Virus record (IMG/VR): IMGVR_UViG_3300025853_007458
DNA: 64,000 bases
Direction: 5' to 3' (one strand)
Origin: an uncultured virus (IMG/VR IMGVR_UViG_3300025853_007458)
Lineage: Duplodnaviria; Heunggongvirae; Uroviricota; Caudoviricetes
Shown: in pieces, positions 1 to 64,000 of the stretch
Numbering within the stretch: the first letter of the stretch is position 1
How the letters are laid out: every line of letters starts with the position of its first letter
Translations under genes and position numbers: made by a program
Notes under the pieces: model-generated
The model's database searches: none
What the model saw: the letters and a program-made list of their open reading frames with translations, nothing else
What the model was told of the DNA's origin: nothing

Positions 1-2
1 TT

Positions 3-974
3 GATGATAAATCATATGGTTCAAAAAACAAACACCAGATCAATAGACTACATGCTAGTAAATTGACCAAGGCGTCAAGTGCTGACAATCGTAAGTACAT
101 GGATGATTATTTTGCTCGTGTATTTGTTGTACCTGATACTAAATCAAATCACATTTTCAATAGTGAGGGTATGGGATCAGATCCTAGAATGACAGGAAAA
201 CAGAATTTATCAGAAGCAACGAGAGATTACTTCTCAATGAATATAGACGTACCAGGTAACTTTACATACAATGTAGGTGACCTAGTATGGTGTGAAGTGC
301 CATCATATAACGCTGCAGATATGACAACAGATAATAAGGTTATGAGAGAAGACGTGATAGACCCATTCCTTACAGGTCGTTATCTAATATCTAAATTACA
401 CCATCAAATTGATATGATAGATCAGAAACACACTACAGCGATGACTGTGGTTAGAAACGTATTTGCTAATGATTTACCAAATGCTGATACATTTAAAGCA
501 GGTGCTCACTTTAGATCACAACCTATAGATGTAATCGGGTCAGGTGTAGATATATCAACGTTAACACCTATTAAGAACAAATTAGACGGCAAAATACCGT
601 CACCACAGATTAGTAACGTAAATGACATTGCTAAGAAGTTAGGCGTAGATTTGAATAGTAGTGACATGTCCATCAAGGATGCCGCTAATAAGGCGGTTAA
701 TAACGTCCTAAACAGTACTTCCAATAGAGTTTTGATGAACGAACACCTTGCAAAGATCAATAGCACAATACTACAAAGAAAGACCGTAGTAGAGAAAATT
801 GCAGAAAAGGCTAAACTAGCATTAGGAGGCATAAACCTCAGTAACGTAAACAACATACCACCATCAATGAGGGGCTCAATGCAAGGGAATATCAATAGCT
901 TTGTACAATCTAGTATGGTTGCCTTTAAGAAGAACTTATCTAGTGCTAAGAGTTTTTTTAAAGGATTCTTCTAG
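3..974 (+). CDS. T4-like tail/baseplate hub protein (gp27-like), 5'-truncated by window edge
   Basis: Frame is open back to position 3. Motif 'IDVPGNFTYNVGDLVWCEVP...DPFLTGRYLISKLHHQI' is typical of T4-like hub/tail proteins, and the gene lies just upstream of gp5. Confidence 0.6.
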   Translation, partial: DDKSYGSKNKHQINRLHASKLTKASSADNRKYMDDYFARVFVVPDTKSNHIFNSEGMGSDPRMTGKQNLSEATRDYFSMNIDVPGNFTYNVGDLVWCEVPSYNAADMTTDNKVMREDVIDPFLTGRYLISKLHHQIDMIDQKHTTAMTVVRNVFANDLPNADTFKAGAHFRSQPIDVIGSGVDISTLTPIKNKLDGKIPSPQISNVNDIAKKLGVDLNSSDMSIKDAANKAVNNVLNSTSNRVLMNEHLAKINSTILQRKTVVEKIAEKAKLALGGINLSNVNNIPPSMRGSMQGNINSFVQSSMVAFKKNLSSAKSFFKGFF

Positions 975-1277
975 TATGCTCAAAGTTTATTGCGAGTTTA
1001 GAAAAAAATTTCCATATAAGGGTATGGCCACATGAGAGGACACAATAGAATAGACCTACAAACAATGTAAGAACGAACTATTACAAACTTACAAAGGACC
1101 AAAGACAATTTGAACAATATGAAAGAAATATACACAAAAAGATCAATGAATATAAGAGGTATCAACGATAGGCCTCTAATAAGTGCTTCGCACCGCGGCG
1201 CCTACGCAATCCTTTTAAATACGGATAAATATAAGGAGGTGACCGCTTTAAATACGGTCATTTATGGGAAAAAATAA

Positions 1278-2369
1278 ATGAGTACTACAGATTTTATGGG
1301 CAGAGATGGCTTCATCTGGTTTACAGGTGTCGTTGAGGATAGAAAAGACCCACTTAAATTGGGCCGAGTAAGAGTAAGATGTCTAGGTTATCACACGGAA
1401 GACAAAGAGGCCTTACCTACTACAGATTTACCTTGGGCACATCCAATGTTGCCAATTACTGCCAGTGGCACATCTGGCATTGGGCAAACTCCCCTTGGCC
1501 TTTTAGAAGGCTCGTGGGTGGTTGGTTTCTTTAGGGACGCAGATACTAAACAAGACGCAGTAATTATGGGGAGTTTGCCAGGCAGACCCATTACTACAGG
1601 CGCACAGAATTTAGCAGAGGGCCTTGGGTTTAGCGACCCTAATGGCAATTACCCACGTTACGCAGGCGAATCAGATGTTAATAGACTAGCACGGAATGAC
1701 GCAGATAATCAGAGCATTACGCTAGAAGCACGTAAGACATTTAGAGCGGCCTCTTATACAAATATACCTAGTGCAAATATACTCCCTATCGCAGATGGCA
1801 TAGTAGATATAGCACAGTCGGAGGGTGATGTATGGTCCTTACCTGAAAATACATATGCAACTGAATACCCATACGGCCATGTATATGAGAGCGAATCAGG
1901 CCATCTATTAGAGTTTGACGATACACCAGACCAAGAGCGTATTCTATTATATCATCATAGTGGTACTGAAACAGAAATCACGGCCGAAGGAACAAAGAAC
2001 GAAGTAAACAAAGATTCAACTCATACGATAACCGAGAAAGACAATAAGGTCTATATCAAAGGGTCCTCTGACCTAACAATCGGTGGTCGCCATAAGATAA
2101 CAATAAACGCTGATGGTGCTGCTAATAACAATTACGATATACAGGTAGGGCCTAACGCTAATGTCAATATACAAGTAGATAAAGGTAACATTAATATGGC
2201 CGCTTTAGATGGTGATATTAATATGTTTGCTAATAACAATATGAATGTAAGAGTAGGTGGTACGTATAAACTTGTTGCTGGTAAGATATTAGAAACATCA
2301 CAAAGTACAACCACACGTAGCGCTCAGAATGAGTATCACACGTATGGTAACCCAATTGACCACAACTAA
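1278..2369 (+). CDS. gp5: Baseplate hub/spike protein gp5 (OB-fold N-terminus, beta-helix; no lysozyme domain evident)
   Basis: 'WFTGVVEDRKDPLKLGRVRVRCLGYH...LPWA', 'WVVGFFRD', 'YPYGHVYESESGHLLEFDDTP..ERI' are gp5 signatures. Confidence 0.92.
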   Translation: MSTTDFMGRDGFIWFTGVVEDRKDPLKLGRVRVRCLGYHTEDKEALPTTDLPWAHPMLPITASGTSGIGQTPLGLLEGSWVVGFFRDADTKQDAVIMGSLPGRPITTGAQNLAEGLGFSDPNGNYPRYAGESDVNRLARNDADNQSITLEARKTFRAASYTNIPSANILPIADGIVDIAQSEGDVWSLPENTYATEYPYGHVYESESGHLLEFDDTPDQERILLYHHSGTETEITAEGTKNEVNKDSTHTITEKDNKVYIKGSSDLTIGGRHKITINADGAANNNYDIQVGPNANVNIQVDKGNINMAALDGDINMFANNNMNVRVGGTYKLVAGKILETSQSTTTRSAQNEYHTYGNPIDHN

Positions 2370-2447
2370 AACTGGCTAGGCTTTCTAATCTATAAAAGTA
2401 GTAAGTAACATAGAGATATAACGAAGCGGTATTTTATGGTTTTATAT

Positions 2448-2597
2448 ATGAGAATTTTTTTCGTGCTATTTTTTGTGTTATTAGTCGGCTGTGTCAAAGT
2501 GTCGGTATCATGTAAAGTAGATAATATAGATGAAATCGCATCCGCGGTCGAAGACTGTAAAGAACAACCTAACATGGCTATATCAAAGGAGTTTTAG
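2448..2597 (+). CDS. Small predicted lipoprotein, 49 aa (not in ORF track)
   Basis: Manual translation gives MRIFFVLFFVLLVGCVKVSVSCKVDNIDEIASAVEDCKEQPNMAISKEF*: basic residue, hydrophobic core, lipobox LVG-C. Confidence 0.7.
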   Translation: MRIFFVLFFVLLVGCVKVSVSCKVDNIDEIASAVEDCKEQPNMAISKEF

Positions 2598-2621
2598 AAG
2601 TTATTACTTTTATACATAGTT

Positions 2622-2951
2622 ATGTTGAAACCCAAAGGAACCATGCTAGAGCTAACAGATAACGCAATAAAGAGATTAACTTACATTGCCAATAAGGCAG
2701 GCACTCGTTATGTGAGATTAGACATTAAGGGTGGTGGATGTGCAGGCTTTGAATATAAGTGGAGTACTACGGATACAAGGGAAGATACTGATTGTTTATT
2801 AGGCGATATATTAGTAGCGTCTTTAGAATTAGAGATGTACTTATTAGGTACAACGCTTGATTGGGTAGAGGAAGAGTTTAGTAGTGAATTTAAGATAACT
2901 AATCCTAATAGTAAAAGTAGTTGTGGCTGTGGGGAGAGTTTTAGCGTCTAG
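2622..2951 (+). CDS. iscA: A-type Fe-S cluster carrier protein (HesB/IscA/SufA family)
   Basis: 'LTDNAIKRL', 'GGGCAGFEY', 'NPNSKSSCGCGESF' with all three conserved Cys. The start may instead be the ATG at 2643. Confidence 0.93.
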   Translation: MLKPKGTMLELTDNAIKRLTYIANKAGTRYVRLDIKGGGCAGFEYKWSTTDTREDTDCLLGDILVASLELEMYLLGTTLDWVEEEFSSEFKITNPNSKSSCGCGESFSV

Positions 2952-3018
2952 GAACTATCGTTAAAAATTTTTCGCTTTACTGTGCGAATACTTTGATGTT
3001 AACTTGTGCGGAAACTAT

Positions 3019-3825
3019 ATGAAATATGAAAAAGCAGATTTACCTGTATTAATCTCTATGCCACGTGCTGGTTCGCATTACGTAGGTCATTATATAAGAC
3101 AAGCATATCTTAAACGAGGTATTGTAGGACCTGAAAATCGTAGTTCGGAGTTTTTTAATAACGAAGACTATAGACAACCTATACAACAGAAAATAAAGTT
3201 ATTTGAAGATTTAAGAGATAACTTTGGTGTAAATATGTTTTCTATCTATCATGGCCATCATATGAGTCAACATATATCAATGCCTAGTAAACCTCATTAC
3301 ACTTATCTATTTGATTGGTTTAAAGACTTCTATTTAGGTTATACGGTTGTTTTATTAAGACGTAAGAATATATGGAAACACTTTGTATCTTTTACGTTTC
3401 ATAATATTATTAGAGATGAATTAGACAAGTATGGTAAAGAAAATGAAATAACACATCCTTGGCATTCTATGAATGTTACAGATGATGATGTATTAAAATC
3501 AACAATACAAACATACAACATAAAGTTTAAGTTTACGGATGCTCATTTTGAAAAGTTTTTATATTATGTAAGATTTTTTAATGAACATGTAATCAACTAT
3601 TATAAAGATAAATTAAATGTACATAATCTATGGTTAGAGGATTGTACTCATAGTAAAATGGTTGATATGTTTATACCAGAAGAACGTAAATTAACTTATA
3701 CAAATCCTTTTGAACCTAGTAAGATAAAGTATTTAACATATTTTAACAATACAATAGAATACAAAGCAAAGTTTACTAATTTATATAATACTCATTTTAA
3801 GCCATATGGGTATGAGGTAGATTAA
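3019..3825 (+). CDS. Sulfotransferase-like P-loop protein
   Basis: N-terminal 'LISMPRAGSHY' resembles the 5'-PSB loop (PRSGS/T), and 'VVLLRRKN...FVS' resembles the 3'-PB motif. ATG at 3019 preferred over the TTG at 3004. Confidence 0.55.
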   Translation: MKYEKADLPVLISMPRAGSHYVGHYIRQAYLKRGIVGPENRSSEFFNNEDYRQPIQQKIKLFEDLRDNFGVNMFSIYHGHHMSQHISMPSKPHYTYLFDWFKDFYLGYTVVLLRRKNIWKHFVSFTFHNIIRDELDKYGKENEITHPWHSMNVTDDDVLKSTIQTYNIKFKFTDAHFEKFLYYVRFFNEHVINYYKDKLNVHNLWLEDCTHSKMVDMFIPEERKLTYTNPFEPSKIKYLTYFNNTIEYKAKFTNLYNTHFKPYGYEVD

Positions 3826-4657
3826 ACGCCCACGCTTTTTCATAACACCAAAAACATTGCCAACACCATGCAGTAAAGTCTTTAGTTTGTTTACCTGAAC
3901 CTACACAAGAACGTGTAATAGGAAACAAGTCTTCCATTAAACCTTCTTCTTTAAATACACCAGCAACAAATCTTTTATTTACATTTATATAAGGTTGATA
4001 TACGTTATATGTTATATTAGGTTTGTTTGAAACATCACGTCTTGTTTCACCTTGTATTCTTTCTAAATTTTTAGGAGTATAATTGATTTCAGGAAATCTT
4101 TCTTTTGCATATTTGGCAAATGCCATACGTATTTGTACAGGTGGGTTTGCTGTCATACCATCTAATCTAATAGGTCCTTTAAATTGACTCATAAATTCAG
4201 GTATTAGTTTATCTAATTGTAAAATCTTTGCAACAGCAGTTACAGACATATTGCCATATAACTTTTGATTTTCTAACATACTATCTCTTGCTTTAGGCCA
4301 CCAGCCACCTACTTCTCTATCGTTAAAGTCTTTGATTGTTATGTCATTTAACTTACCATTAGGAAACTTCTTTTGTAAATATTCAACTATTTCTCTAGCT
4401 GCGTCAGCGTCTTTAGGGGCGTTTACGTCATTACACATAAAAGGAAATATTTCTATTTGCGGAAAGTGTTTTAATGTTAAGTATGTTGCTGACGCTGAGT
4501 CACAACCACCTGATAATGACATAACTATTTGTTTAGGTAAAAAATCATCATCAAAGTCAATATCTTTTAATGCTTGTTCTTTATATGGTGATTTGTTTAT
4601 TTGTTCTTTTATATTTGTCCAAAATTCAATTGTTTGATTTCCATATGTTAAGTTCAT
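3797..4657 (-). CDS. QueC-like PP-loop ATPase
   Basis: PP-loop 'SLSGGCDSA' and C-terminal Zn-type cluster 'TRSC...CWQCFWCYEK'. Confidence 0.75.
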   Translation of the reverse strand: MNLTYGNQTIEFWTNIKEQINKSPYKEQALKDIDFDDDFLPKQIVMSLSGGCDSASATYLTLKHFPQIEIFPFMCNDVNAPKDADAAREIVEYLQKKFPNGKLNDITIKDFNDREVGGWWPKARDSMLENQKLYGNMSVTAVAKILQLDKLIPEFMSQFKGPIRLDGMTANPPVQIRMAFAKYAKERFPEINYTPKNLERIQGETRRDVSNKPNITYNVYQPYINVNKRFVAGVFKEEGLMEDLFPITRSCVGSGKQTKDFTAWCWQCFWCYEKAWAFNLPHTHMA

Positions 4658-5412
4658 TTTAATGCTCCTTGTCTAACTTGTCTCCAACGTTGTAGTTCTG
4701 GTGTAACGTTAAAGTATTCTTCACTTTTTATTTTTTTAACTCTATTCTTGTCACTAGGTACAGCAAAGTTATCATAAGCCTTTTGTACATTTTTTCTTAA
4801 TTTTCTACTTCTAGGATCAAAACCTCTATTTGTTTTTACTAATAATAATGTTATGCCTTCTTTATGTGCAATCTCTTTTGCTTGTTCTATTTCATGTTCA
4901 TTGTATCCAAATATTATATATTGCCACACTATAGGGTGACCTGCCTGTACTCCCATTTTCATAGTTTCCCATACTTGTTTAAAATTAGAACCTATACGAT
5001 ACAATTCTGATTTCTCATCTAAACCATCAACACCAAAGTACCAACAATTTTCTCCTAGACCATAACTATATGCTTTTTCCCACCACTTCTCATCCATGCC
5101 TTTTGTATTAGTACCATTAGTTGCAACTCTTAAACCTTTACCTAAACCGTCCATCATTTCTAAAAATGCAAGAAAGTCAGGATGATATATTGGGTCTGAT
5201 ATTTGACCACAAAAGGTTATCTGATTTTCATAATAGTTTAATACTTTTCTAAATTCTGCTTTACCTATATCAAATGATCTTGCTATTCTAGGTAGACCTT
5301 CTACCTTTTGTCGTAAACATTGTGGGCAACGTAATATACATCTATGTGATAGATCCATATTAGGTGAAGATAGTTTTTGATTTTGAATATAGAAGTCTGT
5401 TAAATGGCTCAT
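4654..5412 (-). CDS. Radical SAM protein (core only, no C-terminal SPASM domain)
   Basis: CxxxCxxC 'CILRCPQC', 'FCGQISDP', 'VATNG', 'FGVDG'. Confidence 0.9.
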   Translation of the reverse strand: MSHLTDFYIQNQKLSSPNMDLSHRCILRCPQCLRQKVEGLPRIARSFDIGKAEFRKVLNYYENQITFCGQISDPIYHPDFLAFLEMMDGLGKGLRVATNGTNTKGMDEKWWEKAYSYGLGENCWYFGVDGLDEKSELYRIGSNFKQVWETMKMGVQAGHPIVWQYIIFGYNEHEIEQAKEIAHKEGITLLLVKTNRGFDPRSRKLRKNVQKAYDNFAVPSDKNRVKKIKSEEYFNVTPELQRWRQVRQGALK

Positions 5413-5732
5413 TTTTTATAAGTATCTTTTTCTAAATTACCACACTTGTATTGGCATTGTTTCAAAGCACAACTTGGATTATTTATTAGCGTATCAAAGA
5501 AGTGTTCCCACTCTTTAGATCCATATATATCTTCTAACTTGTCAACATTTTTTAGTGCAAGGTGATCGTCTTTTAAATGAAAGACTTCCGTTACACCGTG
5601 ATCGTTTTTAGGATCATCTAACCAACAACAAGGTAACATATAACCATCAGATGTATAGGCTGCTGGTTTATGATAACTTTTAGGTTGATATGTTAAACAT
5701 CTAGGTTTAATTTTTATATCTTTAGGATTCAT
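5409..5732 (-). CDS. Stand-alone SPASM/Twitch-like Fe-S domain protein
   Basis: 'PRC...YTSDGYMLPCCW...CALKQCQYKC'. Start reassigned to ATG 5732, just downstream of a sigma70 promoter. Confidence 0.72.
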   Translation of the reverse strand: MNPKDIKIKPRCLTYQPKSYHKPAAYTSDGYMLPCCWLDDPKNDHGVTEVFHLKDDHLALKNVDKLEDIYGSKEWEHFFDTLINNPSCALKQCQYKCGNLEKDTYKK

Positions 5733-5738
5733 TTTTAT

Positions 5739-5767
5739 ATTGTAACACAATCTTAACATAAAGTCAA
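5739..5767 (-). promoter_or_regulatory. Sigma70-type (early) promoter
   Basis: Minus strand TTGACT (5767-5762), 17 nt spacer, TACAAT (5744-5739) with extended TGn. It lies 6 nt before ATG 5732. Confidence 0.75.
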
Positions 5768-5768
5768 G

Positions 5769-7190
5769 CTAGTAATACTCCTTTAGTTCAGGAAATACAT
5801 CAAATAAATTGTACTCCCATTTAGTTCCCTTGTAACGTTCATCTATTTGTAATAAGTATTTAATTGTTTCTTTATAGTCATACCCATTATTGTCTTCTCG
5901 TAATACTTGTTGTATATCTGGCCACTTTTCATATTTAGGTATCAGTTCTTGTTTGAGTTTATCAGGCAATACGTTTGCAGCTAATTTTTCGGGACTTCTT
6001 ATATTAGACCAGTTTATCATAGAGCCTCTTTCCCTTGTTTCAAATATATCAATATTTTTGTCGTACCATTCAGGCAACTCATAAAATCTAAGCACACTTA
6101 AAAACGATATAGCGCCATTAATATTTATTTTTACATTAGGGTACTTTCTAACGGTCTTAATGTTATTAACAATCTCATCCCAATTTGATCTTCTTCTAAT
6201 ATAGTTATTATATATTCCTACACTATCAAGTGATACGGTAAACTCAAATAAACCAAACTTAGGAATAAAATCTGTAACTTTCATTTTATCCATATTCATA
6301 GTTTGCATATTTGTCTGAAATTTTAAAAGCATTTTTTGACAATCATCAGGCGCCTTTTCTACCAATTTTTCAAGTAACTTATAATATGGTTTCATAACTA
6401 ATGGTTCACCACCTATAAGTTTCATTGCATAGATGTAAGGTGCTATATCTACTACCTGATCTGATATTTTATCTAAACTATCATTATCTAAATTAAATGA
6501 TACTCCTGCTCTAGCATACTTTTGTAATTTTTGTGAATATATGGTTTGATTATCTAATGCCTTGTGTTGTATTGTTTCTATTCTTTTTGTTGAATCCCAA
6601 GGATGGCACATAAAACAATCAAGGTTACATTTGTTACCATATACTTTTATCTGTACCTCAAAACATCTATCTTTTATATGACCTCTCAAATCTTCTTGGT
6701 ATCTTCTTACAGATTTTTTTAGTTCAGGCCATATAAGTGAATCATTAGTTTGTATTTTAAGTGCAGCTTGTCGCCTTGATCTTCCGTATAGTTTTTCTTG
6801 TTTTCTACAAGTTCTACACCATTCATTTGTAAGTTTTAAATCAGAATTTTCATCTAGCATTTCTGCTCTTAACTTGTTTAGATTTTCATTATTTTCAAAC
6901 CAATCTCTAAATGTAACGTCATGTATTTTAGGTGCTAAATGATCGTTGTTTAATTCAGCCCAAGAGCATGGTGCATATCTGCCTCTTGTATTGGTGTATA
7001 ACATTTGAAAGGGAGCGCTACAGAAAAACATTTTTTGATCTTTGATTTTTTGTTCAAACTCACCATCACTCCAAGGTTTCATACAACCTGCTTGAAACCA
7101 TTGACTAGTATCAACTTTACCATCGCCAAGATATTTGTCGCCTGGACCACCTTTTGTTAGATGTGATTTATCTTTTGTATCTTTTGTCAT
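5769..7190 (-). CDS. Radical SAM protein with N-terminal SPASM/Twitch-like domain
   Basis: N-terminal 'FCSAPF...GRYAPCSW...WCRTC', then 'CNLDCFMC', 'GGEPL', 'QTN', 'VSLDS'. Confidence 0.9.
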   Translation of the reverse strand: MTKDTKDKSHLTKGGPGDKYLGDGKVDTSQWFQAGCMKPWSDGEFEQKIKDQKMFFCSAPFQMLYTNTRGRYAPCSWAELNNDHLAPKIHDVTFRDWFENNENLNKLRAEMLDENSDLKLTNEWCRTCRKQEKLYGRSRRQAALKIQTNDSLIWPELKKSVRRYQEDLRGHIKDRCFEVQIKVYGNKCNLDCFMCHPWDSTKRIETIQHKALDNQTIYSQKLQKYARAGVSFNLDNDSLDKISDQVVDIAPYIYAMKLIGGEPLVMKPYYKLLEKLVEKAPDDCQKMLLKFQTNMQTMNMDKMKVTDFIPKFGLFEFTVSLDSVGIYNNYIRRRSNWDEIVNNIKTVRKYPNVKININGAISFLSVLRFYELPEWYDKNIDIFETRERGSMINWSNIRSPEKLAANVLPDKLKQELIPKYEKWPDIQQVLREDNNGYDYKETIKYLLQIDERYKGTKWEYNLFDVFPELKEYY

Positions 7191-7953
7191 TTATATACAC
7201 TTCAATTTTTTCAAACCCATAGTGATAATTTTTATATAGGTCTTCATTTAACATAGATGGGAAAGTCCATCTCTTATCTTCATCGCCATGTTTACCTTCT
7301 TTGATACTTATGTCTTTATTAAGTACTTCAGGATGTTCTAATCTATCCATATCTGGATGAGGATATCCTACACCCACAAGTAGTTTAGGTTCTGACTCTA
7401 GTTTTAATAATTTTTGTACATTATCGCCTTTTACATCTCTTTCAAAGGCACTACAATAACCTGTTTTATATCCTAGTAAAGCTGCAGCCATAACTAATTG
7501 ACCAGATGATATACCTATTGATGTATTCTTTTGTTCTTCTAAAGTATCTATTGCTATTTTAGTTGCGTTTGGTTGTGTAGCAACAATGTGTGTACCACTT
7601 CTTATATTTTTAGTTTCATCACAATACACAAAAACAACAGGCGCTAGTATTTGTGAATTTGTTACAGCATATCTATGATCGGTAACAAACTTCTTTTTAG
7701 TATCTGTAAATATTTTATCTGTTTGAGTATTTGTTTGAAAAGTAAATAACTTTGTTCGGTTATAGATTTTTCTTATAACATTAGGATTAGTATATACTCT
7801 TAAACTATAATGTGTTTCATTTTGCTTTGATGGTGAGTTAGCTGCAACATAGATAAGTGTTTCTAAATCTTCCTCTGATACAGGTTTAGTCAAATCATAA
7901 TTACGCTGTGCTTTTTTACATACATCAATAGCATTCTTTATTTCATCATTCAT
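7168..7953 (-). CDS. Nitroreductase-family flavoprotein
   Basis: 'QRNYD...VSEEDLETLIYVAANSPSKQN', 'IGISSGQLVMAAALLGYKTGYC', 'LVGVGYP'. The true start is likely ATG 7953; the track's upstream extension is antisense to 8033..8290. Confidence 0.82.
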   Translation of the reverse strand: MNDEIKNAIDVCKKAQRNYDLTKPVSEEDLETLIYVAANSPSKQNETHYSLRVYTNPNVIRKIYNRTKLFTFQTNTQTDKIFTDTKKKFVTDHRYAVTNSQILAPVVFVYCDETKNIRSGTHIVATQPNATKIAIDTLEEQKNTSIGISSGQLVMAAALLGYKTGYCSAFERDVKGDNVQKLLKLESEPKLLVGVGYPHPDMDRLEHPEVLNKDISIKEGKHGDEDKRWTFPSMLNEDLYKNYHYGFEKIEVYINDKRYKR

Positions 7954-7958
7954 ATGCC

Positions 7959-7973
7959 TATTTATTATAAATA
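7959..7973. promoter_or_regulatory. Overlapping divergent T4 late-type promoter boxes
   Basis: TATAAATA on + (7966-7973) and AATAAATA on - (7966-7959), between divergent genes. Confidence 0.6.
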
Positions 7974-8032
7974 TAACTAATATAATCTTATATTTACATT
8001 CCCGAACATTGCAGATAACTAGGAGGTAGTCT

Positions 8033-8290
8033 ATGCCAAAGAAGCATAAGAAAATAACTATATCCTCTCTAAAAAAGAAGGCACCTAAAGTACCTCCTTT
8101 CACGTGTATAAAGATTGACAATGTTATAAGTAAATTAGAGAAGATAGTAGATAAGAAAAAAGCGTTAGATAAGAAACAATTAAAAGAATTAGTAAAGAAA
8201 CTTGAGGTATTAAGGGACGCCAATGATAAACTACGTGATAGTGGGATATATTGGTATGAAAAATTAAAACACTTATTAAAAACGAGGTAG
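8033..8290 (+). CDS. Small basic hypothetical protein
   Basis: Strong AGGAGG RBS; Lys-rich 85-aa ORF. Confidence 0.8.
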   Translation: MPKKHKKITISSLKKKAPKVPPFTCIKIDNVISKLEKIVDKKKALDKKQLKELVKKLEVLRDANDKLRDSGIYWYEKLKHLLKTR

Positions 8291-8300
8291 GAGGTCTTCT

Positions 8301-8378
8301 ATGAATTATTATTTTACAGGTGCTCTTATAATATTGTTTATTTTGTTTACTTTATTTGTTACACCCTACCCATATTAA
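8301..8378 (+). CDS. 25-aa single-transmembrane microprotein (not in ORF track)
   Basis: MNYYFTGALIILFILFTLFVTPYPY*, preceded by TAGGAGGT with the same RBS spacing as the gene at 8033. Confidence 0.65.
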   Translation: MNYYFTGALIILFILFTLFVTPYPY

Positions 8379-8465
8379 AGTTTTGTTACAATCGGTTTTC
8401 CTATGTTAAATACTAGCGATAGTTATTAAACTATCAATCTCTAAAGTAAAACATAGGAAACCTAG

Positions 8466-9398
8466 ATGAGAAAATTATTATTCAGTTTAATTATGATTTT
8501 GATGACAACTACATTATATGCAAGGGATCAAATTAACATTGTTGGTTCTTCAACAGTTTATCCATTTTCAACAGTAGTCGCAGAAAGATTTGGTAAGTCA
8601 GGTAAGTTTCAAACACCTGTCATTGAATCAACTGGTACTGGTGGTGGAATGAAACTATTTTGTAAAGGCATTGGTACAAACACACCAGATATGTCAAACG
8701 CAAGTAGAAAAATAAAACCAAAAGAAGTTAAACTTTGTAAAGATAATGGTGTTACCGATATTACACAAGTGATTGTAGGTTTAGATGGTATTGCTTTTAC
8801 AAGTTCAGTACAAGGCAAACAATATAACTTTACAAAAAAACAACTTTGGGAAGCGATGGCTGATCTAGGATCAAAACCAACTAAATGGTCAGATATTGAT
8901 CCTTCTTTACCAGACATTAAAATAGCAATACTTACACCACCTGCTACAAGTGGTACAAGGGATGCTTGGAATGATCTAGTAATGAAAAAAGGATGTCCTG
9001 AAACTATAAAAGGCAAAGAATGTTTTTTATTAAGAGAAGATGGTGCAGTAATTGAAGTCGGTGAAAATGATACTTTGATTATTAACAAACTTGTAGGTGA
9101 ACCAACATACTTTGGTATATTTGGTTTTAGTTATTACGATAATTCAAAAGATAAAGTTCAAGCACATACAATTGAAGATGTTAAAATATCTTTATCATCA
9201 ATACAAGATGGTTCTTATCCAATAAGTCGACCATTATACTTTTATGTAAAAAATCAACACATTGATGTAATACCAGGTATTGAGGAATTTGTAAAAGAGT
9301 TTACATCTAAAAGAGCTGCAGGTAAAAGAGGTTATCTTTTAGATTTAGGATTAGTACCTTTGAAAAGTTTAGATGAATCTATTTCTAAAGTAGAATAA
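8466..9398 (+). CDS. pstS: Phosphate ABC transporter substrate-binding protein
   Basis: Signal peptide, then 'IVGSSTVYPF', 'ESTGTGGG', 'NASR', 'SGTRD', 'YPISRPLYFY'. Confidence 0.95.
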   Translation: MRKLLFSLIMILMTTTLYARDQINIVGSSTVYPFSTVVAERFGKSGKFQTPVIESTGTGGGMKLFCKGIGTNTPDMSNASRKIKPKEVKLCKDNGVTDITQVIVGLDGIAFTSSVQGKQYNFTKKQLWEAMADLGSKPTKWSDIDPSLPDIKIAILTPPATSGTRDAWNDLVMKKGCPETIKGKECFLLREDGAVIEVGENDTLIINKLVGEPTYFGIFGFSYYDNSKDKVQAHTIEDVKISLSSIQDGSYPISRPLYFYVKNQHIDVIPGIEEFVKEFTSKRAAGKRGYLLDLGLVPLKSLDESISKVE

Positions 9399-9422
9399 AA
9401 AAAAGGGCGCCAAAAGGCGCCC
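9397..9422 (-). terminator. Intrinsic terminator between convergent genes
   Basis: GGGCGCC-AAAA-GGCGCCC hairpin (9405-9422) with an 8-nt A-run on +, which is a U-tail on the - strand. Confidence 0.85.
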
Positions 9423-9443
9423 CTAACAAACAACAAAGGTATT

Positions 9444-10748
9444 TTATAATTTTTCGTGTACCAACTTCATCCAATTATAATTTCTATGGATTGCCATTGT
9501 GCTAATGATTTTATTATTTTCAAAATCAATTGTAATTGTTTGACCACCAAAACCATCTAATATGAATATTGGTTTATCTCTCTTACCAGAGATACCCATA
9601 TGAAATTGACCACCGTATGATTTAGTGTGTGAAAATGCGTCTGTTGTATTTGCATTATTAGTTTTACCTTTTTTAATTCTGTTTTCATGTAAAGATTTTA
9701 AATATTGACCTTCACAAGTATTGTTGTTCCAATCATCTAACATTGCAACAGCAACTCTCATATAATCATATCTGGTTAGGTACATTCCATAATTTATAGA
9801 CAAGTCAGATTTTTTAGATTCACTAGGTTGTTTCATCACAACATTATATTCAATACCAATTTTATTTTGAAATATATCTTTTAACATTTTTTTGTATTCT
9901 TTAGCACCCATAGTTGACATAACATAACTAGCAAAAACGTTTGTATTTAAATTTGCATAGTGATATTTGTTTTTACCAGGTGTAGTATTTTTTAATTCTT
10001 TTTTTGCAATACTATTTACTGACCATCTATTAGACCATCTTTTTGAATTTTTAAAACTACCACCACCTTTGTTATCAACATATTTTTGTGAACCTGACGC
10101 CATATTAAGCACGTTAATTATAGGTTGATTTTCAAATAAAGTATTTTCTAATACATCCCAGTTCATAGTTTCATGTATACCATTAACATATCCTCTACAA
10201 AGAGCATGCCCGTATATATATGACATAATTGATTTACCCATAGAGTTTGAAACATACAAAGAATTGTTTTTAAATATTTTACCAAATCTATCTTTAGGTG
10301 TAATTTGATCTATTACTATCTCACCATCAACATACATAAGGTAACTTAATAGAGCAGTTTTTTGAAATGCCTTTGTAACTTTCTCATCTTCTGTAAGATT
10401 AAAAGTAAACTCTTTATAATTTTTTGATTTCTTTATAACGATTTTGTGTTTTTCTTTTACTGGTTCGTTAATATATTTTTTTAGATATTTTTTTAATATC
10501 CTATAATCTGGATTTGCATCCCAAGGTATTTCAGATGAAGTGCCATTTTCGTAACCTTTCCAAGGTGTATTCTTTGTATTCTTACCTGATACTTTTTTTA
10601 TTTCTAATGTTTCGCCATCACAACCATTGATGTACCATATCTGACTATATTTTTGTTCATGTTTACAAACGTCATGTTCTTCAGCGAATACAGCAGCGGC
10701 AGAAAATATAAATGAAAATATTAATATTGTTATCCAAAGTCTAAACAT
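9444..10748 (-). CDS. Secreted serine hydrolase, beta-lactamase/penicillin-binding-protein fold
   Basis: Signal peptide, SxxK 'SMGK', 'LNMASG', YxN 'YHYANLN', 'DGFGGQTITID'. Confidence 0.85.
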   Translation of the reverse strand: MFRLWITILIFSFIFSAAAVFAEEHDVCKHEQKYSQIWYINGCDGETLEIKKVSGKNTKNTPWKGYENGTSSEIPWDANPDYRILKKYLKKYINEPVKEKHKIVIKKSKNYKEFTFNLTEDEKVTKAFQKTALLSYLMYVDGEIVIDQITPKDRFGKIFKNNSLYVSNSMGKSIMSYIYGHALCRGYVNGIHETMNWDVLENTLFENQPIINVLNMASGSQKYVDNKGGGSFKNSKRWSNRWSVNSIAKKELKNTTPGKNKYHYANLNTNVFASYVMSTMGAKEYKKMLKDIFQNKIGIEYNVVMKQPSESKKSDLSINYGMYLTRYDYMRVAVAMLDDWNNNTCEGQYLKSLHENRIKKGKTNNANTTDAFSHTKSYGGQFHMGISGKRDKPIFILDGFGGQTITIDFENNKIISTMAIHRNYNWMKLVHEKL

Positions 10749-11026
10749 TATATTCCCATCCCTTCTAATCTAAAATCTACAACAGGTACAAAGTCGTAAG
10801 CGTATTCTTCATCCTCACCCATAGGACCTGACATCTTAACAACACAATCATTTTTCTTTCTGTTGTCAAAGAAAGTTTGTAAAGCAAGTTTTAAACTATC
10901 TGCCATTTGTTGATGTACAGATACGTTAAACTTCGTAAACAAAGTACCACAACAAATTGTAATACCATCAGCAGACTCTGCCCTTGCAATGTTCATTATA
11001 TCTTTTTTCAATTGTGTATCTTTCAT
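10748..11026 (-). CDS. Hypothetical protein
   Basis: ORF with GGGAG RBS; its stop overlaps the next start. Confidence 0.75.
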   Translation of the reverse strand: MKDTQLKKDIMNIARAESADGITICCGTLFTKFNVSVHQQMADSLKLALQTFFDNRKKNDCVVKMSGPMGEDEEYAYDFVPVVDFRLEGMGI

Positions 11027-11030
11027 AGTG

Positions 11031-11159
11031 TTATATCTCCCTTTTAGTTTTCATTATTTGTATTACTTCAAATAAAGATTTTGTTTTAAGTAATTTGTTT
11101 CCGTAAGCAAGTCTTTTTTCAAGTTTCTTAATTGCAGTTTTTAACTCTTTATTATTCAT
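11031..11159 (-). CDS. 42-aa basic hypothetical protein (not in ORF track)
   Basis: MNNKELKTAIKKLEKRLAYGNKLLKTKSLFEVIQIMKTKREI*; fills the gap in the minus-strand operon exactly. Confidence 0.65.
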   Translation of the reverse strand: MNNKELKTAIKKLEKRLAYGNKLLKTKSLFEVIQIMKTKREI

Positions 11160-11396
11160 TTATTTGTTTTGTAATGCGATTGTTATTAAACCAGATACTA
11201 TACCTGTTAAGGCCATCATAGCACCTATCATAAAGTTATTTGCTTCGATAGCACCAACAGATCCTACCATACTGAATAAAAATACAATAGCAGTAACTAA
11301 TGATATGTTTTCTTTTATTTTTTTCATAATTTCTTCCTTATATCTCAACTGATTGTAAGCTTCAATTTGATTAAGTGCTTGTTTTTGTAGTGTCAT
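11160..11396 (-). CDS. Small membrane protein (two hydrophobic segments)
   Basis: AAGGAG RBS; 'SLVTAIVFLFSMVGSVGAIE' and 'FMIGAMMALTGIVSGLITIAL'. Confidence 0.75.
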   Translation of the reverse strand: MTLQKQALNQIEAYNQLRYKEEIMKKIKENISLVTAIVFLFSMVGSVGAIEANNFMIGAMMALTGIVSGLITIALQNK

Positions 11397-11408
11397 AGTG
11401 TTTTCTCC

Positions 11409-11612
11409 TTATTTAATTTTTAATACACCAGTTTGTTGGTATACTTTGTAGTTGTTAATGATTTTATTAATTGCATTTTTCATATTAATATCAATCATTT
11501 CTAAAAGAGTATTATCAACTTCAATAATTTCTTTTATATTTTTGTTTATTTTACCGATTTGTCTATATGCAACGTTTCTAACAATTGCCATATTCATATT
11601 ATTTGTTTTCAT
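11409..11612 (-). CDS. Hypothetical protein, first gene of an early operon
   Basis: ORF directly downstream of a sigma70 promoter. Confidence 0.7.
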   Translation of the reverse strand: MKTNNMNMAIVRNVAYRQIGKINKNIKEIIEVDNTLLEMIDINMKNAINKIINNYKVYQQTGVLKIK

Positions 11613-11620
11613 ATACTACT

Positions 11621-11649
11621 AATATACCGTATTTTTATGTAAAAATCAA
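11621..11649 (-). promoter_or_regulatory. Sigma70-type (early) promoter
   Basis: Minus strand TTGATT (11649-11644), 17 nt spacer, TATATT (11626-11621), with an upstream T/A tract. Confidence 0.7.
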
Positions 11650-11708
11650 CAAAAAAATGGATTAATTGTCCGATTCTTCCGTAGCTTGTCGGCATTCTGG
11701 CGTATATA

Positions 11709-11723
11709 GAACAAAAGTAGAAC
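11709..11723. promoter_or_regulatory. Candidate alphaproteobacterial LexA (SOS) box
   Basis: GAAC-aaaagta-GAAC (GAAC-N7-GAAC), part of a TAGAACAAAA direct repeat with 11-bp period in an intergenic region. Confidence 0.5.
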
Positions 11724-11732
11724 AAAAACCCT

Positions 11733-11740
11733 TATAAATA
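11733..11740 (+). promoter_or_regulatory. T4 late promoter
   Basis: TATAAATA upstream of the structural operon. Confidence 0.8.
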
Positions 11741-11769
11741 GTAGAAAAACATCAAAATATGAGGAAATT

Positions 11770-12033
11770 ATGAAAAAAATGAGAATTTTTAAGTTTTGGA
11801 ACGAATCGGGTGACGAAAAAGAGAAGGAAGCCATGAGTTTGAAGAAAGCCACTATGTCCGTACAAGGGGATTTCAAGGATAAAATCATTGGAGTTGAATA
11901 TATCAGTAAAAAAGGCAAAAAAATCGTAGATTCGGTAAAAATACCAGTAGGACGGAAGATTCGTCAATCAATTATTATTGAACAAAGAAGATTAGCAAGA
12001 AAAGCTGCGTTAGAACAAAGACAAAGAGGATAA
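11770..12033 (+). CDS. Small basic hypothetical protein
   Basis: GAGGA RBS, downstream of a late promoter. Confidence 0.75.
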   Translation: MKKMRIFKFWNESGDEKEKEAMSLKKATMSVQGDFKDKIIGVEYISKKGKKIVDSVKIPVGRKIRQSIIIEQRRLARKAALEQRQRG

Positions 12034-12034
12034 T

Positions 12035-12334
12035 ATGGCTGTTAGAGAAGGAGATCCGTTGACTACAGGTCATGCTTGTACTGGAATTACTAATTTAGCA
12101 ACTTCATTAGTAAGAACGGTTAAAGCAAATGCGATTCCAGGTGCTGTACAAGGCACTCCTACCGTATCTCACACTTTTCCACCAGTTCCTTTGTGTCCTG
12201 CCCATGTTGCAAATTTAAACAAAGGATCAACAAACGTTAAAATAGGTGGTATACCTTGGGGTCGTGTGGGAGATAGTGCTGACGCAGGTGCAATGATTTC
12301 AGGTTCTTTAAATGTATTAGTAAATGGTCTGTAA
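12035..12334 (+). CDS. PAAR-repeat spike tip protein (gp5.4-like)
   Basis: 'AVREGD..TGHAC', 'GSTNVKIGGIPWGRVGD', 'GSLNVLVNG'. Confidence 0.88.
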   Translation: MAVREGDPLTTGHACTGITNLATSLVRTVKANAIPGAVQGTPTVSHTFPPVPLCPAHVANLNKGSTNVKIGGIPWGRVGDSADAGAMISGSLNVLVNGL

Positions 12335-12339
12335 AGTCA

Positions 12340-12347
12340 TATAAATA
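12340..12347 (+). promoter_or_regulatory. T4 late promoter
   Basis: TATAAATA 5 nt before the gp25 ATG. Confidence 0.8.
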
Positions 12348-12352
12348 TTGCT

Positions 12353-12784
12353 ATGGCTTATTCAAACTATGACGCAAGTACAACGAATCAAAGTAAACGA
12401 TCAAATCGTATTTACAAAGATTTAAATTTAAACTTTACTAAAAATCCAGCAACTAAAGATGTTGCAAGATTATTTGATGTACAGGCAATTAAGAGAGCTG
12501 TTAAGAATATAATCTTAACAAACAAATACGAAAAACCTTTTAATTCTGACTTTGGTTGTAATTTAAGAGGTTTCTTATTTGAGAACATGACCGAACCTAT
12601 GATGGTAATCATCAAAGATAGGGTTGCAATGGCAATTGAGAAATACGAACCTAGAGTTTCAGTAGAAGATGTAGTTGTTCGGGAAGATGAAAACAATAAT
12701 GGGTTAGATATTATGGTTTCATTTTTAATTAATGGTGCAGAAGCGCCTATATCAGTATCAACATTTTTACAAAGAGTAAGATAA
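12353..12784 (+). CDS. gp25: Baseplate wedge subunit gp25
   Basis: 'YKDLNLNF', 'AIKRAVKNIILTNKYEKPFNSDFGCNL', 'YEPRV'. Confidence 0.95.
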   Translation: MAYSNYDASTTNQSKRSNRIYKDLNLNFTKNPATKDVARLFDVQAIKRAVKNIILTNKYEKPFNSDFGCNLRGFLFENMTEPMMVIIKDRVAMAIEKYEPRVSVEDVVVREDENNNGLDIMVSFLINGAEAPISVSTFLQRVR

Positions 12785-12785
12785 G

Positions 12786-14642
12786 ATGGCACAACACAAA
12801 TTAGAAATTTCAGAATTAGATTTTGAAAATATAAAAGGTTCACTCAAAAGATTTTTAGCAAATCAAAACGAATTTAAAGATTACGACTTTGAAGGTAGTT
12901 CAATGGCAATATTGCTTGACCTACTTGCTTACAATACACATTACTTGGCTTACAATGCAAACTTTGTAGCAAACGAAATGTTTATGGACACAGCACAGTT
13001 AAGATCAAGTGTTGCGTCATTGGCTAAATTAGTAGGATACACACCTAACTCTGCTAGAGCACCAATCGCTGATTTAAAATTAGTAATCAACGATGGTACA
13101 GGTGCTTCAATTACAATTCCTGCAGGTACAAAATTTACTTCATCAATAGATGGTTTAACTTACACGTTTGTTTCAGTATCAGATAAAGTTGTACAACCAA
13201 TTGATGGTATTTACACAGCACAAAGTTTAAATGTTTACGAAGGTACATATGTTACCTATGCTTACACATATGACAGCCAAGATATAGATCAAAGATTTTT
13301 AATACCTAGTGACAGAGCAGATACAACTACAATAAAAGTTGTAGTGCAAAATAGTGCTTCAGATGTAACACAAACCACATACACTAAAGCAAGTTCAATA
13401 ACAGAATTAGATAGTACATCAAAAGTTTATTTCTGCCAAGAGGCTGAAGACGGTCAATTTGAAATTTACTTTGGTGATGGTGTAATTGGTAAATCATTAG
13501 ACGATGGTAATATAATTAGTATTAGTTATGTTGTTACAAACAAAACAGAAGCTAACGGTGCAACTGCATTTACATTATCAGGCTCTATTTCTGGATTTAC
13601 AGACGTAACTACAACTGTTAACTCATCAGCACAAGGTGGTGCTGAACCTGAAAGTTTACAAAGTATAAAATTCAATGCACCTAATTTTTATGCCTCACAA
13701 GACAGAGCAGTTACAATAGAAGATTATAAATCAAAAGTAAAACAACTTTATGCTAACACACAATCAGTTAGTGCTTGGGGTGGTGAAGACGCTGAAACGC
13801 CATTCTATGGTAGAGTTTATCTTTCTATTTTACCAACAAGTGGTTCTAATCTTACAGACGCTACAAAAGATAAAATAGTAAAAGATTTAAAAAAATATTC
13901 AGTTGCTTCAGTTACACCAGTTATCATTGATCCTGAAACAACAGATATATTAATTACATCTAACGTTAAGTTTAATGAGGCAACAACACCCAAAACTGCT
14001 GACACAATTAAATCAAACGTTGTTACAACAATAACAGATTACAACGCAAATACATTACAAAAATTTGATACAATGTTTAGACATTCAAAACTTACAGGAT
14101 TAATTGATGATACAGATGAAAGTATTTTATCAAATGTTACTACAGTTAGATTGAGAAAATCTTTTTTACCAACAATTGGAAGTTCTACAAAATATACAAT
14201 TAACTTTGCAAACGCATTATACAATCCACATTCAGGTCACAATTCTGCTTCTGGTGGTATTTTAGAATCAACAGGATTTAAAATTGATGGCGACACTACA
14301 AACATTTGGTTTTTAGATGATGATGGACAAGGTAATGTAAGAAGATATAGAAATGATGGTTCTGTAAGATCATATGCTAACAGTACACAAGGTACAATAG
14401 ATTACTCAACAGGTAAAGTTGAAGTAAACTCTTTAAATGTTTCTAATATAGAAAACGTAAGAGGTGCAGCTTCAACAGTTATAGAAGTTACGGTTAAACC
14501 TAATTCAAACGATATTGTTCCTATCAGAAATCAAGTATTAGATATTGATGTTGCAAACAGTTCAGTTACAGTTGAGGCTGACACATTAGCAGGAGGCTCA
14601 GCAAACGCTGGTATAGGATATACCACGACTAGTAGTTATTAG
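12786..14642 (+). CDS. gp6: Baseplate wedge subunit gp6
   Basis: 'LDFENIK', 'FKDYDFEGS', 'LAYNTHY', 'QDRAVTIEDY'. Confidence 0.95.
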   Translation: MAQHKLEISELDFENIKGSLKRFLANQNEFKDYDFEGSSMAILLDLLAYNTHYLAYNANFVANEMFMDTAQLRSSVASLAKLVGYTPNSARAPIADLKLVINDGTGASITIPAGTKFTSSIDGLTYTFVSVSDKVVQPIDGIYTAQSLNVYEGTYVTYAYTYDSQDIDQRFLIPSDRADTTTIKVVVQNSASDVTQTTYTKASSITELDSTSKVYFCQEAEDGQFEIYFGDGVIGKSLDDGNIISISYVVTNKTEANGATAFTLSGSISGFTDVTTTVNSSAQGGAEPESLQSIKFNAPNFYASQDRAVTIEDYKSKVKQLYANTQSVSAWGGEDAETPFYGRVYLSILPTSGSNLTDATKDKIVKDLKKYSVASVTPVIIDPETTDILITSNVKFNEATTPKTADTIKSNVVTTITDYNANTLQKFDTMFRHSKLTGLIDDTDESILSNVTTVRLRKSFLPTIGSSTKYTINFANALYNPHSGHNSASGGILESTGFKIDGDTTNIWFLDDDGQGNVRRYRNDGSVRSYANSTQGTIDYSTGKVEVNSLNVSNIENVRGAASTVIEVTVKPNSNDIVPIRNQVLDIDVANSSVTVEADTLAGGSANAGIGYTTTSSY

Positions 14643-14647
14643 ATGAA

Positions 14648-17221
14648 ATGGCCGACTTTAAAGATAAAATATCAAACCTTATAAATTCACAAGTACCTGA
14701 TTTTGTACTTGAAGACCACCCATTATTTTTAGACTTTGTAAAAGCATATTATCAGTTGATGGAATCAGCTGAGATTACATTAACAAACATTGGCGATCCA
14801 GATCATTTAGTATTAGAAGGTACAACAGCTGCAAAGATTGTACTTGATGGTACAAACGTAAGTAAAGATGATGGTGACGATAACGTTCTTTTAGAAGACA
14901 CAAGTTATGGTGATTTTATAAACGGCGAAACTATTACAGGTTCTACATCTGGTGCAACGACAACAGTAATAATAGAAGACGTTGATGGTGGTGGTCGTTT
15001 GTTTGTTACTCATCAAAATAAATTTATAGAAGGTGAATTAATAACAGGTTCGTCTTCAGGTGCTCAGGCAACTATAGGTAAGTACAGAGCAAACCCAGTT
15101 CAAAATATTCAACAACTTTTAGATTACGCTGATGTAGATAAAACTATATCAGGTTTCTTATCTAAATTTAGAAACTCATTTTTAACAAGTGTACCTGATA
15201 GATTATACGAAGGTATAGATAAAAGAAATCTTACAAAAAATATTAAATCACTATATCAATCTAAAGGTACAAAACGTGCAAGTGAAATATTTTTTAAATT
15301 ACTTTTAAACGAAGACGCTGAAATAAGATACCCTAAAGATGAAATATTAAGGGTGTCTGATGGTAAATGGGATACTAAAAAAATAATTCGTTGTTTAGCA
15401 TTAGGTAATTCAGAGCCTACAAATCTTATAGGTCAAACAATCACACAAGCAAACAACCCGACAGATACAAATATAAATGAAGCGACTGCAATTGTAGAAG
15501 ATGTATTTAAATTTTTAATAGGTGGTGTAGAAGTTACTGAATTAGTTGTAGGTGATAATTCTGTTTCTGGTACTTTTGTTGCTGGTGAAACAATTACAGG
15601 TACAGATAATACAGACGCTGATGTTTTAGTTTCATTAACAGTTTCAAAAATTATAGATCAAAAAACAATTACAAATGATGGTGCATTATATAACGAAGAT
15701 GACCAAGTAGAAATAACAGCAGGTGGTACAGGTGCAAATGTTAAAGTTGGTACAATAGGTCCTGGTACAATACAAGAAGTATTAGTAGATACAGGTGGTA
15801 CAGGTTACGCTGTAGGTGATACCATAAACTTTGGCACAGGAAATGCGACTGCAAGAGTATCAGTTGTAAATGGTGGTGTTACATTAGAGTCTGGTACAGG
15901 TCAATTAATATTAGAAGATGAAACAGGTAAGAATGACCAATATTTTGGTAACAAAGTTGTACAAGAAGCAGGTTCAGGTAACGAAGATATTACAGATGTT
16001 AGAATGATTGAGTTTGGTAATGGTTATACATCTTTACCTAGTGTGACGGTTACGTCATCTGGTGGTAGTGGTGCAAAACTATTAGCATATGGTTCTGAAA
16101 TAGGACGTGCATTAACAATGAAAGTAATTGAGTCTGGTTATAATTATCAAGCAAGTCCTGCACCAACAATAAAGTTACCAACTTATATTTTATACAATGG
16201 TCTTTCAGGTGGTTTAAGTGAAGGAGAAACAATAACTGGTGGTACTAGTAGTGTTACTGCTGAGATAGTTTCTATAGATACGGATTTGAATATTGTAAAA
16301 GCAAAAAATCATAGTGGATCATTTGTAGAGGGAGAAACAATTACTGGTGGTAATGGCGCTACATTTACTGCATTAAGATTACAACAAGCAACTGGTACAG
16401 TTTCAACAGGTACAGTTGTAACTACAGATGGTACTTTTATAAACGAAGATGGTTGGGTATCTGAAAACTCAATGAAAATACAAGACAGTTTATTATACCA
16501 AGATTATTCATATATCATAAAAGTTGGTAGATCAATTAATGAATGGCGTGACGCATATGTAAAAACTTTACACTCTGCTGGTTTTTATTTTCAAGGTGAG
16601 ATTGCCATACAGTCAAGTTTAAATGCTCAGATTAGAAGAATAACTGGAGTAAACTCTGGTGTAGAAGGTATCTTAAAAACTCTACTTACAAGAATTTACT
16701 CAAAACTTATTGGTCGTAGATTGGGTACAGAAACAGATGGTACAAGTTTAAGAGCAAATGCAAAAGCGGCTGTTGCAGCTGATTTTGATACAGATACTAT
16801 AACACAATTTGATAAAACAACAAGAGATGTAACTTTAAAAACACAACCACTTGTAATAGATTATGTAAGTAGAGTTAGACGTACTATAAACAATGTCAAT
16901 GTAAGACAAGGATTTGTATATGCAGGACCTAGATTTGGCACAATAAACAAAATGATACAAACTGCATTTGGTCTTACAGCAAACGGAACGCCTAGTAGTA
17001 GTGGTATTACATTTGAACAATTAAGTGCTATTAAAGTAAAAGGTACAAGAACATCACTAGATGGTTCTAACGCAATATTTTTAATGACATCTTCAGAGGA
17101 TGGTAGAAAAATCAAAACAAATTTCACAATTCCTGCACAAATAGGTGTTTTACAAGGTGATACTTTTGATGAAACACAAACCACATTTGATAATACTAAT
17201 ATTACAATGGATGCAGGTTAA
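14648..17221 (+). CDS. gp7: Baseplate wedge initiator gp7-like
   Basis: 'INSQVPDFV..DHPLFLDFVKAYY', 'LYQSKGT', 'IQDSLLYQDYSY', 'LHSAGF'; follows gp6. Confidence 0.8.
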   Translation: MADFKDKISNLINSQVPDFVLEDHPLFLDFVKAYYQLMESAEITLTNIGDPDHLVLEGTTAAKIVLDGTNVSKDDGDDNVLLEDTSYGDFINGETITGSTSGATTTVIIEDVDGGGRLFVTHQNKFIEGELITGSSSGAQATIGKYRANPVQNIQQLLDYADVDKTISGFLSKFRNSFLTSVPDRLYEGIDKRNLTKNIKSLYQSKGTKRASEIFFKLLLNEDAEIRYPKDEILRVSDGKWDTKKIIRCLALGNSEPTNLIGQTITQANNPTDTNINEATAIVEDVFKFLIGGVEVTELVVGDNSVSGTFVAGETITGTDNTDADVLVSLTVSKIIDQKTITNDGALYNEDDQVEITAGGTGANVKVGTIGPGTIQEVLVDTGGTGYAVGDTINFGTGNATARVSVVNGGVTLESGTGQLILEDETGKNDQYFGNKVVQEAGSGNEDITDVRMIEFGNGYTSLPSVTVTSSGGSGAKLLAYGSEIGRALTMKVIESGYNYQASPAPTIKLPTYILYNGLSGGLSEGETITGGTSSVTAEIVSIDTDLNIVKAKNHSGSFVEGETITGGNGATFTALRLQQATGTVSTGTVVTTDGTFINEDGWVSENSMKIQDSLLYQDYSYIIKVGRSINEWRDAYVKTLHSAGFYFQGEIAIQSSLNAQIRRITGVNSGVEGILKTLLTRIYSKLIGRRLGTETDGTSLRANAKAAVAADFDTDTITQFDKTTRDVTLKTQPLVIDYVSRVRRTINNVNVRQGFVYAGPRFGTINKMIQTAFGLTANGTPSSSGITFEQLSAIKVKGTRTSLDGSNAIFLMTSSEDGRKIKTNFTIPAQIGVLQGDTFDETQTTFDNTNITMDAG

Positions 17222-17223
17222 GA

Positions 17224-17231
17224 TATAAATA
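17224..17231 (+). promoter_or_regulatory. T4 late promoter
   Basis: TATAAATA upstream of 17245. Confidence 0.8.
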
Positions 17232-17244
17232 GTAAGAGAGATAT

Positions 17245-18411
17245 ATGGCAAAACAAACAATAAACATCGGATCAATCGCAAATGACGGCACAGGTTCAAC
17301 ACTTCGAGCCGCTGGTGATTTAGTTAATGATAACTTTAATGAAATTTACACAGCAATAGGTGACGGTACAACTTTAACAAATATATTAGCTGCTGGTTAT
17401 ATTACATCATCAAGTACAGATACATTAACTAACAAATCAGGTAATATAAGTCAATGGACAAATGACTCAGGTTATTTAACTTCATTTTCTGAAGCTAATG
17501 ATTTATCATCAGCAGTTACTTGGGCTGATGTTCCTGATGCTAATATTACACAATCAAGTGTAACACAACACCAAGCTGCAATAAATTCAGGTGTTTCCAT
17601 TACAGAAAGTCAAATAAGTGATTTACAAAGTTACATAACTGCAGGCTCAACAACAGCACTTACTAATAAAACTTTTGACGCAAATGGCACTGGTAATTCA
17701 ATTTCAAACATTGAAGTTGCTGACTTAGCGTCTGGTGTATTAGACACAGATTTAACTACAGTTGCAGGCACAGATACTACACTTGCTTCAGCAAAAGCAA
17801 TTAAAACTTATGTTGATAATGTTGCAGCTGCAGGTATACATTATCATACAGCAGTAAGAGTAGAGTCGCCAATAAATTTAAATGCTTCATATGATAACGG
17901 TACTTTAGGTGTTGGTGCAACTTTAACTAACACAGGTACTTTAGCAGCCATTTCAATTGATGGTGTTGCTTTAAATTTAAATGATAGAGTTTTAATTTAT
18001 AATCAATCAAATGCAGCTCACAATGGTGTATATTATGTATCAACTGTTGGTGATGGTGCAACTGCTTGGGTATTAACAAGAACAACAGATACAGACAGTT
18101 ATGGTGCTTCTGATCCAGACTCTTTGGGGGAAGGTGATGCCTTTTTCGTAAGTGAAGGGAATACAGGTGCTGGAGAATTATATGTAATGAATACTAATGG
18201 TACAATTACATTTGGTACTACAAATATTACATTTTCTGTAATTGCCGAAACAGCAGTATATTCAGCAGGACAGTCATTAACACTATCAGGCACAGTATTT
18301 TCAGTAACATCGGGTTCTATAAGTTCAACACAACTAACAAGTGCTGTTGAATTGCAAATATTAGATAGTTCTGGATCAACAGTTAAATCACTATATGGTG
18401 CAGGATCGTAA
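17245..18411 (+). CDS. Baseplate-attached fibre/connector protein (gp9/gp10-like N-terminus)
   Basis: 'KQTINIGSIANDGTGSTLRAAG..VNDNFNEIY' N-terminal motif; Thr/Ser-rich fibre repeats. Confidence 0.75.
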   Translation: MAKQTINIGSIANDGTGSTLRAAGDLVNDNFNEIYTAIGDGTTLTNILAAGYITSSSTDTLTNKSGNISQWTNDSGYLTSFSEANDLSSAVTWADVPDANITQSSVTQHQAAINSGVSITESQISDLQSYITAGSTTALTNKTFDANGTGNSISNIEVADLASGVLDTDLTTVAGTDTTLASAKAIKTYVDNVAAAGIHYHTAVRVESPINLNASYDNGTLGVGATLTNTGTLAAISIDGVALNLNDRVLIYNQSNAAHNGVYYVSTVGDGATAWVLTRTTDTDSYGASDPDSLGEGDAFFVSEGNTGAGELYVMNTNGTITFGTTNITFSVIAETAVYSAGQSLTLSGTVFSVTSGSISSTQLTSAVELQILDSSGSTVKSLYGAGS

Positions 18412-18420
18412 TAAAAAGAT

Positions 18421-18428
18421 TATAAATA
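18421..18428 (+). promoter_or_regulatory. T4 late promoter
   Basis: TATAAATA upstream of gp8. Confidence 0.8.
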
Positions 18429-18443
18429 TAAAGAGGAATAACA

Positions 18444-19940
18444 ATGCCAGCAATAATAACAAATAAATTTAGAATGAACAATGCGGAACAGTTTCAGGAA
18501 TCATTTTCTGAAGCTTCTCCAACAGTTTACTACTTAGGAATAGGTAGAGCACAAGAATTTGGTACTTTAACAAGACCAGATGGTAGAACAGACTACGAAG
18601 GTACAGAAACAGCACCTACTACACCAGGTGATAGTGTACTAAATGAATTTAAAAACTATGATGATCTGCTGGCTGCAAAAAAGATCACAGGTTCAGACGT
18701 TTCATTTGTTATTCCTAGAAGAAACTGGACATCAGGTACAACATACGATATTTACAGACACGATTACGAGGAGTTTGTAACAGGTAGCACATCAACAAGG
18801 GTTACATCAAATAGTGGTGCAACAACTTTGTTTGACTCTACTTTTTATGTAATAACTTCAGATAGAAACGTTTACAAGTGTTTAGACAATGATGGTAATA
18901 CTGCTTCGACAGTAGAACCAACAGGTACTGGTACAACTTTAATTACAACTGGTGATGGATACAAGTGGAAATATATGTACACTTTATCTGCTGCTCAACA
19001 ATCAAATTTCTTATCAACTGACTTTATGGCAGTTTCAACTGACTCAACTGTATCATCAGCTGCTGTTGATGGCGCACTAGACGTAGTAAAAGTTAAAACT
19101 GGTGGATCAAGTTATACAGTTTCAGGTGGTGGTACATCAGGAACAATAACTGCTGTGCCAATTAGAGGTGATGGTAGTGGTGGTGTTTGCTCTGTAACTT
19201 TAACTTCAGGCGCTATAACTGCTGTATCTATAACAACTGCTGGTACTGGTTACACTTCAGGTTATATTAAAAATGCTGACATCATTGCAGCTACAAATGC
19301 TGGTGGTGCTGGATCAGGTGCAGAATTAGACGTAATCATTCCACCAAAAGGTGGTCATGGTTTTAACGCCGTAGAAGAATTAGGTGGATTCTTTGTTATG
19401 TTAAATACAACATTAGAAGGAACTGAAAGTTCTAACTCTGGTGATTTTACGGCTGCAAACGACTTTAGAAAAATTACTTTAATTAAGAATCCAAACAACG
19501 CAGCTGGTTCGGCTGCTTCTGCGTCAACATTAAGAGGCACATATGCTGTTAAAATTAATACTTCACCCACTCCAGGAACATTTGTTGTTGATGAAGAAAT
19601 TAATCAGGCAAGTACAGGTGCTGTAGGTAAAGTTGTTGAATGGGATGCTACAAATAAAATTTTATATTATGTTCAGACTAGACACAATGGCGCTGGTGCT
19701 GATACAAATGGTAACGTTACTGCTTTTAGTGGTACAAATGTAATTACTGGACAAACATCTAGTGCTACAGGTACTCCCGAAAATACTACTTCAACTGTTA
19801 ACAATGTTTCATTCACTTCTGGTTATGCTACTCCTGAATTGAAACATGATACTGGAGAAATCTTATACGTTGAAAATAGAACAAAAATTGCAAGAGCGAC
19901 TGACCAAACTGAAAACATCAAACTCATTATTGAGTTTTAA
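18444..19940 (+). CDS. gp8: Baseplate wedge subunit gp8
   Basis: 'AIITNKFR', 'YLGIGR', 'VIPRRNW', 'VYKCLDN', 'DGYKWKYMY', 'QTENIKLIIEF'. Confidence 0.92.
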   Translation: MPAIITNKFRMNNAEQFQESFSEASPTVYYLGIGRAQEFGTLTRPDGRTDYEGTETAPTTPGDSVLNEFKNYDDLLAAKKITGSDVSFVIPRRNWTSGTTYDIYRHDYEEFVTGSTSTRVTSNSGATTLFDSTFYVITSDRNVYKCLDNDGNTASTVEPTGTGTTLITTGDGYKWKYMYTLSAAQQSNFLSTDFMAVSTDSTVSSAAVDGALDVVKVKTGGSSYTVSGGGTSGTITAVPIRGDGSGGVCSVTLTSGAITAVSITTAGTGYTSGYIKNADIIAATNAGGAGSGAELDVIIPPKGGHGFNAVEELGGFFVMLNTTLEGTESSNSGDFTAANDFRKITLIKNPNNAAGSAASASTLRGTYAVKINTSPTPGTFVVDEEINQASTGAVGKVVEWDATNKILYYVQTRHNGAGADTNGNVTAFSGTNVITGQTSSATGTPENTTSTVNNVSFTSGYATPELKHDTGEILYVENRTKIARATDQTENIKLIIEF

Positions 19941-19956
19941 TAGGGGAAAATAGATA

Positions 19957-22900
19957 ATGCCAAGTCCAACTGATTTTAATGTCAGTCCTTACTATGACGA
20001 TTTTACAGAGTCAAAAAAGTTTCACAGAATACTTTTTAGACCTGCTTTTGCTGTTCAGGCTAGAGAATTAACTCAATCTCAAACACAATTACAAAATCAA
20101 ATAGAAAGAATGTCAGATCACCTTTTTGATAAGGGATCAATGGTCATTCCTGGTGAAATTGGTTACGATTTAAAATACTATGCTGTTAAGTTAACATCTA
20201 AATCTGCTTCAACTGTAGATAGTTATATTGACACTACACTAACAGGTGGTACTTCAGGCGTTACTGCTAAAGTTGTAAACGCTGTTGCTACAGACGGTAC
20301 TGATCCAGATACACTATTCGTTAAATACATGAATACTGCTTCTGATGGTGCACAAATTCCTTTTACACATGGTGAAACAATAACATCATCTAATACTTCA
20401 ACAGCTGTTGTTGCTTCTTGTCATACAGGATCAGCTGCACAGATTAAAGAAGGTGTATATTACATCAATGGTTTTCACGTTCAAGTATCTGCACAAACTT
20501 TAATACTTGAAAAATATTCAGATACTCCTAGTTATAGAGTTGGTTTATCAGTAACAGAATCTTTTGTTGCACCTGGTGATGATACATCTCTAAACGATAA
20601 CGCACAAGGCGTATCAAACTCAAACGCTCCTGGCGCTCACAGATTTAAAATACTTTTAACATTAGGCAAAAAAGCATTAAACAATACTGAAGATAGTAAC
20701 TTCTATGAATTGTTAAGATTGTCAAGTGGTGTATTACAAAACCAAGTTAGAACAACTGAATACGCTGTATTAGAAGATACACTTGCTCGTAGAACATTTG
20801 ACGAAAGTGGTGACTATGTTGTAAGACCTTTTGATATAGATGTTAGAGAACATTTATCTTCAGGCAACAATAGAGGTATCTTTACATCATCAGCAGGTGG
20901 TGACGCAACTAAACTTGCAGTAGGATTCTCTCCTGGAAAAGCATATGTAAAAGGTTATGAGATAGACACAATCGCAACAACTTTTTTACCTGTAGATAAG
21001 GCAAGAGATTTTGACACACAAAATAATTTTAGTACTAGATTTGATGTAGGTAACTTTGTAAACGTAACAAACGTTTATGGTTCTCCTGACATTTCAACTG
21101 CTTCAGGTGTAGAAGGATTTAAAGGTTTAACTTTACACAATACAGCAACAAGTTCACGTGGTACTGCAAACACAGGATCAAGTTCAGATATTACTACAAT
21201 TGGTAGAGCAAAAAGTAGAGGCTTTGAATATTCTTCAGGTACTGCTGCTTCAAACATATTTTCAAGTTCAAGTGTAACAAGTGCTGTTTATAAACATTAT
21301 CTTTTTGATATAGTTTTATTTACACACTTAAATATTAAAACTGCACAAGCATTTACAACAGGTGAAACTGTAACTGGTAGTACTTCTGGTGCTACTGCAA
21401 CAGTTCAATCTGTATCTACTACAGAAAGTGCTACAATCACAGGTGCAACAGCAGCTGATCCTGTAGTTATTACATCTTCAAATAAATTTAAAGAAGGTCA
21501 ACAAGTAACAATAACAGGTGTAGGTGGTATGACTGAATTAAATGGTAACGTTTATACGGTTAGAAATCCATCGGCATCAAATTTTGAATTATACGACACA
21601 GACGGCACTACTTCAATTGATGGATCAGGATTTACTAGTTATACTTCAGGCGGTGCAGCTGCACATGGTGTAGTTATAGTATCAAACGTACAAGGTACTT
21701 TTGCTACTGGCGAAACAATAACAGGTGGCACATCAAGTAACACAGCAGTTATTCAAGCAGACGCTGTTGGTTTAAAAGGTGTTACTGCATTTGATATACC
21801 ACAAGTTAAACAAATTGCAATGGCAGGTTCGCCTACATTTACTGCTGATACAGCATTAGACGCTACAAATGGCGACAATGCAACATTAACAGGTACACTA
21901 TCTATCGCAAATAGTGGTACATCTGTAACAGGTTTCAATACAAGATTTACATCTGAATTATTAGTTGGCGATTCAATATCATTTACTACAGACGGTGGTA
22001 CCTCTTTAACTAGAATAGTTGAGGCTATCATTAGTGATAGTTCAATAACACTATCAGCTGCTGTTGGTGGATCAGACGTATCCACAAAAACAATTGCAAC
22101 GAGAAGAAGAACAAAAATACAATCACCTGATAAAAATATTTCTATATTCAAACTGCCGTATGAAAATATTAAAACATTAAGAACAACTGCAAATGGTAAT
22201 GCTTCAGATACAAGTTATACATTTAGAAAACATGAAATTAAAACACTAACTGGTGATGGTATTGCAACATTTACTGCTGGTGTAGATGAAACGTTTGCCG
22301 ATTTATCAGAAAATGATTTTACTATTTCAATTACAAGTTTAGGTTCTGGTGGTTCTGGTGCTGTAGGTGATGTATTAAGTTTGACAGGAAATAACCACGA
22401 AGGTTCTGCAATCTTTACTTTAAATGTTGCTAAAACACAATTAACTATTGACTTTGGTGCTAACTACGCTTCACATGACGTTAAAGCATTATTAACTATA
22501 AACAAAACGGTAGGTACTTCGAAAACAAAAACACTTAACAGTAATGAAACACTTGCTGTATCTACACAGGCAACAATAGAGAGTGGTGTAATTAGTTTAG
22601 CAAAAGCAGACGTAATTGCTATCAATTCAATTTACATGGCACCTGACTTTAGTACGGATGCAACAATATCACATACAGACGTTACAGATAGATTTGATTT
22701 AGATACAGGTCAAAGAGATAACTTCTATGATGTTGGTAGAATAAAATTAAAAACTGGTGCGTTAACACCAACAGGTAGATTACTTGTAAACTTTAACTAT
22801 TACTCTCATAGTGCAGGAGATTATTTTGATGTTGACTCATATTCAGCAATTAATTACGAAGACATTCCTGCTTACACTTCAGACCATACAGGTGTTAGAT

Positions 22901-25900
22901 ATGAATTAAGAGATAGTTTAGACTTTAGACCAAGAGTTGATGACGCAAGTACAATCAGTTCAGGTAACCAAGATAGATCATTTGATGGTACTGGTAATTC
23001 AGTAGTACAACCTATCAAATTTAATTCAGACGTTAGATCAGACTTTGAATACTATTTAGGAAGAGTAGATAAAATATTTTTAGATAAAGATGGTAACTTT
23101 AAAGTATTAAAAGGTGCTAGTTCATTAGAACCAAGAGTACCTGGTACATTAGATAACGCAATGCACCTATACACATTGTTTTTACCTGCATATACATTGG
23201 ATACATCTGAAGTTGGTATAGAACACGTTGACAACAAACGATATACAATGAGAGATATTGGTAGAATAGAAAAGAGAATAGAAACTACAGAATACTATAC
23301 TCAATTATCTCTACTAGAAACAGCTGCACAGAATTTACAAATACAAGACTCAAATGGTTTTGATAGATTTAAAAATGGTTTCGTTGTAGATAACTTTACA
23401 GGTCACGGTATTGGTGATGTAGGAAATAACGATTACAAAGTTTCTATAGATTACGCAAACGGTGAGTTAAGACCTACATTCCATGAAGACGCTGTACAAC
23501 TTATTGAAAGAGATGATGATGGTACTGCAATTACAGCTGATGATAGAACAACACATAACTATCAAAAGACTGGCGACTTAATAACATTACCATATACTGA
23601 GGAAACATTAATAGATCAACCTTATGCAAGTAAGGCTATCAATGTTAACCCATTTGGTGTATTTACATGGATAGGTGCAATAGAATTAACACCTCCAGGT
23701 GATGAATGGAAAGAAACAGAAAGAGCACCTGAATTAGTTATCAACAACCCTAATGGTAGTTGGGACAACTTAACTAAAAACTCTGGTAACTCTAATCAGT
23801 TATCTGAATTTCCTATGTCAACAGTTTGGAATTCATGGCAAGATACATGGACAGGAAGACCTGTTGAAACAGAAAGAAAAAATGTAGGTACATATAAGAA
23901 AAGAGGTGGTCATGGTTGGAGAGTAATTGCAAAAGAAGAAGTAACTACTGCTCAACAAGTATCACAAACAAGAACAGGAATTAGAGCAGTTGCTGTACCT
24001 GAAACAGTAAGAACATCTATCGGTGATAGAGTTGTTTCAGTTGCATTTGTTCCTTTTATTAGAAGTAGAACATTAACATTTACTGCAACAAGATTAAAAC
24101 CTAATACAAGAGTTTATCCATTCTTTGATAATATAGACGTTACTGCATATGTAACTCCAGACGGTGGTGCATTAGGTGGTAATTTAGTTACAGACGCTAA
24201 TGGTAAGGTTGAAGGTACATTTGCAATACCTGATCCTAAAACAAATTCAAATCCTAGATGGAGAACAGGTCAAAGATTATTCAGATTAACAAGTTCATCT
24301 TCAAACAGTTTAACAAACGCAAACGTAGAAACGGCTGCAAACGTTGAATATGTTGCAAGAGGTCTATTAGAAACAGTAAGAGAAACTATTATTTCAAGTA
24401 GAGAAGCTCGTGTAGAGATGAGAAGTGTAACAGAAAGTCAAAGTATTACTAGAACATCCACAAGAACGGAAGAAAGACAAGTTGGTTACCATGACCCACT
24501 TGCTCAAACTTTCTTAATTGATGATGAAGGTGGTGTATTCTTAACATCTATTGATATATTCTTTAGTACAAAAGACGCTGCAATACCAGTAACAGTTCAA
24601 GTAAGAGATGTTGTAAATGGTTATCCAGGTCAGAAAATATTACCATTCTCGGAAGTAACTTTAAATCCTAGTGCTGTAAATACAAGTACAGATGGTACAA
24701 CTGCAACTAAATTTACATTTGCAAGTCCTGTTTACATACAATCAAACGTAGAGTATTGTTTTGTTGTAATGGCAAACTCACAAGACTACAATGCTTATGT
24801 GGCAAGAATAGGTGAAACATCTTTAGATACAAATAGAACAATATCTGCTCAACCATATGCTGGTGTATTATTTAAATCACAGAATGGTATGACATGGTCT
24901 GCTGAACAAAATGAAGATATGAAATTCAAATTAAGAAGAGCAGAATTTAGTAACGTAACTGGTACAGTTACATTAACTAACGATACATTAGGAACAAGAA
25001 CACTTAAAAATAATGCTTTAAGAACAACAAATGGTTCTGGAGTAATTAGAGTATTCCATCCTAACCATGGTATGCACGGTACAAGTAATAACGTAACAAT
25101 TGCTGGTGTACCTAGTGGTGATCACAATGGTATTGCTCATAGTGATATTAATGGAACATATACATCTATTTCAAATGTAACTTTAGATAGTTACGATATT
25201 ACAACTTCTGGAACTGCAACTGCAACAGGTGATGTTGGTGGTGTTGCTGTAACAGCAACTCAAAACAGATTGTTTGATGTATTAAATTTAGGTGGTATTC
25301 AAACCGTAACTTTACCTGATACTAATATAGATTTCTATGTTAGAACAACATCTGGTAGATCAATACACGGATCAGAAACAGAATTTGATTTAACAACAGC
25401 TGCAAATAAAGTTGCTGTAATAGGTAACGACAATATTGCTTTCACAGCACCTCAAATGGTTGCAAGTGAAATAAATGAAACAAACGAAACGCAAATTATA
25501 GGTGGTAAATCTTTCTATACAATATTAGAATTGACAACTGCAAATACTAAACTTTCTCCTGTATTAGATACTCAAAGAATGAGTGCCTTTACTATTCAAA
25601 ACAGATTAAATAGTCCAACATCAAGTAACACACCTAATTTTGTTGCTGATACAGCAAGTATAGGTACATCATCTGCTGCTGTTTATTGTACTAAACCAGT
25701 ATTGCTAGAAAACAACTCAAAAGCGTTAGACATTAGATTAACTGCAAACATAAGAGCAACATCTGAAGTTGAAATGTACTTTAGAGCTGCAACAGATGGC
25801 GACAAACTAGATGATTTGGGTTGGACACCTTTCAATACAGATGGTAGTCCAGATTCATCTATTGTACCTGCTGAAGATGATACAACATTTAAAGAATACA

Positions 25901-26022
25901 AATATACAGCAAGTGATATAAATGACTTTACTAACTTTCAACTTAAAATAGTTATGAAAGGAACAAATTCATCATATCCACCTGTATTAAGAGATATGAG
26001 AGGAATTGCATTGGCGATATAA
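19957..26022 (+). CDS. Large virion structural protein (VrlC/DUF4815-like)
   Basis: 'FNVSPYYDDF...ILFRP..AVQARELTQSQ', 'LARRTFDESGDY', 'RFKNGFVVDNF', 'DPLAQTF'. Confidence 0.85.
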   Translation: MPSPTDFNVSPYYDDFTESKKFHRILFRPAFAVQARELTQSQTQLQNQIERMSDHLFDKGSMVIPGEIGYDLKYYAVKLTSKSASTVDSYIDTTLTGGTSGVTAKVVNAVATDGTDPDTLFVKYMNTASDGAQIPFTHGETITSSNTSTAVVASCHTGSAAQIKEGVYYINGFHVQVSAQTLILEKYSDTPSYRVGLSVTESFVAPGDDTSLNDNAQGVSNSNAPGAHRFKILLTLGKKALNNTEDSNFYELLRLSSGVLQNQVRTTEYAVLEDTLARRTFDESGDYVVRPFDIDVREHLSSGNNRGIFTSSAGGDATKLAVGFSPGKAYVKGYEIDTIATTFLPVDKARDFDTQNNFSTRFDVGNFVNVTNVYGSPDISTASGVEGFKGLTLHNTATSSRGTANTGSSSDITTIGRAKSRGFEYSSGTAASNIFSSSSVTSAVYKHYLFDIVLFTHLNIKTAQAFTTGETVTGSTSGATATVQSVSTTESATITGATAADPVVITSSNKFKEGQQVTITGVGGMTELNGNVYTVRNPSASNFELYDTDGTTSIDGSGFTSYTSGGAAAHGVVIVSNVQGTFATGETITGGTSSNTAVIQADAVGLKGVTAFDIPQVKQIAMAGSPTFTADTALDATNGDNATLTGTLSIANSGTSVTGFNTRFTSELLVGDSISFTTDGGTSLTRIVEAIISDSSITLSAAVGGSDVSTKTIATRRRTKIQSPDKNISIFKLPYENIKTLRTTANGNASDTSYTFRKHEIKTLTGDGIATFTAGVDETFADLSENDFTISITSLGSGGSGAVGDVLSLTGNNHEGSAIFTLNVAKTQLTIDFGANYASHDVKALLTINKTVGTSKTKTLNSNETLAVSTQATIESGVISLAKADVIAINSIYMAPDFSTDATISHTDVTDRFDLDTGQRDNFYDVGRIKLKTGALTPTGRLLVNFNYYSHSAGDYFDVDSYSAINYEDIPAYTSDHTGVRYELRDSLDFRPRVDDASTISSGNQDRSFDGTGNSVVQPIKFNSDVRSDFEYYLGRVDKIFLDKDGNFKVLKGASSLEPRVPGTLDNAMHLYTLFLPAYTLDTSEVGIEHVDNKRYTMRDIGRIEKRIETTEYYTQLSLLETAAQNLQIQDSNGFDRFKNGFVVDNFTGHGIGDVGNNDYKVSIDYANGELRPTFHEDAVQLIERDDDGTAITADDRTTHNYQKTGDLITLPYTEETLIDQPYASKAINVNPFGVFTWIGAIELTPPGDEWKETERAPELVINNPNGSWDNLTKNSGNSNQLSEFPMSTVWNSWQDTWTGRPVETERKNVGTYKKRGGHGWRVIAKEEVTTAQQVSQTRTGIRAVAVPETVRTSIGDRVVSVAFVPFIRSRTLTFTATRLKPNTRVYPFFDNIDVTAYVTPDGGALGGNLVTDANGKVEGTFAIPDPKTNSNPRWRTGQRLFRLTSSSSNSLTNANVETAANVEYVARGLLETVRETIISSREARVEMRSVTESQSITRTSTRTEERQVGYHDPLAQTFLIDDEGGVFLTSIDIFFSTKDAAIPVTVQVRDVVNGYPGQKILPFSEVTLNPSAVNTSTDGTTATKFTFASPVYIQSNVEYCFVVMANSQDYNAYVARIGETSLDTNRTISAQPYAGVLFKSQNGMTWSAEQNEDMKFKLRRAEFSNVTGTVTLTNDTLGTRTLKNNALRTTNGSGVIRVFHPNHGMHGTSNNVTIAGVPSGDHNGIAHSDINGTYTSISNVTLDSYDITTSGTATATGDVGGVAVTATQNRLFDVLNLGGIQTVTLPDTNIDFYVRTTSGRSIHGSETEFDLTTAANKVAVIGNDNIAFTAPQMVASEINETNETQIIGGKSFYTILELTTANTKLSPVLDTQRMSAFTIQNRLNSPTSSNTPNFVADTASIGTSSAAVYCTKPVLLENNSKALDIRLTANIRATSEVEMYFRAATDGDKLDDLGWTPFNTDGSPDSSIVPAEDDTTFKEYKYTASDINDFTNFQLKIVMKGTNSSYPPVLRDMRGIALAI

Positions 26023-26023
26023 G

Positions 26024-26245
26024 ATGAGCAAATTAAGAGTAGAAGGATTTTCTGGACTAGTAAGAGATACCAACTCAAATGCCATCGTTAATGTAAACAG
26101 GACTGAATATCAAGTTTATATGTCACGTCACAAGACTAGACAAAAACAAGGTGATGAGTTAAGAGAAGCAATAAAAGAAATAAATACTTTAAAACAAGAA
26201 TTGTTTGAAATAAAAAGATTAATAAAAGAGGTAATTAAAAAGTAA
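26024..26245 (+). CDS. Small hypothetical protein of the virion gene region (coiled-coil C-terminus)
   Basis: 'MSKLRVEGFSGLVRDTNSNAIVN'; ATG 26024 immediately follows the upstream stop. Confidence 0.75.
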   Translation: MSKLRVEGFSGLVRDTNSNAIVNVNRTEYQVYMSRHKTRQKQGDELREAIKEINTLKQELFEIKRLIKEVIKK

Positions 26246-27078
26246 TGGCTGCACGACAAATAACTGCTACACAAACATTAGAAGACTTTAGAACACAGTT
26301 TAATGCTCTATCGGCTACTGATTTTGGTGATATTGCTACGTTAGATTCTGGTTTAACCGCAACGTCTGTAATAGGCGCTGTTAATGAATTATACGCTGCG
26401 ATTGCTGGTGCATTATCTTTTACAATTTCAGATGGCAATGGTGGTAATGAAACACTTGTAAATGGAAATACATTATCATTTAGAGGTACAGTAAATCAAA
26501 TTACAGCAACGGTATCACCAACAGATACGGTTACATACTCATTAACCGATGATGTAACAATTGCTGGTGAGTTTACTGCTTCAGGCACAGGTGCTCACAC
26601 ATTAGGTGAGTTATCATTTACAGGCAGTACAATTGCAAGTTCAGGCTCTACTATCACAATGAGTGATGATGTAACAATGCCTGCAACTAAAACGCTAACT
26701 GTTGATAAGATTTCAAGTAATCAATCATTTGTTGATTTCGGAAGTAAAAACGTATCAACTGACGGATACTTCTACACAACATTAGCAAGTGGAGGTCTGG
26801 TATTTGAAGGAACAACACCAGACGCACACGAAACTATAGTAACCGTTGTAGACCCCACAGCAGATAGAACAATCACTTTGCCTAATGTGACAGGAACAGT
26901 TATAACTACTGGCGATACAGGTACTATCGTTGGTTCTATGATTGCAAACGACACTATAGGTGAGGCAAATATGGCTGATGACGCCATAGGGCAAGATCAA
27001 CTAAAAAGTGTAGTAACCTTGCAGATTTTAAATTCTAGTGGCGTTGTTGTTAAAACAATGTATGCTGCAGGTGCATAA
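26245..27078 (+). CDS. Virion structural/fibre protein
   Basis: 'TLEDFRTQFNAL' N-terminus; '[23 protein letters not shown]' module shared with the giant fibre. Confidence 0.7.
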   Translation: MAARQITATQTLEDFRTQFNALSATDFGDIATLDSGLTATSVIGAVNELYAAIAGALSFTISDGNGGNETLVNGNTLSFRGTVNQITATVSPTDTVTYSLTDDVTIAGEFTASGTGAHTLGELSFTGSTIASSGSTITMSDDVTMPATKTLTVDKISSNQSFVDFGSKNVSTDGYFYTTLASGGLVFEGTTPDAHETIVTVVDPTADRTITLPNVTGTVITTGDTGTIVGSMIANDTIGEANMADDAIGQDQLKSVVTLQILNSSGVVVKTMYAAGA

Positions 27079-27082
27079 ATAG

Positions 27083-27090
27083 TATAAATA
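27083..27090 (+). promoter_or_regulatory. T4 late promoter
   Basis: TATAAATA upstream of 27146. Confidence 0.8.
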
Positions 27091-27145
27091 AGTAAAGAGA
27101 GGTACTTACTGAAAGACGTGGTACCAGATAAAAAATGGAGAAATT

Positions 27146-28087
27146 ATGGCAGTAAGAAAACCTTTATATGTAGATTCAGGCAATCTACGAGAGATGGACA
27201 CTACTATGGTCGAACAGATCGTAGATCAGGCTGTCTATCAATATTCATTAAATCCTAGTGTTGCATTATCTGTAGTTGGATCAGGTGGTAGTTTAGGTTC
27301 AATGAACGACACAAGAAAACAAGCAGGATCATATTCAACAAGTACTACTTCATTCCCAAGTGAGGCAACAACAGCAGAACCAAGTACGGTTACAGTAACT
27401 TACGATAAAGTTTCTGAAACTAGAACAGCAGGATCGCCTACGGCAGATACTGGTAAAACATGGCCTGTGTATTACAACACATCTGGTCAGATACAAGCAA
27501 TGAATTTATCGGATGTAAAAGATACATTTTTACACCCAGCAATTGATCTATTGGCTTCAGGATCAACAGGTACTCAACAAGGTGGAACTTATCACGTTTC
27601 AACAAGTGCTTCTGTTGCAGGTTCAACTGAAGTGTCTGGTGCTTCAACACCAATCTTTTCAGATACAAGAGCAGATACATCTTTATATACTGCTGGTGGT
27701 ATTCCTGAAGCGCTTGACCAACCTACAACAGTTACAAACTATTACTTACATAGAATTGATGGTTCTCAAATTACATATACTGAACCATACTTTTTAGATG
27801 GTTCTAATAACATCAAAGAATTTACAACATCTGCTTTTGATACATTGTTACAAGAATGGATGAAGTACACAGCAGTATCATCTGCTGATGGTTATTCTTT
27901 AAGTTATAACATTGGTACTTCTGGTTCTGGTAATACAAGAGGTTCTGGTATGGGTGATACTATATTAGATGGTTCTGGTAACTATCAACAATTGTTTGTA
28001 AACGCTGATGACTATAGAGCACAGGAATTTCCAAATGGATCTGCAACTACAGCTGCAACATATTATTTAAGAATATATAAGTCTTAA
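27146..28087 (+). CDS. Probable virion structural protein
   Basis: Late promoter, GGAG RBS, Thr/Ser/Gly-rich composition. Confidence 0.65.
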   Translation: MAVRKPLYVDSGNLREMDTTMVEQIVDQAVYQYSLNPSVALSVVGSGGSLGSMNDTRKQAGSYSTSTTSFPSEATTAEPSTVTVTYDKVSETRTAGSPTADTGKTWPVYYNTSGQIQAMNLSDVKDTFLHPAIDLLASGSTGTQQGGTYHVSTSASVAGSTEVSGASTPIFSDTRADTSLYTAGGIPEALDQPTTVTNYYLHRIDGSQITYTEPYFLDGSNNIKEFTTSAFDTLLQEWMKYTAVSSADGYSLSYNIGTSGSGNTRGSGMGDTILDGSGNYQQLFVNADDYRAQEFPNGSATTAATYYLRIYKS

Positions 28088-28113
28088 TAGACTTATAAAT
28101 TATATTATGAATT

Positions 28114-28845
28114 ATGAAAATATTATTAACAGGTAGTGAAGGCTTCATAGGTCAACACTTAAATAAATTCTTAACAGATCAAAAACACGAAGTAATTTGT
28201 CTGGACAAAAAAACAGGCAATGATTTACTTACTTGCGACTTAAAATATTCTGTAGATTTAGTTATACATCTCGCTGGTTTATCTGGCGTTAGAGATAGTT
28301 TAGATAAATCGGAAGAGTATTGGATACAAAATGTAATCGCAGGTCAAAGACTTTTTGATTTTTTCAAAGATACAAGAATCTTATACGCAAGTTCATCAAC
28401 AGCACACGAACCTTGGAAAAATCCATATGCAATGAGTAAATATGCTTTAGAGCGTATTGCTCCTGCAAACAGTATGGGTATGAGATTTACAACCGTGTAT
28501 GGTCCTAATGCTAGAGAAACAATGTTGATACCAAGAATCTTACGAAATGATGTTCCTTATATCAACACAAATCATAGTAGAGATTTTATACACGTTGACG
28601 ATTTAGTGAGAGGGATAGATACTTTAATTAAATCAAATTTAAGAGGTGTAACAGATTTAGGTTCTGGTACTACAAACAATCTTGTAGAGTTAATTGAATA
28701 CTTTGGAATTAATTGTAAACGTGTTGTGGGAGAACAAAACGAAAGATTGAATAACCTTGCTGATAATACACTACTAAATAAAATAGGTTGGTCACCTAAA
28801 ATAAACTTATATGACTATATTAAGGAGAACAAACATGTTAACTGA
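28114..28845 (+). CDS. NAD-dependent epimerase/dehydratase
   Basis: 'ILLTGSEGFIG', 'HLAG', 'YASSS', YxxxK 'YAMSK', 'RFTTVYGP', 'RDFIHVDD'. Confidence 0.92.
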   Translation: MKILLTGSEGFIGQHLNKFLTDQKHEVICLDKKTGNDLLTCDLKYSVDLVIHLAGLSGVRDSLDKSEEYWIQNVIAGQRLFDFFKDTRILYASSSTAHEPWKNPYAMSKYALERIAPANSMGMRFTTVYGPNARETMLIPRILRNDVPYINTNHSRDFIHVDDLVRGIDTLIKSNLRGVTDLGSGTTNNLVELIEYFGINCKRVVGEQNERLNNLADNTLLNKIGWSPKINLYDYIKENKHVN

Positions 28846-29329
28846 AGAATATTTAAAAGAACATTTTATAACTGCTCATTTTTGTGACAATGAAAGACAA
28901 AACATTGAGATATTAATGACAAATGAAGATAAGACAGCAACAATACCATATTACATTCCTTTTGATGAAAATGATGTAAAATATAAAGCATTATCAACCG
29001 TTATGAATTTAGATCAATTGCATGAGGCAACGTATCAGAAAAAGAAAGACGAAAGACGAGATTTTGAAAATATGGTTTTAGAAATTGCAAAAAAAGACGG
29101 TCTAATAATGGACTCAAATAAGATTGACACTAAATTTTATCCTAGAGTAGTAGAAGCTATTTTTGGTGATGAAGAAAATTTAGATCACGTTTTTGCTTTA
29201 AAACTTGCAATATTTGAGTTAGACGGAATTAAGGATTCTAAAAAAGAAGAATTAAAGAAAAAGCTAAGACAATCAAAAACTAAAAGAGATATTATTGCTA
29301 CTGCTTGTCAGATTTTAGAAAATAGTTAG
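28835..29329 (+). CDS. Hypothetical protein
   Basis: AAGGAG RBS before ATG 28835. Confidence 0.75.
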   Translation: MLTEEYLKEHFITAHFCDNERQNIEILMTNEDKTATIPYYIPFDENDVKYKALSTVMNLDQLHEATYQKKKDERRDFENMVLEIAKKDGLIMDSNKIDTKFYPRVVEAIFGDEENLDHVFALKLAIFELDGIKDSKKEELKKKLRQSKTKRDIIATACQILENS

Positions 29330-29876
29330 AATACCAACCAGTCCAACCTTTTTCCATTATATGTTGCATTTGACCAAGTGTACATATACTATATGACAAA
29401 GGTTTATAATACAGATAGTCTTTAATTGAAGGACATACTCTTTCATACGTTTTATAGTCAATGAATTTATAGTACCATTCATCACTTCCTCTAGTGTAGG
29501 TATCCACGTAGAAAGAGTCTTGTTCTTTAAACTTATCCCATATATAAGATACATCACCAGTCCATGATACTATAGATGAGTTTAAAGGTGTGTGAGCAGG
29601 TTCTCTCCACCACGTATCATCTAATAACGTAAAATCTTTTCTTACTAGATTAGGTAACTTGTTGTAGATAATCATATCTAAATCAAAATACAGGTTCTCC
29701 CCATCTCGGAACCTATCGTACATCTGAAATTTGTTAAACCAATTACCATATAGGTCGTCTTCTATAACTTCAAAACTATCATACTTTAGACCAGAGTATT
29801 CATCTATCATATGTTTTAAGTTATCAACGTGCCATTGAGTAAACTTATTACCAAATCTACAACAAATAATTCTCAT
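29298..29876 (-). CDS. Glycosyltransferase-like protein (GT-A)
   Basis: 'WFNKFQMY', DxD 'LYFDLD', 'LNSSIVSW'. Confidence 0.7.
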   Translation of the reverse strand: MRIICCRFGNKFTQWHVDNLKHMIDEYSGLKYDSFEVIEDDLYGNWFNKFQMYDRFRDGENLYFDLDMIIYNKLPNLVRKDFTLLDDTWWREPAHTPLNSSIVSWTGDVSYIWDKFKEQDSFYVDTYTRGSDEWYYKFIDYKTYERVCPSIKDYLYYKPLSYSICTLGQMQHIMEKGWTGWYSNYFLKSDKQ

Positions 29877-30576
29877 TTATCTTTCTTCCTACACCTGTAA
29901 AGTGTACTACTTTTAATTTTTCGTTTACTTCTTTATCTAATATCATAAAGTCAGTATCAAACTTTTGCATATACATTTGATTTAGTTTTAAATTTTCATT
30001 GTAGTCATCTGTATATTTCGCAATCCATTCACTAGGTGTTTTAGTTAGTTTTGCTTTATGTTCTAATATCTTCCACTTGACATAATTTTGTTCGCCATAA
30101 TATTTCTTATGTACTGTTCCTTCGTTATAGAAATGTAATTGCCAGTATTCAGGATTAAGTGCAAAGTCATCCCATAAAAATTTTAAACTACCTGATTTAA
30201 ACTTATAGAAACCACCATTGATACCTAGTTTGTTTTCCCACCATTGACCATATGTTACTAATTCATCATCTGATACAGGATGCCCTAGTAAATCATCTAT
30301 ATTACTTACTATGACTTGATCTATATCCATAATGATTATATCATCATCTGGTTTCTGATATGCAAATTGAGGACTAAAGAATTTTAGTTTATGCCAATGT
30401 TTTACTATATTACTATGATGATTGTAAGGTAGGACTAAATCTGCTTTGACATCTGTATCACTTAAACATACAAACTCAAAGTCTATTGATGAGTGTTTAC
30501 GTAAACTATCGTGTAGTCTTTCAACGTAATCGGGTGTGTAAAAACCATCAAAGTATACCGTACATATTTTAAGCAT
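29857..30576 (-). CDS. Glycosyltransferase-like protein (GT-A, GT8-like)
   Basis: 'FVCLSD', 'WHKLKFF', 'IMDID', 'INGG', 'GEQ', 'VVHFTG'. Start reassigned to ATG 30576. Confidence 0.72.
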   Translation of the reverse strand: MLKICTVYFDGFYTPDYVERLHDSLRKHSSIDFEFVCLSDTDVKADLVLPYNHHSNIVKHWHKLKFFSPQFAYQKPDDDIIIMDIDQVIVSNIDDLLGHPVSDDELVTYGQWWENKLGINGGFYKFKSGSLKFLWDDFALNPEYWQLHFYNEGTVHKKYYGEQNYVKWKILEHKAKLTKTPSEWIAKYTDDYNENLKLNQMYMQKFDTDFMILDKEVNEKLKVVHFTGVGRKINENYLL

Positions 30577-31432
30577 TAAGTCTTCTCCACACAAGATCAA
30601 AGTCTTTGTTGATAGTGTGGCAAAGTATAGTATCTTTAGGTATGAATCCTTGTTGATATAAAAAATAATGCCATTTGTCATCTAACCATTGTACAGATAC
30701 ATTGTTTTCTTTTATTTTAAATGAAAATAATGTTTCATTATCCCAACCAAAATATTGTAATACTTTTTTAGGGAATATATCACTGCTATTTTTTAATTCA
30801 GACATCATAGCTAAATTATCTTTAAAATTTTCAAAGTAGTTTAGTTTTACTAAATGATCTTTGTTAATACCTACGATACCTGTATTAATAACATCATTTT
30901 TAGGACTTAATCCTTTTTCTATCAACATTGCCTGAGTATTGAAATATTTTGATGATGGACTTCTTATTGTTTGTGATGTATCTGTAACTGAATCTATTTT
31001 TGTGATTTTACTATTATTGTTTAGTACAGCAATACCTTTTGTTAAATCCCACACCTCAAAAAAGTTTTCATTTTTCATAGGCACAACATCAAAATCTAAA
31101 AATAATATTTCATCATATTTCGTAGATAGTTCATACATTAAATGTATCTTATAAAAATTTATTATATTATACATTGTAAGGTATGGATATTGTTTTTTTA
31201 TATTTTCTGACCATAATGTAAAGTTTGTATCATATTCATATAAAATAAAATCAGCACCAATAGCGTCAGCGTAGATTTGTTTACAAGCACATAGATCACC
31301 ATAATGTTTTGCGAATTGCTCTTTAGTTCTTATGTTCATAGGTGTATCACCTGTCTTCAAAATGTTTTTATCAAAAATATCAATATCTTCTGAAGGTATA
31401 TCAATATACAAACTAAAAATTACTCTTTTCAT
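30569..31432 (-). CDS. Glycosyltransferase-like protein (GT-A)
   Basis: 'YKIHL..YDEILFLDFDV', 'INTGIV', 'DNETLF', 'LDDKWH'. Confidence 0.68.
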   Translation of the reverse strand: MKRVIFSLYIDIPSEDIDIFDKNILKTGDTPMNIRTKEQFAKHYGDLCACKQIYADAIGADFILYEYDTNFTLWSENIKKQYPYLTMYNIINFYKIHLMYELSTKYDEILFLDFDVVPMKNENFFEVWDLTKGIAVLNNNSKITKIDSVTDTSQTIRSPSSKYFNTQAMLIEKGLSPKNDVINTGIVGINKDHLVKLNYFENFKDNLAMMSELKNSSDIFPKKVLQYFGWDNETLFSFKIKENNVSVQWLDDKWHYFLYQQGFIPKDTILCHTINKDFDLVWRRLNA

Positions 31433-32160
31433 AATATTTTTCCTATTAATGTAAATCTTGTTCCTCTTTCATCATTAATTTCATCTTCAACAAGCACTTC
31501 GGTGTTTTTAGGTAATTGTGTTTTAAATTCATCGCCATTGTTTACACAATTTATATGTGTATCAATATTGAACATGTCATTTGATTGAAAGGCAAAATGT
31601 GCTGTTTTTTTCATTCTTGTCCACCATGGAACTTTACGTGTAACAGGCACACCAAATTTTGAATTGAAATATAGTGATTTAGGTCCTATAGGTCCCCATT
31701 CAGACATTGGTCGCATATGTTCACACGAAGTATTAATGAATAAATCTGTTTTCTCATATTCGTTTCTAAAATCTTTGAATATGTCATCTGATATAAAGGT
31801 AACATTTTCATAGTTGTAAAACAATTTATTTTTAGCAATCTTTATAACTCTATCGTCCATATCTATTGCTGTAATCTTTTTTACTCTAGGTGCTAATTCA
31901 GGTATTAGAATACTACCATACCAACAACCGAATATTGTTATTTCAGTTTGATCTGTTATTAAACCAAGTTTATCACAATGTTTTACAATATTCATCTTTG
32001 CGTTTAATTGAGGAGTACTAAAAGAGTCTAGTATATTATGTTCTAAATCAGGCTCTTCTTTAATAGTATAAATTATTTTTTCCAATAAATTATAATCTAT
32101 ATGATTATTATGTAAGCTCAATATATTTTTTAAATATTGTAATTGATCTCTTTCTATCAT
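31429..32160 (-). CDS. Class I SAM-dependent methyltransferase-like protein
   Basis: 'ITIFGCWYG', 'ITAIDMD', 'DLFINTSCEHM'. Confidence 0.7.
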   Translation of the reverse strand: MIERDQLQYLKNILSLHNNHIDYNLLEKIIYTIKEEPDLEHNILDSFSTPQLNAKMNIVKHCDKLGLITDQTEITIFGCWYGSILIPELAPRVKKITAIDMDDRVIKIAKNKLFYNYENVTFISDDIFKDFRNEYEKTDLFINTSCEHMRPMSEWGPIGPKSLYFNSKFGVPVTRKVPWWTRMKKTAHFAFQSNDMFNIDTHINCVNNGDEFKTQLPKNTEVLVEDEINDERGTRFTLIGKIL

Positions 32161-32861
32161 TTAACCCAACTTACTATATCTGATAATGGCGGACATGTGT
32201 CTAATCCCAATTGATTCTTTTTCTCTAGCCATTGCTGTCTTGTTTCTTCAGCATAACCACAACTCATCATTAATATAGGTCTTCTTTTTACCCAACTAAA
32301 ACCTAAATCATGCCATTGTTTTACATCTCTTATAAAACAAATATTGTACGATACATCTAATCCTTCTTCTAATAGATAACTTGATAGATTGGTTGCAAAC
32401 ATTCCTACTTCTAAAGCGATATGATCTATAATTTTTTCTACGTATTCTGGATATTGCTCATCTGCCGTATGACTACCATTGTCTATCTGTTTTTGATAGA
32501 ACGCATTTGGTTTATGCACAACTCTGCTATGAAATGCAAACAAGTAAGGATTAGTTCTTACATGATTGTAGTTTGGATTAGGATTCTTTTTTGCGTCATG
32601 TGTTACTTTAGATAAACCTAAAGCATTTGTATCTTTGTCAACTTGTATATGATTTCTATTAGATAAAATCCATATCTTTTCTTTCCATTCTTGTTGTTCA
32701 GGACCATAGACATTTATTCTATATGCAAACATATTATTTTTAGATGATGTTGTTATTAATGCTTTTTCTAAAGCTCTATCTATGATTTCTTTTGGTGGAA
32801 CATCTTTTTTATAAGTGATAACGTGTCTTCGTTTATCTTTTAATAAGTCGTAGTGTTTCAT
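32157..32861 (-). CDS. Nitroreductase-family flavoprotein
   Basis: 'KRRHVITY..DVPPKEIIDRAL...SSKNN', 'EVGMFATNL..LLEEGLDVSY', 'MSCGY'; related to 7168..7953. Confidence 0.75.
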   Translation of the reverse strand: MKHYDLLKDKRRHVITYKKDVPPKEIIDRALEKALITTSSKNNMFAYRINVYGPEQQEWKEKIWILSNRNHIQVDKDTNALGLSKVTHDAKKNPNPNYNHVRTNPYLFAFHSRVVHKPNAFYQKQIDNGSHTADEQYPEYVEKIIDHIALEVGMFATNLSSYLLEEGLDVSYNICFIRDVKQWHDLGFSWVKRRPILMMSCGYAEETRQQWLEKKNQLGLDTCPPLSDIVSWVK

Positions 32862-34372
32862 TTTTTTATTACCCAATCTCCTATTACTAACATATTCAAT
32901 GCCGTTCTCTTAAACGTTCTAATTGCATGTTGTGGTGTTTCAACAATAGGTTCCTGACAATTAAAACTTGTGTTTAACAACATAGGTATGCCTGTTATTT
33001 TGTAAAATTCATTTACTATATCATAAAATTTTTTATTATCTTTTCTATTTATAGTCTGTATTCTAGCAGTATTATCAACGTGTGTAATGCCTGGTACTTT
33101 ATCAGTTTTTACTTTACATATCCTAGACATGTAAGGACTAGGACCACCTCTTGTATCAAAGTATTCTTGGTAATGTTCTTCTAATACTACAGGTGCAAAT
33201 GGTCTAAAGTCTTCTCTCATTTTTATAGTGTGATTAATGATATTTTTTATATCAGGATTACGAGGGTCTGCTAATATGCTTCTATTACCTAATGCTCGAT
33301 TACCACTTTCTGATTTGCCTTGAAACCAACCTATAATAGAACCATCTGCTATTGCTTGTGCTACTTCTTTATAATTTACTTTTTCTTCACCTACATAATC
33401 ATACTCCTTACCAGCATACAATTCTGATTTATGTACATTTTTATTTAAGACAAAATCAGCGTGTTGATATGCACCAATGGCTTGTCCCTCATCACCAACT
33501 GCAGGTGGTACAAATACATTGTTATAATGTTTAGTAAATTCTTCATTCATATAACCATTGTAAGCAACACCACCTGCAATACATAAGTTATCACAAGTCT
33601 TTAATGGATATACATGTTCTTTTATTTTATCTAAAGTAAATCTTTGTAGTGTGTATGCTAAATCATCTACACCGTGCGTATCAACATCTATTTGCTTAAA
33701 GTGTTCTTGTTTCTTTTCAGTTATAGGACCATCAAGTATAACTTCAAAACATGTATAGTAATATCTACTAAACTTACCATATCCTACTTTACCCATAAGT
33801 TTACTTGCACCTAATGTACCAAAACCTGTAAGACCAGACATGTGATTCCATAACCAACCTATAGGTAGTTTATCTGATAGATCAATTAAGTTTTGTTCTT
33901 TATCAAAAAATACACATCTAAATTTAGAACCTATGCCATCTATCGCAAGTATATCAGATTTTTCATAACCTGAATTAAGAAACGTATAAGCAGCATGTGA
34001 TTGATGATGATCTATAAAGTAAACATTATCTTTGTAATAGTGATCCCATAGTTTTTTAGGATTGTAATTAAATATCTCATCATGCCCTTTTAATATTGTA
34101 CTCCACAATTCTTCTTTTGATTTTCTAATACCACCAAACGTATATGTAAATGCTAGTATGGCGTCATCTGGTTTTTTAAAGTATTGTTCAGTAAACTCAT
34201 CATTCAATCTATAATCACTTACGTTAAGTATATCTGATTGATGAGCATATGCCTCAGCGTGGTAGGGTAGATTATGTTTAAATCTAGTTTCTCTTTCTCT
34301 TTGATTATGATACACACCATCATATGTATTATGATCGTGTAGATTCAAAGCAACTGCAAATATTTTATCCAT
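32858..34372 (-). CDS. O-carbamoyltransferase (NodU/CmcH/TobZ family)
   Basis: 'HHQSHAA', 'IDGIG', 'AGGVAYN', 'GDEGQAIG', 'RALGNRSILADP', 'RPFAP', 'LLNTSFN'. Confidence 0.93.
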   Translation of the reverse strand: MDKIFAVALNLHDHNTYDGVYHNQRERETRFKHNLPYHAEAYAHQSDILNVSDYRLNDEFTEQYFKKPDDAILAFTYTFGGIRKSKEELWSTILKGHDEIFNYNPKKLWDHYYKDNVYFIDHHQSHAAYTFLNSGYEKSDILAIDGIGSKFRCVFFDKEQNLIDLSDKLPIGWLWNHMSGLTGFGTLGASKLMGKVGYGKFSRYYYTCFEVILDGPITEKKQEHFKQIDVDTHGVDDLAYTLQRFTLDKIKEHVYPLKTCDNLCIAGGVAYNGYMNEEFTKHYNNVFVPPAVGDEGQAIGAYQHADFVLNKNVHKSELYAGKEYDYVGEEKVNYKEVAQAIADGSIIGWFQGKSESGNRALGNRSILADPRNPDIKNIINHTIKMREDFRPFAPVVLEEHYQEYFDTRGGPSPYMSRICKVKTDKVPGITHVDNTARIQTINRKDNKKFYDIVNEFYKITGIPMLLNTSFNCQEPIVETPQHAIRTFKRTALNMLVIGDWVIKK

Positions 34373-35219
34373 TTAGCACACTCGCATATTTTGATAAAGG
34401 AAAATGACCTTTAGGCTCAACCCATTCCATACATGTTTTACAATAGTTCTCATATTTAAATAATCTAAAATTCATCATCTTATCTATATTCTCCTGTGTT
34501 ATGTCAAATGTTTTTGAGTGAATTATATTATTGGCAAACTTCTTACTACAATGTACAAGTTTTCTTGTTTCAAAATTGATAACAGGAACCATAGGAAAAG
34601 CTGCACACATCTTACGATCTATTTCAGCAGCTTGTTTGTGTACGGCTGTGACATCATCTTTATTAGGTGTTCTACCATTAAATGATTTCCACATTGTATT
34701 TTTATGATTTAACTTTTTCATTTCTTCAGGAAACTTATCTTTGTATTTAAAGTAATTGGGTGTTTTTACACATAGATTATAATTGTTATAATCATTTGGT
34801 TGTATAAAACCGTAAGGTTCTAATTTATCTAAATTACCTAGTTTTTTAATACCGTCTTCGTAAAAATCTAATATGTTATGTTCAATATAAAGTATATCAG
34901 GATCTTTTAGTATATGTGGATATCTTTTACGTACAAAAGAGTTTGATAGTACTGAACATACGTGATTAGGTCTGCTTTTAACTTCAGCAATTACATCATC
35001 TAAATTTTTAATTAGTCCTGGTTCACCACCTAGAAGACAAACACGTATCTTATAGTTTTTTAAATAGTCTAGTGTTTGTTTTAGGAAGTCAATATCAACT
35101 GTCAAGTTTCTCATCTCTAAAGTATAACTTGTACAGTAATGACAATCTTTGTTACAAGACATAGACATAAAAAAATCTATGGCTAAATAATTCTGTTGTA
35201 TTTCTTTTAACGTTATCAT
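34365..35219 (-). CDS. Radical SAM protein with C-terminal Twitch-like Cys
   Basis: 'CNKDCHYC', 'LLGGEPGL', C-terminal 'MC...VHC...YCKTC'. Confidence 0.88.
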   Translation of the reverse strand: MITLKEIQQNYLAIDFFMSMSCNKDCHYCTSYTLEMRNLTVDIDFLKQTLDYLKNYKIRVCLLGGEPGLIKNLDDVIAEVKSRPNHVCSVLSNSFVRKRYPHILKDPDILYIEHNILDFYEDGIKKLGNLDKLEPYGFIQPNDYNNYNLCVKTPNYFKYKDKFPEEMKKLNHKNTMWKSFNGRTPNKDDVTAVHKQAAEIDRKMCAAFPMVPVINFETRKLVHCSKKFANNIIHSKTFDITQENIDKMMNFRLFKYENYCKTCMEWVEPKGHFPLSKYASVLNG

Positions 35220-35536
35220 CTATTATCAAATTTAGTAAAAAATAATTTATTAAATGCTATTAGTAATTGTTCCTTTGCTAATGTTTTAAATCTTGTTTGT
35301 TTAAATAAAAAGTCTTCTCTTTCATAAGCCTTTTCTATAAGATACTCGTAAATATCTTCATTGTGTTTTTCTAGTAATGCTCTATCTAAAATTATATCAT
35401 CACCAAACAACCACTTTGATCTCTTTACAAATTTAAGCAACCTTTGAGGTATCTTATCTGTTATATCAATCATATTATTGTTATCATCTACATAACAAAA
35501 ACTAGTGACATTTGGACTTATAATTATTTCATTCAT
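35216..35536 (-). CDS. Hypothetical protein
   Basis: ORF translationally coupled to its neighbours on both sides. Confidence 0.7.
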   Translation of the reverse strand: MNEIIISPNVTSFCYVDDNNNMIDITDKIPQRLLKFVKRSKWLFGDDIILDRALLEKHNEDIYEYLIEKAYEREDFLFKQTRFKTLAKEQLLIAFNKLFFTKFDNR

Positions 35537-36588
35537 ATTGTTGCCATTATAATATTACATGTATTATCCACCTCATTATCCGTTAAATATGGATGAATAG
35601 GTAATGTTAGTATTGTATCACATATTAACTGGGAATTCAAGCAGTTATCTTTTCTATGTATGTGTGTTTTATACAAGGGGTTTTCTGATATAGGTATAGG
35701 ATAATGTACATTAGCGTTAAGTCTTTTCTTTAGTAAATCCCTTGTTTCTTTGTTTTCTAATCTTATGACGTATTTGTGATAACAATGATTTACAACCTCA
35801 TCAACATGTGGTATAATTACAGGTAGATTTTTTAAATTGTTAGTATATCGTTTTGCAATTCTAAAACGTTTATCTTGCCATTCGTGCATTTTATCCATTC
35901 TATGACTAATAAACTCAGCATTGATTGCTAACATTTTAGAGTTGTATCCTAACACATCACCGTTGCCGTGTCTTCTTACTTTTCTTAAAAATTCTGCTTG
36001 TTGTTTACCATCTAGTAAAATAGCACCACCACCTGATATACCTGCAACAGGTTTATTTGCATTGAAACTCAATGTTGCAATATCGCCAAATGTACCTGCA
36101 TATTGACCATTTCTACTTGCACCAAATGATTGACAGGCGTCCTCTATGAGTGGGATGTTTTTTTCTTTACAAAAGTTTTGTATTTCTGTCATGTCAGATA
36201 TATTACCAAATAAATGAGGATATACAATTGCTTTTGTTTTGTCTGAATACATACGTTTAATACTATCAATTGACATATGATTTGTTTTTGGATCAACATC
36301 ACAAAATACGGTTGTTGCACCATTCATTGCTACACATGACGCTGAAGATATCCATGAGAAGTTTGTAACTAACACTTCATCGCCAGGTTTTATAGCATAT
36401 GCCATAAGAGCATATTGTAAAGCGTCTGTACCACTAGCACAAGCAACGACATACTTTCTATTGATAAGTTTTTGTATTTTCTTTTCTAAAAACTCAATGT
36501 TTCTTTCATTTTCTTTTTGCATAACATTATCAAAAAGTTTTAAATATTCGTCTTTGTTTGCTAGATAATCTCTATCCCAACCTGTCAT
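35533..36588 (-). CDS. DegT/DnrJ/EryC1/StrS PLP-dependent sugar aminotransferase
   Basis: 'ASGTDAL', 'PGDEV', 'IEDACQSFG', 'SFNANK', 'GYNSKM', 'LTLPIHP'. Confidence 0.93.
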   Translation of the reverse strand: MTGWDRDYLANKDEYLKLFDNVMQKENERNIEFLEKKIQKLINRKYVVACASGTDALQYALMAYAIKPGDEVLVTNFSWISSASCVAMNGATTVFCDVDPKTNHMSIDSIKRMYSDKTKAIVYPHLFGNISDMTEIQNFCKEKNIPLIEDACQSFGASRNGQYAGTFGDIATLSFNANKPVAGISGGGAILLDGKQQAEFLRKVRRHGNGDVLGYNSKMLAINAEFISHRMDKMHEWQDKRFRIAKRYTNNLKNLPVIIPHVDEVVNHCYHKYVIRLENKETRDLLKKRLNANVHYPIPISENPLYKTHIHRKDNCLNSQLICDTILTLPIHPYLTDNEVDNTCNIIMATI

Positions 36589-37303
36589 ATAATAACCTCG
36601 CTATTTCTTCATGCCCTTTTTTACTAGGGTGTTCATCAATTTTACTTATAGTATATCCATTTATATCTAAAAATTTAAAAAAATGTAATTTTATTAAAAT
36701 ATTTAAATTATTAGCTTTTGAATATCCTATAAAATTATCAATATCAATAAATTTTTCGTATTCATCTATTAATGTTCTTATGTATCTTCTAATAATTTTT
36801 TGATTTTTTAAAGGTTCATATCTAGGCAAACCTTTAAGTTGATCTGCTTCTGATCTTTTAAGTCCTGCTAACCAAGGTTCAAACAAACCAATCATTTGAA
36901 ATTGTTTGTAAGGTATGTTATACCTTTTACATACATTTTGTAAAGTTATGTAACCTAGTAATGATTCTCTTACCCAACCATAAATATCGCCAGGTCTTTT
37001 TATTCTACTATTAAACCATTTTGATATAGGCATACCATTCTGCCAATCATCTCTATTTGATTGTGACCATGCAGCCATAACAAGACCTATCTCATCTTTA
37101 GGTGTTCTTTCTATTGTGTCTAATAAAGTTTGCAATATATACCTGTTACCTGCACCGTTAGTTGCTAAATTAATTACTTCCATATTCAATTTCTTTCCAA
37201 GTAGTTCAGGCCATTTTGACCACGAAGTATCCATATCAGGATACGCTGAAGAAATATATTCTTTAGCTGTATAACTACAACCACTTACTATTAATTTTTT
37301 CAT
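36572..37303 (-). CDS. SGNH/GDSL-like hydrolase or acyltransferase
   Basis: 'VSGCSYT', 'NLATNGAGN', C-terminal DxH 'DEHPSKKGH'. Confidence 0.7.
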   Translation of the reverse strand: MKKLIVSGCSYTAKEYISSAYPDMDTSWSKWPELLGKKLNMEVINLATNGAGNRYILQTLLDTIERTPKDEIGLVMAAWSQSNRDDWQNGMPISKWFNSRIKRPGDIYGWVRESLLGYITLQNVCKRYNIPYKQFQMIGLFEPWLAGLKRSEADQLKGLPRYEPLKNQKIIRRYIRTLIDEYEKFIDIDNFIGYSKANNLNILIKLHFFKFLDINGYTISKIDEHPSKKGHEEIARLLYDRLG

Positions 37304-38135
37304 ATAATATTTCCGCTATTCTCACTTGTCCTAGTGCGTTAGGGTGTCTGTCCAATTCAGATACTCTATGTTTTTCTTTTAATAGACTTTCAATAGTGTA
37401 TCCTTCTAATTTTTGATCTGTGGGCCAACCTAAAAAATTATCTTTAAACTTATATCTGCTACTTTTTAAAGTTTTTAAATAAGTCATCATCATGGTATCA
37501 CGTACATATTCTATTCCATGTTTTTGCATTTCCGCAAATTGTTGAAATTTATCTAACTTTGCTTGCATGTCATTTTCATTTAAAGCTGAATAATCTATAC
37601 CGTTTGTTATTTCCCAAATATGACCTCTAATTAAACTTATCATTTGAACTTGATTGTAAAAAAGTGCTTGATCGGCAACTCTAGTTTTTTGTTGTTCCAT
37701 TAAATTTTGAAACGCATATTGGTATCTTATAGTTTTATTAATCCAATATTTTATATCTCCTTTTGTATCCGTTCTAATATTATTCCAATTTGTAACATTT
37801 TTTATTATATCTCTATACTTATTGTTAGCAAAGGCTTTATCATTTCTCGTACCTGTCCAACTAGATGTTTTTTCCCAATCACGTCTTGGTGCTGATGACC
37901 ATGCAGCTATAACATGACCTACTTTATTAATATCAATTTCTGTTAAATAATCTGATAAAGAACTATAGATATATTCATTTCCCATTCCTGACTTGCAAAG
38001 ATTAACTGGTTCCATATTCATTTTCTCTGCTAAAATTTCAGGCCATTTAAGCCACGTAGTATCCATTGAGGGATGTTGCATAGAAATAAAATGAGGATCA
38101 CCCCAACTACAACCACTAACTACAAGTTTCTTCAT
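37275..38135 (-). CDS. SGNH/GDSL-like hydrolase or acyltransferase (paralogue of 36572..37303)
   Basis: 'VSGCSWG', 'NLCKSGMGN', 'DRHPNALGQ'. Confidence 0.7.
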   Translation of the reverse strand: MKKLVVSGCSWGDPHFISMQHPSMDTTWLKWPEILAEKMNMEPVNLCKSGMGNEYIYSSLSDYLTEIDINKVGHVIAAWSSAPRRDWEKTSSWTGTRNDKAFANNKYRDIIKNVTNWNNIRTDTKGDIKYWINKTIRYQYAFQNLMEQQKTRVADQALFYNQVQMISLIRGHIWEITNGIDYSALNENDMQAKLDKFQQFAEMQKHGIEYVRDTMMMTYLKTLKSSRYKFKDNFLGWPTDQKLEGYTIESLLKEKHRVSELDRHPNALGQVRIAEILYEKINSKWL

Positions 38136-38506
38136 ACTTTATTTTTTACTATTGATTTACCTTTTTCATCTAAATGATGTTCTATTTTTATATTATCATC
38201 TGGTCTAATTAAACAATGATACAGACAATTTTTAGGCACTTTACTATGATCGCCTGCCTCACCGTCTTTCATAATTTGTTCAAACTCTCTCCATTCATCT
38301 GACAATACTATTTCATCTATGTTTTCTGCCTCACTTACTTTACTTACTTTTAACATTTTTTGAAATAATGGTGTGCTTAATGTCCATTCTTGGTCGCACC
38401 AACAACAAGGTAATAGATGACCTCTATTACTCATAGCCATTTGCATTTTGCCGTTCATACATTGAGCAACAAATTTACCTTCTAGTTTATCTTTTTTATC
38501 TGACAT
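38132..38506 (-). CDS. Stand-alone SPASM/Twitch-like Fe-S domain protein
   Basis: 'AQC...MSNRGHLLPCCWCD...NCLYHC'; related to 5409..5732. Confidence 0.72.
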   Translation of the reverse strand: MSDKKDKLEGKFVAQCMNGKMQMAMSNRGHLLPCCWCDQEWTLSTPLFQKMLKVSKVSEAENIDEIVLSDEWREFEQIMKDGEAGDHSKVPKNCLYHCLIRPDDNIKIEHHLDEKGKSIVKNKV

Positions 38507-39152
38507 TAGGTCTTACGTATCCTTTATATCCTAAATTGTATTCTTTTGATTGAGGTCTTAATGGGTCATCTTCTCCCATCCACCTTGACGAGTGTAACAC
38601 TATGAACATTAAACCCTCATCTATTGCCATTTGTTTCGCCTTTTCTAAATTGTGTTCATTGTAACTAAACACTATAAACTGCCAAGATGGCGTTTGTTTT
38701 AAGTGTTTCTTTGCTTCTAACATAACTTCATATAATTTTTTACCGTCTTGGTTAACACGATACATGTTACTTTCTTCAGGTAAACCATCTATTGCAAATA
38801 TCCATTTTGCTTTAGGGTGTGCCTTAAACGCTTGTACGTACCAACTTTTAGATTTGGCAGATGAGGCATTATGTACTGTAACTTGTATATCTTTATTATA
38901 CAGGTACTCTAATATCTCAACAAACTTTGGATGATGTACAGGATCAGATAACTGACCACAAAAATTAAATGATGAAAAATAATCAGATAACTTTCTTATC
39001 TCGTCCATTGTAGCATCCCGACCATAAACTTTTCTGCCTTCAAGTGTAAAGTTAGTTTGTCTTTGACATCTCATACACTCTAAAGGACACCTATTGCTTA
39101 TGTCAATATTTATTCCTTTCTTTGATCTTCTATAAAATGCTATATCACTCAT
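38496..39152 (-). CDS. Radical SAM protein (core only; paralogue of 4654..5412)
   Basis: 'CPLECMRC', 'FCGQLSDP', 'FAIDG', 'WQFIVFSYNEH'. Confidence 0.9.
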   Translation of the reverse strand: MSDIAFYRRSKKGINIDISNRCPLECMRCQRQTNFTLEGRKVYGRDATMDEIRKLSDYFSSFNFCGQLSDPVHHPKFVEILEYLYNKDIQVTVHNASSAKSKSWYVQAFKAHPKAKWIFAIDGLPEESNMYRVNQDGKKLYEVMLEAKKHLKQTPSWQFIVFSYNEHNLEKAKQMAIDEGLMFIVLHSSRWMGEDDPLRPQSKEYNLGYKGYVRPNVR

Positions 39153-40012
39153 CTTAAATGTTTTAGTAAATTTTCTATTTTATCTTTTTGTTCAGTTAAA
39201 CATTTTGCAGGTCTTTTCCAATATACAGGTCCACCATCTTTAATAGATTTATCTCTTAAATAAATCACTTCTTTTCCTAACCATTTACATTCTTGTATAA
39301 TTCTAGGTGCAGGATCAAAGTTAGGTTTAGTGTAAACATAAGTGTCAAATAAACCTAATAGATTTTTAACAGGTACGAATACATGATTATGTTTTTGACT
39401 TATGTACTTATCTTTGTATGCTATGATACCATGTGACGTATAATTTTTTATATGTTTTTCTACTTCTCTATAATATGTTTTATTTGTTCCTAAGAATAGA
39501 TATTTAAATTGTATGTTATCTTCTATAGGTTTGTATATACTAAAGTTTATTATTTTTTCAAATTGTTCGCCTACACCATTTACATATACCTCATGGTCGC
39601 ATAAGTCAATTACTTCTTTGGGTTCATAAAAATCTAGTGCGATAGGATATTCTTTAACATGGTTTTCTGAATATACAGATATAAGTTTATTACTAAACAA
39701 ACTGTGTAATGTTAATTTTTGTTCTTCAGTATAACTATTGTAATCAAGGTATGCAAGTGTTAACATACTTCTACCCATAATCAAAGTTACGTCATCTGAC
39801 CGTGGCATATAGTCATTAAACACTATGTTTTCAAACTTTGTATAACACTCATTTATTGCGTCAATGTAATCTTGTATTATGTGTTTTTTATTGGGTATAA
39901 CAATCAGTTTGGCACTTATACCTAGGTCGTTGAGAAAACAACAATGTTCATAACTGTAATGAAACAGACCATCACCTGGTTTACTTGTACATACTATATT
40001 TACATTTTTCAT
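39149..40012 (-). CDS. Hypothetical protein (possibly GT-B glycosyltransferase-like)
   Basis: First gene of the leftward operon. 'FDPAPRIIQECKWLGKEVI' weakly resembles the GT-B 'E.F..v.lEa...G.pVI' motif. Confidence 0.45.
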   Translation of the reverse strand: MKNVNIVCTSKPGDGLFHYSYEHCCFLNDLGISAKLIVIPNKKHIIQDYIDAINECYTKFENIVFNDYMPRSDDVTLIMGRSMLTLAYLDYNSYTEEQKLTLHSLFSNKLISVYSENHVKEYPIALDFYEPKEVIDLCDHEVYVNGVGEQFEKIINFSIYKPIEDNIQFKYLFLGTNKTYYREVEKHIKNYTSHGIIAYKDKYISQKHNHVFVPVKNLLGLFDTYVYTKPNFDPAPRIIQECKWLGKEVIYLRDKSIKDGGPVYWKRPAKCLTEQKDKIENLLKHLR

Positions 40013-40026
40013 AATATATTATAACA

Positions 40027-40042
40027 TATTTATGTATAAATA
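40027..40042. promoter_or_regulatory. Back-to-back divergent T4 late promoters
   Basis: TATTTATG|TATAAATA, i.e. CATAAATA on - and TATAAATA on +, between divergent operons. Confidence 0.72.
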
Positions 40043-40079
40043 TCAATAGAGGGTAGAGTAGAGAATTAAGGAATGAAGC

Positions 40080-41930
40080 TTGAAAAAGGTATATTTTACT
40101 CAAATAAACAATCTAATTGCTGACGCTATCTTTTTACCGTTAAGTGTTGCTTACATATGGGAATATTGTAAGACACAGGTAACAGATTGGGAATTAGGAG
40201 ACATCTTCTTTGAAAGAGAGTCCGTAGAGGACTATCTAAAAAAGATTGACAATCCTGACATCTTAGCATTATCAACATACGTGTGGAACTGGGACATAAC
40301 TTGTCAGTTAGCAAGAGCAGTCAAAAAGAAATATCCTAATTGCAAAATAGTAATGGGTGGACCACAAGTGCCATTCAAACAAAGTTGGTTAGAAGACAAT
40401 ACTGACCTATGCGATATTATAGTTACATATGCAGGTGAAAGAGCATTTGCTGAAATACTAAAAGGTAACTATACGTACCCAGGCGTAATGACAAAAGACT
40501 CTTATACGCCACCTAAACCAGATAAAGAATTAAACGACATACCAAGTCCTTATTTAAGTGGGTTGATGGATAGTCTTATGCAACCTGGTAAACAATATAG
40601 TGCTATCATAGAAACTAATAGAGGTTGTCCATATAGTTGTTCTTTCTGCGATCAACAAGATTTATATTACAATAAGATTGCCATGTTTGATTATGATAGA
40701 GTAATAGGTGAGATAGATTGGATTGTAAAAAATAAAATTGACTTCTTATACTTTGGTGATAGTAATGTAGGTATGTTCAATAGAGATGTTGACTTTATAA
40801 GACACATCGCTAAACGTAGAAATGAAACTGGTTATCCTAGACAGATAGATTATAGTACAGCAAAACAACAACCAAAACGTATTGTTGAGTTGGGTGAAAT
40901 ACTTAATAAAGAAGCAAAGATAAGACGTGGTGTTACTATTGCTTTACAAAGTATGAATCCTAAAACATTAAAAGCAATCAAAAGAATTAATCTTGCAAAT
41001 GAAAAATTAGAACAAATTGTTGGCGACTATAATAAAGCAGGTGTTGATAATTATTGTGAACTAATTGTAGGTTTACCTGAAGAAACATTAGACACATGGA
41101 TTGAAGGTATAGGTAAGATACTAGAATTAGGAAGTGACCATGCGTTAACAGTACACCCTTTGAGTATTGTACCTAATACTCCTTTTTCTGATCCTGAATA
41201 TAAAAACAAATACGGATACAAATATACAAAGACAGCTGCACCTGCAGGTGGTAATACTTATCCTAAAGATAGTAATGGTGAGATTGATTATGTTGCATAT
41301 GAAAGTAAAAGTTTTAGTAAACAAGATTATATAGACATGTATTTTTTCGCTAAAGGTCTTGTGATACCTCATCACTATCATGGTGTTAGTCAAGTTGCAG
41401 CCACATATCTTAACCGAGAACACAATGTACCATTTATAGATTTTTATAAAAAACTATTTGAGTATAGTAGAAATGGTAATGGCATACTAAATGAAGAATA
41501 TAAAAATCACACAAACAGTTTGAAACAAAGTTTATTTGAAGATAAGACATGGGGTAGAACTATTGAAGGTGGCGATGATTTTCATATACAAGATAATGGT
41601 GCAACAGCTTCTTTCTTATATAAAAACATAGACAAGGTACATAAAGAAGTTATAGACATATGTAAGAAAGAATATAATGTAGATGTATCAGAAGCGTGCC
41701 AGTTTAACAAGCACATTATTGACACATACGAAAGAGATGATACAGAAAAACAATTTGATAAGAATTGGTATAGTTGGTTCTACGATAACAAACCATTAGT
41801 CGCTGTTAATAATATCGTATCTGTAGCCGTTTATAAATATAAAGATATAGTAGACCACTCAAAGCATTTATTCTGGTGGGGAAGAAAAGCCAAGAGATGT
41901 TTTTTGAAATCAAAGGAGATTATGTTATGA
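40080..41930 (+). CDS. Cobalamin-dependent radical SAM protein
   Basis: N-terminal B12-binding domain ('LPLSVAYI', 'STYVWN', 'VMGGP', 'GERAF') and 'ETNRGCPYSCSFC'. TTG start with AAGGA RBS. Confidence 0.9.
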   Translation: MKKVYFTQINNLIADAIFLPLSVAYIWEYCKTQVTDWELGDIFFERESVEDYLKKIDNPDILALSTYVWNWDITCQLARAVKKKYPNCKIVMGGPQVPFKQSWLEDNTDLCDIIVTYAGERAFAEILKGNYTYPGVMTKDSYTPPKPDKELNDIPSPYLSGLMDSLMQPGKQYSAIIETNRGCPYSCSFCDQQDLYYNKIAMFDYDRVIGEIDWIVKNKIDFLYFGDSNVGMFNRDVDFIRHIAKRRNETGYPRQIDYSTAKQQPKRIVELGEILNKEAKIRRGVTIALQSMNPKTLKAIKRINLANEKLEQIVGDYNKAGVDNYCELIVGLPEETLDTWIEGIGKILELGSDHALTVHPLSIVPNTPFSDPEYKNKYGYKYTKTAAPAGGNTYPKDSNGEIDYVAYESKSFSKQDYIDMYFFAKGLVIPHHYHGVSQVAATYLNREHNVPFIDFYKKLFEYSRNGNGILNEEYKNHTNSLKQSLFEDKTWGRTIEGGDDFHIQDNGATASFLYKNIDKVHKEVIDICKKEYNVDVSEACQFNKHIIDTYERDDTEKQFDKNWYSWFYDNKPLVAVNNIVSVAVYKYKDIVDHSKHLFWWGRKAKRCFLKSKEIML

Positions 41931-42511
41931 TAAGAGTTGGCGATATAATACCAGATATAAAAACTATGCACAAAGATAGTGCAGCCACAAACTGGTATTC
42001 TACACACGAATTATTTAAAGATAAAAAGATATTACTAATAGGATTGCCTGGCGTATTTCTTGTTGAGTATGCAGCCACACATTTAAAAGCATACGACTTC
42101 TATTACAGCAAGATAAGAGAACTAGGTATTGATGAAGTATATTTTACAAGTGTTGATAATTGTTACGTACAAAACGCATATCACAAATCAGAAAATTTAT
42201 CGTACCTAAAAAACTTACCTGACCCTAATGGTGATTGGGCCACATCTATAGGTATGTTAGAGAGTATGAGTAAAGAAGGATTAGGAAATTGTAGTCATAG
42301 ATACGCTATGATTATAGACAATCTAATTATGAAACATTGTAAGTATGAAGACTTTACACACAACCCTATGACGTGTTTTCAAGTATCAGACGCTGATACA
42401 ATGATTAAGTATTTAGAAATTATACAAACAAATTATGAAAGGTTTAATGATGACGCCAGAGATAAGGTTGACGTCCTTGGAAGAAACAAGATCAGCACCG
42501 TATTGTCGTGA
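41927..42511 (+). CDS. Peroxiredoxin-5 (redoxin)-like protein lacking the peroxidatic Cys
   Basis: 'IRVGDIIP', 'ELFKDKKILLIGLPG', 'GIDEVY..SVD', 'LPDPNG', 'GLG..SHRYAMII'. The canonical PGAFTPxC is replaced by PGVFLVEY. Confidence 0.8.
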   Translation: MIRVGDIIPDIKTMHKDSAATNWYSTHELFKDKKILLIGLPGVFLVEYAATHLKAYDFYYSKIRELGIDEVYFTSVDNCYVQNAYHKSENLSYLKNLPDPNGDWATSIGMLESMSKEGLGNCSHRYAMIIDNLIMKHCKYEDFTHNPMTCFQVSDADTMIKYLEIIQTNYERFNDDARDKVDVLGRNKISTVLS

Positions 42512-43091
42512 GCTAAAAACTCTTTGGTACGATAGAGAATATCTATTAAATCATTTAGAGAATATAGACGAAAACAATTGGTATCTGTTTGATTGTGGTC
42601 ATATAAGATGGACTGTACAAGAGGCATTTAATGCTAGACGAGAATGTAAAAACTATCCTTTTAGTGAGTTTCATTATGAGTTGATAAATCTTTTTACACC
42701 TGCAATATCTTTTGATACTGTATTGTACACACAAACAGCAATAGGTGGTGCACCACCACACCAAGATAGAAACAGACCTACTGCTTTAAACTTTGCAATA
42801 CGAGGTGAGTTTAGTGATACAAGTCCACAAGTTTTCTATGATAGTTTTGATAGAAGTACAGAAAAGTATAGAATGACATATGAGAAAAATGATATTACAA
42901 ATGAATTTGCACCTTGGATATTTAAAGGTCCTGAAATACATGGTGTAGAAAACAAGACAGAAAAAAATAGAATTATTATAACTTGTGCTTGGCGACATAA
43001 TAGTTATGAAGATATAGAAAAAAGATTACTAGATGGTACGTTAGTAAACTGGGAACAGAATGAAAAAAACAAAAGGATAAAATTTATATGA
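42435..43091 (+). CDS. 2OG-Fe(II) oxygenase-like protein
   Basis: HxD 'PPHQD', distal 'IHGVEN', 'NRII'. Start codon uncertain. Confidence 0.72.
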   Translation: MKGLMMTPEIRLTSLEETRSAPYCRELKTLWYDREYLLNHLENIDENNWYLFDCGHIRWTVQEAFNARRECKNYPFSEFHYELINLFTPAISFDTVLYTQTAIGGAPPHQDRNRPTALNFAIRGEFSDTSPQVFYDSFDRSTEKYRMTYEKNDITNEFAPWIFKGPEIHGVENKTEKNRIIITCAWRHNSYEDIEKRLLDGTLVNWEQNEKNKRIKFI

Positions 43092-43741
43092 GCAGTGTAG
43101 ATAGAACAAACAAAGCGCTTCAAAGACTTTCTACTATGGGTGATTGGTTGCAAATGAAACAACACATTAATACTAGACAGATAATGAAAGACCTTGAGCC
43201 ATACAAAGACTCATGGAAACCTTACAATTTAAGAAACCCAAATAACAGGTGGGGATTAAGTGTAACAAGTTTAGATGGCAAGTTAAGTGGTATACCTGAT
43301 TTAGATAGTTTACTACAATACAATAAGATACATGGTACTAGTATTACAAATCATCACATAAAAGAATACACCGAAGTATATGATAACTCAAAAGAATTAC
43401 AGAAACTCATTGAACCATGGAAACCTTGGTTAGGGAGATGTCACTTTCTAAAACTAAACACAGGTGGTTATTTTCCTGAACACTATGATGTAAACAAATT
43501 AGAATATGGTTATGATGAAATAAGATTTATTGCTTTCATTAACAGGTGTGATAAAAAAGATTTAAAGTTTATATACGAGGATACAGTTAGAGATGTTAAA
43601 GATGGCCAGATGTTTTTCTTTAACGCAAACAAAAGACATTCAGTTTTTAGTACATCGGACGATATTATTATGTTAGTATTTTGTATGAAGTTTGATGAAC
43701 ATTTATTTGAAAGATTAATAGAACAATATAGGTATGCGTAA
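43088..43741 (+). CDS. 2OG-Fe(II) oxygenase (Asp/Asn beta-hydroxylase-like)
   Basis: 'LNTGGYFPEHYD', 'GQMFFFNANKRHSVF'. Confidence 0.78.
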   Translation: MSSVDRTNKALQRLSTMGDWLQMKQHINTRQIMKDLEPYKDSWKPYNLRNPNNRWGLSVTSLDGKLSGIPDLDSLLQYNKIHGTSITNHHIKEYTEVYDNSKELQKLIEPWKPWLGRCHFLKLNTGGYFPEHYDVNKLEYGYDEIRFIAFINRCDKKDLKFIYEDTVRDVKDGQMFFFNANKRHSVFSTSDDIIMLVFCMKFDEHLFERLIEQYRYA

Positions 43742-44274
43742 TGTGGTATCATAAAAAATTTAAATTACAATACGATAAAAACGTTTTCAATGAGATAATT
43801 GAATATGCTGAAAGAGCAACATGGAGACAAGGGTACGATCAAAATGGTTTACTTTGGAATGTTGAAGAACTACCTTTAAACCCTAAACAGTTTCCTATAC
43901 TAAATGAATTGTATGAAGGTCTAAATACAGAATTTAAAAGACCATCATTTTTTATTAGTAATGTGAAACCTGGTGGGTTAGTAAACCATATTGACCACAA
44001 CAAATGGGGCAATCTAGGTATACCTTTGAAAGGTGATTTTGAAAATACACCTCAATACTTTTACGATCAATTCAATCATCCAGTAGAGTCATTCGTAGTT
44101 GATAGTCCTGTTATATTCAATACACGTATGTTACACGCTGTACCTAGACAGTTAACTGATACAGGACCTAGATGGGTATTGATGATGGATTTATTTGAGT
44201 GGGTTGATAAATTGTTTGCAAAGATTGACAACAAAACTATATGGACAGACACAAAGAATTTCAAAAATGCGTAA
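43741..44274 (+). CDS. 2OG-Fe(II) oxygenase-like protein
   Basis: 'PGGLVNHID', 'FNTRMLHAV', 'PRW'. Confidence 0.75.
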   Translation: MWYHKKFKLQYDKNVFNEIIEYAERATWRQGYDQNGLLWNVEELPLNPKQFPILNELYEGLNTEFKRPSFFISNVKPGGLVNHIDHNKWGNLGIPLKGDFENTPQYFYDQFNHPVESFVVDSPVIFNTRMLHAVPRQLTDTGPRWVLMMDLFEWVDKLFAKIDNKTIWTDTKNFKNA

Positions 44275-45931
44275 CTTCTATTTTCTACAGATACCTTTAG
44301 GTACAGACGCAGCCTATCTGCCACAAGCAGTAGGTACGATCTGGTCTTATTGTAATCAGTTTGAAGAAGTACGAAAGAAATATAAACTTGCAGGTGTATG
44401 GTGGAACAAAGAGATTGATATAGTTGAACCTGATTTTATAGCTGCAAGTTGTTATATGTGGAACTGGAAAATAACATATGACGCATTGAAAGAAATAAAA
44501 AAGAAGTATCCTAAATGTAGAATAGTTGTAGGTGGACCTGAACCACAATATACATCAGAATGGTGTAAAAAACATCCTGAAATAGACGCTGTGTTAGCAT
44601 ACTATGGTGAAGAAACAATGAGAAGATTACTAGTAGATGATGAACTTAACATACCAGGTGTTGTTACAAAAGACTTTAACAATGCAGCCGAGGCAGAATA
44701 TGCCGACCCTAAAATGATACCTAGTCCTTATCTTAATGGTTTCTTTGATAGTTTACTAGAAGGCAACACACAAAAAGTCAGAGCAATCTTTGAAGGCAAT
44801 AGAGGTTGTCCTTATACTTGTTCTTTCTGTGACATAGGCCATAAGAAATATACAAAGATACAAATGTTTGAAACAGAAAAATGTTTAAAAGAACTAAAAT
44901 GGATGTGTGATAGAAATGTAACTGCTATAGATGTAGCAGATAGTAACTTTGGTATATTTCCTAGAGATGAAAAACTTGTAGATTTTGTAGTAGAACAAAA
45001 GAAGGCAGGTAAATTCAATGGTAGATTTATGCCTACGTGGGCTAAGACACATGGTGAAAAGATAATGAAGTTAGCAAAGAAATTGCAAGACGCAAATGTA
45101 GATGACACTTTTGGTTTTAGTTTACAATCTACAAATCCTGAAACTTTAGATAATGTCAATAGAAGAAATGCGTTTGATATTAAGAGTTTCAAACCTATCA
45201 TAAAGAATTTAAAAGACAAAGGTGTTTCATCATATACAGAATTAATCTTTCCTTTGCCTGGTGATAGTTTAGAAACATTTAAGTATGGTCTACACGAAAT
45301 AGTTGACATGCCTGCACCATTTGATATGATACAGATTAATACTTTAAGTAGATTAAGTAATACAGAATTTAACACAGGTTTTCCTGAAATGATATGGCAA
45401 AATATTAAAGGTACTGCAAAGCCATATAACAATGATGTAATAGATGAGATTGCTGTTGCAACAGATAAGATGACAAGAGATCAAGTCTTTGAAGGTTTCT
45501 TTTATAGTAGAAGTTTCTTAATACCAATGTACTGGTATGGTCTAGCAAAGTATCATGCTGATTGTTATTATGAAATTAATGGTAATAGAAGTGAATTATT
45601 TAAAGACATATATTCAAAACTATTTAAAAACAAAACATTTATGAAACACAAACTAGATGTTAGAGAACATTATTTTAAAGCACTTAATGAGTACAAAGAC
45701 ATTGGATATAAGATACTTAATAAAGATATAAATTATTATACAGATACAGCTTATTCTCACTTGTTCTATACCGAGAATAATATATTTGATGTGTTCAAAG
45801 AAATGTATCCAGAATATGATGAGATTATTGATCGCAACAAAAAAGATTTCAGACCTATTGACGATAAGATGGAATGGCTCAGAGATATACACGTTAGAGG
45901 TAGATTTAGTGAGTCTTGGAGAATAAAATGA
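44267..45931 (+). CDS. Cobalamin-dependent radical SAM protein (paralogue of 40080..41930)
   Basis: 'YLPQAVGTIWSYC', 'SCYMWN', 'VVGGP', 'EGNRGCPYTCSFC', 'DSNFG'. Start reassigned to ATG 44267. Confidence 0.9.
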   Translation: MRNFYFLQIPLGTDAAYLPQAVGTIWSYCNQFEEVRKKYKLAGVWWNKEIDIVEPDFIAASCYMWNWKITYDALKEIKKKYPKCRIVVGGPEPQYTSEWCKKHPEIDAVLAYYGEETMRRLLVDDELNIPGVVTKDFNNAAEAEYADPKMIPSPYLNGFFDSLLEGNTQKVRAIFEGNRGCPYTCSFCDIGHKKYTKIQMFETEKCLKELKWMCDRNVTAIDVADSNFGIFPRDEKLVDFVVEQKKAGKFNGRFMPTWAKTHGEKIMKLAKKLQDANVDDTFGFSLQSTNPETLDNVNRRNAFDIKSFKPIIKNLKDKGVSSYTELIFPLPGDSLETFKYGLHEIVDMPAPFDMIQINTLSRLSNTEFNTGFPEMIWQNIKGTAKPYNNDVIDEIAVATDKMTRDQVFEGFFYSRSFLIPMYWYGLAKYHADCYYEINGNRSELFKDIYSKLFKNKTFMKHKLDVREHYFKALNEYKDIGYKILNKDINYYTDTAYSHLFYTENNIFDVFKEMYPEYDEIIDRNKKDFRPIDDKMEWLRDIHVRGRFSESWRIK

Positions 45932-46833
45932 TAAACAAATTAATATGGAATAAAGTAGAAGAATTATTTTACTGGAACATATCAGTAGATAGCCCTATCA
46001 ATCAATTACCTTTTACAATGGATTTTATTCTTGCTTGTCAAAAAGAATTTTCTATGACAGTAAGAGATAAAGAATACCCTATACATCTAGGTGGTATAAT
46101 GGATTGGCACGATAAAACAATGGGCGATTTCGTAAAAGAAATAGATAAACAATATCAAAGTAATTACTTTGTAGCAGAAAATGGCACAAGTACAACAGGT
46201 GTCGTAGGTGAAATAAAAGATGTAAACGATAAACCTATTACAAACAAATGGAATATAAGAGGTGAAGCTCTTGTTAAAAGATTACAAGCAATGCAAAAAG
46301 AAAGACCTAATTTAACAATATTAGATATGGGTTGTGGTGTAAATGAATATAAGAAACATTTAAATAATGTTACAGGCGTTGATCCATATAGAAAAGAAGC
46401 AGACATAATCTGTAGTCAAGCAGATTTTAAACCTGCTGATGATATAAAATGGGATGTAATTATATGTTTTGGTCCTCAAAACTGGTATACGTATGATGAA
46501 CAATATAGAAACTTTATGACGTTAAAGAATTGTTTAGCACCTAGTGGTCTATTATTATGGTCACATGTTCATAATTACTATAAAGTATTTCAACCAGATC
46601 ACCCACATGGTCATACTTGGATACATGGCGATTTAGAACATGCACAAAAAAATAGTGCGTTTTATTTTTATGATAGAAACTGGAAGTACACATGGTACTT
46701 TAACTGGACTGAACATGCTGTAAATACACTTGCAGGTCATGTAGGTTTAAAAATAAACAAAGTTGATTACGACCATTGTAATTTATACAGACCACCTATG
46801 TACAGAATATTTACGGAGATGACACATGGTTGA
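45928..46833 (+). CDS. Class I SAM-dependent methyltransferase with extra N-terminal helical domain
   Basis: 'ILDMGCG', 'VTGVDP', 'WDVIICFG', 'LAPSG'. ATG 45928 overlaps the upstream stop. Confidence 0.82.
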   Translation: MINKLIWNKVEELFYWNISVDSPINQLPFTMDFILACQKEFSMTVRDKEYPIHLGGIMDWHDKTMGDFVKEIDKQYQSNYFVAENGTSTTGVVGEIKDVNDKPITNKWNIRGEALVKRLQAMQKERPNLTILDMGCGVNEYKKHLNNVTGVDPYRKEADIICSQADFKPADDIKWDVIICFGPQNWYTYDEQYRNFMTLKNCLAPSGLLLWSHVHNYYKVFQPDHPHGHTWIHGDLEHAQKNSAFYFYDRNWKYTWYFNWTEHAVNTLAGHVGLKINKVDYDHCNLYRPPMYRIFTEMTHG

Positions 46834-47434
46834 ACAAGGTAACTTCTTTGTCAAATGTCATAACATTTATTACAATCAACAATGGTTGATAGATGTATTA
46901 GATAGTTTGAAACCTAGTGATTGGGTAAACGGAGTTAGTAGAACAGGCGTAGCATGGAATGTTAGTGAGTGTAGAAATATACCATATGAGAATATGTGGA
47001 AAGATATTGTAGAGAATATGAATTTAGATCAAGTCGGTAGTACAGAAAGAACATTCCATGGTGAAAAACCATGGGCATTCTTTTCTAAATTACCACCAGG
47101 TGGTATAAATTTACACTACGACCACAGACGTTGGGGTGCAATATTATTTCCTGTAAGAGGTAAGTTTGAACTCACACCTCAAATATTTGCAACAGAAAAC
47201 TATACAGAAATAGAAAGATTTAATTTTGAAAAAAGTAAGATACATGATAATGGTACACCTGTATTTTTTGATAGCAGAGTTTTACATGCTGTACCTACAC
47301 CTTTAGATTTAGAGGAAGAAAGAGTTGTATTTTCTGTTAACATACACTCACATCCTACAGAAATGTTTAAGAAAGCTGTTGATGGTACATGGTTAAATAA
47401 GAATACAGAAAACATAGGTGTATCTAATGACTAA
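46826..47434 (+). CDS. 2OG-Fe(II) oxygenase-like protein
   Basis: 'PPGGINLHYD', 'FDSRVLHAV', 'ERVVF'. Confidence 0.75.
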   Translation: MVEQGNFFVKCHNIYYNQQWLIDVLDSLKPSDWVNGVSRTGVAWNVSECRNIPYENMWKDIVENMNLDQVGSTERTFHGEKPWAFFSKLPPGGINLHYDHRRWGAILFPVRGKFELTPQIFATENYTEIERFNFEKSKIHDNGTPVFFDSRVLHAVPTPLDLEEERVVFSVNIHSHPTEMFKKAVDGTWLNKNTENIGVSND

Positions 47435-47993
47435 TTTCTATTCTATACAAGCAGATAAAATGAAATTTAATTTAGATATGTTAGTTGATCTATACAAAAC
47501 AGTAGATCAAACAAAGTGGGTACATAGACAAGATAAGTTACCACAGTATTGGCCTATTGATGAAAACAGCACGTTTGATCGTAACCATGAATTTTACAGA
47601 CTACTAAAAGAAAACATAAATGCTGATATAGATGAAACGAGAGTATATTTCAGTAGAGTACATCCAGGTGGTATACCTAACCATTGGGATTTTGAAAATT
47701 TTACTAAACTACAATTTCCTGTTATATGTGATGAAGAAGATAACGATTGGTCAAAGTCGCCTGTTATCTTTATAGATCAATTTGACCAAGTTGTAGAAAG
47801 AGTAGAACATACGAATAATACGCCTATAATTTATAGTGCGAATTACATGCACGGAACAATCAAATCTTTAGATAATACAAACGATAGAATTACTTTTGTT
47901 GTTGATATTAAGTATTGGTTTGCCAGAGTTAGATCAAAATATAACAACGGTACTTTGTTTACAAACAACAAAGCGTTTTGGAGTATGGCATGA
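47427..47993 (+). CDS. 2OG-Fe(II) oxygenase-like protein
   Basis: 'PGGIPNHWD', 'YMHGT', 'DRITF'. Confidence 0.72.
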   Translation: MTNFYSIQADKMKFNLDMLVDLYKTVDQTKWVHRQDKLPQYWPIDENSTFDRNHEFYRLLKENINADIDETRVYFSRVHPGGIPNHWDFENFTKLQFPVICDEEDNDWSKSPVIFIDQFDQVVERVEHTNNTPIIYSANYMHGTIKSLDNTNDRITFVVDIKYWFARVRSKYNNGTLFTNNKAFWSMA

Positions 47994-48646
47994 ACAGGTG
48001 GGATATAACTGTTAAACAAAGTAACTATGATTTCAATCCTTTTAGAGAAAGCGATCATGGTAAATACTTTAAGACAGTTACAAACATTTATGAGGACTGG
48101 TCAAAGGAATTAGAATATGCAAACAAGCAACAATATGATTTCTATTGGCCTAGTCCTGTAAAACCAGGTGGCGATCATTTTGATTATGAGTATGAAAATA
48201 AACTAGTAGAAGATTGGGGTATACCTAAAGACTTTGTAATCTACAGAATGTGGACTGCAACAAAGAAAGAGTGTCCTATATTGTGTGGTCTAGCAGACAA
48301 GTTAGGTTTAGAAGACGCACAGGTAAATATACAAACTCAAACTACAGGTATGATGTTACATTTACATATTGATAGTTTAACAGGTTTAAGAAAAGAGAGA
48401 AAAGATCAATCATCAAGCAGAGCAACTGATCCTGAATGGGGTAGAGTTTTTGTTATGTTAGAAGATTGGAAACCAGGTCATATTATTCAATTTGGGAATA
48501 CATATGTACCACCATGGAAAGCAGGTGATGTAGTATGGTTTGATTGGGCAAACATACCACATAGTACTGCTAACACAGGACCATGGCCTAGAACAATTGC
48601 AAAAATAACAGGTAAACAAACGCCTAAATATAAAAAACTACTATAG
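47990..48646 (+). CDS. 2OG-Fe(II) oxygenase-like protein
   Basis: 'GMMLHLHID', 'WKAGDVVWFDW..IPHSTANTG..PR'. Confidence 0.78.
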   Translation: MNRWDITVKQSNYDFNPFRESDHGKYFKTVTNIYEDWSKELEYANKQQYDFYWPSPVKPGGDHFDYEYENKLVEDWGIPKDFVIYRMWTATKKECPILCGLADKLGLEDAQVNIQTQTTGMMLHLHIDSLTGLRKERKDQSSSRATDPEWGRVFVMLEDWKPGHIIQFGNTYVPPWKAGDVVWFDWANIPHSTANTGPWPRTIAKITGKQTPKYKKLL

Positions 48647-48654
48647 GATAAATT

Positions 48655-50295
48655 ATGAGATTATTGATTATATTATTATTTTTATTTGTATCTACAAAAA
48701 CTTTCGCTGAAGACAATCGTTTTGATTGTAGTTGGGATGATGACCCACCTTGTATAGTGATTCCTGTAGGTAGCTTAAATAATTCAAACGCATTAGGTGA
48801 TAGAATAACACCTACAACAACAATTACAAAAACAGAAATAAGAGAACACAATCTAATTGATTTACCAAGTGTTTTAAATTACGTATCAACACTAGACGTT
48901 ACACAATCAGGACCAAAAGGACAAACTGGTTCTGTATTTTTAAGAGGTACAAACTCTAATCACACTTTAGTTTTATTGAATGGTATACCTATCAATGATA
49001 CATCAACACCTACAGGTGCATTTGACGTTGGGCAAGACTTTATGTTTAACGTTGTACAAATAAATGTATATAAAGGTGGTGCAGGTGCTCATTGGGGTGC
49101 AGACGCTGTAGGTGGTGCAATTAATTTTATAACAACTGTAGATTACGATAAAAGATATAATGTATCAGGTAATGGTAATGATAAAACTATAAGTGGTAAT
49201 TATTATACTAGATTAAATGACTTTGATATATCTGTTTCAGCAGGTGAACATGAGTCTAAAAATGTTTCTGCTTTATCAGGTGCTGATGAAAAAGACGGTA
49301 CAAAAAATCAGACTATAGGTGTCAATGTAAGTAAATGGTATGATATGATACATTGGCGAGCATCTTGGTTTACAAGAAATACGTTTACAGATATTGATGG
49401 TCATAGTCTTGCTGTACAAGATGACAAATGGTCTGATAATAGTTTTTATGCTTTTCAAACAGGTATAGATTACTTTAATAATAGTTTAACTTTTCATACA
49501 CACGAATATGAAAGAATTTATGATGACGCTAATTATGATAGTCAAAATTGGTCGTTAAGAGGTGTTCATCAAAGACAAAATTGGGGAATAGGTTTTGATT
49601 ATAAACATGATGAAAATTATGGTAAATCTGCATGGTCAGAAAACACAGGTAGAAATCATGGCATGGGATACTTCTTTAATTTTTCATACAACATATTATC
49701 ATATCATCATAGATTTGATGAAGACCATGAAACTTATAAAATAGGATTCTTACAAGAATTAGACGATGGTTTAAGTATAAGTGGTAGTCACTCAACGTCA
49801 TATAAAGATAAAACATTATACAGCGATGTAGTATATGGTGACTCACAAGAGGTAACGTTAACTAAAAATAACTTTGCTACTACTATCTTTCAAAATGATA
49901 TAGGTGATCTGAATACAAATGGTGTAGAGATGTCATATAATACAGGTGATTGGAAACTTTTTGCAAGTAATTTAACAAGTAAAACAAAAGATGTATTATC
50001 ATTAAGAAGACCAGAATGGTCACTTGGTTTTATTCACAATAAGAAGTTTGAAAATAACTTTACTTTAACTACTAACTACAAATACAAAGGTAAACATTTA
50101 GATATACATAACTCAAACTGGTCTACAATATCAATGCCAGAAACACATTTAGTTGATTTAAATCTAGGTTATAACTATCATGGATTTAATTTTGGTGTAA
50201 GTCTAAACAATCTATTGAATGAGAAGTATGAATCACCTCATGGTTTCTCACAAGAAGGTAGAAAGTTTACTTTAGGTTTTAACAAATCATTTTAA
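48655..50295 (+). CDS. TonB-dependent outer-membrane receptor (BtuB-like)
   Basis: Signal peptide, plug 'SVFLRGTNSNHTLVLLNGIPIN', 'GADAVGGAINFIT', 'NNLLNEKY', 'GRKFTLGFNKSF' with terminal Phe. Confidence 0.9.
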   Translation: MRLLIILLFLFVSTKTFAEDNRFDCSWDDDPPCIVIPVGSLNNSNALGDRITPTTTITKTEIREHNLIDLPSVLNYVSTLDVTQSGPKGQTGSVFLRGTNSNHTLVLLNGIPINDTSTPTGAFDVGQDFMFNVVQINVYKGGAGAHWGADAVGGAINFITTVDYDKRYNVSGNGNDKTISGNYYTRLNDFDISVSAGEHESKNVSALSGADEKDGTKNQTIGVNVSKWYDMIHWRASWFTRNTFTDIDGHSLAVQDDKWSDNSFYAFQTGIDYFNNSLTFHTHEYERIYDDANYDSQNWSLRGVHQRQNWGIGFDYKHDENYGKSAWSENTGRNHGMGYFFNFSYNILSYHHRFDEDHETYKIGFLQELDDGLSISGSHSTSYKDKTLYSDVVYGDSQEVTLTKNNFATTIFQNDIGDLNTNGVEMSYNTGDWKLFASNLTSKTKDVLSLRRPEWSLGFIHNKKFENNFTLTTNYKYKGKHLDIHNSNWSTISMPETHLVDLNLGYNYHGFNFGVSLNNLLNEKYESPHGFSQEGRKFTLGFNKSF

Positions 50296-51581
50296 TGTAC
50301 GATACAATATTTTGGGCTATAATAGGAACTTTAAGTGGTGTCATCTTTGGTGTAATACCAGGTGCAGGACCTTTTGTTGCAACGGCAACTCTATATCCTT
50401 TTCTAACACATATAGAGCCTGTCAATGTTATGATGTATTACGTAACAGTTTTGATTGCAACTAATTATACAAATAGTGTAACTGCTATTCTGTATGGTAT
50501 ACCTGGTGACGCCACAGCAATGAGTACTGCAAGATATGGTCACAAATTATTCTTAAAAGGTTTTGGTAATCTAGCAGTTGCTTCTAACGCTGTAAGTAGT
50601 ACAGTAGGAGTTATATTTGCTTTTACTGTTTTTATTTTTGTATTGCCTTGGATCATAGAAGTTTTTAGATTTTATAATAGTGTACTACAGACAGTTATTG
50701 TTGCAGCTGCAATTATAATGATTACACTATTGACAAAACAAAATAAATTGTTTACAATAATACTGTTTTTATTCGGAGGCATGATTGCAAAAGTAGGTAT
50801 AGACCCTATTACATTTGATAGTTTTTTGACTTTCAATAACTCATACCTCGCAATCGGAATACCTTTTGCAAGTGTGATGATAGGATTATACATAGTGCCA
50901 GAACTAACAAAGTTAAATAGTTTTAAAGTAGAAGTACCTAAACGTATAAATACTTTTACAGTTGGTAAAGATACAACTACGCCTACACTCATAGGAAGTT
51001 TTGTAGGATTTTGGTGTGGTCTTATACCAGGTGTAACAAATATTCTTGGCAGTTATGCAAGTGCAAATATTGTTAAAAGGTTTTTCAAAAAACCTGTACT
51101 TAAAAGCATAGCAGCCGCAGAGGCAGCAAATAATAGTGGCGCCTTATCATCACTATTGCCTTTGCTTATACTAGCGATACCCATTACGGGAAGTGAAGTT
51201 TTGATTTATTATATTATGTTAGAAGATGGTTTCGTTTTCAACGCTCAAAATACAGTCAAACATTTAGAAAGTATAATTTATATTATACCCTTTGTTACTG
51301 CCTTTTGTTTGGGGTTAAGCTGGTACGGTTTCAATCTGTTAGGTAAGATTGCATATCTCTATAAACAATATAGAACAATTGCAAACATCTTACTTCTCTC
51401 AATAATTAGCATTGCAAGTATATCAATATTCGCCATACGTGAATGGATGATTATCTGTATATTTGTTTTGTCTATAATCGGGTTCTTAATTAGACGCTGG
51501 GATACTAGTCCTATTATTTACGGATACTTTCTAAGCGATCTATTTTACGAAAATTTAATTAGAACATTAATAATCTTATAG
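50295..51581 (+). CDS. Tripartite tricarboxylate transporter large permease (TctA family)
   Basis: Polytopic; 'GVIFGVIPGAG', 'AILYGIPGD', 'GLIPG', 'AAAEAANNS'. Confidence 0.88.
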   Translation: MYDTIFWAIIGTLSGVIFGVIPGAGPFVATATLYPFLTHIEPVNVMMYYVTVLIATNYTNSVTAILYGIPGDATAMSTARYGHKLFLKGFGNLAVASNAVSSTVGVIFAFTVFIFVLPWIIEVFRFYNSVLQTVIVAAAIIMITLLTKQNKLFTIILFLFGGMIAKVGIDPITFDSFLTFNNSYLAIGIPFASVMIGLYIVPELTKLNSFKVEVPKRINTFTVGKDTTTPTLIGSFVGFWCGLIPGVTNILGSYASANIVKRFFKKPVLKSIAAAEAANNSGALSSLLPLLILAIPITGSEVLIYYIMLEDGFVFNAQNTVKHLESIIYIIPFVTAFCLGLSWYGFNLLGKIAYLYKQYRTIANILLLSIISIASISIFAIREWMIICIFVLSIIGFLIRRWDTSPIIYGYFLSDLFYENLIRTLIIL

Positions 51582-51592
51582 GAGATAAAAAA

Positions 51593-52369
51593 ATGAAAAA
51601 AATAATGTTAATAATAATGAGTATGTTGTTCAGTACAATGGCATATGCTCAAGTACAAATAATCAATCCTGGTTCACAAGAAGGTGTCTTCAGACAAATT
51701 CTTTCTACAATAGGTGATACAACTGACCATAACTTTGTTCAGGCAGATAATCCAGTTACTGCATACACTTATATTGAAGGTGAATCTAATAAACCTATCT
51801 TAACGATATGGTCTAGTGAATGGCCAGGTGACGATAGTTTGAAAAGTCCGAAAGTATCTAAAGATAACATTGTAGCTTTAATGACATATGAAACTCTTAT
51901 GTGTAGTAGAGCATACAATTCACTTGAAGATATGGGTGGACAAACTGTTAAGATTGCGACATGGGGATCAGAACCAGTTGCAAAATTCTTAAAAAATTTA
52001 GGTGCAAAATATGATGTAAATTTTGTAGTTGTACCTTATTCTGGCAGCGGAAGTACTACTAAAGGTTATGTTGGCAAAGACGCCGATACTGTCTTTACAA
52101 TTACTTCACGTCAAGCCGCATTAGAGGAAGATGGTTCTAAATGTATTGCCTTTTCAGAAAAAGGTGAATTAGGTTTTAGATTTGTTGACGCAATCATCAC
52201 CATTAATGCTAACTACGCCTTAACAAATGAATTACGTTCTGCTGTAACAAACCTCTCTACAACTACCGAGTGGAATAGTAAATTCAAAGGCTCTGTAACT
52301 TATGTTGGAAATGGTTCTAATCAAACTATAGAAATGTTTGAAGAGGCTGTTGCTAACTTTAGTAAGTAA
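51593..52369 (+). CDS. Periplasmic substrate-binding protein (TctC/Bug-like, divergent)
   Basis: Signal peptide and 'VVVPYSGSG' (compare Bug 'VPYxGG'); adjacent to TctA. Confidence 0.65.
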   Translation: MKKIMLIIMSMLFSTMAYAQVQIINPGSQEGVFRQILSTIGDTTDHNFVQADNPVTAYTYIEGESNKPILTIWSSEWPGDDSLKSPKVSKDNIVALMTYETLMCSRAYNSLEDMGGQTVKIATWGSEPVAKFLKNLGAKYDVNFVVVPYSGSGSTTKGYVGKDADTVFTITSRQAALEEDGSKCIAFSEKGELGFRFVDAIITINANYALTNELRSAVTNLSTTTEWNSKFKGSVTYVGNGSNQTIEMFEEAVANFSK

Positions 52370-53687
52370 TACAATTATGTAAGAGCTGGTTGGCATCCTT
52401 ATAGTTGTCAAACAGCTCTTGCTGATCTCTACCAGTTATGTTAAGATTTACATTAAACTTTTTGTTTTGTAGATTTTGAAATTCAGGTATATTCATACCG
52501 ACTTCTAACTTCTTATTCAGATAATTTAGATATTGTTCAACGATTTCTATATTCTTTATTTCTTTAATTACACCAGGTTTTAATTGAGTACAACCCCATA
52601 GTAGATGATTTGTAATTTCTGGTTCTTTGTTGTTACCTATATTGTTAAATATATTATTGCCAGGTAACTTATCTAATATATTAATAAACTGACCTATACG
52701 TGTATTAAAGTCTATTGCAATTAATTTTTTACCTGATATGTGAAAGTCAGGACCTGCAAAGTACATATCTTTTACTTTTAGTTTATCAACTATAGTCTGT
52801 ACGAAACCATACATTATTCTATGTTGCTCTTCATCTACTTCACTCACAGGTATAGACCATACTGCCATATCTTTTGCGATATCACTTTTCTTACTGATTG
52901 AATGTTGATCTATAGGATTTTTATGAAAGTCTAATATGTCGCCATACTTTACTTTAGCATTTCTTACATAGAATAAACAATCTACTTTACCATCTTTAAC
53001 ATAACCATAAGGTGATATAGATGGCTCTTCAGACCAATAGTATTCTTGTGCCATAATTTTACAAGGTACATTATTAAAGTTTTCATTTTGAATACCTGTT
53101 TTATTGATTTCAAAAAAATCATTATGATAATTTAGTTTACTTAAATGATCTAAAAAATGATGTTTGTTATTCCATCTTCTATACTCTATTATAGGTGTAT
53201 TCTGATCTGATTTAGGATAGAAAGAATTACTACCAGTACCGATGTCAGGTTTTGTAAAAAACTCATTGCCATCAAATACATCTAGTTGACTATGAAAGGT
53301 AGGTGTAATACTTTTAGGTACGTTATGTTGTAGTCCTATTACTCTACAAAAATCATCAAGTTTCTGTTTATTACTAAACACTTCAGCTGCAAAGGCAGAC
53401 ATATTGTTTATACCGTAATAACTTTCTAATTGTGCTTGAATAGGAAATAAATTTTCTGATACACAAAACACTTTATCACAAGATATAATTTGTTTTGTGA
53501 TTTCTATTATATCAAACTTCTTTGATACAACTAAATCGTCTATGTGTTTTATGAAAGGTTTGTAGCGATCGCCTGACTTGTTTGGCACCACATCACAAAC
53601 CAATGTGATGTGGTTATTTAAATTCGCTGTGATAAGACCTTCGGTCTTGTTAAGACTACGCTTATGTGATAATATAACTACATTCAT
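52359..53687 (-). CDS. ATP-grasp ligase-like protein
   Basis: 'SNKQKL', 'FFTKPDIGTGS', 'MAQEY', 'IDFNTRIG'. Confidence 0.75.
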   Translation of the reverse strand: MNVVILSHKRSLNKTEGLITANLNNHITLVCDVVPNKSGDRYKPFIKHIDDLVVSKKFDIIEITKQIISCDKVFCVSENLFPIQAQLESYYGINNMSAFAAEVFSNKQKLDDFCRVIGLQHNVPKSITPTFHSQLDVFDGNEFFTKPDIGTGSNSFYPKSDQNTPIIEYRRWNNKHHFLDHLSKLNYHNDFFEINKTGIQNENFNNVPCKIMAQEYYWSEEPSISPYGYVKDGKVDCLFYVRNAKVKYGDILDFHKNPIDQHSISKKSDIAKDMAVWSIPVSEVDEEQHRIMYGFVQTIVDKLKVKDMYFAGPDFHISGKKLIAIDFNTRIGQFINILDKLPGNNIFNNIGNNKEPEITNHLLWGCTQLKPGVIKEIKNIEIVEQYLNYLNKKLEVGMNIPEFQNLQNKKFNVNLNITGRDQQELFDNYKDANQLLHNCITY

Positions 53688-53718
53688 TCATAATATATAT
53701 GTGTTGATTAAATATTAA

Positions 53719-54069
53719 CTATTCAGCTGATGTATCAAAATGATTCAAAACTCTTTCATCCGTAACAACCGCTCCTAATTCTTCAGAATTTATAAGATCA
53801 TCAACAACTGGTAAAGCAGCTGCTTTTTCTTTCCACTCTTTGTATAAAGCTTCAGTTTCAAATTCTTTTACAATTAAAACTGATTTCTTATCATCATTTA
53901 AAGTAGCATACTTATCTATTACATATAGTGCTTCGTTGTTAATGTGTTGGTTTATGTCATCTTCGCTTATTTCTGTTGATGAACTTTTATTAAAAAATTC
54001 CTCTACTGATCCAAACGTTAACGACTCATTTTTATTAGTTAATTTCCATTGTTGAATATGTGTTTCCAT
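53719..54069 (-). CDS. Small acidic hypothetical protein
   Basis: GAGGAG RBS; paralogue of 54069..54434. Confidence 0.75.
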   Translation of the reverse strand: METHIQQWKLTNKNESLTFGSVEEFFNKSSSTEISEDDINQHINNEALYVIDKYATLNDDKKSVLIVKEFETEALYKEWKEKAAALPVVDDLINSEELGAVVTDERVLNHFDTSAE

Positions 54070-54434
54070 TAGTTAAACTCCTCTATTGTTTCAGTTTTTC
54101 CGTTATCGTTTGTACCCCAAGGTGTTATTTCTGCAAACAATCCTTCTTGTTCCGATAAATTAAAATCTATATTGGGCAATAAGCTTCTTTTCTTTTTCCA
54201 TTCGTTATACATTGTAATGTTTTCAAATCTTCTAACAATTATAACTGCTTTGTTGTCATTTGTTAAGACACCCATTTTTTCATATATATAAGTTTTATTT
54301 ACTTCTTCGTGTGCCTTTAAATCTTCTTCATCTGTAGTTCCAGTATATGCTGAGTCAAAAAATTCATCAACTGACTCATAAGTTTTGTTTGGATCTACTA
54401 AATTTTTATATAAAAATTGTATATCTATTGCCAT
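54069..54434 (-). CDS. Small acidic hypothetical protein
   Basis: First gene downstream of the minus-strand late promoter; paralogue of 53719..54069. Confidence 0.75.
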   Translation of the reverse strand: MAIDIQFLYKNLVDPNKTYESVDEFFDSAYTGTTDEEDLKAHEEVNKTYIYEKMGVLTNDNKAVIIVRRFENITMYNEWKKKRSLLPNIDFNLSEQEGLFAEITPWGTNDNGKTETIEEFN

Positions 54435-54462
54435 AATTTAACCCCAAATTGATTAATACTAT

Positions 54463-54480
54463 TATTTATACGTATAAATA
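54463..54480. promoter_or_regulatory. Perfect palindrome made of two divergent T4 late promoters
   Basis: TATTTATA-CG-TATAAATA, an 18-bp perfect palindrome between divergent genes. Confidence 0.85.
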
Positions 54481-54485
54481 CTACT

Positions 54486-54821
54486 ATGGCAGCTACAGCT
54501 AATTATAATATAGACCAAGGTGCAACTTTCAGTTCAACTGTAACCGTAAGGGATAACAGCGGAGATCCGTTAGATTTAACGGGTTATACGGCAACTGCAA
54601 AAATGGCTTTGGGATATAGTTCCACAAGAACGAGAACAGATTTAACTATTGTGTTTGATAGTGATAGAACATCAGGAAATGTTACAATGTCATTAACTGC
54701 AACACAAACGGCTGCTTTAGAAGCGCCTGCAAGATATGTTTATGATTTAGACATAACAGATTCTTCAGGAACAGTAACAAGAATAATTGAAGGTCTAATT
54801 ACAACTAGACCTAACGTATAA
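54486..54821 (+). CDS. Small virion structural protein (fibre-associated)
   Basis: 'NYNIDQGATFS...PLDLTGYTA...YVYDL...RIIEG' pattern, common next to phage fibre genes. Confidence 0.7.
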   Translation: MAATANYNIDQGATFSSTVTVRDNSGDPLDLTGYTATAKMALGYSSTRTRTDLTIVFDSDRTSGNVTMSLTATQTAALEAPARYVYDLDITDSSGTVTRIIEGLITTRPNV

Positions 54822-54832
54822 TAGGAGAAAAT

Positions 54833-55084
54833 ATGAGTAGTGAATTGAACACAGCAACAGACGTAACTAAAGAACAAACTTTTACAATTGATGGTAAAGA
54901 CTATAAAAGAAGTGAGTTAAATACAAAAACTTTAAATAGTATTATCATTAGACAAGACTTACAAGCAACCAGAGTTAAGTTGTCTTTAGAGTTAGAAAAA
55001 GTTGCTATTTTACAAAAACACTATGATGATATTATTGCCAGTGAATTGGGTATTGATACATCAAAAGAAGCTGAAAAAAAGTAG
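54833..55084 (+). CDS. Small hypothetical protein (coiled-coil, possible fibre chaperone)
   Basis: AGGAG RBS; 'TFTIDGKDY..SEL'. Confidence 0.7.
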   Translation: MSSELNTATDVTKEQTFTIDGKDYKRSELNTKTLNSIIIRQDLQATRVKLSLELEKVAILQKHYDDIIASELGIDTSKEAEKK

Positions 55085-55114
55085 TTATTAATTAGTTTTA
55101 CATTACCTTATTAT

Positions 55115-55122
55115 TATAAATA
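55115..55122 (+). promoter_or_regulatory. T4 late promoter
   Basis: TATAAATA upstream of 55150. Confidence 0.75.
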
Positions 55123-55149
55123 TTATAAACTTACTAGTAATAAGGTAAT

Positions 55150-55380
55150 ATGTCAGACAGAATAACAGCTACAATTAATAATAATACTTCGGGACCGAGA
55201 AGCGTTTCCGTTACCGTACCATCAGCTTCAACAAGGTTAAATGCTTTGAGTGATGTAAATGCCACATCATTGGCAGATGGTGCAATGTTACAATATGATA
55301 ATGATTCTAAAAAATGGACAAGTCGAAATGATATAAAAACTGAAAGTGGTAATTTAATTCTTAACGGTGGCACATTTTAA
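55150..55380 (+). CDS. Small fibre-associated structural protein
   Basis: 'LNALSDVNATSLADGAMLQYD..SKKW' and C-terminal 'NGGTF'. Confidence 0.7.
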   Translation: MSDRITATINNNTSGPRSVSVTVPSASTRLNALSDVNATSLADGAMLQYDNDSKKWTSRNDIKTESGNLILNGGTF

Positions 55381-55400
55381 AAAAAAGGGAGAGATTTTAA

Positions 55401-57788
55401 ATGGCAACAATAATCAAAATTAAACGAACCACTGGTGCTAATGCACCCAGCGGCCTTAACCAAGGGGAACTAGCTTATGTCTATGATACTTCAGCAACCG
55501 ATAGTGGTGCTGGTGGTAACGGTTATAGGTTATTCATTGGTGATCCAACATCTTCATCTAATTCAGCAATTGAAATTGGTGGAAGATATTACACACAACT
55601 TTTAGACCACACACCAGGAACGCTAACTGCGTCTTCTGGTTTAATAGTAGATTCTAATAAAGCAATTGATGAATTGTTTATTGGTAATAATGCTACTACA
55701 GGTGGTACAATAAAATTAAACGAAGGTACTAATAACGGTGCAAACTTTGTAGCTCTTAAATCTCCCAACTCATTAGCTGCAGACGTTACTTATACTCTTC
55801 CAGGTACTTACTCAAACGGTCAATTTTTAACAGTTGATGGTTCTGGTAATTTAAGTTTTGCTGCTATTCCATCAGGTTCATTTACACTTGCTGGTGATAG
55901 TGGTACTGACACATTTACTACTGGTCAAACTTTAACGTTTACTGGTGACACAGGAATTACTACATCTATTACAGATAATGAAATAACAATAGATTTAGAT
56001 GACACTGCTGTAACTCCAGGTAGTTATGGTTCTTCAACTGCAATTCCAACATTTACTGTTGATCAACAAGGTCGTTTAACAGCGGCTGGTACGGCTACAA
56101 TATCAACAACTTTAGATATTGCTGCTGATAGTGGTACAGACGATGGTGTTGCGTTAGGTTCAGACACATTAACATTTACTGGTGGTACAAACATTGATAC
56201 TTCAGTTTCAGGTGATACAATTACAATTAGTACACACGCTGACGTACTAACAGCTTCATCAACACATACTTTAACAAATAAAACATTTGACGCAAATGGA
56301 ACTGGTAACTCTATATCTAATATAGAAGTTGCTGATTTTGCTTCAGGTGTTGTTGATACAGATTTAAGTTCTGTTTCTGCAAGTGATAATACACTTGCTT
56401 CTGCTAAAGCAATTAAAGCTTATGTTGACTCACAAGTTACAGCACAAGATTTAGATGTAACAACAGATTCAGGAACAATTGCTATTGATTTAGATAGTGA
56501 AACATTATCTGTTTCTGGTGGTACTGGTATTGATACGTCTGCTACAGGTAATGCAATTACAGTAGCTATAGACAGTACTGTTGCTACATTAACAGGAAAT
56601 CAAACTTTACAAAACAAAATAATTGATAGTGCAAACAACACTTTAACATTAGATTTATCTGAAGGTACTTTAACTGGTACAATTGCTGAATTTAATAGTG
56701 CGTTAAGTGATGGTTCTTTTGCTACATTAGCAGGAACAGAAACACTATCAAATAAAACACTTACAGCACCTAAATTTGCTGACGCTGGTTATCTTGCTGA
56801 CGCAAATGGTAATGAGTTAATTCTATTAAGAACAACTGCAAGTGCTGTTAATGAATTACAAGTTACTAACGCTGCTACTGGTGATGGTGTAGAGATTGCT
56901 ACAACTGGTGGTGATACTAATATTGATTTAGTATTAAATCCAAAAGGTTCTGGTACTGTTGATGTTAATTCAAGTAGAATTACAAACGTTACTGATCCTT
57001 CAAGTGACCAAGACGCTGCTACAAAAGCATATGTTGATAGTGTTGCAAACGGATTAGATGTAAAAGAAAGTGTTAAAGTTGCTACAACAGCAAATTTATC
57101 TGCTACATATGATAATGGTGCAGGAACATTAACAGCTGGTTCAAATGGTGCAATATCAATTGACGGTGTTACTTTAAGTCAAGGTGACAGATTATTAGTT
57201 AAAGATCAATCAACAGATACTCAAAACGGTATCTATACTGTAACAACTGTTGGAGATGGTTCAACTGCATATGTATTATCAAGAGCTCCTGATGCTGACA
57301 CAGCTTCAGAATTAACTGGTGGTACTTTTTTCTTTGTTGAACAAGGTTCTACAAATGCTGATAATGGTTATGTTGCTACACATAACGGTACACCAACATT
57401 TGGTTCTACAAGTATTACATTTGCTCAATTCTCTGGTGCTGGTCAAATAAGTGCTGGTGATGCTTTAACAAAAACTGGTAATCAATTAGATGTTGCTGTT
57501 GACGACACTACAATTGAAATATCATCTGACGCATTACAAATTAAATCAACTTATACTGGTCAAACATCAATCACAACATTAGGAACTATCAATCAAGGTA
57601 CTTGGAATGGTACAGTTATTGACGAAGTATATGGTGGTACAGGACAATCTTCTTACACTACTGGTGATATTTTATATGCAAGTGGATCAAACACACTTGC
57701 TAAATTAACACTTGGTGCAAGTGGTAAAATTTTACAATCAGACGGTAGTAATATTGCGTACGGCGACCTAGACGGCGGAACTTACTAA
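55401..57788 (+). CDS. Tail fibre-like protein
   Basis: 'IKIKR..GANAPSGLNQGELAY' attachment motif, TLTNKT repeats, 'DAATKAYVD', C-terminal 'DGGTY'. Confidence 0.8.
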   Translation: MATIIKIKRTTGANAPSGLNQGELAYVYDTSATDSGAGGNGYRLFIGDPTSSSNSAIEIGGRYYTQLLDHTPGTLTASSGLIVDSNKAIDELFIGNNATTGGTIKLNEGTNNGANFVALKSPNSLAADVTYTLPGTYSNGQFLTVDGSGNLSFAAIPSGSFTLAGDSGTDTFTTGQTLTFTGDTGITTSITDNEITIDLDDTAVTPGSYGSSTAIPTFTVDQQGRLTAAGTATISTTLDIAADSGTDDGVALGSDTLTFTGGTNIDTSVSGDTITISTHADVLTASSTHTLTNKTFDANGTGNSISNIEVADFASGVVDTDLSSVSASDNTLASAKAIKAYVDSQVTAQDLDVTTDSGTIAIDLDSETLSVSGGTGIDTSATGNAITVAIDSTVATLTGNQTLQNKIIDSANNTLTLDLSEGTLTGTIAEFNSALSDGSFATLAGTETLSNKTLTAPKFADAGYLADANGNELILLRTTASAVNELQVTNAATGDGVEIATTGGDTNIDLVLNPKGSGTVDVNSSRITNVTDPSSDQDAATKAYVDSVANGLDVKESVKVATTANLSATYDNGAGTLTAGSNGAISIDGVTLSQGDRLLVKDQSTDTQNGIYTVTTVGDGSTAYVLSRAPDADTASELTGGTFFFVEQGSTNADNGYVATHNGTPTFGSTSITFAQFSGAGQISAGDALTKTGNQLDVAVDDTTIEISSDALQIKSTYTGQTSITTLGTINQGTWNGTVIDEVYGGTGQSSYTTGDILYASGSNTLAKLTLGASGKILQSDGSNIAYGDLDGGTY

Positions 57789-57809
57789 TCGTTTATATAA
57801 GAGAGATAT

Positions 57810-58268
57810 ATGGCGACAGTTATTAAGTTAAAAAGAGGTACTGGCACTCCAACTATAAGTGATCTTGTAAGTGGAGAGGTAGCAATTGATACATCATCTC
57901 AAAAGTTTTATATCAATGACGCTGGTGTTATAAAAGAAATAGGTGGTGCGGCTGCTGCTGGTAATGGTGCATTAGTTGATTTAACCGATACAAATTTTAC
58001 AACTCAACTACCTAGTCAAATTTTAAATTATAATGGTACTGAATGGAAAAATGATTTTCAACATAATGTTGGTAAAAGAGTACCCTTTACAAAAACAGAT
58101 GGTACAGAAACCACTCTTGCTCTTGTAAATAATAAAGATATGACTACAGTTAATGGATTTTTAGATCACGTTGTTGTGCAATCATATTATTTACCGTTTA
58201 CAACTGCAAATGGAACATCAATACAAACAATTAGACCAGGCCATATGCCAACAATGGAAGGAATATAA
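57810..58268 (+). CDS. Short fibre-type structural protein
   Basis: 'VIKLKRGTGTP...LVSGEVAID', the same N-terminal motif family as 55401. Confidence 0.7.
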   Translation: MATVIKLKRGTGTPTISDLVSGEVAIDTSSQKFYINDAGVIKEIGGAAAAGNGALVDLTDTNFTTQLPSQILNYNGTEWKNDFQHNVGKRVPFTKTDGTETTLALVNNKDMTTVNGFLDHVVVQSYYLPFTTANGTSIQTIRPGHMPTMEGI

Positions 58269-58273
58269 GATAA

Positions 58274-61200
58274 ATGAGTTCTAAAACACCAATACGAGCA
58301 ACGTTTAATGGATCTGAAGTATCAGGTCTTGCCGAATATCAATCAGGTGAATTTATTGATCTATCACACGGAGGTCTTGGTGCCTCTTTATCTATTGGTA
58401 CCACAGGTCAGGTTTTAAAAGTCAACTCTGCTGGTACAGCTTTAGAATTTGGTAACGTTGAAGCGATTGTAAACATTGATAACGCTATTGATTTAACAAG
58501 TTCAACACTTGCGGCTAGTGATCAAATTTTATTATCAGATGGTGGAACTGAAGGTAGAGTTACATTATCACAATTAGATACTTTATTTTCTGGCACTACA
58601 CAAACTCTAACAAACAAAACTTTAACCGACCCTATTATTTCAAATACAATTATATTTGAAGGTTCTACAGTTAATGATTATGAAACAACTTTACAAGTTA
58701 CAGACCCTACTGCTGATAGAACAATTACTTTTCAAAATGCTAGTGGTACAGTTGCTTTCTTATCAGACGTATCTGGTGGTGGTCAACCTGGTGCATTTAC
58801 AACATTAACACTTGATAACAACATTGTTTTTGAAGGTGCTACAGCTGATGAATATGAATTAACTTTATCTGTCGCTGATCCAACAGCAGATAGAACAGTT
58901 ACCATACCTGACGCCACAGGCACAATAGTATTAAAAGATACTACAGATACTTTAACTAATAAGTCAATCAGTTTAACAAACAATACATTAACAGGCACAT
59001 TAGCAGAATTTAATTCTGCTTTATCAGATGGTTCTTTTGCTTCATTAGCAGGAACAGAAACACTTACAAATAAAACTATTGATAGTGCTAATAACACAAT
59101 TACTTTAGATTTATCTGAAGGCACTTTAACTGGTACTTTATCAGAATTTAATTCTGCTTTATCAGATGGTTCTTTTGCTTCATTAGCAGGAACAGAAACG
59201 TTAACTAATAAATCTATAAGTTTAACAAATAATACTGTAACAGGTACTCTTGCTGAATTTAATAGTGCTTTAAGTGATGGTTCTTTTGCTACATTAGCAG
59301 GAACAGAAACACTTACCAATAAAACTATTAACACTGCTAATAACACAATTACAATTGTCGAGGCAGACATATCTGATTTACAATCTTACATACTCGCTGA
59401 CAGTACTGATACGTTATCAAATAAAACAATTGATAGTGCTTCTAATACAATTACGTTGGATTTATCTGAAGGTACTTTAACTGGTACAATTGCTGAATTT
59501 AATAGTGCGTTAAGTGATGGTTCTTTTGCTACATTAGCAGGTACTGAAGCTCTTACAAATAAAACTATTAGTGGTTCAAGTAACACACTAACTAACGTTG
59601 CTAATGCGTCTTTAATTAATTCAACAATTACACTTGCTGGAGACTCAGGTTCACAAGCAATAGACTTAGGTGACACTTTAACAATTCAAGGTACATCAAA
59701 CGAAATAGAAACATCACAATCAGGCGATACATTAACTATTGGTTTACCAAGTGATGTAACTATCGGACAAGATTTAAGCGTAAGTAGAAATTTAACAGTT
59801 ACAGGAAACTTAACTGTAAATGGAACTACTACAACAGTTAATACAACAAACACAACTGTTTCAGATTCAATATTAGAATTAGCAACAGGTACAACAGGAA
59901 CACCTGCTAATGACGCTGGTATCGTAATTGAAAGAGGAGATAGTAACAACGCATTTATCGGATTTGATGAAAGTGCTGACAAATTTATTGTTGGTACTGG
60001 TACGTTTACTGGTGCAACATCTGGTGATTTAACAATTACAACTGGTACATTAGTTGCAAATTTAGAAGCTACAACTGCTACACTAGGCGGTAGTGATATT
60101 CTATCAACTGATAACACTAAAACTTTATCAAATAAAACTATTAATCTTTCAAACAATACTTTAACAGGTACAGCTGCAGAATTTAATAGTGCATTGAGTG
60201 ATGGAACATTTGTTGAAATTGACGCTTCACAAACATTAACAAACAAAACTTTAACTACTCCTGTTATTTCATCTATTTCAAATACAGGAACATTAACACT
60301 TCCTACAAGTTCAGATACATTAGTCGGAAGAGCTACAACAGACACACTAACTAATAAAACAATTAGTGGTTCAAGTAACACTTTATCTAATATTGATAAC
60401 TCATCTTTAAGTAATTCTACAATTACTATTCAAGGAAGTGATTCAAGTTCAGACGCTGTTGCTCTAGGAGAAACATTAATAATTGCAAACGGTGAAGGTA
60501 TTACTACAGAAATTGCTTCAAATACTTTAACAATTACTGGAGAAGACGCTACAGATACAAACAAAGGTTTGGCTTCATTTAATGCTACAGACTTTTCAGT
60601 ATCTTCAGGAAATGTTACTTTACAAACAGAAAGAATACAAGATATTGCTGGTGCAATGTTCAGTTCAAATACTGAAACATTAATTACAGCAACTTACCAA
60701 GATGTTGACGGCACAATAGATTTAGTTGTAGATAGTAATTTAGCAAACTATGATAACTCATCTTCTGGTTTCATAACAGCTTCATCTACATCAACGTTAA
60801 CAAATAAAACTTTTGACGCAAACGGTACAGGTAACTCAATTTCAAATATTGAAGTTGCTGATTTAGCGTCTGGTGTTTTAGATACAACTTTTTCAAGTGT
60901 ATCTGTAAGTGATAACACACTTGCTTCAGCAAAAGCAATTAAGGCTTATGTTGACGCTCAAGTAACTGCTAGTTCATTGGAAATTGCTGGTGATAGTGGT
61001 ACTGGTTCAATAGATTTAGACACAGAAACTTTTTCAGTTTTAGGTGGTACAGGATTAACAAGTGCAAGTAGTGGAAATGCTATTACACTTAATATAGACA
61101 ATGGCGGAGTTGATACTACACAACTAGCAGACGCTGCTGTTGAAACAGCTAAAATAGATAACCTTGCTGTAACTACTGCTAAAATAAATGATTTGGCTGT

Positions 61201-64000
61201 AACTAATGCTAAATTAGCTGCTGACTCAGTTGATGGAACAAAAATTGCTGATGACAGTATAAATTCAGAGCATTATGTAGATGGTTCAATTGATACTCAA
61301 CACATTGGTGACGACCAAGTTACAACAGCTAAAATTGCTGACTTAAATGTAACTGAAGGTAAAATTGCAAACAATGCTGTTACTGTTGCTAAATTGGCAA
61401 CTACTTTAGATTTATCATCTAACACAGTAACATTACCAAGTTCATTTGTAACTACAACAGGCACACAAACACTTACAAATAAAACAATAAGTGGTGCTTC
61501 AAATACTTTAACTAGTATTGGCAATGCGTCTTTAACTAATTCTACAATTACACTTACAGGTGATAGTGGTACAAATGCTATAGATTTAGGTGATACAATT
61601 ACAGTTTCAGGAACTGCAAACGAAATAGAAACAAGTGTATCTGGTGATACTTTAACAATTGGTTTACCAGATGATGTTACAATTGGAAATAATTTATCTG
61701 TAACAGGTAACACTACAATTACAGGAAACTTAACAGTTAATGGTACTACAACTACAGTTAACTCAACAGCAGTTAATATTCAAAACGCATTTACATTTGA
61801 AGGTGCTAGTGCTGACGCATACGAAACAACTTTAACAGTTGTCGATCCTACTGCTGATCGTACAATAAGTTTACCAAACGCTTCTGGTACAATTGTATTA
61901 AGAGATACGACAGATACATTAACTAACAAAACTATAAGTGGTGCTTCAAATACTTTAACAAATATTGGAAACAGTTCATTAACAAATAGTAAGATAACAA
62001 TTTCTGATGGATCAAATACACAAGATTTAGATTTAGGTAATACATTAACTATTACTTCAGGTGAAGGAATTGACGCTGTTGTATCTGCAACAGACACTTT
62101 AACAATTTCTGCTGAAGAAGCTACTTCATCTAATAAAGGGGTTGCTTCATTTAACGCTACAGACTTTACAGTAACTTCTGGTGCTGTAACTCTAAACGCT
62201 GAAAGAGTACAAGACATTGCTGGTGCAATGTTTAGTAGTAACACAGAAACACTTATTACTGCTACATACCAAGACGCTGATGGAACAATTGATTTAGTTG
62301 TTGATAATGATTTATCAAATTACGACAATACTACATCTGCCTTTATAACTGCTTCAAGTTCAGACACTTTAACAAACAAAACATTTGACGCAAATGGAAC
62401 TGGTAACTCAATTACAAATATTGAAGTTGCAGACTTTGCTGCTGGTGTTTTAGATACCGATTTAGCATCTACATCTGCTTCACATAACACTTTAGTATCT
62501 GCTAAAGCTGTTAAAGATTATGTTGACGCTCAAGTAACTGCTAGTGACCTAGACTTTCAAGCAGATACAGGCGGTTCTTTATCTATTGATTTAGATAGTG
62601 AAACTTTATCGTTTACAGGTGGAACTGGTATTGATACAGTTGGTTCAGGAAATAATGTAACATTTAATATAGACTCAACTGTTGCGACATTAACAGGAAC
62701 ACAAACTTTAACTAATAAAACTTTAACTTCTCCTGTTATTTCTACAATTTCAAATACAGGAACTGTTACTTTACCAACATCTACAGACACATTAGTTGGT
62801 AGAAATACTACTGATACGTTAACAAATAAAACTATTGATACTGCTAACAACACAATTACTGTTGTTGAGGCAGACATATCTGATTTACAATCTTATATAC
62901 TTGCTGATAGTACTGATACTTTACAAAACAAAACAATTAATTTATCAGATAATACTTTAACAGGTACAACAGCACAATTTAATAGTGCTTTATCAGATGG
63001 CTCATTTGCTACATTGGCTGGTACTGAAACATTAACAGGTAAAACAATTAATACTGCAAGTAACACAATTACTGTTGTTGAAGCTGATATTTCAGATTTA
63101 CAATCGTACATTTTAGCGGACTCTGCTGATACTTTAGAAAACAAAACTATTGCTTTAGGAAGTAATACAATCTCTGGTTCACTTGCTGAATTTAATAGTG
63201 CATTATCAGATGGTTCTTTTGCTTCATTAGCAGGAACAGAAACATTAACAAATAAAACTTTAACAAGTCCAGTAATTGCTACAATTACAAATGTAGGAAC
63301 ATTAACACTACCTACGTCAACTGATACACTAGTTGGTAGAGCTACTACTGATACATTAACTAACAAATCTATTAGTTTAACAAATAATACTGTAACAGGT
63401 ACTCTTGCTGAATTTAATACTGCTGTATCAGACGCTACATTAGTTTCTACAACAGGTACAGAAACACTAACTAATAAAACTATTAATAGTGCAAATAACA
63501 CAATTACAATTACCGAATCTGATATTTCTGATTTAGGTGCGTATATTACAGCTTCATCTACAGATACTTTAACAAATAAAACTATTAACGCTTCACAATT
63601 AGTAGATAGTTCAGTTTCAAATGCTAAATTAGCAAACTCTACAGTATCATATGGTGGTATTCAATTATCATTAGGTGGATCAGACGCAACACCAGCTTTT
63701 GATTTATCAGACGCAACAAATTATCCTACAAGTTCACTAGTTGGTACAATCACAAATGCTCAGTTAGCTGGTTCTATCAGTAATGATAAACTTGCAAACT
63801 CATCTATAACTGTTACAGATGGAACTACATCAACTGCTACTTCATTAGGTGGAACAATTACATTCTCTGGAACTGCAAACGAAGTAGAAGTATCAGAAAG
63901 TTCTGGAACAATAACGGTTGGTTTACCAGATAACGTAACAATAGGAAATAATTTAGTTGTAACAGGTAATTTAACAGTTTCAGGTTCAACAACAACTGTA
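58274..64000 (+). CDS. Giant repetitive tail fibre/adhesin-like protein, 3'-truncated (about 1909 codons in window; absent from ORF track)
   Basis: ATG 58274 ([25 protein letters not shown]...). Thr/Ser-rich repeats continue in this frame to the window edge and no stop was noticed. The minus-strand ORFs in the track are its antisense shadows. Confidence 0.85.
58950..63490 (+). repeat. Intragenic repeats of '(L/T)[16 protein letters not shown](T/S)[11 protein letters not shown]' and other fibre modules
   Basis: About eight copies, near 58990, 59130, 59240, 59480, 60165, 62960, 63180 and 63400. Segments 59004-59061 and 59142-59199 are nucleotide-identical. Confidence 0.85.

Follow-up and report, generated by a model that had tools for sequence, protein, structure and literature searches.

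A BtuB-type receptor beside two cobalamin-binding radical SAM enzymes in a pelagimyophage operon

The operon described here combines two B12-binding radical SAM (rSAM) enzymes with an outer-membrane receptor that is of the BtuB, or cobalamin-receptor, kind as judged from its sequence and predicted structure. It is probably best explained as a two-module operon, in which the receptor serves as a corrinoid-uptake accessory for the two phage rSAM enzymes. The TctA permease and secreted binding protein encoded behind the receptor constitute a module of their own, widespread in phages and without ties to B12. The first-pass annotation had assigned all three transport proteins to the import of B12 and possibly of a co-substrate; for the receptor this is supported in so far as the protein is of the cobalamin-receptor kind, but the TctA pair has to be taken out of the B12 machinery.

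The window, meaning the whole stretch of DNA analysed, is 64 kb long and belongs to a phage record of 165.7 kb, which was used for absence searches beyond the window. Judging by its genes, the source virus is a T4-like pelagimyophage, a large phage infecting the marine bacterium SAR11. Its gp6 homologue is 59.8% identical to that of Pelagibacter phage Mosig, 55.7% to that of HTVC008M and 52.8% to that of Melnitz, and baseplate genes are present. The operon (40080-52369, + strand) is located in a hypervariable host-recognition region between baseplate/VrlC-like genes and the neck. It is a gap-free run of 13 genes whose neighbouring open reading frames overlap or lie no more than 11 nt apart (Table 1), in agreement with the single uninterrupted unit described earlier. 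The T4-late-promoter-like TATAAATA ahead of the first gene is a weak lead as a promoter, because the motif is not enriched across the whole window (13 found versus 15.8 expected). Sugar-tailoring genes are situated on the strand opposite the operon.

Table 1. Features of the operon and its flanks (positions in the window)
Feature	Position	Strand	Evidence
Divergent intergenic region	40013-40079	+	T4-late-promoter-like TATAAATA at 40035-40042, 38 nt ahead of first gene
Class-B (B12-binding) rSAM no. 1, 616 aa	40080-41930	+	Pfam B12-binding 42.3 bits, Radical_SAM 44.7 bits
Redoxin/peroxiredoxin-like protein	41876-42511	+	Pfam Redoxin 44.9 bits; PHROG 2281 'peroxyredoxin antioxidant', 3e-30
AspH-like cupin paralogue, putative 2OG/Fe oxygenase	42435-43091	+	No Pfam match; invariant HxD...H...R in alignment
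Cupin, conserved TctA neighbour in other phages	43088-43741	+	Cupin_2 8.8e-4, Asp_Arg_Hydrox 0.036, both under cut-off
AspH-like cupin paralogue	43741-44274	+	HxD...H...R alignment
Class-B (B12-binding) rSAM no. 2, 578 aa	44195-45931	+	Pfam B12-binding 43.5 bits, Radical_SAM 54.6 bits
Methyltransferase-like protein (weak)	45916-46833	+	Methyltransf_23 23.8 bits (cut-off 27); PHROG 24759, 5e-4
AspH-like cupin paralogue	46826-47434	+	HxD...H...R alignment
AspH-like cupin paralogue	47418-47993	+	HxD...H...R alignment
222-aa protein, no family match	47978-48646	+	HxD...H pattern by eye only
Trimmed BtuB-type TonB-dependent-receptor-fold protein, 546 aa with signal peptide	48655-50295	+	Plug 62.9 bits
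Short TctA-family permease without TctB, 428 aa	50295-51581	+	Pfam TctA (PF01970) 196 bits, profile positions 1-418 of 423
Secreted binding protein, 258 aa, TctC/Bug-like fold	51593-52369	+	AF2 pLDDT 90.6, pTM 0.84
ATP-grasp-like protein, convergent, 442 aa	52359-53687	-	Protein atlas: beside ATP-grasp clusters, score 0.96; no Pfam match

Both rSAM enzymes exceed the Pfam cut-offs for B12-binding (PF02310, 32.1 bits) and Radical_SAM (PF04055, 29.5 bits), as the first-pass annotation had recognised. They are about 29% identical to each other. In each, a B12-binding domain precedes an rSAM core that bears the CxxxCxxC motif, an arrangement shared with the class-B cobalamin-dependent rSAM methyltransferases, to which GenK, Fom3 and TsrM belong. 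Among NCBIfam models, both match KedN5 best (NF033712, a family of C-methyltransferases that depend on methylcobalamin), although the scores of 189.6 bits (no. 1) and 161.5 bits (no. 2) fall far short of the cut-off of 700 and place neither enzyme within this subfamily. The two enzymes are probably C-methyltransferases.

The other enzymes of the operon had been listed as six 2-oxoglutarate (2OG) oxygenases and a methyltransferase, while the redoxin gene had been overlooked. None of the six cupin-type proteins attains a Pfam cut-off. Four of them (starting at 42435, 43741, 46826 and 47418) can be aligned with two Asp_Arg_Hydrox-positive phage proteins, with H-x-D...H...R invariant throughout, and the profile of this alignment has the 'Beta-hydroxylase' 7v4f as its top PDB match (E 0.0065). 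These four are regarded as putative AspH-like 2OG/Fe oxygenases, whereas the protein at 43088-43741 shows only weak similarity and that at 47978-48646 only a pattern recognised by eye. The methyltransferase shows similarity to Methyltransf_23, but below the cut-off.

The receptor passes the Plug cut-off of 23.9 bits and is assigned to the BtuB kind because, among solved receptors, BtuB matches it best in sequence as well as in fold, which bears out the earlier reading as a BtuB-like receptor. When the receptor family profile was compared with PDB sequences, BtuB ranked first (1.2e-31, 113 bits), followed by Cir (2.2e-16, 63 bits) and others at 46 bits or less. The AF2 model (pLDDT 74.7) shows a plug followed by a barrel of about 22 strands, with low confidence for residues 1-50. 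In a Foldseek search with this model, E. coli BtuB fills the first 12 ranks (E 4e-25, TM 0.78/0.73), and PfeA comes next (4e-20); the match to BtuB is full-length, over about 576-585 alignment columns, at an identity of 18-19%. Two BtuB equivalogs are also the top NCBIfam models, namely TIGR01779 (91.5 bits, cut-off 599.7) and NF007926 (86.2 bits, cut-off 836), neither cut-off being reached. The phage protein thus has the plug and 22-strand barrel fold in common with E. coli BtuB (PDB 1NQE, 1NQH, 2GSK), and cobalamin riboswitch control, as in E. coli btuB, is also found for its relatives. In contrast to E. coli BtuB, it is shorter, has trimmed loops and carries an invariant C-x-W...P-C motif at the N-terminus; the plug residues are strongly conserved across 32 sequences. 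It also differs in being virus-encoded, within a biosynthetic operon, and in that TonB was detected neither in the phage nor in its host.

Among full-length cellular proteins, the nearest relatives of the receptor (28-36% identity) are encoded at 38 loci, 37 of them labelled Pelagibacter and one Acidimicrobiaceae. In 35 of these 38 loci DUF6580 follows 3' of the receptor, and in 25 a class-B-like rSAM is encoded within 8 kb, confirmed by Pfam in three of the four loci inspected. The AdoCbl-II riboswitch (Rfam RF01689) occurs just 5' of the receptor in six of eight SAR11-type cellular loci scanned, and a model built from these matches detects a riboswitch at this position in 31 of the 38. More distant proteobacterial receptor relatives carry RF00174 just 5' in seven of eight cases. 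The SAR11 unit of riboswitch, receptor and DUF6580 (L018-L056) shares the low-GC marine lineage with the phage operon and likewise adjoins B12-binding rSAMs, inside sugar and glycan gene clusters. However, the SAR11 receptor comprises about 615-628 aa and in most loci comes with RF01689 and DUF6580, whereas the operon receptor has neither and has lost about 75 residues from its barrel loops relative to the SAR11 form, via 11 small deletions. No riboswitch was found at the operon's own receptor, where the upstream gene is 8 nt away, and a search of 27 phage loci located one in only three (L010, L011 and L012; receptor 76% identical), each with RF01689 at 73.5 bits. In L011 the riboswitch is followed by GGAG and ATG. 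The idea that the host takes up little B12 has to be revised, given that many SAR11 genomes hold their own riboswitch-controlled receptor homologue followed by DUF6580.

Among phages, the receptor adjoins a class-B-like rSAM in 23 of 26 loci (14 of 16 with a short receptor, 9 of 10 with a long one), and the three exceptions are contigs ending near the receptor. The rSAM beside the receptor lacks a Pfam B12-binding match in L013 and L016 and reaches just 3.4e-4 in L011. In these loci the receptor tracks the B12-type rSAM genes, and independent occurrence, which the first-pass annotation had set as a refuting observation, was not encountered. The converse does not apply: eight phage loci keep B12 rSAMs without the receptor, with no receptor in the five whole records checked, so that the receptor is dispensable. 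Its cobalamin type, as first proposed, is supported by the riboswitches in host and phage, with BtuB as the top solved match and with the adjacent class-B-like rSAM.

The position of the receptor beside TctA is a variable slot. In ten sister phage loci, whose flanking genes are 94-100% identical, it is occupied by DUF6580 (Pfam 2e-17) and a 595-aa receptor that is only 26% identical to that of the operon, the same pairing as in SAR11. One complete 170.8-kb phage carries DUF6580 alone in the slot. These arrangements lead to the tentative proposal, given somewhat less than an even chance, that pelagimyophages carry a swappable corrinoid-uptake cassette feeding phage B12-dependent rSAMs in SAR11, in some cases with its own cobalamin riboswitch. 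With the same reserve, the cassette may be taken to exist in three forms: the trimmed BtuB-like receptor, DUF6580 with a second receptor type, and DUF6580 alone. Cassette swapping at this site could also reflect surface or host-range selection.

The TctA permease, identified as such from the outset, lies far above the Pfam cut-off of 28.9 bits, and its relatives (120 among the matches listed) all comprise 414-437 aa. The TctC-like nature of the binding protein stands at the level of fold: the first Foldseek matches of its AlphaFold model are Bug27, TctC, TphC, TBP and BugD (E 2e-10 to 3e-7, TM 0.45-0.64). It does not extend to sequence, as Pfam TctC (PF03401) matches neither this protein nor any other in the 165.7-kb record, and an hhalign comparison with a SAR11 TctC did not reach significance (E 0.32). 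The TTT family is known for carboxylate transport. The phage pair resembles these tripartite systems (TctCBA; Bug27 2QPQ, TctC 4X9T, TphC 7NDR) in a TctA that passes Pfam and in the Bug/TctC fold of the binding protein. Compared with the canonical SAR11 tctC-tctB-tctA operon, the phage TctA is shorter (428 versus 490 aa), only 24-28% identical to its SAR11 counterpart and lacks TctB. The absence of TctB (PF07331), noted before for the window, holds for the entire record at E up to 0.1, and the operon has no spare room for it.

The binding protein served to select 80 loci. TctA is encoded at 64 of them, accompanied by the ATP-grasp-like gene in 63, the cupin in 57, an rSAM in 23 and a receptor in 17. 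Neither rSAM nor receptor is found in 39 of the 64, and all five whole records checked that have TctA and binding protein are devoid of B12-binding and Plug domains. Import of B12 is thus not the function of this pair, whose ligand is probably a carboxylate and possibly 2OG. A role in supplying the cupin oxygenases with 2OG as their co-substrate is possible but rather unlikely. In 34 loci without rSAM, the weakly AspH-similar homologue of the 43088-43741 cupin is encoded immediately 5' of TctA (median 24 nt; the cupin stop overlaps the TctA start in L139), and the operon contains up to six such proteins. However, this adjacency would equally fit import of a cupin substrate, the ATP-grasp-like partner would equally fit a carboxylate destined for ligation, 2OG is a central host metabolite, and the use of 2OG by these cupins is itself putative.

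The preferred two-module explanation can be outlined as follows. Module 1 would be the older, widespread cassette of the cupin at 43088-43741, the short TctB-less TctA, the TctC-fold binding protein and the convergent ATP-grasp-like gene, which most likely imports a small carboxylate used by the cupin and the ligase. Module 2, comprising the two class-B rSAMs, the redoxin, the further AspH-like cupins and the methyltransferase-like protein, appears to have been inserted between the module 1 cupin and TctA; together with the opposite-strand sugar-tailoring genes it probably tailors a glycan or small metabolite. The slot beside TctA would hold the corrinoid-uptake accessory, here the loop-trimmed BtuB-family receptor. 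Once secreted into the host outer membrane, this receptor could increase cobalamin capture for the two phage rSAMs. Passage across the inner membrane is not encoded in the operon and would rely on the host DUF6580 protein.

No TonB that could energise the receptor was detected, either in the phage or in the four SAR11 genomes searched. TonB_C and MotA/ExbB were both sought in the whole 165.7-kb record and not found, which extends the earlier observation on missing TonB/ExbBD genes. TonB_C is also absent from the four SAR11 genomes, and the sole MotA/ExbB gene in one of them is tolQ, within tol-pal; a TonB-type mechanism is consequently unsupported. No TonB box was identified in the receptor, whose N-terminal residues 1-50 are modelled with low confidence.

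The lack of a TonB would suit a receptor that works chiefly in surface remodelling or exclusion, acting as a decoy or replacement outer-membrane protein without nutrient import. The hypervariable location, the shortened barrel loops and the exchange of receptors between near-identical phages point in the same direction. This reading is nevertheless considered improbable, in view of the cobalamin riboswitches 5' of phage and host relatives, the steady linkage with B12-type rSAMs, and with DUF6580 in sister phages, and the strong plug conservation.

It is less probable still that all three transport genes form one B12 path, with the receptor in the outer membrane and the binding protein and TctA at the inner membrane. 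The three genes are adjacent and co-directional, L015 retains the same trio, and the phage has neither DUF6580 nor another known inner-membrane B12 carrier. Against this stand the many TctA pairs in loci without B12 domain or receptor, the receptor loci without TctA and binding protein (the seven loci L008-L014, and L016/L017) and a binding-protein fold that matches carboxylate-binding Bug/TctC proteins. Sister phages hold DUF6580 in addition to TctA and binding protein; therefore the two are not alternatives. Finally, the earlier suggestion that the receptor and TctA system import what the operon itself produces, such as a metallophore, is hardly credible despite biosynthetic and uptake genes in one operon and weaker NCBIfam matches of the receptor to haem and siderophore receptors, as the window revealed no member of an NRPS, PKS or siderophore-synthetase family and the gene company of the receptor varies (Fe-S and sugar genes in L011; RNR, ligase and rubrerythrin in L016), its constant companions being class-B-like rSAMs and cobalamin riboswitches.

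If the swappable-cassette proposal is true, SAR11 and its viruses would run a riboswitch-regulated B12 economy linked to glycan-type gene clusters. DUF6580 would be a novel carrier of the ECF-S-component kind that moves corrinoids across the inner membrane, and a receptor of the TonB-dependent type would work without a recognisable TonB, perhaps via the Tol system. Nutrient-uptake auxiliary genes are known in phages, for example PstS of cyanophages and pelagimyophages (PMC12379486). As in the PstS case, the virus would provide part of a host-type system for taking up a nutrient in short supply; in contrast to PstS, what is provided here is a receptor of the outer membrane, directed at an enzyme cofactor and tied to the phage's own cofactor-dependent enzymes. 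A PstS-like gene is also present in this phage, at positions 8466-9398.

The operon consists of one unbroken + strand unit of 13 ORFs that overlap or lie no more than 11 nt apart, and its first-pass annotation is confirmed, with corrections. Both large proteins assigned as B12-binding radical SAM (rSAM) enzymes score above the Pfam B12-binding and Radical_SAM cut-offs. In NCBIfam, both match best to the KedN5 family of methylcobalamin-dependent C-methyltransferases, with scores far under the cut-off. The TonB-dependent-type receptor contains a Plug domain, and the TctA permease was also correctly assigned. Six 2OG oxygenases had been proposed; none is recognised by Pfam, and for two of them the signs are weaker than for the other four. 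The four cupins align with two Asp_Arg_Hydrox-positive phage proteins, with H-x-D...H...R invariant, and the AspH-like cupin profile has a beta-hydroxylase as its top PDB match (E 0.0065). The methyltransferase has a family match, but below the cut-off, and a redoxin gene had been overlooked. Pfam searches at E ≤5 returned nothing usable for the cupins, the binding protein, or the convergent 442-aa ATP-grasp-like protein, and the only PHROGs matches were to the redoxin, to an unnamed receptor family, and, weakly, to a methyltransferase.

The window spans positions 36456-100455 in a virus record of 165,693 bp, rated complete by CheckV, and has a GC content of about 32%. It encodes the T4-type baseplate proteins gp5, gp25, gp6, gp8, and gp9/10 along with a 2021-aa DUF4815 protein, while the remainder of the record includes portal, gp23, sheath, terminase, a class I ribonucleotide reductase, SufE, and a CobS-like AAA protein. 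Its gp6 homologue shares 59.8% identity with Pelagibacter phage Mosig, 55.7% with HTVC008M, and 52.8% with OM43 phage Melnitz, which places this uncultured virus in the pelagimyophage group. As the ribonucleotide reductase is of class I, the two operon rSAMs are the sole B12-domain proteins found in the record, which contains six rSAM genes in total. The operon lies in the variable region termed the host recognition cluster by Zaragoza-Solas et al. (PMC7029224). No GenBank phage matched the operon in Megablast, and tblastn of the receptor and TctA against the same set gave short matches to bacterial-type records alone and none to cultured pelagiphages. A scan for sigma-70 promoters and terminators yielded counts at or near chance and did not set the operon boundaries. 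Several + strand genes, the first of the operon among them, have the sequence TATAAATA no more than about 60 nt before their start, and this sequence is not enriched in the window (13 found, 15.8 expected).

The window also has a PstS-like gene, an auxiliary gene previously described in pelagimyophages (PMC12379486). In a second enzyme cluster, the PP-loop ATPase-like protein has weak NAD_synthase/QueC matches. The 12-gene block divergent from the operon probably has a role in sugar tailoring; in other phages, parts of it are found again beside the TctA module (locus L157).

Coordinates of the operon components, neighbouring genes, and features in compared loci (L010-L012, L016, L017, L139, viral contigs; L053, SAR11 genome; G000, whole virus record)
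Feature	Location	Strand	Remarks
Operon	window 40080-52369	+	
Redoxin	window 41876-42511	+	
Receptor	window 48655-50295	+	546 aa
TctA permease	window 50295-51581	+	
Binding protein	window 51593-52369	+	258 aa
PstS-like phosphate-binding protein	window 8466-9398	+	PBP_like_2, 5.5e-41
Second enzyme cluster	window 3797-8223	-	PP-loop ATPase-like, two radical SAMs, 116-aa ORF, nitroreductase-family protein
Divergent block	window 30569-40012	-	carbamoyltransferase, DegT-type aminotransferase, radical SAM, methyltransferase-like gene
TATAAATA	window 12340, 17224, 18421, 27083, 40035, 54473	+	
SufE	G000, C1:18463-18975		outside window
CobS-like AAA_5 protein	G000, C1:132414-133616		outside window
Further radical SAM	G000, C1:143630-144301		outside window
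RF01689 before phage receptor gene	L010:3905-3985		
RF01689 before phage receptor gene	L011:3276-3356		
RF01689 before phage receptor gene	L012:4262-4342		
Conserved SAR11 unit (example)	L053:7751-12471		
Permuted tmRNA	L016:4788-5143		
Permuted tmRNA	L017:5756-6111		
SbmA/BacA-family membrane protein	L139:13304-14338	-	4.6e-118

The proposed assignment of the receptor to B12 has independent lines of support in its similarity and fold, in riboswitches, and in its linkage to other genes. The top curated models for the receptor are two BtuB equivalogs (91.5 and 86.2 bits, far under their cut-offs), and with a 14-sequence receptor profile E. coli BtuB scores 1.2e-31, ahead of Cir at 2.2e-16, the second-best solved receptor. 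The AlphaFold model (pLDDT 74.7, pTM 0.77; residues 1-50 unreliable) retrieves BtuB at ranks 1-12 in Foldseek (E 4e-25, TM 0.78/0.73, identity 18-19%), followed by siderophore receptors from 4e-20. A family search that scored 8000 candidates gave 854 matches at E ≤0.001, and the best 120 of these are mostly proteins of 517-569 aa from marine metagenomes. A C-x-W...P-C motif at the N-terminus is invariant across 32 sequences.

Cellular relatives were sought in one genome per species, giving 584 matches, and the best 80 were taken further. Full-length relatives among these 80 comprise 37 loci labelled Pelagibacter and one MAG contig labelled Acidimicrobiaceae, with 28-36% identity and lengths of about 615-628 aa. 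Compared to its SAR11 relatives, the phage receptor is about 75 residues shorter, owing to 11 small barrel-loop deletions. A 2.9-kb Flavobacterium-labelled fragment (L024) was set aside from this count. It shares 62% identity with the phage receptor over residues 20-161 of the latter, far more than any SAR11 gene does, and probably represents a contig of phage origin that was binned into a MAG.

The AdoCbl-II riboswitch RF01689 lies directly upstream of the receptor gene in six of eight cellular loci scanned with Rfam, at 84-99 bits against a gathering score of 36.5. A covariance model made from seven of the RF01689 matches detects the riboswitch in 31 of the 38 cellular loci, including the seven training sequences, which match by construction; the loci missed are L018, L027, L028, L036, L043, L049, and L056. 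Just upstream of seven of eight more distant proteobacterial matches, the classical cobalamin riboswitch RF00174 is found. In one paper, B12 regulation of SAR11 btuB is left undecided (PMC9296465), and the riboswitch before the SAR11 homologue in these 31 loci bears on that question. As to gene linkage, tblastn places a class-B-like (cobalamin-binding-type) rSAM within 8 kb of the receptor in 25 of the 38 loci, and in three of four loci inspected a B12-binding rSAM is Pfam-confirmed amid sugar-nucleotide and glycosyltransferase genes.

The gene following the receptor encodes DUF6580 in 35 of the 38 cellular loci (tblastn), and Pfam confirms it directly 3' of the receptor in three of the four loci inspected. 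The conserved SAR11 unit (within L018-L056) thus comprises the AdoCbl-II riboswitch, the BtuB-like receptor, and DUF6580, and commonly adjoins B12-binding rSAMs within sugar/glycan gene clusters. A DUF6580 profile has a single weak PDB match, the ECF S component 4hzu_S (E 0.0087), a weak lead from sequence that DUF6580 may be a small-molecule carrier. BtuM is of the ECF-transporter S-component kind, and DUF6580 is a candidate B12 carrier. DUF6580 is absent from the phage of the window, which would therefore depend on its host for the inner-membrane step.

The energy supply is a separate matter. The first-pass annotation had noted that TonB/ExbBD and TctB genes are missing from the window, and this holds across the entire virus record, where TonB_C, MotA/ExbB, TctB, and Pfam TctC were not found; searches for TonB_C and MotA/ExbB thus gave no energiser gene for the receptor. 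TonB_C was not found in four receptor-bearing SAR11 genomes either. Each of these has one MotA/ExbB gene; in one genome this gene is the tolQ of a tolQ-tolR-(287 aa)-tolB-pal cluster. The missing TonB poses a mechanistic question for the receptor.

The short receptor is carried by 16 viral loci, 14 of which contain an rSAM resembling the class B enzymes of the window; the other two are 5.5-kb contigs ending at the receptor. In distant loci the class-B-like label is inferred, because the Pfam B12 domain is weak or undetected there. Three viral contigs, whose receptors are 76% identical to that of the window, have RF01689 before the receptor gene at 73.5 bits. In one of them (L011) the riboswitch is followed by GGAG and the receptor ATG, and an Fe-S assembly gene lies near the receptor. 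Riboswitch searches of the window and 24 other phage loci at E ≤1 found none. The three contigs contrast with a 2020 pelagimyophage survey, which reports no riboswitches in these phages (PMC7029224). Two of the short-receptor contigs (L016, L017) also carry a permuted tmRNA of alphaproteobacterial type.

Ten further loci have flanking genes 94-100% identical to those of the window, and the receptor slot there is occupied by DUF6580 (129 aa, Pfam 2e-17) and a different receptor of 595 aa, only 26% identical to that of the window. DUF6580 occurs alone in one complete 170.8-kb phage, and eight loci have rSAMs and no receptor, none being found either in five whole records checked. Presence of the uptake accessory is thus optional and its make-up modular; where it occurs, B12-type enzymes accompany it.

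Nutrient-uptake genes such as PstS are already known as auxiliary genes of phages, and the present case is regarded as one of this type. An outer-membrane receptor for a cofactor, in one operon with the phage's cofactor-dependent enzymes, would carry this principle beyond bulk nutrients to vitamins. Testable statements on the host, with consequences for SAR11 vitamin biology, also follow from the comparison. A literature search, with subscription journals and supplementary tables outside its scope, found no paper on a phage-encoded BtuB-like receptor or DUF6580, no mention of DUF6580 among the papers searched, and none there joining Pelagibacter, cobalamin, TonB-dependent, and radical SAM.

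The extension of B12 import to TctA is not supported. Among 80 viral loci chosen by the binding protein, 64 have TctA; these include the ATP-grasp-like gene in 63 cases, a 43088-type cupin in 57, an rSAM in 23, and a receptor in 17, while both rSAM and receptor are missing from 39. Searches of five whole records (42-235 kb) that contain TctA and the binding protein gave no B12-binding or Plug match, and in such loci lacking B12 enzymes the cupin abuts TctA. Seven short-receptor loci (L008-L014), and L016/L017 as well, are conversely devoid of TctA and the binding protein. The TctA/binding-protein set would thus be the older module, and the B12 block a later insertion into it.

The TctC-like assignment of the binding protein stands on structure: its predicted fold is of high confidence (pLDDT 90.6), and the first Foldseek matches are Bug27, a TctC, TphC, TBP, and BugD. 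Sequence tests fail, with no match to Pfam TctC and no significant hhalign result when the family is compared with a SAR11 TctC. Members of the phage TctA clade are 414-437 aa long throughout, and the TctA of a SAR11 genome with a canonical tctC-tctB-tctA operon is only 28% identical to that of the phage. By analogy with the transporter family, on which this expectation rests, the ligand of the pair is likely a carboxylate, and 2OG is possible. In a large phage contig (L139), an FkbM-type methyltransferase gene lies between TctA and the binding protein, and an SbmA/BacA-family membrane protein is encoded a few genes from the module.
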